From positions 740,309-804,308 of the forward strand of contig JAHRHZ010000215.1 in the NCBI GenBank assembly GCA_024137785.1: a DNA stretch of 64,000 nt. The letters are read 5' to 3'. The notes under the pieces are model-generated. The model worked only from the letters and a program-made list of their open reading frames with translations, ran no database searches and was not told the DNA's origin. Of the stretch, positions 1-64,000 are shown one piece after another. A program made the position numbers and the translations under genes. The DNA comes from Ginglymostoma cirratum (Eukaryota). The first letter of the stretch is position 1; the number at the start of each line of letters is the position of its first letter.

Positions 1-2704
1 TGCACAGAGTACCCAAACACTCACCCCTCATCTCGATTGTCTTAATGCCTTTTCTTCTGCCAAAAAGAAGAAAACTTAGTTCACATGTCACTTTGACCCT
101 ATAGTATAGGGTGAACATTTAAAGCTATTTACAGGAGTAAAAGGGTTGGGGAGGGTGAAGGATTTTTGTAAAGACAGATCCTCTGAGTCAAAGCTGTGCA
201 GTCTCTCAAAAAGGCTCAAAGTGAAGTGAGAATGGGCCCTGATTTTGATACCAAACTAGACAGAGGGGATGGCAGTTTCTGACATCACACTGTGAATTAT
301 ATCAGGCGGAAACCTATGCAGACACCATCTTCGCAAAATCGCCTTTGTTCAGTACAAACGGCCTGCTGCTTTTGAACACTTCGGGGCAGGTTCCACATCC
401 ACTGTTCCCCAGGAGAGAGATTATTTTTTGGCGGCCGGGGGGTGCGGGGGTGATGGTGGCGGGATGGTGGGGAGAAGGTGCTGAATGGGGAATGGGCGTG
501 GGAATGTTCTGAATTAAAGCTACCAAAGGAACCACAGATACGGTCAGACACCCTCCCCTGTCACTCAACCAAAATAATGCATTGTAAGGGTAACCCGTCA
601 ATCTTTGTTTGAAACTCAAGTTTCAAAGGAAAATCAAATGAAAGCAGTACCTTTTTGATTCATTGAGATGTCTTCCTTCTTATTCAACCTTTGTTTGTTC
701 AACTATATGAGCCATTGAAAGTGGATTATAATTTGGCGTTTATGGTGACATATGTTCAAGACAGCTGGTAATCAATTTGGATGGAGTCTGGCGCCAGCCT
801 TCAGTCGGAATTTCCAATTTCCAACTCCTACAAAAGGAGGTATTATGGCAGGAGGGTGTAATTGAAACATGACAAATTTGCACAGAAAGTTTACATGGGA
901 TGAATTATAATGGACATGTACATGACAGCCAGAGTGTCACAGAGGAACTTAACATGGAAAGTGACTTACGATGGCACATTACGGGTCAAACAAAGCTCAC
1001 TCCCTTGGCCTCTTGAAGCTTCGCTGCAAGACTATATTAGCTCAGAAACCCGAAACACCTCACCACAGGAGATCAAATGAGTAACTCTTAAATCATTTAC
1101 AGACAGCATGTTTGTCTCCAGTCAGTGCATGACCCATTTCTCTCTGTGTGAAATCAACTGCTCCACCCTTTGTCAAATCGAGTTATCATATTATACTCAT
1201 GCCTGCAATCTCTCTCCTCACCAGCATCAGGGAAAGGAGGAATGAGGGTATAAAAACACTTACTGTCTTACCTTTCATCATCTCACCCAAATTTGCAACT
1301 TAGCTGATTTAAAAATAAACACACTGAACTGCAGTTCCCTGAATTACCATTCATGCTGCCCGGCTTTTGGTATAGCAGAGGTCTAGAAAATCCTCAGCTC
1401 TACAAATTTTTGTTGTGGGTGTAGAATTAATAATAGACTACCAGCTGCTTGTAGCAATCTATTTAATTTACATTTAGAACACTGGCAATTGCCATCACAA
1501 CAGTCCCTGCAATGTAAATTAACCTCATGACTAACTAGGCCATTGCATAAACCAAGCTCAATGTGAAACAACACTGTAAATTCCACACATCCCATATCAA
1601 TGGAATGCCATCATACAAAATTCTGTTCAGTCACATTGAACTGGCAGAGATTTCTGGGCAGGCATGAGGAGTCCTCGAGGCTGCAGCTTTGCAGACAGTT
1701 CACAGACTGAAAAGTCAAGCCCACCCCAACAGGAGTTCTCCCCTCTCCACCAGCTCCTTCAATTTTATTTTGCTAGAACTTTGAGAGCATCAAATGCAGT
1801 GGTATTGAACAGAAATTCAAAAGATATGAGCAGACCAAATGATATAACCAAAACACGTTCAAGGAGCATCACTGCACACTCTGACAATGCACGGACACTG
1901 ACTTAGTCTCCGAGTCAAATTTTCTGAAAAAAACGAAGCAACTCTCTAGACAAATAGCAGCAGCCAAATGATCAGAGCTGACATAAAAACAAGCCTCCAA
2001 GCAGTAGCACTAATCAGTCAGTTCACAGTGTATCTGGCTGTATTCAGAAACCCTAACGCCTCACCATTACCATCATGGTCCCGGGTCAAACAGCATAATG
2101 GGAATTACATGTCTCTGGACATGAAATGCAGCCACTTTCCCTGAGATAACACTTGCACAGCCTGCAGTCAATTCCTCAATCGTGGATAGCTCTGAAGCCC
2201 ATGAGAGTTTGGCCCTGCGCCATCTTGCTGTTGTCATACAGCTTGGATGACAACAGCCCCATCTCAAACACACACAAACGCTGATCTTCTAAGCCCAACC
2301 ATGAAATCTAGCCAGGTTCAACGCCTCACACCCAAGCCACGAATCCTACCTGGAACAGCCTTTGGGGTCGGTGCAGAAGCAAAAACGTTATTCACTCCAG
2401 GGAGACCCTGACCCACTGACGAGGTGGAGGTCGAGCCAGTGGTTTAAGTGGGAAGACATCTTGAAGAACGGAGGAAAACAGGGAGAAACCTGACCCTCAT
2501 GATCATACACAATCGGAGAGACAGAGAAAATGCCAGAACAAGTGTGTCAGGGAAGGACACAGCAAAGGGAAGGTGCGGTACAAAGGAGCAGGAATGAGGG
2601 AGCAGGCTTCAGTCTGAATGACTTCCTACTTGACACAGTGAGCCACATTGGGCTGGACAGCACATGGGGAATTCTGCAGACAGTGCGGCAGACAGAGCTG
2701 TCAC

Positions 2705-2710
2705 TTTATT
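2705..2710 (-). promoter_or_regulatory. Candidate polyadenylation signal for the MINK1 3' UTR
   Basis: AATAAA on the minus strand about 1.67 kb after the stop; another at 1764-1769. No transcript evidence. Confidence 0.3.
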
Positions 2711-3154
2711 AAGCACCTGCAGGGGAAGCTCTGATGCTTCATTTTAAACCAGCATGTCCTGCTCTACAGAAGGCAGCCAGTAAGACGCAAAGGCAAATAT
2801 CCCGGAGTCTCCATAGCAACATCAGACCACTTGAAAGGCTAATTCCGGGCACGCTGTTCCCATCTTCGGGAAACACTGGCCCGCTCCTCATTTCTTGTCA
2901 CGCTTCTGTACCTCCCCCCTGACCTACTTAGGGGAAATCATTCATGTGTCTCACTTGGGAAGCTGGAGAGGATCACTCTTGAGAAGGGAACGTGGTCCCT
3001 GAAAGTGGGAGGGTGATTGGGAAATTGCAGGATTGAGCACAAGGTTTAAATGATGAGAAACAGCGAGGAACCATTTGGTCTGTCACAGCTATTTTATGCT
3101 TTTCACATGATGCCATCCTCATCCGTACTAACCAGTATCAAAATCAGCCAAGAA

Positions 3155-3415
3155 GGGGAGAGACAGAGACAGTTGGAGATGGAGAGGCAGGTGGGGCGAG
3201 AGAGAGAGAACACATGAGCAGCGGGTGTGTCTGTGTGAGAGAGAGAGAGAGTGAGAGCATGCGAGCGGGGGGCAAGAGAGAGACAGAACACGTCAGCAGG
3301 GGGCGACAGAGACACAGCACGTGAACAGGGGGCGAGAAAGAGACAGCAGGGGAGAGAGGGAGCAAGCAGGGGGCGAGAGACAGTGAGAGCACAGGGGGCA
3401 AGAGAGAGACAGAAA
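3155..3415. repeat. GA-rich low-complexity / degenerate tandem repeat
   Basis: Recurrent ggggc(g/a)agagagagacag units and (GA)n runs. Confidence 0.8.
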
Positions 3416-4372
3416 TCACAGATTTGACTTGTCAGATAGACAAGCAAACAATCTGCCGAACTTTATGTGGGTAGGCAAGACTTTACCAGACATTTTGAAG
3501 CATCTGGGGTGATCTAGACTCTGGGGTTTGCCCAGACTAGACGTACAGCCCTATAATCGCCAAACAAACACACCTCAGAGTGATATTTTGAGATGACATT
3601 TTAACAAAAATGGTACTGTGATGCTGGTGTGTCTCTTCTGATTCACACCTCACCACCATACCTGAGGCGTGTACGATCTTTCCGTCAGCTTGAATGGTCC
3701 CTTAAATCAACAATGGATTGGCCCATACCTTTCAGCTTTCTAGTTAGATGCAACTAGACATGATTTCTTTGCGCAAATGTTTGGATGCATGAAAGGAATT
3801 TGCAAAACTATTTCAGTTCTACTCTAAAATAAGCAAAATAAAATATCCCGAAATCATCGGAACTGCCAGTCTGGGCTCAAACCAGGCTTTCCCAACTAGC
3901 ACCCGTCGGCAACAGGCCAGAGGTGGCGCAGATTGGGTCACAATGGTATTGGGTGCTTCCAACTCTCCTGTCTAGAACAGTGGCTTATTTCCAATCATTA
4001 TCCTTCACCCCATTTCCTGCCACCGCCCCCCCAACCCTCCAACCCTCCCCAATGACCTCAACCATCCATGGAGTGCACACTCCATCCATGTGACATGCCA
4101 CCAACAAGTAGCAGCCTCCGTGTCCAAAGGGAAAAGCATGCTGGGTGACTGCAGCCAAGCTGTCGAGTTCATTCTCCAGCCTGGGGAAGGAAAACAACAA
4201 TTGTGAAGGAACAGCTTCAACAACATCTTTTGAGGCACGAGAATCCACCGCAAGTTCCACAGAAACCTTCCCGAGGCCTTTCAACTCTTGTTTTAAAGCT
4301 CTGATCTACAAAACGCGTCGTTCTCCTTATTTACAGTATCCAACACTTCAGTAGTCCAACATGTTGTCACTT

Positions 4373-4456
4373 TTACCAGTTCATGATTGTGTTCCTATTT
4401 AACGTCATGAAGTAAACTTGACTGCTTCCACCTGAACGGACAGAAGCGAAAAACAC
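4373..4456 (-). CDS. MINK1: MINK1 terminal coding exon [27 protein letters not shown]
   Basis: Acceptor AG at 4457-4458, TAA at 4373-4375; CNH C-terminus. Missing from the ORF track. Confidence 0.95.
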
Positions 4457-7400
4457 CTGGAGGGACATAAAGGGTAGATGTCAGATGGTTCAACAAACAA
4501 GAAGCTGATCATAGAATCCCTACAGTGTCGAAGCAGGCCATTCAGCTCACCGAGTCCAAAAGACCTTCAGAAGAATATCCCACCCACACCACCCTGCCCT
4601 ACCCTATCCCTGAAAGCCTGCATTTCCTATGGCTAATCCACCCAGCTGCACATCTCTGGACATTATGGGCAATTTAGAATGGCCAATCCACCATACCGTT
4701 GAGCTTGTCATCTTCAGTTTAGTTGTAGCGGCCACATCTTGTGGCGGCACCGTGACTCCGTGGTTAGCACTTCTGCCTTACAGCACCAGGGACCTGGGTT
4801 CAACTCCACCTTAAGGTGACTCTGTGGAGTTGACATGTTCTCCCTGCATCTGCGTGGGTTTCCTCCGGGTGCTCCGGTTTTTTCCCACAGTCCAAAGATG
4901 TGCAGGTTAGGTGAACTGACCATGCTAACTTGCCTTGCAGGTGGGTTGGCCATGAGAAAAATGCAGGATTACAGGATGGGTCTGCATGGGATGCTCGGTA
5001 TGGACCCAATGGGCCGAATGGCATGTTTCCACGCTGTAGGGATTCTATGAAAATCCTCATGAAAATTCTATTCCAGTGTCAATGAGCAAATCAGCCTCAC
5101 CTAACAAAAACAAATTAATTAGGAGAAGCAAGCTACATGGCTCCTTAAGCAAGCTTCATCATCCAATAAGATTGTGGCTGACCTGCTTGTGTTAAACTCC
5201 ACAAAGTCATAGAGTTGTACAGCACAGAAACAGACCTTTCAGTCCAACTCGTCCATGCTGACCAGATATCCTAAATTAATCTTGTCCCATTTGCCAGGAT
5301 TTGGCCCATATCCCTTGCTTTTAATGTAGCTATCCAGATGTCGTTTAAATGTGCACTTCCACCACTTCCTCTCTCAGTTCATTCCATACAAGCACCAGCG
5401 TCTGTGTGAAAAAGTTGCCCCTTAGGTTCTTTTTTAAATCTTTCCCCTCTCACCTGAAACCTATACCCTCTAGTTTTGGATTCCCTAACGACCCTAGCTT
5501 TTCATCCTATCCGTGCTCCTCATGATTTCCATCTAAAAACTACTTCCCCAAAAACTAATCAGAATCTACCTCCCACCTCTGCCTTAGGTCAATGGAAAAT
5601 AAACTGGCCATTCAGCCTATCTGCACCATGCTGGCGTTTCTGTTCCATGTGAACCTCCGACCACCCACTTCTTGCATCTCTCCCCATCAGTAGAAACTTC
5701 CATTGTCTTCTTCCTCACCTGTTTACCCAGCTTCCCCTCAATGCTGTTCAACTCTTGACCACTCCCTGTGCTACTGAGTTTTACACTGCCACTCCTGTCT
5801 ATGCTGAAGCAATTTCTCTTGAAATCACAGCTGGATTTATCATCGACGCTGTTGTATTTTAGTCCCTGGTTCTGGTCTTGCCCCATCTCTACATGACACC
5901 CTTCTTCCTTAGCTCATGACCCAGCCCAACTTTTAGACATACTGAATCAAAAACTCTAGGTTCTCTCTGACGTGTCAGTCAAAAGGTAGGATCTGGGTCA
6001 GAGTGCTCCTGACATCTCCTTTCAAACTGCAACAAGCTGAACAGATCCTTAATTGATCAGTGACTGTTTTGCCCCCTCAGCCAGTGCTGATGTGCACTTG
6101 GGATTGAAACAGAAGTGTTCCCAGCTTTGAGAGACTCAGTTACTTTTGACCCTCACTAGGAGAGACACGAGAGACGTCACATTCCACAGTGTGGACTGTT
6201 ACCTTATCATTTCGCTCGCAGAGGAACTTTAGCCGCTGAGCTCTTTTATGCATGAAAACACCATCGAGGTGACCCGTTTCGACAGAGCGAATTTCAATTG
6301 CCTTCTCACCCCAACCCATGATCTGGTTCGAGCAGATGTATGCTGTGTGAACACACAATGCAGAGTTACAAGAGGAATCGCAAGGGAAATCAGCTCGAGT
6401 GTGTTACTGAACTTTGGGAGGGTTGCTCACAGTTGCACGCATACATCAGCTGTCCTGTCACTATTCAACAATAACTTATATTTATAGAGTAACTGAACAA
6501 ATCATCCCACTGTACTTCACAAAACAAAGTGTGATACCGAGCCACATCATGAGATTAGTAGAGATGCAAGCCTGTTTCAGAGGGTAGTTAAGAGTTCAGT
6601 ACATTGCAGTGAGTCTGCAGTAGGCCAGACTGGACAAGGATGACAGATTTCCTTTCCTAAAGGACATTAGTGAACCAGATGAGCTTTAATGGCAATGATA
6701 GTTTCATGATCACCACCACTGAAAATATCTTTAAATTGCACATTCACTTGTTGAACTTAAATTGCACCAGATGCCATGGTGTGTTTTATATCCTTATCCT
6801 CAAAGATTAGTTTGTCACTGAATTGCCAGTCCAACGATATGACCACTACCATGTTCCCATGAGGGGGAATACGGCACAAGCAACTGAAGCCTAGGGTAGG
6901 TGGGGGTGATCAAAATCAGGGATGCACAAGGCCAGAGTTAGAGCAGCACAGATATACAGGACGGCTGTGGGGCTGGAAAAGATTACACAAAAAGGGAGTA
7001 AAAGTCTTGTGGCGCAACTCCTCTGGGTGAGAAGCTCCTAGCTGGAGTTTCTTCTCAGGTCTCGACGGCTACATATGTGTATGAACAGTCAAGGGAGGCC
7101 AAGTATTAGTCTATAAATGCTTAGAGACCCAGAAGCCGTGACAATGACCAAATAACATCGTGCTGATGCTTGCTGGGGAGTGAACATCAGTCAGGATTCA
7201 AGGAAGAACTCTGGGTAATTATGTAATCACATCAGCTATACTTCAATGGCCTGTTATCCCATGTGCCTGGGCTCTCTCACGTGGGCCAGTGAATGATGTA
7301 TTGGCATCAGCAGGAGCATGTTGGCTACAATAGTCTGACTATCATAAAAAGGGTCAATCTTTATTGCACCATACTGAAAGTTATAAAGCTACTGATATAG

Positions 7401-10400
7401 ACAGAAACATCAGGTGACACAAAAGTGTGGATGAAACTGCCCCTAGCTGGAGAGGGCTTCGCCAGCAGAAAAAGTTAACAGCTCCACAGAAATCTAGAAA
7501 CTCTATTTGCGATTTGAGAGCTGTCATGAAATGTTGAAGGAGTCAAATGTCAAAGGCTCCTCACGTTCAGTAACTTCTGTCTAGAGGGCTTTCACTTGGC
7601 CTGCCCACTGAGAATGGGGCTGGGATCGAAGGCATTGGCTCCATGCCTGACATGGCGAGCAATGACCACACTCAGCAGCTACAGCCTGGCTTCCCTCCGG
7701 AAATAAACAGGGAATTTGGAAAAACTAAGAAATCCCCACGGAGAGATCTTTGCATGGGCAACTTACCAACAGAGGTCGGCATCTCACCCCACTGCAACAC
7801 CACATCCTTGGTGATCCGGCCATAAGTGTTCACATAAACTCCCTCATCTTCATAGCACAAAAGCATTTCCATTCCCGCTGTGTTGGGTAGAATGACGATG
7901 GCATGAGGCACGACATGGGTCTGAATCTACAGGGACAAAGAAAGAAATCAGAAGATTCAGGGGTACATGGGTACTGCAGTTTGGTCATTCAACCCATCTC
8001 TGGCATTAGCTCCAAGCCAACTGCTATCTCAACTCCATTTACCCACCTTTGACCCATATCCTTAAACACTCTTACTCGACAAATATCTGTTGCAGTTTTG
8101 AAATTCCAATTATTGCCTGGCTTTTCAAGGATTGAATTGCAAGTTCCAGTCCCATGTGTGAAAAGTAGATTCAGAATTTGACTCCTACCATCATCTCTAC
8201 CTGAAAGTGTCAGCCCCTCTTACATACACAGAAGCAACAATGACCAATCTGTGTCCTAAACTCTTCTGTTTTCAACCCGCAGTGGAGAAAACTTAGCAAC
8301 AGGTTCCACAAAAGTCATTATATTATCTATACAAAGGAATATTTCTAGGTGGTGGTTTCAACATGAAGGCAAAAGCACCAACTCCTTACAACTCACATGC
8401 ACTGGGATATAAATATCATAGGTGTTTCCAGAATCCACGTCAACTGCATGAAAGCCTGTAATGGATCCATATATAACCTTCAACCTCTGACCTTCTTCTA
8501 CAGTCAAGTCAACCAGTGTTGGTTTGTGAGGCAGATCTGAAAACGACTGGAAAAGAAATGGAAACAAGTGAAATTCTCTCTCCAGCAAACTTTTCAATAA
8601 TTTGTGCTTTCTAACGAGGCTGACCAAACACACTGATTTTATCAAGGACACTATTTTAAACAGAGGCTCAGTCCAGAATGACCCATTGTTTTATTTCAAA
8701 TGTCTTCCTCAAACATCCAAACAGATTTTTAAAAAAAAAATTGATCTGGTCATTTCGTCACCTGTAGGACATTTCAATTACTAGTTACCTTTCCCATATT
8801 GCAACAGAAACTACAGGTCAAAAGTACTTTTCAGGAAAAAGTAATTAGACCACCTTGAAGCTTTTCACTCTCTTTATAATCTACTAATCACACTCACCAA
8901 GGGAACAGGCATAGGTTGTATGATTGATGTTTTAAGTTTGAAAACAGAATCAATTGTGAAGCAGATTCCTGACCATCATTTGTCCATTTTAATGGACCGA
9001 TACAAGAGTACAGCAAAGGGGGGGACCTTTGGTCCATGAAATTAGAATGGAGCCACAAAGTACAATCCAGTTTTTTTTATGTCTAACCTGCCACCTGACT
9101 CTTCACTCATAGCCCTGCAATTCATTTTCAAGTATTTCTCCTTTTTCATCTTTTCTCTACCTTGCACACCAAATCAGTACATTCACCGCTCAAAGACCAT
9201 CACCTTCACGTCATCTCTGGCTCTTTTGCCTATTGTGCTCTGGCTACCGACCCCTCAGTCACTGGAAACACTTGCACCCTCAGATTTCTGACTTTTTTCT
9301 TTATTCATTCATGGGATGAGGGCGTCCCTGGCCAGACCAGCAATTATTGCCCATCCCTAACTACGCAGAGGGCAGTTATGAGTCAACTACATTGCTGTGG
9401 GTCTGGAGTCACATGTAGGCCAGACTGGGTAAGCATTCCCTGAAGGGCATTAGTGAACCAGAGGAGTTTTTCTGACAACCAGCAATGGACTCATGGTCAT
9501 CATTAGACTCTCAATTCCAGATATTTCAAATTCCACCAGCTGCCATGGTGGGATTCGAACCCAGATCCCCAGAACATTACCTGGATCTCTCGATTAACAG
9601 TCCCACTAGGATAATACCACTAGGCACTACCTCCCCAACCTTTTCGTAAAATTAAACATCTCCATCAAGTCACCTCAACCTTCCCTGAAGAGGAAGAGCT
9701 ACTGTTTGTCTGACCTATCCAGCAAGACAAAGGAGGAGACAATAGGACTATGGTTTGCTTCTTCCCCGTGTCTTTCATCTTTAGGGTCCCAACCATTATC
9801 GGTCATCCTTGGAACCACTATAATGGATCTCTTTTATATCCACGACATTCAGGATCTTCCTACAATTTCATATGAAGAGCACACAAGACTCCAGGTATGG
9901 CCAGAGTAATGTTCTCAAAGTTTAGCCTAACTGCCTGGCTTCGGTAACTTACAAAGTTCAGAATCTATTATGATTATCAATTGCTTAATTAACTTGACCT
10001 GCACATTCAGGGATGCAAGTACAAACATCCCCGGACCCCTCTTTTCACTGCCAAATTTAAAATTGCACTATTTCACCTAAACTGTTTACATCATTCTTCC
10101 AACAATATTGCTCCAGATATAACCACACCTCATGGGCAACCGCCATTGGCACCAGCTTGCAGGGCTGTATTACCACTAGCCAACAGGGCCTCATTATCAT
10201 TCACCATATTTCATACAACTCTCAGTCATTTCATTGTTGCAAGTCTATTCTGACATCTCCCTTTGAATTAGCAGCTTTTAAAATTCACCAAATACTGAAG
10301 TATCTCCTAATGCTTGTAAACTCCAACAGAAATGATTCTCATCTTTGGCTTTGCTGGACTATTTTTGTCAAATACACACCCTTTCTATCTGCAATATTAA

Positions 10401-13400
10401 CAGGCTTTGTCTTTCATCGGCTATTAAGGTGAAGGTTATTATGGAGAGCAGCTATGAAATGAAACCTGACCTTGAAAGCCATGAACTTGTGGTAAGGCTT
10501 CGGAGCCCAGGCATAGACCTCAACCGAGCTCTTCAGAGCAATAACCAGGAACTTGATCCTCTCGTACTTCACTGTAGAGTAAATAGCAATGGAAAGGTTA
10601 CATGTCCCATGAAGTTCAAGATCATAGATGATAAACCTGATCCTGTGACTAGGGATGATGTAGCCAGCTTTCTGCAGCAGCCCAGTCTTTTGAGTTCGTC
10701 CATCCCTCGAGGGGTAGGAGGAAACAGGATGAACTCAGATAATTCCACTCAATCACAGCACAGCATTTACAATCATGGTAAAAATTAAGCAACAATACTT
10801 CATGACCTTATGCATCTCAATAGGTTAATGCACTGAAGTACAAAACCAGTGGTAGGAGAAATACAGTTAACCTTTCAGGTTGCAGCTGAGAGTGAAAGGC
10901 TTTGGTGAAATGTCAATGGCTTAGAAGATAAATTCTGTTTCTCTCTCCACTGATGCTGCCTGGCCTGGGGTGTATTCACAGCATTTTTCGCTTTGACTTT
11001 GATTTCTAGCATCAACAGTAAGTTAATACACCGAGCAGCTGAAACAGGGACAAAGTGTAACAAAAATAATCTACATACAAGTTGCTCATCTGGCTGCAGC
11101 TGATCACTGTAAATGGCCAACGTTAAAGAGTAGTAGCTAAGGTTTCTCCCTTGATACTACAACTGAGACCAAAGACAGGAATAGCCGTGATTCCTCTCCA
11201 TTGCCACCTTGCTAGAAACTGTGCACTTGTGGTTGTAAGACGAAAGTAAATGTTTAACAGGGGATATCAGGACCTTTTTTTTCCCCACCCCAAGAGGCTA
11301 GAAATATGGAACATGCTGCCTGAGAGGGTGGTCGAGGCAGGTACTCTCAGCATTTAAAAAGCACCTGGATGAGTTCTTAAAATGCCAGGACATAGCAGGC
11401 TACCGACCAAGTGCAGGTAAATGGGATTAGTGTAGTTTGCTGTTTATTGGTCAACAGGCCGAATGGCCTGTCTCTATGCTGTATAACTCAGCACATGGCT
11501 CCCAACCGTGTGGGATTTCCTCACAGCAAGTTGGGTCAAAATGCCTCTAATCTTTATGGCATAATCCAGAGGTAGGGACGACCAGTTAAGTCATCACGCT
11601 CATCCCTCGACTACATTAAATGCTCTCCAACCACACTGAAGTATGTTTTGAAATCGAACGCATTTGCACCCACGATCCCACTTGATAGATGAGCCTTGGC
11701 AGCAACTAAAGTATACTAGATAGCTGGTTTTTCAGTCACTTCTATCAACGTCTCGTCCAAGCATCGAACTAATAATCAGTGTGGTCAACAAGGACTCTCC
11801 ATTTTTCGATCTTAAACATGGCTTATTGCGAATACAGACCTTTCAATGTAGCAGGGAGTACCATCTGCTGAAACGCTGACTGCCCATTGAACCGAGCTCT
11901 TTTCAGAAGAGACCTTTGTTGTATGAGAAGTACCATTCCCTTTAGAACTGTCCAACTGACAGGGCTATGTTTGCTGGCTCACACTTACTTGCTGCATGTG
12001 ATTGTAAGTCCAACACGTGTCAGGAAATAGTCACCACAGTGATGCTTAGCTCTTTACTTACCCACTTTGTAGTGTACGCAGCCCTCCATATCTCCCACTG
12101 TGGTCCAGCCCTGCTTCTTCTCCACCTCTGGATCATTATGTAAAATCTTATTTCGCAGCCAGGACAAGTAATATACACGCAGTTTGTTCCGTTTACCTGA
12201 GCGGGTGGGGATAAAACATTTGAAACAGAATTCAGCAACTTTAACAACCAGATATTAGCAATTTCTCTTCATGGTAATGAAGAGCCATCATTCCGCTTCT
12301 CCCCTTGGGAGACCTAGAGGAGATTGGAAGCAAGCACGTTCTGTATGGTAATGTTGGGGGTTCTTTTTCATCTTTACTTCTTTTGGGAGGTTTTATTGCC
12401 TTCATTTTTTTCAGGCAATGCGGGCATCACTGACAAAGCCATCACCAGTGCTTAATTGCCCTTGAACTGAATGGCTTACTCTGCCATTTCACTTAAGAGT
12501 CAACTGCATTGCTGTGGGCCTGAAGTCAAGTGTAGCCCACATTGAGAAGGGCAGCAGATTTCCTTTCCTAAAAAGGAAATTAGTGAACCACAGGTTTTTA
12601 ACAACAATGACTTCATGGTCACCATCAGACAAAATTTTAATTCCATATTTATTAAATGAATTCCTTTGAGGGAAGGGGACTTCTTCAGACCAACTCAGAG
12701 GATCTTACTGTGCCATACCATCATGAGCTAGAGGCCGTGAATTATGCTGCTCACACAATCAAAGTGCGGCGTATCATGGGAACAGATGTTTCTGACTTTA
12801 CCTGAATTGCTGATGGCACTGTAACTGGTCCCAGGATCAGGATAATGGTGGGAAAACAGGGGCAACTGGAAAATATTCCTGTTCTCAATTCCTGCCCAGT
12901 AAGCTTGGTGGAAAGGGCTGTGCAATAGGGTAAGGATAAAATAATATTCCTCAGTACTCAGATTTCACTGTTTTCTGAAGTCCTACCTCCATTTTACATT
13001 GGAAGCTTTCTCACTGCATGCTCCTGCTCTGTGTAGGGATTTCAAAATCAGTCCCTAAAAGTTACGCACCCGATATAGTGATGAGGAGGTTCAGTCCTTC
13101 CAAAACGTCCATCTGCTGGAAGCGTCGGCGACTGATGAGGCTGTAGACTTTGCCCTGCCCACTACGATCAAGCAGCATCAGCCCATTCTCTGTGCCCACC
13201 AGTAGATTCACACCTTCAGCAAACACAGATTGTACAATGAACAAGACACAGAACAACCAGAAGAACAACAAAGCTTTGTTAACACAGTACTGACTGGTCA
13301 CAAATCTGAGGAAATAGGGGCAGAGAAAGTGAACAAAAAGTGGGAGGTGACGAAGAATGTGAGTGCAAAATGAGGAAGAAAAGAAAGTGTACACCAAAGA

Positions 13401-16400
13401 GAGGAGGACTGAAAAAAAAATTAAAAAGTTAATTGCACATCTCCAAGCATTTTACAACAATGGTTGTGTTATATGCAATTCATCCATGTACATCAAGGTT
13501 CCACATACACCAAATGAGAAAGATAGACTATTTTTAGTGATTGGCCAAAACACAGAAATTAGTGCCCTCCTACCAATAGTCCAGCAAGTCACAACCACAC
13601 AACAGGCAGTCAGGGTGTCAGTTCATTGTTCATCTGAAAAACGTACCTCTAACAGTGCAGCACCTCCTCTGGAGTCCACTGAAAGTATCAGCTTAAAGAC
13701 ACATTCCCATCTGTACTAAAGCTCAAAACTGGCAGCCGCCATTGCCAGCTCTGCAGTCCAGTGCAATGCATGATGGGAGGTGATGGCCTAGTGATATTAT
13801 CGCTGGACTGTTAACCCAGGGACCCGGATAACGTTCTGGGGACCTGGGTTTAAATCCCGCCACAGCAGATGGTGGAATTTGAATTCAATAAATACCTGGA
13901 ATTTATTTTCCTGACAATGTCGGGAAGAACCCGTCTGGCTCATTCATATCCTTTAGGGAAGGAAGTTGCCATCCTTACCCAGTCTGGCCTACATGTGACT
14001 CCAGACCCGCAATGTGGTTGACTCTTAACTGCCCTCTGGGCAATAAATGCTGGCCCAGCCAGCAATGGCCTCAACCTACGAATAAACCAAAAAAAAAAAG
14101 AGTGCATTTCTCCACTATAGAGGGATCCAGAAGTTCTAGCCTGAGGGTGTACTAAACCAGGTTATGGAATAAAAGTCTTATGATCTAGTGTCAGGTCAGA
14201 TTTGGAATCTCAAAATACCAGATTACACGAACACTGCAAGCTGCAGCAGCACATGGTCAAAATGTCTGTTTTCTTATGGAGAAGGTCTCAGTGACATAGA
14301 ACATAGATCATAGAAATGTACAGCACAGGCCCTTCAGCCCACAATGATGTGCCGAACATGACAGCAAATTAAACTAATCCCTCCTGCCTGCTCTTGGTCT
14401 ATTTCCCTCCATCCCTTGCATATTCATGCGCTTATCTAAAAGTCCCATAAATACCCCTACATTATCTGCTTTCACCACCACCCCGGCAGAGCATTCCAGA
14501 CTCCTACCACTGTGTAAAAAAAAACTTACCCCTCACATCTCCTTTGAACTATCCCTCTCTCACCTTAAATACATGGCCCATAGTATCAAACATTTCATCT
14601 CTGGGGGAGAAAAAGATTCTGACCGTCAATCCTATCTAGGCATCTCAGTTTTATAGACTTCTATCACTTCTCCCTTCGGCCTCCAATGCTCCAGAGAAAA
14701 CAACTCGAGTTTTTCTAGCCTTTCCGTATAGCTCATACTCTCTATTCCAGGCAGCATCCTGGTAAACCTCTTCTGCACCTTCTCTGGAAGAAGAACTGAT
14801 GATGTGCAGAAGGTTTTGGCGAACTCTCTGATGATAACACTAATACAATGCACAGAATTGAAACCATCACTGTGAACTGTCTTCGAGATATAAATTAGAC
14901 CAAAAAAAAGTGGATAGTGGGTCTCAGTTAAGGACAGCTCACCATTTTAAACTGGTGCAACTTTTATTCCAAGATCAAATCATCATTTTAAAACAAAGTG
15001 TCACAAGGTATTTACAGCTTGCAAGTGTCAGTAAGCCCATTGAAAAAGTCACCAAAACCCTGTAGTGTTGTGATATCCACCAGAGCTGTGTTTTAAAGAT
15101 TTGAGGAATTTTCACAACCACAAAGCCACCTGAAAATCTGCTACATGTTTATATGTGGCTGTGAGCAGGTTTTAACAACTTGGTGGTACTGGCTGTAATG
15201 AACTTCTTGCTTGTTCATTTGTGCAGGTAATAAATCTTTTCAGCACTGTTTCTAGTTTAATAACATCCTTTCCATAGTAGGACGACCAGTACTGCATGGA
15301 GTACTCCAAAATTGGCCTTAACATCCTGTACAGCTGCAACAAGACGTTCCAACTCCTATATTTAATGCTCTGACTGGTGAAGGCAAGATTGCCAAAAGCT
15401 TTCTTATCATCCTGTCTACCTGTGGCTCCACTTTCAAGGAGCTATGAACCTGTACCCCTAGATCTCAACATTCCCCAGGGCCCTACCATTGATTATGTAA
15501 GTCCTGCCCTGATTTGCTGTTCCAAATGCAAAAAACCTTGCATTTACCTAAATTAAACTCCATCAGCCTTCCTCAGCCCATTGGTCCAGTTGATCAAGAT
15601 CTTATTATTCCCAGATAATTTTCTTTACCTGTCCACTGTACCAAAAATCTTGGTGTCATCCGCAAACTTACTTACAAACTTACTAAATTCTATGGACCAG
15701 GCCTATCCTTTTCCATAGCTATTTTAAAACTAATGGAATTATAGTCACTGGTTCCAATGTGCTCCCCCTCTAACACTTCCTTCACTTGCCCTGCCTTATT
15801 TCCCAAGAACAGGTCAAGTTTTGCCCCTTCTCTAGTAGAGCTCTTTACAGACTGCACGACAAATTCTTCCTGGACACACTTAACAATATTCACTCCATCT
15901 GAGCCCTTAACATTATGGCAGTCCCAGGCAATGTTAGCAAAGTTAAAATCACCTACTATTACCACCCTATTATTCTTGCAGCTATCTGCGATCTCCTGAC
16001 ATATCCGTTCCTCAATCGCCTGCTGACTACTGGGGGGCCTATAGTACAATGCTATCGAAGTGATCTCCCACTTTTTTATTTCTCAGTTCTACCCATATAG
16101 ACTCACTGAATGAACCCTCAAGAATGTCTACTCTCAATACTGCTGTGATGTTCCGCCTAATTAAAAACTCAACTCTCTCTCCTCGCTTGCCTCCCTTTCT
16201 ATCCTTCCTATAGTATCTGCACCCCAGAACACTGAGCTGCCAGTCCTGTCCCTCACTCAGTCATGTTTCTCTAATAGCTGTAATATCCCAGTCCCACGTA
16301 TCCATCCATGCCCGAAATTCACTGGCATTGTGTGTCAAGCCTCTAGCATTGAAATGAACACAGTTTAACCCGGACTTCCCTTGCTTCTTGCCATGCTCTT

Positions 16401-19400
16401 GCCTCCCCGTCTAATACTAGGATTACCAACGCTACCTTTACTATTTAGTTCAGGGGCAACTTTCTAGATTTACTTTGTCTGCTTGCTCAATGATCTTCCA
16501 TCACATCACCTTTTTGTAAACCTTTGAGGCCAAAAACTCAAATTTTGTCCATCCATCCAGTTTTTGGAGACCTCAGACACAAGGGATCAGGATCACAGCC
16601 CTTTCTGCACTGTCGCACACGAATGTCCTTAAATGTCACACGCAATTTGATTATTGGCATTTTTGGCTCAACTGGTCTGCTGGCTATACACTGAGTTCTA
16701 TTTCCAATTTTTAACCATGTTTTGGGCAGATTCTTTGTACTGCCCATCCCTCAATTTCTGAAAGGGTGTCTGCCTGCAAAATATTGACTTGTCTTTTAGA
16801 AGCCAAATGCTTCTGACATGTTGCGTCCTTCAGGTTTTATCTAATACAATTTGTTTCCATTTCCAGGACTTCCGCCCTCCCACAAAACGACAAGCAGTCA
16901 GCGTGACTTGAACAACAAGATGGAAGTGGATATGAACAGTCTAGCATGGATCAAGGAGGTGTGCCAGCTATTGAATAGTTTATCAACTTGTTTCTCCTCC
17001 AATATTTGGCTCAATTCCCATGCTTCCATTAAACCAACAGTCGCACTGCTCAAGAGGTTCAACCCACTTCAGTTAATTTCACAAGAGGGACTCAGACTAA
17101 TAGAAAAGGGACATTAATCATCTGAGCAAAATGTACCAAGCAATTAAAAAGCTCCCAAGTGTACAAAGCAACTTGCAGAACACGGCTATACCAGCACAAT
17201 GAGGCTTGGTGATATAATAAGACCAGGAGATGCGGCCCTCTTAGTGCACAGTGGTGGTGTCCCTATCCCTGGACCGAGGCGCTTGGGCTCAAGTCCCACC
17301 TACTCCAGCGGTGTGTAATAACATCTCTGAACAGTTTGATTAGAAGAACAGGCTAAATAAAAATAAGACCATTAGATATAGGAGAATTAGGCCATTCAGC
17401 CCATACAGTTTTCTTCACCATTCAATCATGGCTGATTGGGGCAGAAGAAACATTCTCCCGCACTCTCGCCATAATCCTTGATCTCCTTACCAATCAAATA
17501 TATCTCTCTCTGTCTTAAAATATATTCAATGACTTAGCCTTCACAGCTCTCCACAGCAATGAGTTCCACAGTCACCACCCTCCCGCTGAAGAAATCCCTC
17601 CTCATCTTGGTTCTAAAGGGTCATGCTTTCACTCTAAGGCTGCACCCACAGGTCCATGTTTCTCCTACTAATGGAAACATATTCTCCCCTTCCACTTTGT
17701 CCAGACTTCTCCATATCCTGTAAATTCCAATCAGATCACCCCATCCTTCTAAACTCCATTAAGCATGGTCTAATTAGGGACAGTCAACATGGCTTTATGC
17801 AGGGAAGATCATGTCTTACGAACTTGATTGAATTTTTCGAGGAGGTGACAAAGGTGATCATGAGGGTAGAGCAGTGGATGTTGCCTACATCGATTTTAGT
17901 AAGGCTTTCGACAAAGTCTCTAATTACAGGCTCAACCAGAAGATTAAGATGCACAGGATCCATGGAGACTTGGCCATGTGGATTCAGAATTGGCCTGCCC
18001 ATAGAAGGCGGATGTGGTGGAAGGGTGCTTTTCAGGATGGAGGTCATGACTAGTGGCATTCTGCAAGGATCCACACTGGGACCTCTGCTTATATATGACT
18101 TGGAGGAAAACACAGATAGGTGGTTTAGTTAGGTTTGCAGATGACACAAAGATTGGTAGAGTTGTGGATAGTGTAAAAGGTTATCAAAGAATACAGCAGG
18201 ATATAGATCAGTTACAGGTACGGGCAGTGAAATAGAAGATGGAGTAACTGAGAAGTGCTGCACTTTGAGATGTGAAATGCTAAGGAAAAGTATACAGTAC
18301 ATAGCAGTACTCAGAATGGCATTGATTTACAGAGGGATCTTGGGATTCAAGTCCATCGCTCCCTGAAAGTGGCCAGACAAGTAGATAAGGTGGTAGATGT
18401 ACAGCATGCTTGCCTTTATTGGTCATACTGCAGTTTTATGAGACTTTGGTTGCAATTCAATTTTGATTGCAACATTACAGAAAGGATGTGGAGACTTCGA
18501 ATAGGGTGCTGAAGAGGTTTACCCGGATGCTGCCTAGATTAGACGGTATGAGCAACAAGGAGAGGCTAGTAAAACCCAGCTTTCTCTGGAGCGGCGGAGG
18601 CCGGGGGGAACTTGATAGAGGAATTTTATAGAGGTCTATAAAATTATGAGATGCATAGAGAGGGTTGACGGTCAGAATCTTCTTCCCCAGAGTGTTGAAA
18701 TGTCTAATACTAGGCGGAATGTATTTACAATGAAAAGGGGAAAAGTTCAAAAGAGATTTGAGGAGCAAGTTCTTTTTTTAAACACAGAGAATGGTAGGAG
18801 TCTGGAATGCACTGCATTCCAGGTGGTGGTGGAGGCACATACGATACGGGTGTTTGAAGGACTTTTAGATAAGCACATAGATGCGCGAGGAATGAAGGAA
18901 TATGGACCAAGGTCAGACAGAAGGAATTAGTTTAATTTGGTGTCATGTTTGGCACAACATTGTGGGTCCTGTGCGGTAATTTTCTATGTTTTACAGATCC
19001 ATAGTCTTCAACTGCTCCTCATGTGACAAATCCTTCATCCCAGGGTTCATTCCTGGAAACCTCCTCTGAACCGCCTTCATTGCCAACACATATTTCCTTA
19101 GATTTGGGCCCCAAAACTGCTCACAATATTCTAAATGTGGTCTGACCAGTGCCTTATACAGATTCAGCAGTGCATCTCTGATCTTGTTTTCTGGCCCTCT
19201 TGAAATGAATACCAACACTGCATTTGCTTTCCTGGCTACCATACTGAACCTGCACAATAACCTTAAGAGAATCTTGAACTAGGACTCCCAAAACCCTTTG
19301 CACTTTAGATTTCCAAAACCTTTCCCTGTTTAGGAAATAATCTCTCCCTCTGTTCTTGCGACCAAAATGTATAACCTCATACTTTGCCGCATCGTATTCT

Positions 19401-22400
19401 TTCTGCCACTTCTTTGCCTACTCTCCTAATATGTCCAAGTGCTTCTGCAGCCTCCCCGCTTCTTGAACTCTACCTGTCCCTCCACCTACCTGCAACATTA
19501 TCTGTAAAAATACACTGTCAAATTCAATTTAAGGACAGCAATCCCTTGCAATGGGGCTGACATATTTCTTTTTAGAAGAGTGCTGCGAGCACATAAAGGC
19601 AGGATGGGAAATTCGTCTTACTTCTAAGAAAGGTGCATAAATTCTGGGCTGAGCCTACCAGAGGTTTTGGGTGCTCTATCATTTAAAGCTGGGATAGGCA
19701 ATTTATTGAATGGTAGCTCAAGTTGGAGGTGCTGAATAGCCTCCTCCTGTTCCCATGCACAGAGGTCCAGAAAGCCGTTAATAAAAGCTGGGTATAATGC
19801 AGCAAGTGATCATTTTAGCATGCAGGTTGCATGTGGGCGCGTTGAGGGAGATTAATCCCTGCCATACACATGAATACTTGCTATGAAATTAAAAGGGAAA
19901 ATTATACAACAAGCTCTACCGTGATTTGGACTCGCTGCATCACCAATTGCTGTTAACTTTAATTTGGGACGGAGACTGGGCGAGAACTGGATTGGAGGAG
20001 AGAGCGAGCTACACCATATGTTAGAAACATGCCAACTGTATCTGCAACTCAAACTGTTGGACTGATCTCACAGGTAACAGGAGCTGTGATGCTAGTAGTT
20101 GGCTGTGAGCAAAAACAAATTTTATATTGTTGAACAACTGAGTGGAGATCTGGGGGTCAGGAGGAAGTAGATGTGAAAGTGTGACTGACCCGAATCACAG
20201 CAAGACCTGCCAAAGGTTCACACTACAATGTCAAGAACACTTCAGAAGGCAACTCAGTCTTTCAAAGACTAAATATGAAAGGAATTAAACCCTTCTTTAT
20301 TACCAGCTGTAAAGTCAGCAGCTCTGTTGATCTCCATGTGTAACACTCACTGATAGGTTTTGAATTGCATCAGTTGGCACAAAAAGTGAGGTGTTTCTGA
20401 ATAAAAGGCAACCATTCAGCAAATCTTAGTCCATCACCCATTTGGACTTGCTGGTTGGTGAGATGAAGGGTTTGTCAGGAGGTGGTGAAACATGGGGAAG
20501 GAGGGTGTGGGAGAGTTAATGGGATGGGAGGGAAGCTCCCAAACAGTATAAACAGTAGAATGAACTGTTCTTCTGTGCTAAAGATTGGATACAAACCCTC
20601 TCAAATCCCTCTGATGCAGCATTTTGTTGTTCCTTAACCAGTTCCAAAGTTTTCAGCTCCACTGTTATATTTGGAGGGACATTTGTACGCTGTCCACCAT
20701 GTATAAACAGGGATCTTTGTGCTATTAAATTGACTTTCTTGCACTGAACCAGTGTTTCCTTGCTAAAGAAATTTTCTGGAGTGAACTCTTACACAATATT
20801 TGCAGCCTTATTGTATTTGTGTGCCTTGTCCATTATGTTGGAAGTCAATAAATCCACATGAAACAATGGAAGTAAGCAATTTTCACAAAACATGAGGCCA
20901 ATGCATTCAATGCAACCAGCACAACATCAAACATTAAGCAACATTACAGTTACTGACCCCACAAGGCAGCACAAAGTATTTCAGAATTAAAACGTTTCTT
21001 GTATTTGCGTATTTCGGGCGTATCACTGTGCGGTCGTGTATTGGCCGGATTGACATTCACCACCGAGCACTTCCTGTCCTCATACTTCAGTTGGTTTAAT
21101 CCGCCTCCATCACCGATACTTAAACCTAAAAGCGGAAGAGAGAATCAATCATCATGCTTAATTGGAGAATCAACAAACCTAATCCAAACCCCCGTGCATC
21201 ATTTGGCATTCTGGCTTGCACTGACCATTGTCCAGAGAGACCCTTGAGGACTCAAGCGTCAATTGCATTTTTAGCTATTCACTGCTAGAGAGGCTGAAGG
21301 AACCAGATTGCTGAAGTGGAGACTGGTTGCACACTGTCATTTCCTGACAGAGGGACAGATAGGATCAGGAACCCTCAATGAAAGCTGCTTTCTACTGTTA
21401 AGAACCAATGGAGGAGGTGGTTCTACAGATTGAAAGCATCCTCGGATAAACCCGCAGGTAAGGTTATTGACATGCAACACTTGAGAGAGATTCTTGAAGC
21501 CCAAGGCAATCGAATTCTTTGATTTGTGAAGCCTATTACTTGCAATGAAGATAAAAATTCCTATACCCTACCCACTTGAAAGAAATGACTGATATTATCT
21601 TGACTACCCCTGTATAAAGTAATTTTTCTAACTATCATATTCCATAGCTCCAAGCTGTGACCAGCCGGTTAGAGATCAGGTTTCCAACTAAATCTGGTAT
21701 GAATTAGATTGCAAACGACCACAGCATGCATTGGCTCAACATTAGACAAGGCTAGATCACAAGAATCTGAATTATTTCAAGAACCACATCAGAAGCTCTC
21801 TGGCTCATAAACCCATCAAAACTCTGATAAGTTCCAATTAACATACAGAAAGTGCTGGACTCTAAAGGTGAAGTACAATTAATTGCAGTGTCCCTTTGAA
21901 GTAATGCTTTGCAGATTTTGATTCCTGTAATTTAACATTCATATTGTAAAATAATCCGTTAATCATGTGGAATTTAATGGTCAGTTTTGACCAATGTGAG
22001 TATAAGAGTCAGCAAGAGGGGTAGGAGGGTAGGAGTAAGTGAGCAAGGAGATGGCAGCATCGCCACAGACTGCAGCATCTTACAACTATTAGTAATTGAT
22101 TACTTCGAAAGTCCCAATCATGATTAGGAGCTGCTTCGTAAGTTTGCAAATAGGCCATCGGATACAACTTGTGTTGGCTCATGACAGAAAGCACGTGCGC
22201 CACCTGCTGGTGCTGCTCTCAATAAACATGATCCAGGTTCTTTCTGAAGCCTAACACAAGACAACCATTGGATTATCACTTGATGGCCGAGTCTTTGGGA
22301 AGTGATGCATCAACAACAGGCCTGGTAAGCAAGGAATCTGTGGGCAAGACAGGGACTAAGCCAACTACTCAATTTCCTGATCCATCCCACGTGTGCCCTG

Positions 22401-25400
22401 ACAGTGGTTTCGGACCTAGAAGGTGCCAGATATGAATGGAGGAGTTGATTGGCAAAACAAAATATTCTTTTTCTCTTCCTGTTCTGATACTGGCAGGAGT
22501 TGATGAATTGCGCAGACAAAATCTTTACTCAAAAACACAATGTTAAGAAAAAGACTAACTATATTCTAAATCAGTCCTGATCAATGACAGAGGTCAGGAA
22601 ATCATTAGCAACCCCCATCCATAACACAGCAATTCCAGCAACACCTTGCTCTTTAAATTTTCACCATGATTTTCCAAGTTCTCTGGAGCCTCGCAACTAA
22701 GCATTGTGGCATCTGCCAGGGCAACACTTCCCACCCCCTGCTCCAACCACCGAGAATTCTGCGCTCCTCCAATTTGAGCTTTCAGCACAATCTTCCACAA
22801 AATTCCTTTGTCCAAATGCTGACCACGCTTTCAGATAATTAAACCATTTCCTCCAGCATTTCCTCCCCACAAAAACTCCTCTTACTTTCTCCTTCCTCTT
22901 GTTTCTCCAAGTCTACCTGTCCCTAATTACTTGAGGTGATTTGGGTGCAAAGTTTCATTTGACAGTCCTCCTTTGGGACACCTCAGAGAGCTTCACCATG
23001 CTAAAGGTGCTGAATTTGAAAATAGGGATGAAAGTTTTCAAAATGCAGATACTATCATGTAGTAAATGCATAAATGGCAACATGAGCCCAACAGTTCAGC
23101 TTTCTTCTTCCAGCAAGGCGAAGAGCAAATTAAGTCCAGTCAGGATAGATCTCCATACTCACCACCAATTTGTATCGTATCCCCACCAGCATCCATCTGG
23201 TACATTCCAAGATCAACAAAGGTGGTAAATGATGACTTCCCAGGCGATTTTACGAGGCCCCTTGACTGAAACTGTAATGACAAGGTGCATACTGTTGGAC
23301 CACACTTGCTGTGGCAATATATAAATCACAGGGTGATATACAATACAGATGGAGGCCATTCTGCCCAGGCCACCTGCCTCTTCTCTGAAAAGAGCTGCCA
23401 GTGAGTCCTACTCACCTGCTCTTTCCTCAAATTCAAGAAAATGCAAGATTGTTGGAAAATATTTGCATTTGAAAATTGCCACTATAACTACATTACCAGT
23501 GGAAGTTTAAAACATAGTTCTAAAACATACAAAATCAAAAATTTGCTCATTAAGCATTAGCCTGCTGTCAAAGATGATTCAACTTGAGCTAAGGGATTTA
23601 AATGATTAATTCCATTTCCTTTGATGAGGATTTTTAGCACTAGAACAGGCATAAACTATCCTGAGTAAGATGACCATTCAAATTTGTACCACTCCCTCAA
23701 ACTGCCTCCCAAACCTGCGCTCTAAATGCATCTCTTGCTTTTTGAGCACACAAAGTTCAACTAAAATCCCATCTTTAGTGCAGTAACGTTAGAAGTGGCA
23801 GCTGCTGTCCAACCTTTCCCAAAATAGCAAGTTGTGATTTATTTCCCAAGCTGTGCACAAAGGTTTTAGGGTAAAGATCAGGCCTAAAGTTATGACCTCA
23901 GGGTAAAATTTCTCATCTGGTCAGTGGTTTAGATCTGGAGAGCGAACATGCTTATCACCTTAACTGGAGGGTTCTCAATCCCAGAAACGTTTCAGAGATC
24001 AAACTACTTCCTGAACAAGACAGGCATGGTTTATACACAACATGGTGCAGTAAAGGAAGATGATGCAGAAAGGGTGTCGCTGCATAAATACAGGACAAAG
24101 TCAGAAATCACATGACACCACGTTATAGTCCAACAGGTTTATTTGAAAACACAAGCTTTTGGAGCCTCAGTTCTTTTTCAGGTGTTGCTGAAGTAGGATT
24201 GAGGCTCCGAAAGCTTGTGTTTTCAAATAGACCTGTTGGCCTATAACCTAGTGTCGTGCGATTTCTGACTTTGTCCACCCCAGTCCAACACCGGCATCTC
24301 CACATCGTAAATGTAGGACAACACTGTATGGCAGACTATTACAGGCAGTAATTCCAGATGAGGGCGTGTGACCATTTAATACTTATCCACACATGTTAGT
24401 GCAGGTGCATTACAGCTTCACTATTGTGTGCAGTTCTGGAACCACATCATAGGAGGGATCTGAGGGTGCAGAGGAGATTTATCAGGGTGTAGTCTAGGCT
24501 GGAGAGTTTTAGTTATGAACAGACATTAGATAGACCTTCTTTTCCTTTGAACAGAGAAGACTAAGGGAGGACATGATGGAGATGTATAAAATTATGAGGG
24601 CATAGATAGGGTAGATAGGCAGGAACTTTTCCCTCTTGGTGGAGGGATCATTGACCAGATGGCATAGATTTAAGGTAAAGGCAGGAGGTTTAGAGGAGAT
24701 GAGAAGACAGTTCTCTCACCCAAAGGGTGGTAGGAATCTGGAACTCACTGTCCATAAGGGTGGTAGAAGCAGAAACCCTCATAGCATTTAAGTAGTATTT
24801 AAAAGTGCAGTTGTGATGCCAAGGCATAAAAGGCTATAGGCCAAGAGCTTAAAAATTTGATTAGAATAGGTAGGTGGGTGTTTCTGACTGACGCAGGCTC
24901 GATGGGTTGAAAGGCCTTTTTCTGTGCTGTAGACTTCTCAGACCCCATGACAGTGCTCCTACAGTGTCTGATTGAGAGAACTTTCAAATTAATCCCATTC
25001 CCAAAGTCTGACAAATGCTTTCACCTGAAGCATTTGTCCGAATCTTGTGTATACCACTACTGAATCTGCCTCCACCACCTTTCACCTCTCGACAAGCTAC
25101 AATGAGGTTTGGATACTGTCATAATTTTACAATAACACAGTGGGGGCTACAGTCAAATCACAGCATTACTTACCTCTGATATCCCATCATCCTGCTGAGA
25201 GGTAGGTCCCTTGGGATCAGTTGGGGAATGGCTCTGCCGCACTAAATCAGGCAGGTTAACATGACTTGTGAAACCATTGCTGTCTGGATGATGGACTCCT
25301 CGTTCCTCCTCAGGTGTCTGTTGACAGAGACAAAGTTTCACATCTCTCGTCGCTTCAAAGCTGCTTGCAACCTTTCTTTAAGCCTCTGGCACCGGTGTGA

Positions 25401-28400
25401 TTTAAGCAAACAGCCAATTTTTGAACAAAATTTTATATGAAACTCATATGTGCCTATCCCACAAATTAAAATAATTAACTGTGGCAGAGACAGTGCAACG
25501 TTAGCAATTACTTCAGGTGGCCAGAAGCAAACATATTGTGTAAACAGTAAACAGACTGAGGATCACAAGTCAGACCCTTACCATGCAGGTGATTCTTATC
25601 TGTCCGCTAAAATGGCTGAGTTAGCCACATTGTCTCAGCACAATTGGGAATGGGCAATAAATGCTGGCTTTGCCAGTGGCACTCACATCCCATAAGTGAA
25701 TAAAGAACTTGAAAAATTTCAGAGGGCCTATCCGATATCAAACCGAGGTAAGATTTAGTATCTGTGGATTTCCTCTGACTGCTCACTGGGGACTTTGGGA
25801 ATTGGGAAATAAAGGCTCAAACAAGTTACCAAGTGACAGCCTGATATACAGAGCAAGGTCACAAATCAGACACTCAGAACGGATTTCAGAAGAGGACCAT
25901 TGAGCGGATGCAGAAGATATCTACCAGGATTGGGAGAGCGCGCAAGGGGAAGAAAGTGAGTAAGTACGAGAGAGCGAGCGAGACACAGTGGGACCATAAG
26001 ACAGAGGAGCAGACATCAGGCCATTTGGAGTTCAGAAAAGATTTACAAGGATTTGTCAGGGTTGGAGGGTTTGAACTACATGGAGAGGCTGAATAGGCTG
26101 AGGCACATTTCGCCGGATTGTCAGAGGGTGAAGGATGACCTTTTAGAGGTTTATAAAATCATGAGGGGCATGGATAAGGTAAATAGGCAAGGTCTTTTCC
26201 CTGGGGTGAGTGAGTCTGAAATTAGAGGGCATAGGCTTAAGGTGAGAGGGGAAAGATTTAAAAGGCACCTAAGGGGCAACTTCTTATGGAGAAGGTGTTG
26301 CATATATAGAATGGGTTGCCTGAGGAAGTGGTGGAGGCTAGTACGATTACAGTATTTAAAAGCCACTTGGATGGGTATATGAATAGGAATGGTTTGGAGG
26401 GATGTGGGCCAAATGCTGGCAAATGGGACGAGATTGATATAGGATGGTCAGCATGGGCAAGTTGGACCAAAGCATCTGTTTCCGTGCTGTACGTCTCTAT
26501 GACTCAGAGTCTGCTCTGCCATGGTTATCATCTTATCATGGTTGATAAGTTTCTCAACCCCATTCTCCCGCTCTCTTCCTGTAACCCTTGATTCCCTTGA
26601 CAATCAAGAACCTATCTCTGTCTTAAATATACTCAATGACCTGACCTCCACAGCTTATTGTGGCAATGAATTCCATAGATTCACCACTCTGGGTGAAGAA
26701 GTTTCTCCTTCTCTCCGCTCTAAAGGTCTTCCCTTTACTCTAAGGCTGCACCCTCAGATCTAAAAGGTCTTCCCTTTACTCTAAGGCTGCACCCTCGGGT
26801 CCTAGTCTCTCCTACCAATGGAAATGTATTCCCAGAATCCACTCTGTACAGGCCATTCAGTATTCTTGAGTTTCAATTAGATCCCCCTCATCCTTCTAAA
26901 CTCCATCAACTATCGACCCAATGTCGTCAACCAATCCTCATACGTTAAGCTTTTCATTCCTGGGCTCATCCTCGTGAACCTTCTCTGAACCCACTCGAGG
27001 GCTGGTACATCCTTCCTGTGGTATAGGGCCCAAATTACACTCAATACTTCAGATGGTGTCTGACCATAACTTTATAAAGCTTCATAAAGTACATTCCTTC
27101 TTTTAGGGCAGCCCAGTAGCTCAGTGGTTAGCACTGCTGCCTCACAGTGCCAGGGGCCCGGGTTCAATTCCACCCTCGGGTGCCTGTCTGTGAGATTGCA
27201 CATTCTCCCTGTCTCTGCGTGGGTTTCCTCCGGGTGCTCTGGTTTCTCTCTCAGTCCAAAGATGTGCAGACTAGGAGGATTGGCCATGCTAAATCGCCCA
27301 TAGTGTTCAGGGGTGTGTAGACTAGGTGGGTTATAGCGGGGTGGGTCTGGGTGGGATGCTTTGAGGTTCAGTGCAGACTTGTTGAGCTGAAGGGCCTGTT
27401 TCCACACTGTAGGAATCTACAATCTATGATTCTATGATATTCTAGTCCTCTCAAAATAAATGCCAACATTGTCTTTGCCTTACTAACTCTCAACTCAACC
27501 TGCAAGTTTACCTCAAGACAATCCTGGACTAGTACTCCCACGTCTTTTTGCACTTCAGATTTCTAAATTTTCTCCCCATTTAGAAAATACCCTGTGCAGC
27601 TATCCTTCCTACCAAAGTGCATGATCTCACACTTTCCCATGTTGTATTTCACCTGCCACTTGTTTGCCCTTTCTTCTCACCTGTCTAAATTCTTCTTCAG
27701 CCTCCTCACCTCCTTAACACTACCTTGTCCCTCCACCTATCCTGGCATCATCTGCAAACTTAGCTAGAATGCCCTTAGTTTCTTCATCTAAATCGTTAAT
27801 GTACAAAGTGAAAAGTTGTGGTCCCAACACTGACCCTTGTGGAACACCACTAGTCACCATCTGTCATCCTGTGAAGGACCCTTTTATCCCCACTCTCTGC
27901 TTTCTGCCAAACAGCCAATCTTCTATCCAGGTTAGTAGCTTGCCTCTAAAGCCACGGGCCCTTATTTTACTTAGCAGCGTCCTGTGCGGCACCTTGTCAA
28001 AGGCCTTCTGGAAAGAAAGAAGGAAAGAAGGATCGATCGATGGATCGGATCGATCCGAATTGAGAGACAGACAGACAGAATTGGGGGAGGAGAGAGACAG
28101 ATAGAGGAGGAAGACAGAGAGACAGAGTGACGTGGTGGGGAAGGAGTGAAAGAAAGGGAGAGAGAAAGAAAGAAAAAAGGGAGGGAGGGAGTGAGGAAGG
28201 AAAAGAGAAGAGCAAGAAAATGAGAGGGAAAGGACGAATTGGATTGTTCTACTGACAGAATCAAGGACCTCGATGGGCCAAATGGCCCTTTTCTGCACCA
28301 TATGACTCTGTTCTCCTTCACATGTTTATCTAGCTTCCCCTGAAATGCATCTACATGTGCTACATGTCTCAACTGTTCTTGATATCTCACTGCACATTTC

Positions 28401-31400
28401 AGTCGGTCCCTTAGTCAAGGATTTATTCCTGAACATTCCACTGGGAGTTACTACTGACTATCTTATATTTCTCATCCCTAGTTTTAATCTGGATGCCACA
28501 GTGAAAGGCAGTCACACACTTTTGTCCTCCCCATGTGACAGAAAAGATCAGTAAGTATTAAGTACAATCACTCTCCGCTAATTCTGAGGAGGAGGTGGGT
28601 AACGTCAGACTGCAGAAACCAGTAAGGCATGGACTACCGAACATGAATTGTCAACAAAGATTGAGAAACAACCTGCCGAAAAGGAAACATTTGTTTACCT
28701 GATACATGCAGACAAATCTATATTAGAAAATATTAGATAGCTTGCACAGCAATCCAAGAGAGTAATCCCATCCAGGAGCTAATAAATCACTGTGTAAAGC
28801 TCATTAATTTCTGGTTGAACAGCTAGGCTGAACACAGCTAGAGATCTGTTTAATATATCATACACACATATACTTACACAAGACAACTCCTTATTACCAC
28901 ACAAAGTGTGTGTGTACAGAGGAACGATTCCCAGAGGATCGTTGTAGACTTCTTGAGGGGGGGAATGGGATAAAACCTTAGTTATTTAGCAATAGTCAGA
29001 CATAAGAAATGGCAGCAGAGTGCAGGATCTGCCCTGTGTGCTATGGAGAATTTTGGGTTTCTTCAGGGAAAGTGGGGGAGAAAAACAGAGGGAGAGAGAG
29101 AAGAAACAAACTAAACATAAAGGAGTTATGAAAGCAGCAGGTGGAACACCAGGTTAACCTGCAATGACCAATGCTGGTCAGTGGCATGTGAGTCAGCCGA
29201 GGTCAGCTTCATACACAAGATGGAAATTTTCTCCCCCTAAATAATTAAGGACATCTTATCAAGCATTTAGAAATGGGGACATTCATCTCACTTGTACCCA
29301 AAGACTCTTTGCATGTAGAATTTACATTAACTGATTTAGATGGGTAGGATCATGATTGATGATCTATTGAAAAATGGTCCTTCAACCAAAAATACTTTTG
29401 AGAAATCACACAATTGAGGAGGCATGGTACAATGGTTTGTCATCATGACTGGAGCTAGATACCAGCTCAAGACAATTGGTAGCTCTTCCACCTCAACGTC
29501 ACAGCTTCAAGTCCAAACCGTGTCACCCAAGGGTACATCACCTGGAGGGTCAGCTTTCAGATAAAGTATGACAACTGACACTGATCCGCCAATTTGCAGA
29601 GAAGCAATGGGCTTTCTTGGTGTCAACACATCACACATCACCACCTAAAAAAGGTCTCTGGGGCATTCAGGAATTACTCGAAGTGGAAACCATTAAAGAA
29701 TATCCATTGTATAACCTTCTGCTTTCTCAATCATTTTCCTGACTGACTGTTCTAGACGGCTTCTTCATTAGGTGCAAACTTCCAGCAGGGAGTATGGCCA
29801 GCTGGAATAGTTAGAATCACAGAATCCTTACAGTGTGGAGGCAGGCCATTCAGCCTATTGTGTCCGCACCAACCCTCTGGAGACCCGCCCCCTACCCAAA
29901 GAGCCTGCATTTCTCATGGCTAGCCTGCACATTGCCTGGACACAATGGACAACTTAGCATGGCCAATCCACCGAGCTAGCATCCACCTAGCTAGCACATC
30001 TTTGGATGGTGGGAGGAAACCCACATAGACAGTCGCCCGATGAATCAAACCTGGGTCCCTGGCGCTGAGAGGCAGCAGTGTCAACCACTGAACCACCGCA
30101 CTGCCCCTTTTTTTCCTGTGCAAAGCTTACTGATGTTCAATCTGCATCTTGTTTACATGACTGCCACATAATTTAGTACTATCCGAAACACAAAGTTGCT
30201 TGGTGAACAGTGATGCTTTATAGCAGCATCATGGACCCCCACTCCTGTCAGGTACAAGTTCTCAACTTCAGTTGCGAGAGTGCAGAATGTGCCTCTGCAA
30301 GGTACGTAGACTTGCCAAATTACTGCATCTTCACATTTCCAACGTTGTTCCTTTTTCCGCTTCTAAATGTGTTCAGAGTCCCTGGAAAGCTCTCACGAAC
30401 AGATTGCATCCTTTTCCCTTTGATGGCCTTGCCAAAAGACTGACAACCAGGCAGGTCATCCCACTGTTAGACAGCAAGCAGGAAGAAGGGCAATTTTCTC
30501 AGCTCTGTCTTTTTCTTTGTAAAGGAGCAGACATTAAAAACTGTTTCAGAGATAGTAGGAACTGCAGATGCTGGAGAATCTGAGATAACAAGGTGTAGAG
30601 CTGGATGAACACAGCAGGGCCAAGCAGCAGAGGAGCCGGAAGGCTGATGTTTCAGAAATGGGGGAGGGGAAGGGGGTTCTGAAATAAATAGGGAGAGAGG
30701 GGGAGGCAGATAGAAGATGGATAGAGGAGAAGATAGGTGGAGAGGAAACAGACCGGTCAAAGAGGCGGGGATGGAGCCAGTAAAGGTGAGTGTAGGTGGG
30801 GAGGTAGGGAGGGGATAGATCAGTCCAGGGAGATCAGGTCAAGGGGGCGGGATAAGATTAGTAGGTAGGAGATGGGGTGGGGCTTGGGGTGGGAGGAGGG
30901 GATAGGTGGGAGGAAGGGCAGGTTAGGGAGGCGGGGACGAGCTGGGCTGGTTTTGGGATGCGGTAGGGGGAGGGAAGATTTTGCCCCACCTCCCCCAGCA
31001 CTTTTCCCTGCAACCGCAGGAAGTGCTACACCTGCCCCTACACCTCCCCCCTCAACCCCATCCCAGGCCCCAAGAAGACTTTCCACATCAAGCAGGTGAC
31101 CCAAGCAGAGGCTTGGGGACTGCTTCGCAGAACACCTACGCTCAGTTCGCAATAAACAACTGCACCTCCCAGTCGCAAACCATTTCAACTCCCCCTTCCA
31201 TTCTGCAGACGACATGTCCATCCTGGGCCTCCTGCAGTGCCACAATGATGCCACCCGAAGGTTACAGGAACAGCAACTCATATTCCGCTTGGGAACCCTG
31301 CAGCCCAATGCTATCAATGGGGATTTCACAAGCTTCAACATCTCCCCTCCCCCTACCGCATCCCAAAACCAGCCCAGCTCGTCCCCGCCTCCCTAACATG

Positions 31401-34400
31401 TCCTTCCTCCCAGCTATCCCCTCCTCTCACCTCAAGCCCCACCCCCATCTCCTACCTCCTAACCTCATCCCGCCCCCTTGACCTGTCTGTCCTCCCTGGA
31501 CTGACCTGTCTCCTCCCTACCTCCCCACCTACACTCACCTTTACTGGCTCCATCCCTGCCTCTTTGACCGGTCTGTCTCCTCTCCACCTATCTTCTCCTC
31601 TATCCATCTTCTATCTGCCTCCCCTTCTCTCCCTATTTATTTCAGAACCCCCTTCCCCTCCCCCATTTCTGAAGAAAGGTCTAGGCCCGAAACATCAGCC
31701 TTCCTGCTCCTCTGATGCTGCTTGGCTTGCTGTGTTCATCCAGCTCTACACCTTGTTATCTCAGACATTAAAAACTTATTGAATTGCTGTTCGGTGGGAA
31801 AAAGAGTGTTTTCTTTGGCACTCTGCAATATGTGCTGAGTGCTCCAGTCCTCCGTCATAGCCAGAGCCAACTTTCTGACATTCAATGTGACAGAAACATG
31901 CCTCGTTGTGCACCTACCCTCTGAACAATCATTGTTCCATCTCCGTAGGTGTTGCTGGATGTTTCAGCTGCTGAAGACTCCTCTTCATCATGCACCACCA
32001 TTGTGCTTACGCTGTCTGTGTCACCGTCTTTGTTACGGCTTGGTCTGAAGAACAAAGCCAAAAATTCGAAAAAAATTTCGAAGCGATACCATTTATTTTC
32101 ATCATCAATTTATTTTGTGACTGCTTTAAGACATAGATTTCATCTGCAGAGAAGGAGTTATCATTATTATAAAGTCATGGCTCTCATTTTCAGGGCAAAT
32201 CACATTATAGAAGTCTATCCTGTGTTTCTTCTTTTGATCTTTATTCATCATGGGCTGAGGATGACACTGGCAACAAACAGCATTTGTTGCCCATCCCTAA
32301 TTATCCCGGAATTGAAGAGCTTGCTACATCATTTCAGAGATTAGTTAGGAGTCAACCACATTGCTGTGGATCTGGAGTCAAACTGGGGTTGTTTTCTCTG
32401 GAGCAGAGGGGAGAGGCTAAGGGAAGACTTGATAGAAGTCTATAACATTATAGATAGGGTTGACAGTCAGAATCTTTTTCCCAGAACTGAATTGCCTAAT
32501 ACTTGGAGGCATGCACTTAAGATGAGAGGGAAAAGTTCTAAGGAGATGTGAGGGGCAAGTTTTTTTTTTAAAACAGAGAGTGGAAGGAGTTTGGAATGCA
32601 CTGCCAGGGGCGGTGGAGGAGGAAGGTAGGATAGGGACGTTTAAGGCACTTTTAGACAAGCACATAGATGTGCAAGGAATGGAGGGATATGGACCAAGGG
32701 CAGGCAGAAGGGATTAGTTTTGTTTGGCATCATGTTCGGCACAATATCGTGAGCTGAAGAGCCCGTTCCAGGGCTGTACTGTTCTATGTTCTATGATTCC
32801 AGGTAAGGACAGCAGATTTCTTTCCCTGCAAGGACTTTAGTGAGGCAGCTAAGTTTTTGTAATAACCGCTGATTGTCTCAGTAAGTGACCATGAAACTTG
32901 ATTTTGATCCCAATTCCTTTACAATTGATTAGTTAAAAGCACGTATTAAATCCACCACCTGCTACAGTGATATTTGAACCCACATCCCAAGGCCTTGTGG
33001 GTTACTGGTTGAGTGACATTACTGTGGTGTCATCATTGCCCTGTTGTACACTGATAAATGTACATGTGGAAGCAGGGAGGCTACTGTGCTCCCACAGCTC
33101 GATACACCTGACTATGCTAGCAGATGAGAATAAGCCACCTAACTGAGGCACTAGACAGGACAAACAGACAAACTTCTGGGAAGAGAGAGAAAGAACTTTG
33201 GACTGGGTAATGATAATCTGAAGACAACTTATTGAATTCACATCCAAAAAGCACGTTTTCTTCCCACAACACATGACTGACTAGGCATCCTCTTTCTGTT
33301 TCAGGTTTGAAGTTGTTTGCTTTTACTGGTGCCTCGTCAAAAGTGATAAAGCTGACAATTGGTGGGAGTAGGCAGTCATGAGGTAGTTAACAAGAAGGAC
33401 AGCATGTATGATTTGCGCCGTGCCATGTACTTTAAGAAGCAGCTTGTTACTGGTCATTGCTGCCATAATGAGGGCCCTGGGTCTCTTTTTAACCAGTGAA
33501 TGAGTCGTTCATAAAGTGATGAAGCAGCTGAGCTGCCCAGCCACTTCAGCCTGGACCACAGGAAGTACTCACCCTGATCTGGAGCCATCAGAGCTGGACA
33601 GATTCTCATCTTGACGTTCACTGTCAGCTTCCTCCTCATCATCATCACTGCTGCCAGAGTCCTCACTGGAGGACGAGTAGTCCATCACTTTAACCGGTGG
33701 TTTGGGCAGCTCGTCTGACCGGATGTCTTTCCCCAGGTTCAGCATGTCCTTTAGAAACACATTAAAGTCTCTTAATCTAGCAGGAAAAACCCAAGGTCTT
33801 TACACCAACCAGCAAACCTACTTGTTCAGTTAATGTGCTAGAGTTCCCACACATCTGACAATAGAGGCTTTTTACTGATCATAGCAAGCCAACAATTACA
33901 TGATTTCAATGAACTGTCAACAGACATGCTCAAAGTGAACCTTAACACAGAAATTATACATTCCTATCGAGATCCCTTCATGAAAACGAAAAGAAATATG
34001 TCGTCATGCTGATATGAAAATTGGCTTGCTACATGGGAAGATCACTCATCCGACTGCTTCTTTCATTCCACCCAACAGCTACATATAGCTATTCCGATAT
34101 TAACACTTTCAGCAGTCACAAGCCCATTAAAAGATCCTTTTGCAGCATTAAACTTGCTGTCAAGCCCAGAAATGCAGGTCTCTAGTGCACTGTCTGGTTT
34201 TATTCAGTGCATTAATCACCCTACTTACAAGAATGAATTTGATTATATCTGTGACCCTGTCTGCCCTCGTACAATTTACAATTTGATTTCAATGTCCTCA
34301 GTCTATGCTTTCAATCTCATCAAGTTTGTACACCCCAAAGATCATCTCTTAGTTACGCTCTTTCTCTGATCAAAAGGCCCAAATTTACCTTGTGCTTTGA

Positions 34401-37400
34401 CATAAATGACTGGGGAAACTTCAGGACTTTGGGTTTACAGCAAGGGAGTGCAACTAATTGTCTAGCTTGGTCAAAGAGCTGGCACAAGCACGATTGGCCA
34501 GTTGGCCTCCTGCCTTGCTGCTAGGTTCCGTGCTGTCTCACAGCTTAGACATTTGACGTCGTCAGCCATGAGGCTTTCCTCTGCAATAACCCCAGTACTC
34601 ACAAAATTTCCTTGTGTAGCAAAGATCAGAAGCGGACACGGTATTCCCACTGCAGCCTGATCAGTGCATCGTACTGTTCCTTTCTTTGAAAGGAACCCAC
34701 TGACATCTTGGCTTTGGGTATCAGCAACGATTTTCCTGATTGACTACAGCAGAGAAGCAGCCACATTGACCAAGTCTCCCAGGTTTCTTTCACCATCACC
34801 CTGAGCCGCTTTAACCCCATTAATGCTGTATTGATGGGTTGGTATTGGCAAGTGTATGCATGTGAACAAGGAGAGAGCTTTCTATGAGGTTGCAAAGCTG
34901 AACATCAAGCCAAAGCAAATACGATCCAACATATACAAATGTCAGATGTAAAAGCAAGCTTACAGTAAAATACAGATTGACACTAACCTCACCTATTGCC
35001 CTCTTATAGCTCTGAGAAGTGGCAAAGTTTTGAAGGCAAAAAGGAAGAAGGCACAAAGTTATTTAAAAACAAATTGAAATCACACATCATTGAACTAATT
35101 CAAATTCAATACTGCAGCCATAATACACTCAAAGTCATACTTCTAAGACAAAATGAACGACAGGACAGTTTCAGGAGAGAACAGTAAATCAAGTTTAGAG
35201 TAACAGGATACACAGACTGGCTTAAATTGCACTGTGATCCAATTGTTTACATTCAACTAAAGAAGGATTTGTGCTCCTGACTTCAGACAACCTTGGGCAT
35301 CTTTGTAGGGAAAGCAGACTGGATACATTGATTTAATTACCAAGCAAATCAGCTCAAGACTGAACACAACGGAGTCTGGCCAGGTACTGAGATTGCAAAA
35401 TGCTTCTCCAGAAGGGTTGGAGGAAGACAGAATTGGCAAGTGACACTGGGACAAGAGGTGTAACCCCAAATGCCAGAATCAGAGCAATTCAACTGTGACA
35501 ATGTGGCTGAGAGCTGGCAAGTGGATATTTCTTGCAAGGAGGTCTCAAGTTGCAGAGGGCAGGAGTTTCTTTTCATGGGCTGTAGGTGTCACTGGCTAGG
35601 TTAACAGTTATTGCCCATCCCTAATTGGCCTGAACTACCACTACAGTTCTTGAGGTACAGAAATAATGTCATAGCTCCAAGTCAGGATGGTGTGTGACCT
35701 AAAAGGGAACTTGCAAGTGGTGCTGTTCCCATGCTTCTGCCGCCCTTGTCCTTCTAGGTTTTTTTGGCCTGGAATAATATTTTGCATGCTCTAGACTGTT
35801 TACTGTGGCATTAGCTTCCCTCCGCTGGCTAAGACGAGGAGTAACTCACTCACACAAACCAGGAAGACCCCAAGTGAAATCCAGTTAAAATCACTACAGG
35901 CATAATAAACCCATTGTGTATCCATCAGTTGTTCATGCAGAGGCCATTCAGCCTATCAAGTCGGTGCAATCATTCAATTAGATCTGGCTGATCTGTACTT
36001 GAACTCCATCAATCCATCTTGGTTCTGTCACGTTCAATACCTTAACCAAAGTAAGATGTATCAATTTCAGTTCTGAAGCCTTCAACTGACCAGCAGCATT
36101 TTTTTAGTGGGGCAAGAGATTTCCATGCCCATGTGAAGAGCTGTTCTCGATTCTAACATCAAGGTTTTTCTTGCTTCTTCTGTACTTTTCCCAATATTTC
36201 CCAATCCCAAATACCCCCTCACCTGCATCCGCCTATCACCGCCCCACCTCCCCTCCCTCTCGCTTCCCTGACCTGACACAACCTGTCCATCTTCCTCCCC
36301 GTCTATCTGCTCCATCCTTCCCACCGACCAATCCCCACCACTGCCTACCTGTACCCACCTATCACACCCCACCTACCTTACCCCAGCTCCAACCCTCTTC
36401 CCTCTATTTATTTCCCAGCTCCCTTCCCCCTCCCCAACTCTGAAGAAGGATCCCGACCCAAAACATCGACTTTCCTACCCCTCTGATGCTGCCTGATCTA
36501 CTGTGTTCCTCCAGCTCCATACTGTGTTGTCTCTGACTCCAGCATCTGCAGTTCTTGGTATCTTTGATTTCTCTGTACTTAATACTTTAATCATCATAAC
36601 GTACCTTGATTTGATTGCTTTTCTCAAGTTTAATACAAACCCCTGTTGTTTTTTTAAAAGAAGGTGTGTTATGTCTTGTGGCTGTGCTAATCCAGGGAAG
36701 TGGTGAGTAAGTTATATCATACATACGTATCAACAGCAAGAGGAAAAAACATGCTTCTCAACCAAGGTGAGCAGCTTGGACACTCAATCTGAAGACTACA
36801 CTAACAAAGAAAGTAGCAAGACCCAGTTATTAAGATTGCTGAAAGAATGCAGCTCAATTTAAGTCCGTCAACTCAGTAGACGGCTCAGGGTTGATTAAAC
36901 TGACTGCAAATAGACCGACTTGTCTTTTCACAGACAGTACATTGCATCATTACATTTGCTATAATCCTTGTTACTTAACAATCGAATGAGAAGGTATTTC
37001 AAAAAAAGGATATTTGGCAAGCTCCTTTAGGAGACTGCTGTCACAGTGGGGAGGCACACAGGACAGTTCCTAATCGTTTCACTTCAGTTACGATCCAAGA
37101 CACTTGAAGGGTGAGGAATCCATGTAGGGAAACAGACACACTCCTGAACTGTTCAAGCTTCAGTGGATAATGTAATCTGGGCTATACTTAGAGCAATCCC
37201 CCTTCTCTTCTCTGGCCAAAAAAAGAAATGCAGTGCAAAACTGCATTTACCAAACTGTGGCTACTTTTCCCCTCCAATTTCCTGGACCATCAGTCTGATT
37301 TGGATTGCTGACTCAGCATCAATTCATGCTGGGTTGGACTATGTTGGCTCTGAACACTCAGAACAGAATGCAGGCTATTCCCCTCACTTAGACTCCATCA

Positions 37401-40400
37401 GTGACATATGTCACTCCAGCAGCATTCACAGTGGCGTCTGCCAAACCTGCAAACGTGTGAAACACGTTCAACCAAAGGCTGCAGTAGGATTAAACTAAAT
37501 GGAGTGAGATTACAGGTTGAGGGGCTGTTGATTGCTACTCAATGCATAAGTGCAGCAACAGATGCCTGTAAGTTTAGATGATGGCCTATTTGCCGGGATA
37601 ATATGACAAACAACTGCAATAAATTACTTCAAGATGCACTGACTGCTGCCATGTCAAGAAATGTAGCCATGCATCTGTACACAGCAAGATCCCACAGCAC
37701 AACTCAATGATTAGTGCCTCCCTTTTGATGACACTGGTTGAGGGAGGAACATTGGATCAGGGAACCATTTTGCCATGGGATTGCTGGTCGCAGCAGAGGG
37801 CAAGACCTTACCTGAAGGATTACAACCTAGGTGACATGGCACACCACCAGGATAATCTGCTTAATTAACGTGCTCAAATCCAACCTTCTGCCATAAGTAG
37901 CAGTATTGGCGACGGAGCCATAAGAGTGTGGGTAAGACTAATTTTACAAACACTCTCTCAGCAGAGTAACAGGTTATTTGGTCTAACTGATCCATGAGGG
38001 TGTTCATGTTTCATATGAACCTTTTTCCAGTTTTTAAAAGGTACATTAAATTTTTACAGTGTTACGTGAAAACGGTGCTTTAATATTAAATTAGGAGAAC
38101 ATTAGGTAGATCCCACTTTACAATGTCACATTCTACAAAATCAAGATGGCTGATTTTATTTAGAAAGCTGGAGTGGTAAATTACAGTAACAAGTTGTATT
38201 TGCTTTATAATTTAATGAAGCAAAATAAAATCTCAGCACTTAAGATGAATGGGGCAACAAGAATAAAGGTAGTTTTTCAGTAAGGTGTAACGTCAAGTGA
38301 ATCACTTCTGCTTAATTTTCACATAAGCGTGCATCCTGCCCTGTAAATTTGAGAACTGTCTGAGTGAAGAGATCTCCACATTGTAACAAAACTTAAGGAT
38401 ATTCCAAGCGCTTCCTCTCAAAAGCAACAATGTAGGATTTCTTATAAAGGGAGGAAATATTTCACGTTCTGAAAACATGATTGCGAGGCTAACCTCCTAG
38501 AATTCCCAACACTGGTAAAAACCAGAAAATGGATAAACCATATCTAAGCTCAGTCACTTTAGCATAGCGGGGACTGTTTGACAATTCCAGAGGGTCACTG
38601 ACCTACTATTTCAGCCTCCTACATTAGTCAGCATTCACACTTACTGCAGGTCTTCCAGGTCGTGAGGTAGTGCGTATCTCCTCTGGCTTTCCCCGGTTTG
38701 TATCCTGTGAGAGAATTGGCGATCCTTCAGGCTTGGAGGAAGCTGGTGGTGTATTTGTGCGTATGGGTATGGGGGTGGAAAGAGGGGAAAAGAAAAGTCG
38801 CAAGTTAACAAATGCAAGCCAAACAAATAGCACTTAGCTAATTCAAGTCAAGTTAAGGTCACTGATGTTTTGACTCTAAAACAATAATCTCGAAATGAAC
38901 ACATATCTAGGTTTTAAACATTCCTGATAATGTTATTTTTGTTTTAAAAAATCTTCACTTGTCTCCTCTCAGATCAATCTCTACAGTTGAACATACTGAG
39001 CTCAAAATATCCAAATAACAATCCAACCTCCACAGAAATACTTGAGGTGACTGAAGACTACCTTTCATATCCTCTATGTGCCAAAACCACTTAGTCACTG
39101 TTCAAAGTACAATTGATATCATAATGTAGAAACATGACGATCAACCTAAATGAACAATGCTGTTAATGCTCCATTTGAGCATTCTTCCTCTTGATTATTT
39201 CCTCTCAAATTAACTTTTTTCTTCTTTCGCCTTCATCTACTTACATAGCTTTCCTTTAAAAACATTTTCCTTCAACTATTCATTGTGGTAGTGCAGTCTT
39301 ATCATTCACTGAATAAGACAGTTCTTAAAAGACAATCCTTGCTGGATTTATTCCTTATACTTTACAACTACTGTAGACATACAGCAACAGCAGGAAAGGC
39401 TCACCAAGGTGGTTCCTGGGATGATTAACTGGCATTTAGAAGAACATGAGTGGATCTCATTCAAACATAAAATTCCATAGGGCCAGACTGAATACAAGAA
39501 TGATGTTCTCCCTGGCCAAGGAGGGGATTTAGTCCCAGAACTAGAGGTCATCATAGCTTCAGGATAAAGGCTCAGCTATTTTGGACTGAGATGAGGAGAA
39601 CCAATTGTAAACCACAAGTCACTATTTAAGAAAGAAATAGATTTCTAAAGACTAAGACACTAGGGCGGTACAGTGCCTCACAGTGTCAGTGACCCAGGGC
39701 AACTGTCTATATGGAGTTTGCACGGTCTCCCCATGTAGTGTAGGGGATGGGCTTAGATTAGTTCACAGGTCGGCACAACATCGAGGGCCGAAGGGCCTGT
39801 TCTGCACTGTATTGTTCTATGTTCTATGTTCTATGTTCTATGTTCTATGTTCGCGCGTGTTTCCTCCGGGTGCTCCAGTTTCCTCCCAGGTCCAAAGATG
39901 TACACATTAGATGAACTGGCCAAAAAGTAAATTGCCCTGTACTGTTCGTGGATGTGTGGGCTAGGTAGGTTAACCACAGTAAATAGGGAGTTATGGGGAT
40001 AGGATGGGATGCTCTTCAGAAGGTTGGTGCAGACTTGATGGCCAAATGTCCTCTCTGCATTGTAGGGATTCCATGATTCTTTGATTCTAAGGCCATCAAG
40101 GAGTATGGGCAGAGACAGGAATTCGGCAATGTGAATCATGGAGCAGGCTTAATGACCTACTCCTGCTTTTTATGTAGATGTCAGCATACGAGCTGACCTT
40201 TGCAGCCTTGAAAAATCCCTCCAAGAATCAGGAAAGTCAATTTATATGCCAAGTGTAAGAATGAACTTGGCACATAAAGCTTGTTGGTTTTTGCGCAGAA
40301 GTTTTTTTTTCTTTTTCCTGAAGAAGGGTCACTGGACCCAAAACATTAACTCTGATTTCTCTCCACAGATGCTGCCAGGCCTGTTTTTTCCAGCAATTTC

Positions 40401-43400
40401 TCTTTTTGTACATAAGGAAGGGTATTGTCTTATACACAGCAATGTGGCTGACTCTTAATTAAGGATGGGCAGAAAATGCTGGGCTGGCCAGCGAAAAACT
40501 CACCCATGAATGAATTAATTTAAAAAAACTGGGTTAACACTTATGCTGTGATCTAGGGTATGATCCGTCATTTTGATTTTCTGCACAAGTAGAAATATTT
40601 TCTCTGCATCTACTCCACCAAAGCCTTTCACAATCTTAAAATATGAGAACAGAGCTCAGTAAGCAGACAGCCCAGAGTCTGGGAAATGCTAAGGGCAATC
40701 TGAGTGCAAGTTGAGCGAGCCAAAGATGGACAATGGAGGCTAATAGTTAGGACTTAGCATGTTAATCATTATTTTCCATGTCGTGTAGTGCTGGGTGTTC
40801 CCTGCTCTTCAGCAAATTTTCCAGCAGTGCCTTGGAGTACTGCCAGGGTATACCTCGATGTATTTCGACCACAGAAATTTTAAGACGATCTTACATAATC
40901 ATAGCTATTGGTAAAAGATTGAATATTTTAGAGCTTTTCACTTTGTGCAAGACTTTGAAGTGGCCTTAAGAATAGTGCCAACTTGATCTGACGACTTACG
41001 AGCCAGATTTCAATTTAGATGCACTTAATTCAAGTACTTTACAGTATATAGAATATGCAATGGAGCAAATCTGCTGGCAATAAGCCATATGATGACCAGC
41101 TTAAAATTTTGTTCCTAAATATATTGAGGTTTTCTAAACAGTACTTCAAATCAGCCAACTTACTTGTAATTCTGTTGCGCTCCATGGAACCAGTCCCAAG
41201 TACCCGGTGGGGGCCAATCAGTGGGAGACTTTCTGCCCTTTCCCATCCTGGCTCAATCCTGCGTAGATCCGGATTGCTATAACCAAAGCAGGACACCCAA
41301 GTTAGGCAACCGTTTGTGAGGCATAATATCCCATAGCGACATGACTGGCTCAAGGTTTCACTTTAGTAAACGATTAAACTGTGCATAAAGCACCCATCCA
41401 GAAAACACGCAACAAATACATGGCAGTTTGCAACTGTGCTGCTAAGTTGAATTTTTGGGCAAGTTCCTGCCAGGAACTTAAAATCCAGTCAGCCAGTCAT
41501 TAAAAAAAGACAAAAATGCATTTGCATAACACCTTTCCCAACCACAGGGAACCCCAATATTCTTCACAATCAATTAGGTATAACCGAAGCACCAATGTGA
41601 CGTGGAAAAATGCAACCAGTTTTCACACAAAGGCCCCATAAGTAGCAATGAGCTAACATCCAGATCACATGTTATAAAAGAGTAGTGAGGTCAGTTATGT
41701 TATTAGTGAGGGACTGAAGAAGGAAAAGAAAGGTTCAGGGCCAAAAAAAAACTAGGAGTAGCAGTACGCCAGCTAGCCCTTCAGGCTTCTGCTCCATTTA
41801 GTAAGATCAAATTCCACATGCCCATTAATTCCCAATGCGCTTTTAACTTTACTGCCTAAATTCAATAAGCCCCACCTCCACCGCCTTCTGATGTGGAGAG
41901 TTCCAAAGTTTCAAACTTCAGAAAAAAATTCCCCTCATCTCTGACCTAAAGGGGCAACCCCTAATTTTAAAACAGTGTATCTTAGCTCTGGACATACTCA
42001 CAAGACTAAACAGACTTTCCATGTCTAACCTGTCACGACCATCTTACACTTCAATTAAATCAGCCCTAGCTCTTCTAAATCCTAGTCAACAAGCCTAATT
42101 GTCTAATCTTTCTTCGTAAGACAACATGTTCATTCCAAGTATCAATCTAAGAGCCCTTTTCTGAACTACCTCAAATGCATTGCTTACATGAGAAGACTGA
42201 TGCTGCCTACAGTATTTGCGATGAGATCTTATGAAGGCTCTGCATAACTGGGCCATAGTACACTACTTTTATAGTCAATTTCTGTCACAATAAAGAATAG
42301 CATCTCATGAGTCTTCTTGATTAAATGTTGTAGATGCATACTAACCTTTTGAGAGAGTTATACACCAGAACACAAGGATCGCTTTGCACCTTGGAATTCT
42401 ACAGTTGCTCATTTTTAAAATAATTTTTAAATGAACAACCTCACATTTTCCCATATTCAGTGTAATGTGGTAGTATCAGATTAGTCATGATCTTATTGAA
42501 TGACACAGTAGACTCGAGGGAACAAGTGGTCTACTCCTGCACCCAAATTGTATGCTTGTATCACATTGACCAGGGCATTGCTTTCCCGTGAAACAATGGT
42601 CAGAGAATTTCACTTCATTTAAAAACCACTAATACTCTTGAACAGGTACCAAGATTACTTAGTCTAAACAACAGGTGATGCATCCACTTATATATCAGTA
42701 AAATAAAGGAAGAATTGATCTGCTATTTCAGTCTTCATGCCTATGGCCATTCAAACACAACACAATCATTACCTGGCCGATTTCCACAGGTACTGAGAAT
42801 CAGAGAAGGGCCGAGAAGTGAAGGGAATAGCACAGGGCACAGGGCAGCTAGAAGTAACACCATCCTCAAACTAGTTTGCACTCTGCAACCTGCTTCATGC
42901 CATGCTGAAGCAGCTATGAACTGACAAAGGAAGGTGTCCATGGGATATGCTCACTATGCAAGATACTGGAATGAGAAAGGTTAGACAAATCTAAACAGAG
43001 ACAGATTTCCTGCTTGCATTTGGGCAAGCCAGCTCCCATCTTTGTTCTTCTTTAAAGGCTGAAAGCATTGCTGGCCACGGCATTTATTATTCCTCCCAAA
43101 TTGCCCTTGAGAAGGTTTGTGAGCTAAGTTGACCATGACAATCCATGGGATGCAGGGGTATCCACAATGCTCTTAGAAAGGGAGTTCCAGGATTCTGAAC
43201 CAGAGACACTGGAGGAACAGCAATACATTTCCACATCAGGACGGGTGCATGGCTTGGAGTGGAACATGCAGGTGGTGGTGTTCAAATACATCTCCTGCCC
43301 TCATCTTTCTCGGTGGCAGTGGATACAGGTTCAATAGGTGATGTTCAAGGCATGTTGGTGAACTACTAAAGCACATCTTGTATAATATGCACAATACTGA

Positions 43401-46400
43401 CACTGTGCGTCGGTGATGGAAGGAGTAAATGCTGAAGTGCTGAATTGGGTGATTAAATAAGTGGCACTGCAGAGCTACAATTGGTGGGTGGATCACAGAA
43501 TTTGGACACAATTAGTCATAGAGATATACAGCATGGAAACACACCCTTTGGTCCAACACGTCCATGCCGACAGGATATCCTATATAAATCTAGTCCCATT
43601 TGCCAGCATTTGGCCTATATCCCTCTAAACCCTTCCTATTCATATACCCATCCAGATGCCTTTTAAATGTTGTTCTGGTACCAGTCTCCACCACTTTCTC
43701 TAGCAGCTCATTCCATACACGCATCACCCTCTGCGTGAAAAGCTGACCCTCAGGTCCCTTTTAAATCTTTCCCTTTTCACCTTAAACCTATGCCCTCTAT
43801 TTGTGAACTCCCTAACCCAGGGAAAAGACCTTGCCTACTTACCCTATCCATGCCCCTCATGATTTTATAAATCTCTGGAAGGTCACCCCTCAGCCTCTGA
43901 TGCTCCAGGGAAAATAGCCCCAGTCTATTCAACCTCTCCCTATAGCTAAAACCCTCCAACCCTGGCAACATCCTCGCAAGTCTTCCCTGAACCCTTTCTA
44001 GTTTCACAACATCCCTCCTATAAGAGGGAGGCCAGAATTGGATGCAATAGACCAAAAGGAGCCAAATGAATGTCCTGTACATCTGTAACATGACCTCCTA
44101 ACTCCTATATTCAATGCACTGTCCAATAAAGGGAAGCATACCAAACACCTTCTTCACTACCCTATCCGAGACTCCACTTTCAAGGAACTTTGAACCTGCA
44201 CTCCAAGGTCTCATCGTTCAGCAACACTCCCCAGGACCTTACCATTAAGCGTATAAATATTGCCCTGATTTGCCTTTCCACAATATAGCACCTAACAGTT
44301 ATCTAAATTAAACTCCATCTGCCCACCTCAGCCCATTGACCCATCTGGTCAAGATCCCATTGCAGTCGGAGGTAACCTTCTTCACTATCCACTAAGCCTC
44401 CAGTTTTGGTGTCACCTGCAAACTACTAACCATACCTATGTTCACATCCAAATTATTATACAAATGACAACATGCAGTAGACCCAGCACTGATCCTTGCA
44501 GCACACTCTGGTCACAGGCCTCCAGTCTGAAAAGCAACCCTCCACCACCACCCTTCGTCTTCTACCTTTGAGCCATTCCCATATCCAAATAGCTAGTTCT
44601 CCCTGTATTCTGTGTCATCTAACCTTGCTAACCAGTCTACCATGAGGAACCCTGTTGAAAACCTTAATGAAGTCCATAAAAATCATATCCAATGCTCTGC
44701 CTTCATCAATCTTCTTCATTACTTCTTCAAAAATCTCAAACTAGTGAGGCACGACTTCCCACACACAAAGCCATGCTGATTATCCCTAATCAGTCCTTGC
44801 CTTTCCAAATACATGTAAATCCTGTCGCTCAGGATTTCCTCCAACAACTTGCCCACCACTGATGTCAGGCTCACCAGTTTATAGTTCCCTGTCTTTTCCT
44901 TCCCAAGTTTCTTAAACACTGGCATTAGCCAACCTCCAGTCTTCCGGCACCTCACCTGTGGCTATTGATGATACAAATATCTCAGCAAGGGGCCCAGCAA
45001 TCTCTTCCCTCGTTTCCCACAGAGTTCTAGGGTATACTTGATCAGGTCCTGGGGATTATCCACGTTTATGTATTTTAAGACATCCAGCACCGCCTCTTCT
45101 GTAACATGGACATTTTTCAAGATGTCGCTATTTATTTCCCCACATTCTCTGTCTTCCATATCCTTCTCCACAGTAAACACTGATGCAAAATACTCATTCA
45201 GAATCTTCCCCATCTCCCGCGGTTCGACACATAGGTGACCTTGCTGATCTTTATTCTCCAAGAGAAAAGTGCACAAATGAGTGAGCAAAGATCAAGGCAA
45301 AAGGAATATTTCACACGAGATGGACTTAGTGCAACTGAGGCAAATTCAATGAGGTGACACTATAATTGATTTGGGAACCGCACTAAGGGTTCCAGTCGCT
45401 ATTATGGCTATTGGTTCATAGTGACTGGATGACTGGCATTCTGATCTAACAAATAAATCTCCTGGATTTTACTCTTAAAAGTGGAATCTTACAATTCATT
45501 CTCTTCCTCATGAAGACCATAAGTCAGTGGTCTTGAGCACGCACATTAGTTTAATGGCTTGCTGTGTATTTCCAGCATCGTCTGTATTTCACTCAGTTTG
45601 ATTAATCACCGGGTTGGCTGCCTGCTAAACTTGGATGAATAGAAGAGAACAAGGGGACAAGAGAGTGTTGAACGGTTTATATTACCTTGCACGCGGTGCC
45701 TGCCCCGGTCGATTTATCAGAGCACTACTGCTGTTCAGTGCTGTAGCTATGGAGGTCGTTCTCTGAGGAACCTTCAGCCAAAAAGAAACAAATCTGTTCA
45801 TGTTCAATTCCAACAGCAAATCTACTCTGAAGAAAATATGGAGTTAGGCTGTGAGACTTTCTTTTCAAGTCATACTTCGATGGATAAATTCCCTTTTGGA
45901 AGGCCATTGTGACCTGGCATTTGTATCGAGTACTGCTGTATTTAAAACGTAAGTACTGTGACTTGAACTTCAGGTAGGGTCTGACAGCCATTTGCTCATT
46001 TAGAGGTCAAATCACACGGTGAGAATTATTTTAGCTTCATTAACAGTGGCCAATTAATTACACGCTCCAGGCACAGGGGATTGCATGATAACCTGTGTAA
46101 TACTCCATCTGTTACTGAAGTCAATCTGCAAGATAATTTCAACTACCTTCTGTTAATAATGGGAGCTGCAATTAATACCTTGGCAGACAGTGTTAAAAAG
46201 TTTCATTTATACGCTCTCTCCCATCTTGCAGAAAGAATTCAAGAGTAGTTTCTGTACAATGAGCAAGTCTGGAACACAGTTACTACCAATGTCAACATAA
46301 TGAGCTGTTATTTAGAGGCAAATGATTTTTTTAAAAAAATCAATTCATGAGATGCAGGCATCACTGGGTGGACCAGAATTTATTGTCCATCTTTAATTGC

Positions 46401-49400
46401 TCAGAAGGCAGTTCAGAGTCAACCACCTCGTTTGGGTCTGGAATCACAAGCAGGCCAGACCAGGTAAGGATGGCAGTTTCCTTCCCCAAGGACATTGGTG
46501 AACCAGATGGGTTTTCGCAATGGTTTCATGGTCGTCATAAACTCTCATTTCCAGATTATTATTGAATTCAAATTCCACCATCTGCCATGATGGAATTTAA
46601 ATCTGGGTCCTCAGAACATTACCTGGGCCCCTGGATTAATAGTTCAGCAATAATACCAGCAGGTCTTTGCCTTTCCTAATGTAAAAGTCAATGAGTTAAT
46701 CATTTTTCTTTAATTGTGATGGATGAGATTAGAATATTGGTCCAGGGCACTGAAAGAAATTCCCCCAACTATGTAACCTCCTCAGCAGTCCCATCCTCTG
46801 AAAACTCCGTATTCCTCACACTTTGATTTTTTGCACCCCCTTATTTTCCTTGACCTCAAAACCACTTGCCTTCAGCCAAGGTCCTATGCTCCAGAATTCC
46901 CTTCCTAAACCTCTCCTCCAAGATGCTCTTTAAAATCTACTTGTTTGACCAAGATGGTTACTAGTCACTTGGCTAACTAAAATCTATCACGGCATATCAT
47001 GTGGCAGCCTTGTTAAATTGTGTCTAACATTGCTGTCAAGTGGCACTGAGGGGTTTCCCTGCAGTTGAAGCACAACAGAAATGCAAGCTGCTGTGATTTC
47101 AAAGTTTGTCTACATAATCGTTCAGCCATTTTAAGATAAAGATGCTTCAAGAGTCAAATCAGTCCTTTAAAATGTGTCATCAAAAACACAGCACTTCTAA
47201 CACTGCGACAATTCTACATCGAAGTGCCCGACTACATTTTTAATTAAGGTGTTGGAGTAATACTGCAACTCACAACCTTCAGACTCAAATGGTGAACATA
47301 CTAAGCCACACTATGCCTTCATCACCTATTGGCAGCCGTTAAACGTGGTTCAGTCACAAGCAAGTTTTGAGACAATGCACGGAGAATCGGCTGTGACTCA
47401 GGGATGAGCTTCCACCCAGAACAAAACACTGGGATCAGTCCCCACTCTGAGATGGCTATGTGGATCATAAGTGTAAAGAACCTTGGATGCAAACAAGCAT
47501 AAGTGCTTTTATTCTATCATGGAGTGGGAGCATCACTAGCAAGACCAACACCCCTAACTTCACTCTGATTGGTTGGCTTACTTGTCCATTTTAGAGAGTC
47601 AGTTACATGGTTGTGTGCCCACAGTCACTTGTAGGCCAGAAAGAGTAAGGACTGTAGATTTACTTTCTTCAAGGACATTAGTGAACCAGATGGTTTTTTA
47701 ACAACCAATGTTAGTTTCATGGTCACCAGGACTGAAGTCAGCTTCGAATATCAGATGTGTTTTATTGAAATTAAATTCCTCCAGTTGCTGTGGTGATTTG
47801 AATCCACAACCTCAGGGTACTAGCCTAGACTATTAGTCCAGTAGCATTACCACCACACCAATGTCTCCCACAAATTACACAGCAAAACATGCTCAAGGAA
47901 CAGAAGATCATTAGACCCATCTAGCCTACTCCATTTTCAGTACATCCACAGCTGACCTATACCTTAATTCTATTCACCCAATTTGCTTCTTTAATTCTTC
48001 ACATACTTGCCAAAAATCAACCTCATTATTTGGCTCAAAGATGACAAGGATGGCTTGTGTGTGCAATAGAAACGTCAGTGATGCAGCAACAATACTCTTT
48101 TGAAATTGGGGATTGATATGAGATTCTGTTCAGATACATCTGCAACCAGCTGATGCCATATAAGACTGTGGCAGTGATAGGAATGGCAGAAGAAGCTTCT
48201 CATCTGATCCTCCGTGTACCTGACCTGGGCGTGCTCTGGGTGCTACAAGATGGGAAAATGTGCATTAATCATCCACCTTCATGATCTGAAACTCTCAGAG
48301 GAATAAAATGCTGGGTGTTTGATTTATGCTGCAATTAATCACAAGGAAATGTCACAAAAGCTCTTCAAAAGCACAACCAAGTTGTTGAGTTTTGAAACAT
48401 CTCAAATATACATACTGATTCATTATGATCTCATTCACGCCTTGTCCCTTCACCTGAATGGTATCAAGACAGCTTTTTCTCAGCCCCTCGTACTTGAAGT
48501 ATTAATCCCCAGTGTTGCATTTGGGCAAGGCAAGAGCAAAGGTAGAGTTCAGATGAAAGGAGTTAAGGTTTTGGCGTTAGAGAGCAAGTGTAAAGAAACA
48601 TATCGCATTACAGCGTCATTTGGAAGCCATGTGTTCTGCCCTACCATAAATAATGCCATTACAAGTTCCCAACTCCACATTTACTATGGAAACTTCCCAA
48701 GTAAATTATACCGTGATTATTTTCTCCTACCAATGGTGGCACTGTAAGAAAGGGTACAACGACCAAGTAACTTGTTTACACAGGCAATCAGCATTCTAAA
48801 ATGTGGGCACAATGATTACAATGGAAAAGTTTACAGAAAGCTCCCACAATTGTAAAATGTAGACTAAAATAACTCTGGAACCTGTGGCACAGTCAAATTC
48901 ACCACATCAGTCGTTACTCAGGCATAACAGGTTACAATCTCTCAATTTTTCGTAAAAAAAAAAAACAGACAAAGCATGGTAGGTAAGAACATAATAACAG
49001 AAGACCAACCAAAACTGTATGGCACAAGCCTCAAGATAGAAGGCACACTATTCTAATAGTAGCATAATTCACAATTCATTGTGCACAGCTTTGGTCTCCT
49101 TACCCAAAGGAGTGTACACTTATTAATGAAGGTTTACCAAGCTAATTCCTGGGTGCAAAGGATTATCCTACGAGAAAAGATTAAATACTCTGGACATTTA
49201 ATCTCTGGAGTTAAGAATGAGTGGTGATCTCATTCAAAAATACAAATTTATTGCAGGGCTTGACAGGTTAAATGCAGGAAGGATGTTTCCCCTAGGACCA
49301 GGAGAGAGAGTCTCAGAATATCAGTAATGCATTTAAAACAGAGATGAGGAAGAATTGCTTCACTCAGAGGTGGTGTCTGTTTGGAATTCTCTACCCCAGA

Positions 49401-52400
49401 CAGCTGTGGAGGTTTCATCATTATGGTCAAAACTGAGATTGATAAATTTTTGTATATTAATAAAATCAAGGGATAACAGGAAAATTGAACTCAAGTACAA
49501 GATCAGCCATGACCTGCATGAAGGCTGAGGGGGCCCGAAGGGCAGAGTAATCTAATCCTGTTCTTAAATTCTTTTCCAGTTGTGAGTGCTTTATCAGCAT
49601 TTTCCTATCTAATGCACTGCAAGGTCTTTCAGTTCCCGTTCTGTTTCAAACTTGTACCTTGGGAGGTGCCTCATCTTCCATCTTCACCCATGGCCCAGAG
49701 TCGTCTCTGTTGCTGGCACGGGGTGGGAGTACAGGTGTCTCCGAGGTCGGGTCAGAGTTCTGACGCAGCATCTCACCACGCTTCACTGGTGCAGGCTCCT
49801 GGGTCGGGAAGGCAGCGACATTCTTGGTCGGTTGGTCTTGGAGTGACTGAGACCGCGGTACCGGTGCTGACGACGGCTTCAGCGCAACAAGGTGCGCCAC
49901 TTGAAACTGCAAGAGACGCTCCAGTGAGAACTCAAAGGACACTGGAACAGCAGAGGCCAACTGATACTTGCTACACAATCATTAATGCCCCACCTCAAAC
50001 TCACACAAATACAACAGTTGCTGCAAATCTGAAACAAATGCAAAATAAAAATGGAGGCAAGACATGGCACAGTCCAAAAGCTGAATCATTAATCATTTTC
50101 TCATTTCACTGATGCTGCCTACGCGGATAAGCATTTCCAACATATTCTGTACATGTTAAGTCAACTTCTTCTGTCACCCACATATTCAATTATCAGAGAT
50201 TCATGGAAAATTATTGCAACTATCAATTTTTCGTTGCATAACACCAGTGATCACAAGAACTTGAGCCTCAGATACTTAGCATCTATATTAATGATTTAGC
50301 AGGAAGTTGAGGGCATTTACTCTCAATACAAAGTTACATATGATGGAAAGTGCTAAAGCTGCAGACAGATTGGTGCATGACTTGATGGACTGCTGCACAG
50401 GGAAAGCAACGTTAACAGTTTGAAGAAGAACTACCTTTGACTGGGCTCCCTGCGGCTCCACAGGTCGGTGCATGGGTGGCGTCTGAGAGGTCTGGGCAGC
50501 ACTGCTGGGTACAGATTCAGTGAGTGACTGCAGTGATGGATCAGATATTGTTGTCCCCATCTTAGGCTTTGCACCAGGAGAGTTCTGCCTGTTCATTTTG
50601 GAGCGTTCTTCAACCTTCACAGGCAAGGGGGGGTAGGGCGCAGACGCCACCCAGGCACCGACGTGTGGAGCCGCAGGGAGCCCAGTCAAAGGTAGTTCTT
50701 CTTCANNNNNNNNNNNNNNNNNNNNNNNNNNNNNNNNNNNNNNNNNNNNNNNNNNNNNNNNNNNNNNNNNNNNNNNNNNNNNNNNNNNNNNNNNNNNNNN
50801 NNNNNNNNNNNNNNNNNNNNNNNNNNNNNNNNNNNNNNNNNNNNNNNNNNNNNNNNNNNNNNNNNNNNNNNNNNNNNNNNNNNNNNNNNNNNNNNNNNNN
50901 NNNNNNNNNNNNNNNNNNNNNNNNNNNNNNNNNNNNNNNNNNNNNNNNNNNNNNNNNNNNNNNNNNNNNNNNNNNNNNNNNNNNNNNNNNNNNNNNNNNN
51001 NNNNNNNNNNNNNNNNNNNNNNNNNNNNNNNNNNNNNNNNNNNNNNNNNNNNNNNNNNNNNNNNNNNNNNNNNNNNNNNNNNNNNNNNNNNNNNNNNNNN
51101 NNNNNNNNNNNNNNNNNNNNNNNNNNNNNNNNNNNNNNNNNNNNNNNNNNNNNNNNNNNNNNNNNNNNNNNNNNNNNNNNNNNNNNNNNNNNNNNNNNNN
51201 NNNNNNNNNNNNNNNNNNNNNNNNNNNNNNNNNGCAAGTGAATCAATAGCTCAAATAAAATCAAGCAGATGATGCGTGTTCCTCAGGCTTGGCTTTGTAC
51301 CACTAAGTTCCAGGATCAGTTTTGTGTGCAAAAGAAACCTGTAGCAAAATGCATTGCCATTCTTAATATCTTGCTTCCCCCAGGACATAATTAGGGACAC
51401 TAAATACAACAAATGTGGAGGCTAGCAATTCTGAACGGATTGTTATATGTCACCAATTATTTATGCAATTTACTCTTCCTCCAGACAAGATACGGTCAAC
51501 TATATTTTTTGATTCTCTGGTGGGGTGTGGGCATCACTGTCTGGACCAGTATTTATTGCCCATCCCTAGTTGCCCTTGAGAAGTTGGTGGTGAGCTGCGT
51601 TCTTGAACTGCCTCAGTCCACTAGATGCTTCTAGATGGTAGTGGTCGTGGGTTTGGAATGTGCTGCAGGGCATCTTGTAGATGGCACATACTGCTGCAAC
51701 TGAGCATTGGAGGAGAATTCCTTCATTATAATGGTGCAGACATTGCAGTGCCCAGTACCCAATGATGCACCATACAACCTCGACCCAGTTGTGCCTCAAT
51801 CCTGTACATACCATTCGTGAGCTTTGACTGCTCTGTTTTATAAACACTGAAAATTAGAGACAACCACATGATACACATTTGATGCCCTTTTCAGATACTC
51901 TACTCTCTTAAAAATACAGGAAAGAAAAATAAAGAGCACTCGATTTCAGATGTGTTTGCTGAATGCCTGGTCTTTTAATTTCAAGAACTAAAGATTTTCC
52001 CCACTCCAGGAAGAACCAAATGTTGCAGTGTACAGAATCTCAGGCTCACTGGACACAGTTGACCATACAATGAGCTGACTGCACTACTGGGAAATGTAAA
52101 CCAGACATCTTTACATTCTCATTATCTCCTCATTACATCTTCCTCAGGACCCCAGAAAGTGATGTGAAGAGCTGTAGCATGCAAGACAGGCAGATCTGTA
52201 AGAGTGTGACAGTGTGAGCACAAGTGGGTCTGTGTGGGTGGACTGGTAAGTAAAGTGAAGCACAGTTATTGCACCATGTTTACTTGAATCTTTTTGAATT
52301 GAAAGGCGTTCCACAAAGCACAGCAATCAGATACAAGGACCGTGTCTGCAAGTTCCCCTCTACACAACACCAACAGAGAATTCTAGGAGTAACTTGCCCA

Positions 52401-55400
52401 CCCAGAGGGTGGTGTGAATGCAGAATTCTACACACTGGGGATGAATGAGGTGACCATAGCTGATTATATCAGAGAGGAAGCGAAGATAAAGTTCCAAAGA
52501 ACTGTATAGAACTGAAATTACAGAAACAAGCTATTCAATCCAACTAGTCTATGACAACATGTATGTTTCTTTGAGGTTCTATCATGCTTCATCTCATCTC
52601 ATACTACCAGAAGAACATTGCACACCCTTCTGTCAAATGCTTATCTTGTTTCACCTTAACTGCATACGTACAATTCAGATGCACTATTTCCTGCCATAGC
52701 AAGTTCTACATTCTCAATACTCACTGGGGAGAGTAATCGATTCTTGATTCTTTGCATGCTTGGGTGAGACAAAGTAAAGTACTTTATGTCAAGGAGATAT
52801 CGATGTACAAAGTCCTAGTGAGACCACACTTGCCGTACTGTGCTCGGTTCTTAAAAATCACGCCTTGGTAAAGGTAAATTGGCTTTGGAGGAAGTACAGC
52901 AAAGGTTTATCAGCAGAGAGACTGCGAAGGGCCAAATTAAGAAGATAATGTTGCGATGACACTATTGTTTTAAGACATGCATTTTTTCCTGGTTTTGTGT
53001 TTTGGAGAGGTTTTAAGACAGAGGTGCAGAGCCAATAAAGTAAATAACTTGTGAGGCCTTGGGCACTTTTTTTTAAAAAAGTTGGAACAAAAGCAGCAGC
53101 CTGAATGGGTGGCCTCAAGTTCCCCCAGGGCCATGACTTTTAGTTTTAGTTTTAGTTTTAGTTTTTCAGTAGCAGTTGCTGCTGGGGTTTTGAAGCTAGA
53201 GGTGGAAGCTGCTCCTCCTCTCTGTTACAGCTAAAAGCTGGGGTTCTCTTCCTGCTGCTAGAAATGCATGTGAGACAATCTATTTTACTGAATTTGCGTT
53301 TGCCAAGAGTGTATTTATGGGATGTTACTATATTGGAACAGCTGTTTAGTAGTTAAATAATCTATTATTCTGTCAAGTTTTCCAATAGAGTTAAGTTAGT
53401 CCAATTTGTTGTTCTTTTAAAAATCAAAAGAACCACGAATGCTGTAAATCAGAAATAAAAACAAATTGGTAGAAAAGCTCAGCAGGTCTGGAATTTATGT
53501 GTGGAGAGAAATCGGAGTTAACGTTTTGTATTGAGAGACCTTTCCTCAGAATATTTCGCTTGACCTGAAGTGTTAACTCTGATTTCTCCACTCATGCTGC
53601 CAGACCTGCTGATCTTTTCCAGCAATTTCTGTTTTTTATTTCTTCTACGAATAAAGTATGTTTTGCTTCAAGTCTGGTAGTTTGACCAATCGAATTGCAT
53701 CCGGAACACAAAGTTCGGCACTTGCCTTTAAAATAGGAGAAACTTAGGATCTAGGCAATCTTAAATATATTTTGAAGGGGTTTTGTCTGGTCAATGACAA
53801 TGTACGTAAACTACGGCTGCATTACTGGAACTGAGAAGGTTGTGATATTTTCAAGACATTTAAGTAATTGTTTGGTGGTACAAAACTTGCGGCGTATTGC
53901 TGAATAAAAGAGCTTGTTGAAGCTTTTAATGTTGCATTCATCAGGGCATTTTGCAAGAATACAAAATCAGGTGGAAACCGACATTTATACCAGGGTGTTG
54001 CAGAGAGAATGGTCTCTTCAGAATATAGGGAGGGGAAAACGTCTTTGACACCCTGATTCTGAAAGTGGCAGAAAATGACCCTTTAAATATGGAAGCTGGT
54101 GGGAAGCGGCAAACCCCCACTCCCCCATCACAATCATGGGAGGGAGGGGAAGGAGTGAGGACAGAAGTGTGGAGTATAGGCTGGATAAAGACCTGTCCTT
54201 GGTTGAGGAACAAGGAAAACATTTCAGGAATGCTGTTGTGAAGGTGCCATCTTCAGAACAGATGCACCAGAAATGGAGGAGTCAGGCAAATGGGAAGGTG
54301 TCCTTCCAGAAAGCAGGCAGTCTTATCAAGGTAGCTGTTAATAGACTTCTAACAAATATTAATAGATAATCTATTCCCAGAAACAGAGACAGAGAAATCA
54401 AGGAACTGAAAGGAGGAATTAGAGATGGGTTAAGGAGAATGTGGAAGCAAGACTGATTTATTTTCTTTTCAGTTCAGAACCAAAACAGGAAACGGCATCA
54501 ATACAGGTGTCACCATACAGGAACAGTTGTAGGAGGATGTCTGAGGAGAACTGGAATGAGGAATGTTTTCCACACCCCACAAAGGCAGGTGTAACAAGGG
54601 TTCGTGTGAATACCCATAGTCACCCCTCTCACTTTGTGAAAATGAGAGGAGCGAAAGGTGAAATTGTTCAATGAGAAAATCACCTTCAACAGGAGAAGAG
54701 TGGCAGTGCATGAGAACTGTTTGGGCCACCATGTCAGGAAAAAGAATGCGGTCCTCAGACTGTCCTGGAGGGGCACTGGGGTGTATGGAGGTATAATGAT
54801 CATAGTGGAGAGGTGGTGGTTAGGACCAGGAAACTGAGAATTGTTGAAGTGATGTAGGGCATCAGATGAATCTCAAATGTGTGGGAAGAGACTGAACAAG
54901 GGAGTCAAAAAAAGTTAAGTCAAAACAGTAAGAAATAGAAACAGAAATTGTTGGAAAAGCTCAGCAGGTCTGGCAGCATCTGTGGAGGGAAATCAGAGTT
55001 AATGTTTCGGGCCAAGTGACCCTTCCTCAGAAAGGATGGTAGCTAGGAAAATGTTGGTTTATATGCAGAAGACAGGGTGGGGGGAGGGGGTACAGAGTAA
55101 ATGATACGTCGGGGTATAGCCCAAAGACACAGAAAAACAGTTGGGATGGACAAAGTAGTGGATAACGATCTGGCTAGGAGGGGGAATAGCTATTAATGGG
55201 GATTAATGTTATTAGTCTAATGCTGGTGAAAATCCATTAATGGGGACTGGTAAGAAATAGGTTCAATGGGGCTGAAACAGGATGTGGCTACAAAGCAGGT
55301 TGTAGGCTGGATATCCTGCAGTGAGTAACTCACATCCCTGAAGCTTGCCCACATCAAGGAACAGTTAGGATTGTGATTTTTAAAAATTAATTATTTGATG

Positions 55401-58400
55401 GAATGTGGGTACCACTGGCAAGGCCAATATTTGCTGCCCATTCCTAATTGCTCCTTGAACTGAGTGCTTGCTTAGTCATTTCAGAGGGCAGTTAAGTAGC
55501 CTTAATTTCAATTCCTTCAAATAAATATCTGGCTTTTTTTTTAAACCTCCTATGCAATCCGCCTCCACCATTCTCCCAGACAGCACATTCCAAATAATTA
55601 CAACTCGCAGTCAAGAAGTTTCTCCTCAATTCACTCTTGCTGATGATTTTAAAATTGTGACCCCTAGTTGCTGACATACCAACTAGTGGAAACAGAATAT
55701 TCTTCTTTACCCATGTCAAAATGTTCATAAGTTTGACCACCTCAATAAGGTCACCTCTTAATTGACTCTGCTGCAAGAAGAATAAGCCTAATTTCCCTAA
55801 TCTTTCCTTGTATCTAAAATCATGCACTCCTGGTATCAGAGATAACACGGTGTAGAGCTGGATGAACAAAGCAGGCCAAGCAGCATCAGAGGAGCAGCAA
55901 ATGGTCTGAAGAAGTGTCTCTACCCGAAACGTCAGCTTTCCTGATCCTCTGATGCTGCTTGGCCTGCTGTGTTCATCCAGCTCTACACCATGTTACCTCA
56001 GATTCTCCAGCATTGGCAGTTCCTACTATCTCACTCCTGGTATCATTCTGGTAAATCTGCTTTGCACTCTCTCCAGGGCTTTAATATCCTTCCTTAAATA
56101 AGGTGTTCAGAATTGAACATGAAACTGAACACTCCAAATGTGGTATGGCCAATGATTTGTGGGGGTGTAGCACCACTTCCTTGTTTTTATACTCTACGTC
56201 GCTATTAATAAACCCAAATTTCCTTAAGCCTCCTTCAACTTGCCTGGCCACCAATCATGTATATGAACTTCGAAGTCCCTCTGCTCCTGTACTCCCCTTA
56301 GAGTTGTACCACTGAACTGTGTTATCTCTGTGATTCTTCCACCAAAACGCATTCCTTCACAACTCTCTGCATTAAAATTCATTTGCCAGCTGTCTGCCTA
56401 TTTGGCCAGCTTGTCAATGTTTTTCAGCATCATCCACACAAGTCACTATTCTCCCTAGTTTAGCATCATCTGCAATTTTAGAGATTTTGCTCTCAACACC
56501 AACCTCCAAATCGTTTATATAATCACAAATAGCAACATCAGTCCCAACAGTGATCCCTGGGCACACCACTTTCAACTTGTCTTCAATCTGAAAAATGCCC
56601 ATCTGTACCTAGGCTCTGTTTCCTTTTAGCCAACTTCTAATCCATTAATCCGAAACATTTGTACTTTGCTAACCACTCTGCCAAACTGTGTCCAATGCTT
56701 TTCGAAAGTCCAAATATACAACATCCACAGCACTATCCTCATTCACTATCTGGGTCACCTCGTCAAAGAACTTAATTAAATCTGTCAGACATGACCCGCC
56801 TTGACAATGCCATGTTGAATGTCTAGTATTAACTTATTTTTCTCCAAGTGTGTATTTACTTTACCCCAAATTAGGGTCTCCATCAGATTTCCCACTATTG
56901 ATGTCAAGCTGACAGGTTCGTAGTTTCCTGGGTTATCCTTTGTCCCTTTCTTAAACAATGGTGTCACATTGGCAATCCTCCATTCTACTGGGACTAATCC
57001 TGTGTTCAGAGGGGACTGAAAAATTTCTGCCAGTGGCTCCACAATTTGCTCCATTAACTTAGTCACCAATATAGGATGCATCCCATGCAGCCTGCCAACT
57101 TCCCTACTTGGAGTGCTGCTTCCCTTTTCAGCACTTTTTCTTTATCTAATCGCTATTCTGCACAGTTGTTCAACACCCACGTTTTCAACTAGGCCATTGT
57201 CACTGTCTTCTAATTTGGTAATGACAGATGCAAAATATTCATTTAGTACCTTTGCAAAACCCATTGCTTCAATGAGCAGCTTATCTGCTTGTTCCTTGTG
57301 GGTCCAACTCAATCCTTCATTAATTTTTTTACTAATAATATTTTTGAAGAATATTTTACAACTTGTTTCAGTGCAGCCTGCCATTCTTTCCTCACGTTTC
57401 CTTATTTCAGATATAGCCTCCCTCCTCCACTTGAGATACCCTTCCCAATTTCTATACATCCAATTTATCTTCCTTTTAAAATTCTCATGTTTTTCAAACA
57501 CTGTTTTATCCACCAAAATGCACTTACGATCAATTTGCTCTAGTTCAACTTTTAGACTCTTAAAATCTGCCCTTTTCCGACCTGGGATCTTAATCATTGA
57601 CTGATTTTTATCGTTTTCAAACTTAATATTGAGCCTTATTATGTTACAATAACCTTCTCCCAAATGATGCCCCACTGTGATGTTTGCTGATTGGCCTGTC
57701 TTATTTCCGAGCACCAGATCCAGCACAGCCCCCTCTCTGGTAGGACTGGAAATGTACAGTTCCAGAAAGTTCTCCTGCACACGTTGCACAAAGTTCTCCC
57801 CTTCCGTGCCCTAAATTCAACCCTTTTCCCAGTGTACCTTAGGGTAACTGAAAACACCAACTATGACAACCCTACTTGTCCGGCAGATTTCCGTAATCTA
57901 CAAATGCTAAATTCTACTTTCTGCCCACTATTTGGAGTTCTGTAATAAATATCCAAAGTCACAGCTCCCTTCCTGTTTCTCACCTTCAACCATACAGATT
58001 CTAATTCTGAACTATATCTCATTCAAGGGCAATGATACTATCTTTGACCAAGAATGTTACAACTCCTCCATTTTAGCCACCCTGTTTCTACTAAAAGCCA
58101 TATAACCCAGGACGTTAAGTATCCAGACCCGTTCTGGCTTGAGCCATGTTTCTGTCAATACTATGAGGTTCTGGGGAAAGGGCAGGAAAATGGACATGAG
58201 GAGTGTCAGATCGGCCATGACCCTATTAAATAGCGCAGCTGGCTAAAGGGGCTGAAAGGCCTACTCCTGTTGCTATTTCTTATCGTCAAACGATGCTAAC
58301 GGATCCAGGCCAAAAGCAAGTGTATGGAGTTGATCACAGATTTGCTTAGATCTCACTGAATGGCAAAGCAAACCCAAAGAATTAAATTCCTGATTTCCTG

Positions 58401-60161
58401 ATGTGAGGAGAGACAAGTGTGCTACACTAAACTAGGACAGACGCTTTGGACCAAATGTTTCTAGGAAGTGAATTGTGTACTACATGGTGGTTCAGCTATT
58501 GCTGGTTGGGATGAAAAATAGCTTCAACAGAATGCCCCAGATAAGGCGCATCAGCCCATTAATCCCAGTCTTAGCAGAGTATGTGTGATGACCTCCCATT
58601 ATTAATCTCTACAGCTCTGTGTCAAACACATTGCCCAACAATCTCACTTTTTGTGGGTACTAAACAACTTACTCTTCTTAACAGGTCTACTGCCCCAGTA
58701 CTAACACTCCCCATCACAAAAGCTTGTCTATTACCCTACAGGGTTGGGAAAAGGGGCATTTTGCTTCAATCTTGAGAATGTTCTAAATACATTAGAAAGC
58801 TCTGTCCACATGTTCAAGATGACCTGAAGGAGCTGATGAGGGTAGTTGGAGAAATGATAGTCACCAAGGCGATTGCAGTGCTGGACAAAAGGCCTCAGCT
58901 TTAAAAAGCTGAGGTAGGCCTATGCAAGGTTGATGCCCAATGGAAACTTGGACCTCTCTCCCCACAAGGAATCACTGAGGCTAAAGGATCCACTGAATAA
59001 TTCAAAACCAACACTGTTCAACTTTTGTCAGCTGAAGTGTATTAAGAGCTATGGAGCCAGGGCCAGATGGAGTTAAGATACTGCTGAGCCACAGTTCAAC
59101 TGAATGAAGGAACAAACCTGAGTAGTTAGATGGTCTTCCTCCCGTCTCTATGCAAATAGCAAGCTCACTTCAGTCATACCTATCATCATTCTGAGGACCA
59201 CAAGAAACAGGAGCAGAAGTAGGCCATTTGGCCCATCGAGTCTGCTCTGCCATTCATCGAGATTGTGGCTGATCTGATCATTTGAGGTTCATTTTCTTGC
59301 CCTCTCTCTATAACCCTCACTTCCCTTAATGTTTAAAAATCTGACTATCTCAGCTATCAATATTTTAATGAACCAGCCTCAACAACCTTCTGCAGGTAAA
59401 AAATTCCACAGCCTCCTGACTCACAGAAGAAATTCCTCCTCGTCTGTCCTAATTGGGCCACCCTTTACTCTGAGATTATGTCCTCTGGTCCTAGGCTCTC
59501 CCCCAAGTGGAAAGAACTTCTCACATCCACCCTAAGTCCCCTAAAAATTTTAAGATGTTTTGATAAGGTTACCTCTCATTCTGCTAAACTGCAAGGCATA
59601 CAAGCCCAACTTACCCAATTTCTCCTCATAAGGCAGTTCCTCCGTACTGAGGATCAACCTCGTGAACCTCCTCTGGACTGCGTCTAATACCTTTCCTTAG
59701 AGAAGCGATTTTCGGTATTCTAGATGTGGTCTAACCAGTGCCTTGTCTACTTTTAACAAGATTTCCCTATTCCAAACTCAACTGCCTTTTGAGTGAAGGC
59801 TACGATGCCACTTTCCTTCCATATTAACCACTGAATTTTTTGCATGCTAGCTGTATGCAACTTACGCATGAAGACTCCAATAAATTTAGTAAATAAACAA
59901 CCAGCATAATTTATCCTTCCAGTATTTGCTCTACAATGAGACAAGGCTTTTCTAAAGAGTTACCTCCTTTGCCCAGGCTGGCTTGTCAGCTGGATTCACA
60001 TTTTTATTGTAATAGTACAACTGCTTCTTTTCCTGGGGTTGTTGTTGCTTTTGCTGCTGCTGCTGCTGCTGCAGTGACATGAGGAATGCATGCTCTTGCT
60101 GCAGTTGCCTCTGTAGCCGCTCAGACTGCCGCTGCTCCTCCAGCTGTTTCCGTTTGTATTC
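4373..60161 (-). CDS. MINK1: Misshapen-like kinase 1 (MAP4K6), partial multi-exon gene: 19 exons, about 861 aa, linker plus CNH domain; kinase domain outside window
   Basis: All 19 exons have GT-AG boundaries and compatible phases (2586 nt including stop). Peptides recalled as MINK1-type rather than TNIK/MAP4K4: [66 protein letters not shown]. Confidence 0.92.
4509..4695 (-). mobile_element. 3' half of an HE1-like V-SINE
   Basis: Reverse complement of the SINE tail seen at 4880-5050 and 27260-27435. Confidence 0.75.
4743..5050 (+). mobile_element. HE1-like tRNA-derived V-SINE
   Basis: Pol III A box (tggttagcac) and B box (ggttcaactcc), V-domain tgcgtgggtttcctccgggtgctccggttt...agtccaaagatgtgcagg, CR1-type tail. 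Confidence 0.88.
5205..5530 (-). mobile_element. CR1 LINE 3' fragment
   Basis: Resembles the CR1 ends at 43515-43870 and 26150-26500. Confidence 0.8.
6203..6342 (-). CDS. MINK1: MINK1 CNH exon (A)[46 protein letters not shown]
   Basis: 140 nt, cag acceptor and gtaac donor; inside ORF 6140..6358. Confidence 0.95.
6585..6855 (-). mobile_element. tRNA-derived SINE (MetaSINE-like central domain), degenerate
   Basis: cagatttcctttcctaaaggacattagtgaaccagatg core shared with 9300-9635 and 13775-14085. Confidence 0.7.
7767..7926 (-). CDS. MINK1: MINK1 CNH exon [53 protein letters not shown]
   Basis: 160 nt, tag acceptor, gtaagt donor. Confidence 0.95.
8397..8546 (-). CDS. MINK1: MINK1 CNH exon [50 protein letters not shown]
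   Basis: 150 nt, ttccag acceptor, gtgagt donor. Confidence 0.95.
9300..9635 (-). mobile_element. tRNA-derived SINE (MetaSINE-like), near full length
   Basis: Reverse complement of the 13775-14085 copy; B box ggttcgaatccc on the minus strand; tail shared with a LINE. Confidence 0.8.
10471..10571 (-). CDS. MINK1: MINK1 CNH exon (V)[33 protein letters not shown]
   Basis: 101 nt, ctacag acceptor, gtcagg donor; translated by hand. Confidence 0.95.
11260..11490 (+). mobile_element. CR1 LINE 3' end
   Basis: Encodes a [16 protein letters not shown]-like end of ORF2 followed by a CR1 tail. Confidence 0.75.
12062..12196 (-). CDS. MINK1: MINK1 CNH exon (G)[44 protein letters not shown]
   Basis: 135 nt, cag acceptor, gtaagt donor; translated by hand. 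Confidence 0.95.
12415..12660 (-). mobile_element. MetaSINE-like SINE fragment
   Basis: Same core and tail as 9300-9635. Confidence 0.7.
13070..13213 (-). CDS. MINK1: MINK1 CNH exon (G)[47 protein letters not shown]
   Basis: 144 nt, aag acceptor, gtgcgt donor; inside ORF 13062..13397. Confidence 0.95.
13530..13700 (-). mobile_element. Ancient DeuSINE-like (SacSINE1/AmnSINE-related) remnant
   Basis: tcatctgaaaaacgtacctctaacagtgcagcac resembles the recalled Deu domain; similar remnants near 37650-37920, 41515-41680 and 47160-47320. Confidence 0.5.
13775..14085 (+). mobile_element. tRNA-derived SINE (MetaSINE-like)
   Basis: A box tggcctagtg, B box ggtttaaatccc, central tcctttagggaaggaa...gcctacatgtgactccagac, tail gggcaataaatgctggcc. 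Confidence 0.82.
14295..16380 (-). mobile_element. Decayed CR1 LINE (3' tail, RT end and APE endonuclease fragment) interrupted by a non-CR1 insert at about 14784-15260
   Basis: ORF 15690..16049 has APE motifs (YRPP, GDFN, LDL, SD); ORF 14632..14853 has [12 protein letters not shown]...LELFSLE. Confidence 0.88.
17233..17350 (+). mobile_element. Short tRNA-derived SINE
   Basis: A-box and B-box-like motifs (gcacagtgg; ggctcaagtccc); taagacca repeated on both sides. Confidence 0.5.
17362..19500 (-). mobile_element. CR1 LINE (minus) split by an oppositely oriented CR1 at about 17760-18990
   Basis: The minus element stops at ctaaactccat and resumes near 18991 (ORF 18991..19257, [12 protein letters not shown]), collinear with the copy at 26880-27100. 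Confidence 0.85.
17760..18990 (+). mobile_element. CR1 LINE RT fragment with 3' tail
   Basis: [34 protein letters not shown] and FADDTK motifs spread over frameshifted ORFs. Confidence 0.9.
20958..21125 (-). CDS. MINK1: MINK1 exon at start of CNH: (G)[55 protein letters not shown]
   Basis: 168 nt, ttag acceptor, gtcagt donor; carries the family motif [21 protein letters not shown]. Confidence 0.95.
22197..22211 (-). promoter_or_regulatory. Candidate CTCF site with adjoining E-box
   Basis: ACCAGCAGGTGGCGC on the minus strand is a near-consensus CTCF core; CACGTG at 22192-22197. Confidence 0.5.
23163..23271 (-). CDS. MINK1: MINK1 exon [36 protein letters not shown]
   Basis: 109 nt, ttacag acceptor, gtgagt donor; phases fit both neighbours. 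Confidence 0.93.
24099..24305. mobile_element. Palindromic Penelope-derived mini-element with hammerhead-like core
   Basis: Arms of about 90 bp inverted around 24182-24187; degenerate flanking duplication at 24083-24098 and 24306-24321. Confidence 0.7.
24405..24950 (+). mobile_element. CR1 LINE 3' fragment
   Basis: Degenerate VQRRF...[13 protein letters not shown] region plus CR1 tail. Confidence 0.85.
25174..25317 (-). CDS. MINK1: MINK1 exon [48 protein letters not shown]
   Basis: 144 nt, aacag acceptor, gtaagt donor; NLPD..QSHSP family motif. Confidence 0.93.
25995..28010 (-). mobile_element. CR1 LINE (minus) carrying nested + CR1 (about 26035-26505) and HE1 SINE (about 27105-27437)
   Basis: [20 protein letters not shown] and KFADD motifs on the minus strand; the flanks of both inserts are collinear CR1. 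Confidence 0.85.
27105..27437 (+). mobile_element. HE1-like V-SINE
   Basis: gtagctcagtggttagcactgctgcctcacag head, B box ggttcaattcc, V-domain and ctatgattctatga tail. Confidence 0.9.
28010..28235. repeat. GA-rich compound microsatellite
   Basis: (GAAA)n, (GACA)n and (GGGA)n runs. Confidence 0.85.
29812..30105 (-). mobile_element. HE1-like V-SINE, internally deleted
   Basis: Reverse-complement head gcggtggttcagtggttgacactgctgcctctcagcgccagggacc plus tail. Confidence 0.85.
30543..31761 (+). mobile_element. 5'-truncated Penelope-like element: inverted pLTR arms around a GIY-YIG endonuclease fragment, 15-bp TSD
   Basis: Core encodes [12 protein letters not shown] and [13 protein letters not shown]...PVANHFNSP...[17 protein letters not shown]. 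Arms about 30578-30980 and 31338-31764 are inverted. TSD cagacattaaaaact at 30528-30542 and 31762-31776. Confidence 0.88.
31918..32044 (-). CDS. MINK1: MINK1 exon [42 protein letters not shown]
   Basis: 127 nt, ttcag acceptor, gtaggt donor; [14 protein letters not shown] motif. Confidence 0.93.
32240..33010 (-). mobile_element. MetaSINE-like SINE interrupted by a + strand CR1 3' end (about 32381-32795)
   Basis: SINE text breaks after ggatctggagtca and resumes at ccaggtaaggacagcagatttc; the insert ends in (ttctatg)n. Confidence 0.8.
33573..33748 (-). CDS. MINK1: MINK1 exon [58 protein letters not shown]
   Basis: 176 nt, aaag acceptor, gtgagt donor; DYSSSSE acidic motif of GCK-IV kinases. Confidence 0.93.
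34988..35011 (-). CDS. MINK1: MINK1 24-nt cassette microexon SYKRAIGE
   Basis: ttctcag acceptor, gttagt donor, phase 0-0; matches the 8-aa insert recalled from mammalian MINK1 isoforms (SYKKAIDE in TNIK/MAP4K4). Confidence 0.9.
36195..36565 (+). mobile_element. Penelope pLTR-derived fragment
   Basis: C-rich tract followed by ctgaagaaggatcccgacccaaaacatc and tgatgctgcctg...ccagcatctgcagttc, homologous to 31340-31764. Confidence 0.75.
38645..38742 (-). CDS. MINK1: MINK1 exon (T)[32 protein letters not shown]
   Basis: 98 nt, ccag acceptor, gtaagt donor; ends RPGRPA. Confidence 0.92.
39380..40170 (+). mobile_element. Nested CR1 > HE1 SINE (about 39660-40085) > CR1 tail (about 39735-39853, (GTTCTAT)n)
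   Basis: The SINE V-domain is split at tctcccc / gcgtgtttcctccgggtgctcc by a CR1 3' end. Confidence 0.75.
41164..41276 (-). CDS. MINK1: MINK1 exon (S)[37 protein letters not shown]
   Basis: 113 nt, tatag acceptor, gtaagt donor; SNPDLRR motif. Confidence 0.92.
41750..42460 (-). mobile_element. Old CR1 LINE 3' fragment
   Basis: Homologous to 59195-59870 and 17362-17760. Confidence 0.7.
43070..43440 (-). mobile_element. 3' fragment of the LINE that shares its tail with the MetaSINE-like family
   Basis: catttatt...ttgcccttgagaagg...gggagttccaggatt; similar pieces at 35575-35760, 51520-51700 and 63100-63365. Confidence 0.65.
43515..45250 (-). mobile_element. CR1 LINE, about 1.7 kb of ORF2 3' region
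   Basis: ORFs 43777..44091, 44719..44955 ([16 protein letters not shown]) and 44962..45288 ([10 protein letters not shown]). Confidence 0.92.
45686..45771 (-). CDS. MINK1: MINK1 exon [28 protein letters not shown]
   Basis: 86 nt, gaag acceptor, gtaata donor; completes the PPKVPQRT SH3-ligand-type motif across the junction. Confidence 0.92.
46345..46675 (-). mobile_element. MetaSINE-like SINE
   Basis: Full-length homology to 9300-9635. Confidence 0.8.
47520..47868 (-). mobile_element. MetaSINE-like SINE, older copy
   Basis: aaggacattagtgaaccagatgg core. Confidence 0.7.
49060..49565 (+). mobile_element. CR1 LINE 3' fragment
   Basis: Degenerate ORF2 end and tail. Confidence 0.75.
49658..49906 (-). 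CDS. MINK1: MINK1 exon [28 protein letters not shown]...RQNSDPTSE...EAPPK
   Basis: 249 nt, ttgcag acceptor, gtacaa donor; inside ORF 49646..49978. Confidence 0.92.
50435..50614 (-). CDS. MINK1: MINK1 exon [13 protein letters not shown]...[18 protein letters not shown]
   Basis: 180 nt, gtgaag acceptor, gtagtt donor. The acceptor side lies close to a gap and a probable assembly artefact. Confidence 0.9.
50706..51233. other. Assembly gap
   Basis: Run of N. Confidence 1.
52952..53799 (+). mobile_element. Solo LTR inserted in a CR1 fragment and containing a PLE-derived insert (about 53420-53640)
   Basis: TG...CA ends, 4-bp TSD atgt (52948-52951 and 53800-53803), imperfect terminal inverted repeats, AATAAA at 53650-53655; both flanks are CR1-like. 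Confidence 0.7.
54000..54930 (-). mobile_element. Decayed Penelope-like RT fragment
   Basis: ORF 54510..54803 has [29 protein letters not shown], resembling the PLE RT motif (LNNFSF...QTKGVAMG..MGPSYACL). Confidence 0.7.
54930..55200 (-). mobile_element. Penelope pLTR-derived fragment with hammerhead-like core
   Basis: Minus strand ctgaggaagggtcacttggcccgaaacatta at 55000-55030; same family as 40318-40410 and 62257-62443. Confidence 0.75.
55495..58170 (-). mobile_element. Long decayed CR1 ORF2 (APE to RT to 3' end)
   Basis: ORFs 57142..57789 ([20 protein letters not shown]), 56785..57081 ([22 protein letters not shown]) and 56414..56602 (YINDL, ADD). Confidence 0.92.
55839..56031 (+). mobile_element. 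Palindromic Penelope-derived mini-element (193 bp) with exact 14-bp TSD
   Basis: TSD cactcctggtatca at 55825-55838 and 56032-56045; inverted arms; hammerhead-like core at 55906-55933. Confidence 0.85.
59195..59870 (-). mobile_element. CR1 LINE 3' fragment
   Basis: Tail ggagcagaagtaggccatt and collinearity with the other minus-strand CR1 copies. Confidence 0.8.
59964..60161 (-). CDS. MINK1: MINK1 coiled-coil/polyQ exon [66 protein letters not shown]
   Basis: 198 nt, ttgtag acceptor, gtaact donor; translated by hand. Confidence 0.95.
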
Positions 60162-61509
60162 CTACAACAAATACACAGGGAAGCTTGTCAGAACATCAGC
60201 CAGCTACTTGGTCGCACATCCAAAAGCAAAACGCAAGGGATGAACAGGAACTCGTGAAACCGAAGCAGAAACAGAAATGCGTGCGTAAGTGCAGCGAGCA
60301 ACGACAGCACGCATGTCCTCAGCCCTAAAGAGCAGCCGGCGTTGCCCTTGTCAGTACCTTCGGCAGTTTGCAGATTGTAATGGTCTGTCACAACGATGCA
60401 AAGCCAACAGACGAAGATGCTCCAACTGCAAATTGTTTTAAAACTTATACTTGGAATGTACAATGTTGTTGGTAAGGCTGGCATTCATTGCTCATTCTCA
60501 TTCTCAGCAGCCAAGGTGGCAATGGTGATGGAACCTATTTCTTGATCTATCACAGTCCACATTACCATTTTGATTTTAGTTCCTTTAGGATACAAACAAG
60601 TGACACCCAAGTGCACTTAAGTGTGGGACAAGAGTTGACAATGTGGTTAGAACTCTACTTTGTTTGAGAGGACAGTCTCACGTAGGCAAAGGTATGGCTG
60701 GCTGTTAAACTTTCTTGAAGAGGCATGACTGATCCGGATGAGCTTTTAAGGCAATATAAACCATGTAGTTGTTAAATTATCAGTACTAGACTTTTACTTG
60801 GAGTAATTTATTAATACCTTTTAAAAAACAAACATTTGAATATTTAAACTGCTGTGGTTGGATTCAAACACTTTTTTTTGGATTAATTATCTAGTAACAC
60901 AATCAGTAAAACTATGGTAACACCTTTTGCCAATAGTTGTTTCTATAAACCGTGAGGCCTTATCAAAAGAAAATAAGCTCAACTTTTAACAAGGAACTTC
61001 AGGTTATGCAACAAGGATCCAATACTTCCAGGAGTTGTAACTGTTATCAGAAACCAGGTAGGACAAGCTCCTACACCATATGAATGACGGAGACTCAGAA
61101 CAGAGTTGCCAATCTCCCACCAGGAACCTCATACTGTGATGCATTTTCTTTTCGCTTGTCACATTTAAAATGCAAACACCTGCTTCTCCACCACATGCCC
61201 ACTTCCTCAGCTGAATGGGTGGGAGCCTATTTCTGCCATTCTTATTCTATAAATATCACCAGGCATCAAGGTAGAATGGCCCAGGGATTCACACCCATGG
61301 AATTAACCTGCCTACTAGCGGAAAAAAATCCAACTTGTGATGTGATGTTACCAAAATCACTGACATTGGGCACTTACTATATGGGAAACCAAAGAGAGGG
61401 TACCAATATCCTGTCGTAACAAATTATAACACCTAGCCACAAAGAATATTTGGTCAGATGACTGAAGTCTTGGGAATAGAAGTAGGTCTTAAGGAGTATC
61501 TTGAAATAC

Positions 61510-61909
61510 NNNNNNNNNNNNNNNNNNNNNNNNNNNNNNNNNNNNNNNNNNNNNNNNNNNNNNNNNNNNNNNNNNNNNNNNNNNNNNNNNNNNNNNNNNN
61601 NNNNNNNNNNNNNNNNNNNNNNNNNNNNNNNNNNNNNNNNNNNNNNNNNNNNNNNNNNNNNNNNNNNNNNNNNNNNNNNNNNNNNNNNNNNNNNNNNNNN
61701 NNNNNNNNNNNNNNNNNNNNNNNNNNNNNNNNNNNNNNNNNNNNNNNNNNNNNNNNNNNNNNNNNNNNNNNNNNNNNNNNNNNNNNNNNNNNNNNNNNNN
61801 NNNNNNNNNNNNNNNNNNNNNNNNNNNNNNNNNNNNNNNNNNNNNNNNNNNNNNNNNNNNNNNNNNNNNNNNNNNNNNNNNNNNNNNNNNNNNNNNNNNN
61901 NNNNNNNNN
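61510..61909. other. Assembly gap
   Basis: Run of N. Confidence 1.
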
Positions 61910-62042
61910 AATTCTGAAGAAGGGTCTAGGCCCGAAACGTCAGCTTTCCTGCTCCTCTGATGCTGCTTGGCCTGCTGTGTTCATCCAGCTCTACACCTTG
62001 TTATCTCAGATTCTCCAGCATCTGCAGTTCCTACTATCTCTC
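61910..62042 (+). mobile_element. Penelope pLTR end with the best-preserved hammerhead-like core
   Basis: ctgaagaagggtctaggcccgaaacgtc at 61914-61941; downstream sequence matches 31669-31764. Confidence 0.8.
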
Positions 62043-62256
62043 AAGCTACAGTACTTGACAGCCCAACTAAATACTCAGCTCTGCTGCACACAAAATTGCT
62101 GCTGCATTTTGCTATGCAGTAAGTAAGCATTTGTAAAGCACCTTTAACATAATACAATGCTCCAAAGTGCTTCAAAGGAGCGTTGCCAAACAAAACTTGA
62201 TACTGGGCTACATAAGAAGTGCAATTCCATTTTAAATAATTTTGAAGAATCGAAGA

Positions 62257-62443
62257 TAAAAACTGAAAGAACTGTGGATGCTGTAATTCAGAAACAAAAA
62301 CACAAATTGCTGAAAAAGCTCAGCAGGTCTGACAGCATCTGTGGAGAGAAATCAGAGTTAATGTTTCGGGTGCAGTGACCCTTCCTCAGAACAGAGGACC
62401 GGGCAGACCTGCTGAGCTTTTCCAGCAATTTCTATTTTTGTTG
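62257..62443 (-). mobile_element. Partly palindromic PLE-derived mini-element
   Basis: Inverted cagacctgctgagcttttccagcaattt arm; degenerate 15-bp TSD at 62242-62256 and 62444-62458. Confidence 0.75.
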
Positions 62444-64000
62444 TTGAAGAATAGGAGAGACGGGTGGAGGGGCGAAGTAGTTTAGGGAAGGAATTTCAGA
62501 GCTTAGAGCCCAGAGTGGCTGCAGGTACAGTTCCCAATGCAGCTGCAAAGAAATTTGAATTGTGCAAGTTGCCAGAACTGGAGGAATGCCAAAATTGTAA
62601 AGTTGTAGGCTAGAGGAGGCTACAGACAATAGTGGAGGTGGAATGAGGCATGAGAAGGGTTTACAAAGAAAAATAAGGTTCAGACTCTGGAACTAGCACA
62701 TCAATTTAATCAGAATCTCTTACCTAATTCTCACAGGTTCGATATGAGGTGCAATTGCACAATCTTTTAACAAGATCACTTGAAGAACACAACACAACAG
62801 CAGGAAACAGGATTTGACCTCTAAGATTAGTCAGTGAATTTGCAATCTTATTTACATAAAAGTTGTTTGTTTCTCAGCAAGAAATGGCAGGTCAGGTTTG
62901 ATAAAATACATGTCAACAAATTTTTTTTGTCATCAGGTCATCATGTGTATATACTATGAGTAGGAAATTTTTGAAACCAGTTAGTACATCTAGATATATT
63001 GCCAAAATGAAGCAATTCTGATTCTACAGAATTCAATGCTAAATATTTGTCTATTCGCAGGATGAAATAATTGTCTGGTCTCAATGTTTTCTGTTCTTTA
63101 GGGGGATCTGGGCTTCACTGGCCAGACCAGCATTTATTATGCATCCCTCATTGCTCTTGAAAAGGTAGTGGTGAGCTGCCTTCCTGAACCTCTACAATCC
63201 ATGTGGTGTCGGTGAACTCACAATGTCGCTAGGGAGGAAGTTTCAGGATTCTAACCTAGCACTACTAACAGAATGGCAAAACGTTTGCAAGTCTTGATGG
63301 TGCGCGGCTTGGAGGGAATTTGCAAGTGGTGGCATTACTATGTATCAGTTCCCTGGTCCTCCTAAATGGTAATATTTGTGGGTTTGATAGCTAGTTTTGT
63401 TAAATTGTGCTGAAGCGTTAATTTTATATGGAAAAAACAATGGTCAAAATAAAAGATAAAAGGCAGTGATGACATTTTATAAATAGATATCCTCAACAGA
63501 TGCTCTCTGCACATGATCCAGCATTTACTAGTACGTGCTGGTGACAGCCGATGTCTGAATATCAACATTACATCACTGATTAAATAGCTCCTCCTTGCCA
63601 GGTATATTGCTGGGTTACCTAAACTGGACAAACTTCCATTGTGTTTCACCATGGAATAAGGGTGGAGTTGATTCATATCAGAAATGTGGTTAATTTTCTC
63701 ACAAGATGTGATTGATGAGTTAATGGCAGGCATTTACCTCACAGCAGCAATGGGTTTGGCTTTTTTTTTATTGCCCAGGATTCATTGAAATTGGTTAGTT
63801 TGATGGGCATATAGCCAAGGTACATTTCTTTTATTCCTGGAACAACTACATTACAATAACATATTTAGAAAAATAGTAGATAGGAACAGAAAAATAAACA
63901 AGTTTGCATCTTTATTTTCTTTTTGTCACTACTTCAGGAGATGTGGGCATTGCTGGCAAATTCTGCCATCAGGAGATCAGTCTATCCCTAGTTGCCTTTA

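Follow-up and report, generated by a model that had tools for sequence, protein, structure and literature searches.

Minimal type I hammerhead ribozymes have already been described from Penelope-like elements (PLEs) by Cervera and De la Pena (2014), and the motif analysed here from the shark Ginglymostoma cirratum is the same one. As set out in the accessible part of that account (PMC4209133), the minimal motifs are of type I and have an extra base between positions 9 and 10.1, a G10.1-C11.1 pair, a helix I of 4–5 bp, and a palindromic 15.2-16.2 segment without a loop 3. They occur as several consensus families per genome, mostly as single copies or opposite-strand pairs from truncated PLEs. 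The shark motifs share these features and differ in a shorter helix II (4–5 bp in the families A, B, and C described below). That part of the source neither names sharks nor maps copy ends relative to the motif.

For the element Poseidon of the green anole (PAc), the accessible text of Frangieh et al. (2024; PMC11167929) traces the PLE tail to two internal reverse-transcription starts, with internal starting shown in vitro, and describes cleavage as dispensable in vitro and protein-dependent. The shark elements resemble PAc in the two putative internal start sites that give an optional tail, in AT-rich targets, in a hammerhead just upstream of the tail, and in the apparent use of uncut RNA as the main template. 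They differ from it in that the ATG of shark family A lies 166 nt after the core, beyond the tail, in their Neptune-type CX4CXXC linker, and in a minor class of copies that starts at the cut site, where no anole RNA reads are described as ending in that text. With the Neptune-clade EN+ PLEs (Craig et al., 2021; PMC8557442, in the text accessible) they share a reverse transcriptase (RT) with a C-terminal GIY-YIG endonuclease, a Zn-finger-like linker, partial tandems, an inverted 5′-truncated copy, and a one-sided tail of 30–40 bp, with no substantive difference. The same text calls the role of PLE hammerheads unclear. Non-LTR retrozymes, according to the accessible portions of bioRxiv 10.64898/2026.07.22.740005 and PMC7229834, are likewise PLE-related type I hammerheads dispersed in vertebrate genomes; they form tandem arrays of hammerhead units, whereas in the shark the copies are ends of autonomous elements, standing singly or as inverted arms. 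A literature search whose scope stopped short of subscription papers, Repbase, Dfam, and bioRxiv supplements returned no report of shark PLE hammerheads or of copy ends at their start or cut site. Neither the motif nor its host elements are new, and the copies in the window are ordinary debris. We put at roughly 70% the reading that the sites are the scattered ends of three PLE families, with the hammerhead likely at the very start of the RNA and the local copies likely inert.

The window, by which we mean the whole 64-kb stretch of DNA analysed, contains repeats that are the ends (pLTR and tail) of three PLE families, A, B, and C. Family A cores are found at 31669, 36440, 55906, and 61914 (all plus strand), family B cores at 40318 (plus), 53549, 55030, and 62389 (all minus), and a family C core at 24188 (plus) with a mirror core at 24185 (minus); an extra family A copy at 30653 (minus) has its stem II deleted. 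All the sites and strands listed in an earlier, sequence-only reading of this DNA are present in the window sequence, and the letters it gave for 61914–61941 match exactly. A strict descriptor (core, extra base, stem II of at least 3 bp, pairing of 15.2-16.2, and UH) is passed by one of the 10 listed window copies, namely 61914. This single real match compares with a mean of 0.025 in 200 dinucleotide shuffles, five of which reach one. The loose motif CUGANGA-N4-40-GAAA has 19 matches in the window, five of them inside these repeats; by itself it is weak evidence, and the real evidence is the repeat family.

The copy at 61914 is the sole one in the window with an intact core, stem II, and palindrome. 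Damage in the other nine affects G8, A9, G12, stem II, or the ACGU palindrome and falls mostly at CpG. G12 is missing in 36440, 40318, 53549, and the mirror core 24185, in which G8 is also changed; A9 is changed in 24188, and stem II is broken in 55906 and 53549. The ACGU palindrome is missing in 31669, 36440, 40318, 55030, and 62389. It is kept in 61914, and GAAA and ACGU never occur together in a family B copy of the window. A palindrome does occupy the helix III position, but it is 4 nt long (ACGU in A and B, AGCU in C) and not the six-base AACGUU or AAGCUU proposed, the sixth base being H17; helix III as a 6-nt palindrome is ruled out, with the helix I register putting the cut after GUU or CUU. 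An Rfam scan of the window returned 15 matches at E ≤ 10, none of them a hammerhead, as would be expected for motifs without a loop 3, and its miRNA-like matches are fold-back arms of the insertions. The copies in the window are likely inert.

Positions within the elements are numbered from the first base of helix I (+1). The intact minimal hammerhead (61914–61941, plus) consists of CUGAAGA, the extra A, a 4-bp stem II, GAAA, ACGU, and the GUC triplet, with a predicted cut between 61941 and 61942. It lies in a family A pLTR end (61910–62041, plus) that runs from the 5′ strand of helix I (61910–61913) through the core and the tail to the distal site (~+132). The sequence 5′ of 61910 is N, and a solo copy is thus not distinguishable from a long one. 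A two-armed family A insertion (30537–31765) is bounded by a 15-nt target duplication at 30528 and 31762. Its first arm is an inverted 5′-truncated copy (30537–30983, minus) without stem II, and its second arm (plus) carries a GIY-YIG end, a pyrimidine-rich 3′ UTR, the hammerhead at 31669, and a short tail, all in a single insertion. The PLE linker and GIY-YIG endonuclease remnant in this arm (30985–31393, plus) corresponds to aa 878–914 and 941–1020 of a 1037-aa family A ORF at 84–88% identity. An older family A variant with its 3′ UTR, which lacks G12 and the palindrome, is found at 36393–36568 (plus), and a fold-back family A insertion at 55835–56032, with a 14-nt target duplication at 55825 and 56032, is made up of a short inverted arm (55835–55901), the core at 55906, and the tail.

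Family B is represented by a solo end (40315–40409, plus) that has lost G12 and the palindrome; by a fold-back pair (53418–53643) whose core at 53549 faces an arm without a core (53556–53636, plus); by a copy with its 3′ UTR (54927–55202, minus) whose core at 55030 is intact apart from the lost palindrome and which is sense to the host pre-mRNA; and by a fold-back insertion (62257–62441) with a core at 62389 in the same state and a short opposite arm (62404–62441). The two family C cores form a fold-back insertion at 24093–24306. An old PLE reverse-transcriptase fragment (54286–54902, minus), in three frameshifted pieces with 42% identity to the family A protein, directly follows the tail of the B copy at 55030, and its DNA is nearer to that of family B long copies. 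The window also holds many decayed LINE-like RT and endonuclease fragments (14300–19500, 26000–27760, 43500–45300, and 56700–57800) and SINE-like repeats (e.g., 4743–4934, 27107–27298, 9293–9635, and 13775–14097).

The exons of the host gene, including those for a C-terminal CNH domain, lie on the minus strand between ~6143 and 60161, and their sequence marks it as a predicted MAP4K-type gene, plausibly MINK1 from an exon motif. No kinase exon was seen within the 64-kb window. All copies up to 56032 lie between host exons; an intronic position for the copies beyond 60161 assumes that the gene continues upstream of the window. A 65-bp inverted repeat of 97% identity (50421–50485 and 50641–50705) is located in or beside a host exon frame, adjoining a stretch of N.

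In the 4.36-Gb genome, a 28-place pattern of the A core has 11,699 exact matches, a 30-mer of the A tail 43,235, and the B-tail and C-tail patterns 2,280 and 1,165, respectively, with no match to any reversed control; these pattern counts are lower bounds on copy number, and family A has at least 43,235 copies. A genome search with the GIY-YIG remnant at 30985–31393 gave 109,204 first-look candidates. Longer family A copies encode RT and GIY-YIG domains (RVT_1, E = 6e-7; GIY-YIG, E = 0.011, below the Pfam cut-off), and an uninterrupted RT and GIY-YIG ORF of 1037 aa was found in locus L321 among 20 loci taken as full-length candidates. Two loci (L340 and L325) have the order hammerhead, tail, ATG, ORF, UTR, hammerhead, tail, with unit lengths of 3546 and 3568 nt; for family A, the unit measures ~3.55 kb and has a pyrimidine-rich 3′ UTR. 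Family A appears to be young, because 119 of 150 scored matches to a 60-aa piece are 100% identical. Long B copies are preceded by PLE protein at 54–71% identity and long C copies at 39–58%, and these lower identities make B and C separate families. This is consistent with the three Penelope-derived families of the sequence-only reading. The linker motif CX4CXXC is present in A (aa 886) and in two B copies (L217 and L227); linkers of the type CX2-5CXXC between RT and endonuclease mark Neptune elements (PMC8557442, accessible text), and this motif alone sets the clade of what we term predicted Neptune-type PLEs. The pLTRs form direct repeats in L340 and L325 and inverted arms in window and genome loci, and the optional tail is present. 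In L321, the 5′ repeat has no hammerhead core and its UTR is joined straight to the tail, and in L193 telomeric CCCTAA repeats (oriented positions 446–486) separate an inverted pLTR from the beginning of a family A ORF.

Two further hammerhead-bearing repeat families were encountered, D (L440, L469, L444, L477, L092, and L116) and E (L004, minus strand, ~2158), each with a longer stem II of 5–6 bp and a helix I of its own. A pairing test was made over one intact copy per family (A–E), picked by hand for intact cores. Helix I pairs in 20 of 20 cells and helix II in 20 of 20, with several pair types, and neither result was reached in any of 10,000 shuffles. The single palindrome change, from C-G at 15.2-16.2 in A, B, D, and E to G-C in C (all without a loop 3), is reached by 1,950 of 10,000 shuffles and is not significant alone. 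The majority sequences, each built from 22 copies of B or of C, form the same helices, and the core is intact in the family majorities. Stem II therefore differs between families and still pairs, as had been claimed, and minimal type I hammerheads with a vestigial palindromic helix III are borne out in three families. The extra base between positions 9 and 10.1 is A in A, B, C, and E and U or C in D, and the first helix II pair is G-C (G10.1-C11.1) in A, B, E, and the C copies L115 and 24188 of the window. Helix I, which had been called weak, is only 2 bp long in the older A variant, including 61914, but reaches 4 bp in young A (one U-G pair), 4 bp in B, and 5 bp in C.

The strict core is kept in 11 of 14 long A copies and in 8 of 24 long C copies. 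On the comparison of core with flanking repeat that the sequence-only reading had suggested, the core is slightly better kept than the UTR in long copies, on which the comparison was made since an earlier set chosen on the core is biased (0.99 vs 0.95 in 14 A copies; 0.89 vs 0.87 in 24 C copies). Among copies this is the wrong test, because inserted copies decay neutrally and constraint shows between families. B and C have U at position 17, which makes a slow triplet. In nearest-neighbour energy calculations another fold always beats the active dimer, which is poor for A (−6.3 vs −28.8 kcal/mol for young A; −1.7 vs −31.6 kcal/mol for 61914). An unfavoured dimer fold fits both the low activity given in the accessible text of PMC4209133 and the protein dependence of the anole element (PMC11167929, in part).

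Among 100 young A copies, 3′ ends fall at +88 to +101 in 51, at +129 to +139 in 39, and elsewhere in 10, and these two family A sites (~+97 and ~+132, ~35 nt apart) correspond to the PLE tail. Sampling of 5′ ends was anchored on the tail and hence blind to the core. In family A (55 copies, 10 bordering N set aside), 14 copies are long, 22 begin at −9 to +7, eight inside the core, none at the cut site, and one after it. In family B (51 copies, one set aside), four are long, 38 begin near +1, six inside, one at the cut site, and one after it, while in family C (50 copies) the numbers are 24 long, 12 near +1, 14 inside the core, and none at the cut site. Starts near +1 account for 22 of 31 short A copies (p = 2e-6) and 38 of 46 short B copies (p = 1e-13); the pile-up in C is weak (12 of 26; p = 0.09). 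Within the family A unit, the commonest 5′ boundaries are +1 to +6. Most short copies keep the whole core, and most retain the 32 nt 5′ of the cut site. Splicing into the motif was rejected as a general cause of the +1 boundary: an AG is found in B but none in A, and the target duplications of either family reach near +1.

Of 62 short young A copies whose A at +1 is intact, 26 have C at −1, 20 have G, 12 have A, and four have T. G makes up 20 of the 36 non-C bases (p = 4e-4) and 11 of 19 in simple insertions (p = 0.005), compared with 6 of 28 at the control position −3 (p = 0.8). A G stands between target duplication and element in L234, L376, L242, L366, L341, and L386; counter-cases have the G within the target duplication (L247, L349, and L399), no extra base (L395), or extra bases ending in T (L380). 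An extra-G count in family B is an unfair test, as an intact AGTT was the reason for choosing 20 of its 50 loci. In both A and B, the bases surrounding +1 match what we take to be the initiator pattern YYANWYY. The exact start is fuzzy, because T runs are common to element and target at many +1 junctions and the base at −1 is C in 26 of the 62 copies. Elsewhere, an extra G at full-length L1 junctions has been ascribed to the cap (PMC11702581), and a Drosophila element has its start and initiator within the pLTR (PMC2377424), according to the accessible text of each. Most stubs were probably copied to the capped end of uncut RNA. In five head-to-head pairs (L367, L260, L351, L372, and L398) both arms end at +1 and a single G or C joins them, as expected if one arm carries the extra G. 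In four other loci (L381, L238, L240, and L229) the first 15–20 nt are re-copied and stacked before +1, as if the polymerase had jumped back at a hard template end.

A minor, sharp class of copies starts at +33, the base after the GUC triplet and hence the predicted cut site, in the young A variant. Shares for +33 and its neighbours are hand counts on 100 matches listed per pattern and apply to this variant only. The +33 pattern has 829 matches, and the core is absent upstream in 58 of the 100 listed (17 of 30 by script), which gives ~480 copies (396–562). The +32 pattern has 327 matches, with the core absent in 31 of 100 listed by hand (10 of 30 by script) and ~101 copies (72–134), most of which are the spill expected when a +33 start follows a chance C. 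The +34 pattern has 3,117 matches, nearly all from a U-G helix I variant in which the first helix I pair has changed from U-A to U-G, and the core is absent in 3 of 100 listed (~94 copies; 19–265). Corrected for the filter, roughly 750 +33 copies stand against roughly 13,800 short young-core copies (11,051 matches), or ~5%, a rough ratio since the patterns behind the two counts differ. The target duplication ends at +33 in L450 and L424, L443 extends from +33 to +248 and reaches the ORF, and the two arms of the L441 hairpin meet at +33. In L448 and G000:C13:43345566, a tail end (~+93) is joined directly to +33 of a second copy.

Judged from these junctions, the main 5′ class and the minor cut-site class likely record the start and the cutting of the RNA. 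The same elements could instead have acquired their 5′ boundaries at the DNA level, through RT stalling, microhomology at T- or A-rich runs, or an endonuclease cutting its own ATT, in which case the boundaries would say nothing about RNA ends or cleavage. Many target duplications do end in T runs that overlap the first bases of the element, the endonuclease of the anole element favours an ATT within its own pLTR (PMC11167929, accessible text), and some +33 junctions show A-rich microhomology with the target (L427 and L438) or are fold-back junctions. RNA reads add no ends: in a poly(A) run, the 5′ region of young A is covered by 42,307 unstranded reads, spread evenly over both mates' strands, of which 91% run into other sequence, with no pile-up of read starts or ends on that region, and a second run gave 13 reads there, so that the reads show read-through presence only. 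Against this explanation, B begins with AGTT and not ATT, yet has the sharper pile-up (38 of 46), copies seldom start at the element's remaining T runs (after the cut site, 1 of 45 A copies; at −18 to −46, none), the extra G is left unexplained, and microhomology alone would not favour +33 ~fivefold over +34. We consider boundaries made in DNA unlikely, though worth weighing.

It is far less probable, and largely refuted, that the short copies constitute a non-autonomous family, retrozyme- or SINE-like, that is excised by its hammerheads, circularised, and re-inserted independently. Solo copies do far outnumber full elements and have target duplications of their own, and non-LTR retrozymes are described as PLE derivatives, also from one cartilaginous fish (bioRxiv 10.64898/2026.07.22.740005, accessible part). 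However, the window has no head-to-tail tandem array, a second core within 1 kb on the same strand occurs in 5 of 60 loci, at irregular distances, vs 17 of 60 on the opposite strand, and the short copies match the pLTR of the full elements, have the same two tail end sites, and mostly retain the sequence 5′ of the cut site. The sequence-only reading had called the sites relics of ribozyme-processed shark PLE or retrozyme-like RNAs. The term retrozyme-like finds no support here, and an origin as relics of processed RNA is true of a few percent only, with starts within 2 nt of the cut site in none of 45 A, one of 50 B, and none of 50 C tail-anchored copies.

An action of the intronic copies on the MAP4K pre-mRNA, by cleavage or pairing, is the least probable explanation, and a role in host RNA is unlikely because every sense copy is damaged: five hammerhead-bearing minus-strand copies are indeed sense to the host gene, as had been claimed, and such repeats do occur in poly(A) RNA as read-through, but in each of them the palindrome, stem II, or one of G8 and G12 is lost, the only motif still intact is antisense and has a 2-bp helix I, the density in the window matches a family whose copies number in the tens of thousands, and the core in long copies is barely better kept than the UTR.

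If the scattered PLE ends do record RNA ends, a capped transcript would begin at ~+1, the element protein would nick AT-rich DNA, and reverse transcription would start internally at +97 or +132. Most events would run off the uncut capped end and leave solo or fold-back stubs of 100–140 bp, often with an extra G, while on read-through or tandem RNA the copying would proceed to the 3′ UTR and ORF, yielding long copies. In a few percent of events the template would be RNA already cut by the hammerhead, a reaction that would need a dimer formed via the 4-nt palindrome and probably the help of protein. After insertion, the motifs would decay, mainly at CpG (G12 and the palindrome). A bolder form of this proposal, on which we are evenly divided, is that the stubs, tens of thousands in number, may be a base-resolution fossil record of PLE RNA, with its capped start at helix I base 1, the hammerhead at the extreme 5′ end acting as a self-decapping switch, and about 1 in 20 short copies derived from cut RNA.

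The map of copy ends, with its cut-site class beside the likely capped-end class, is the part that could matter. If it holds, copies made from ribozyme-cut RNA would supply the evidence, so far missing, for cleavage by minimal PLE hammerheads in living germ cells, and the two boundary classes make the role of the hammerhead a testable question in a family that is young, very abundant, and represented by uninterrupted full-length copies.
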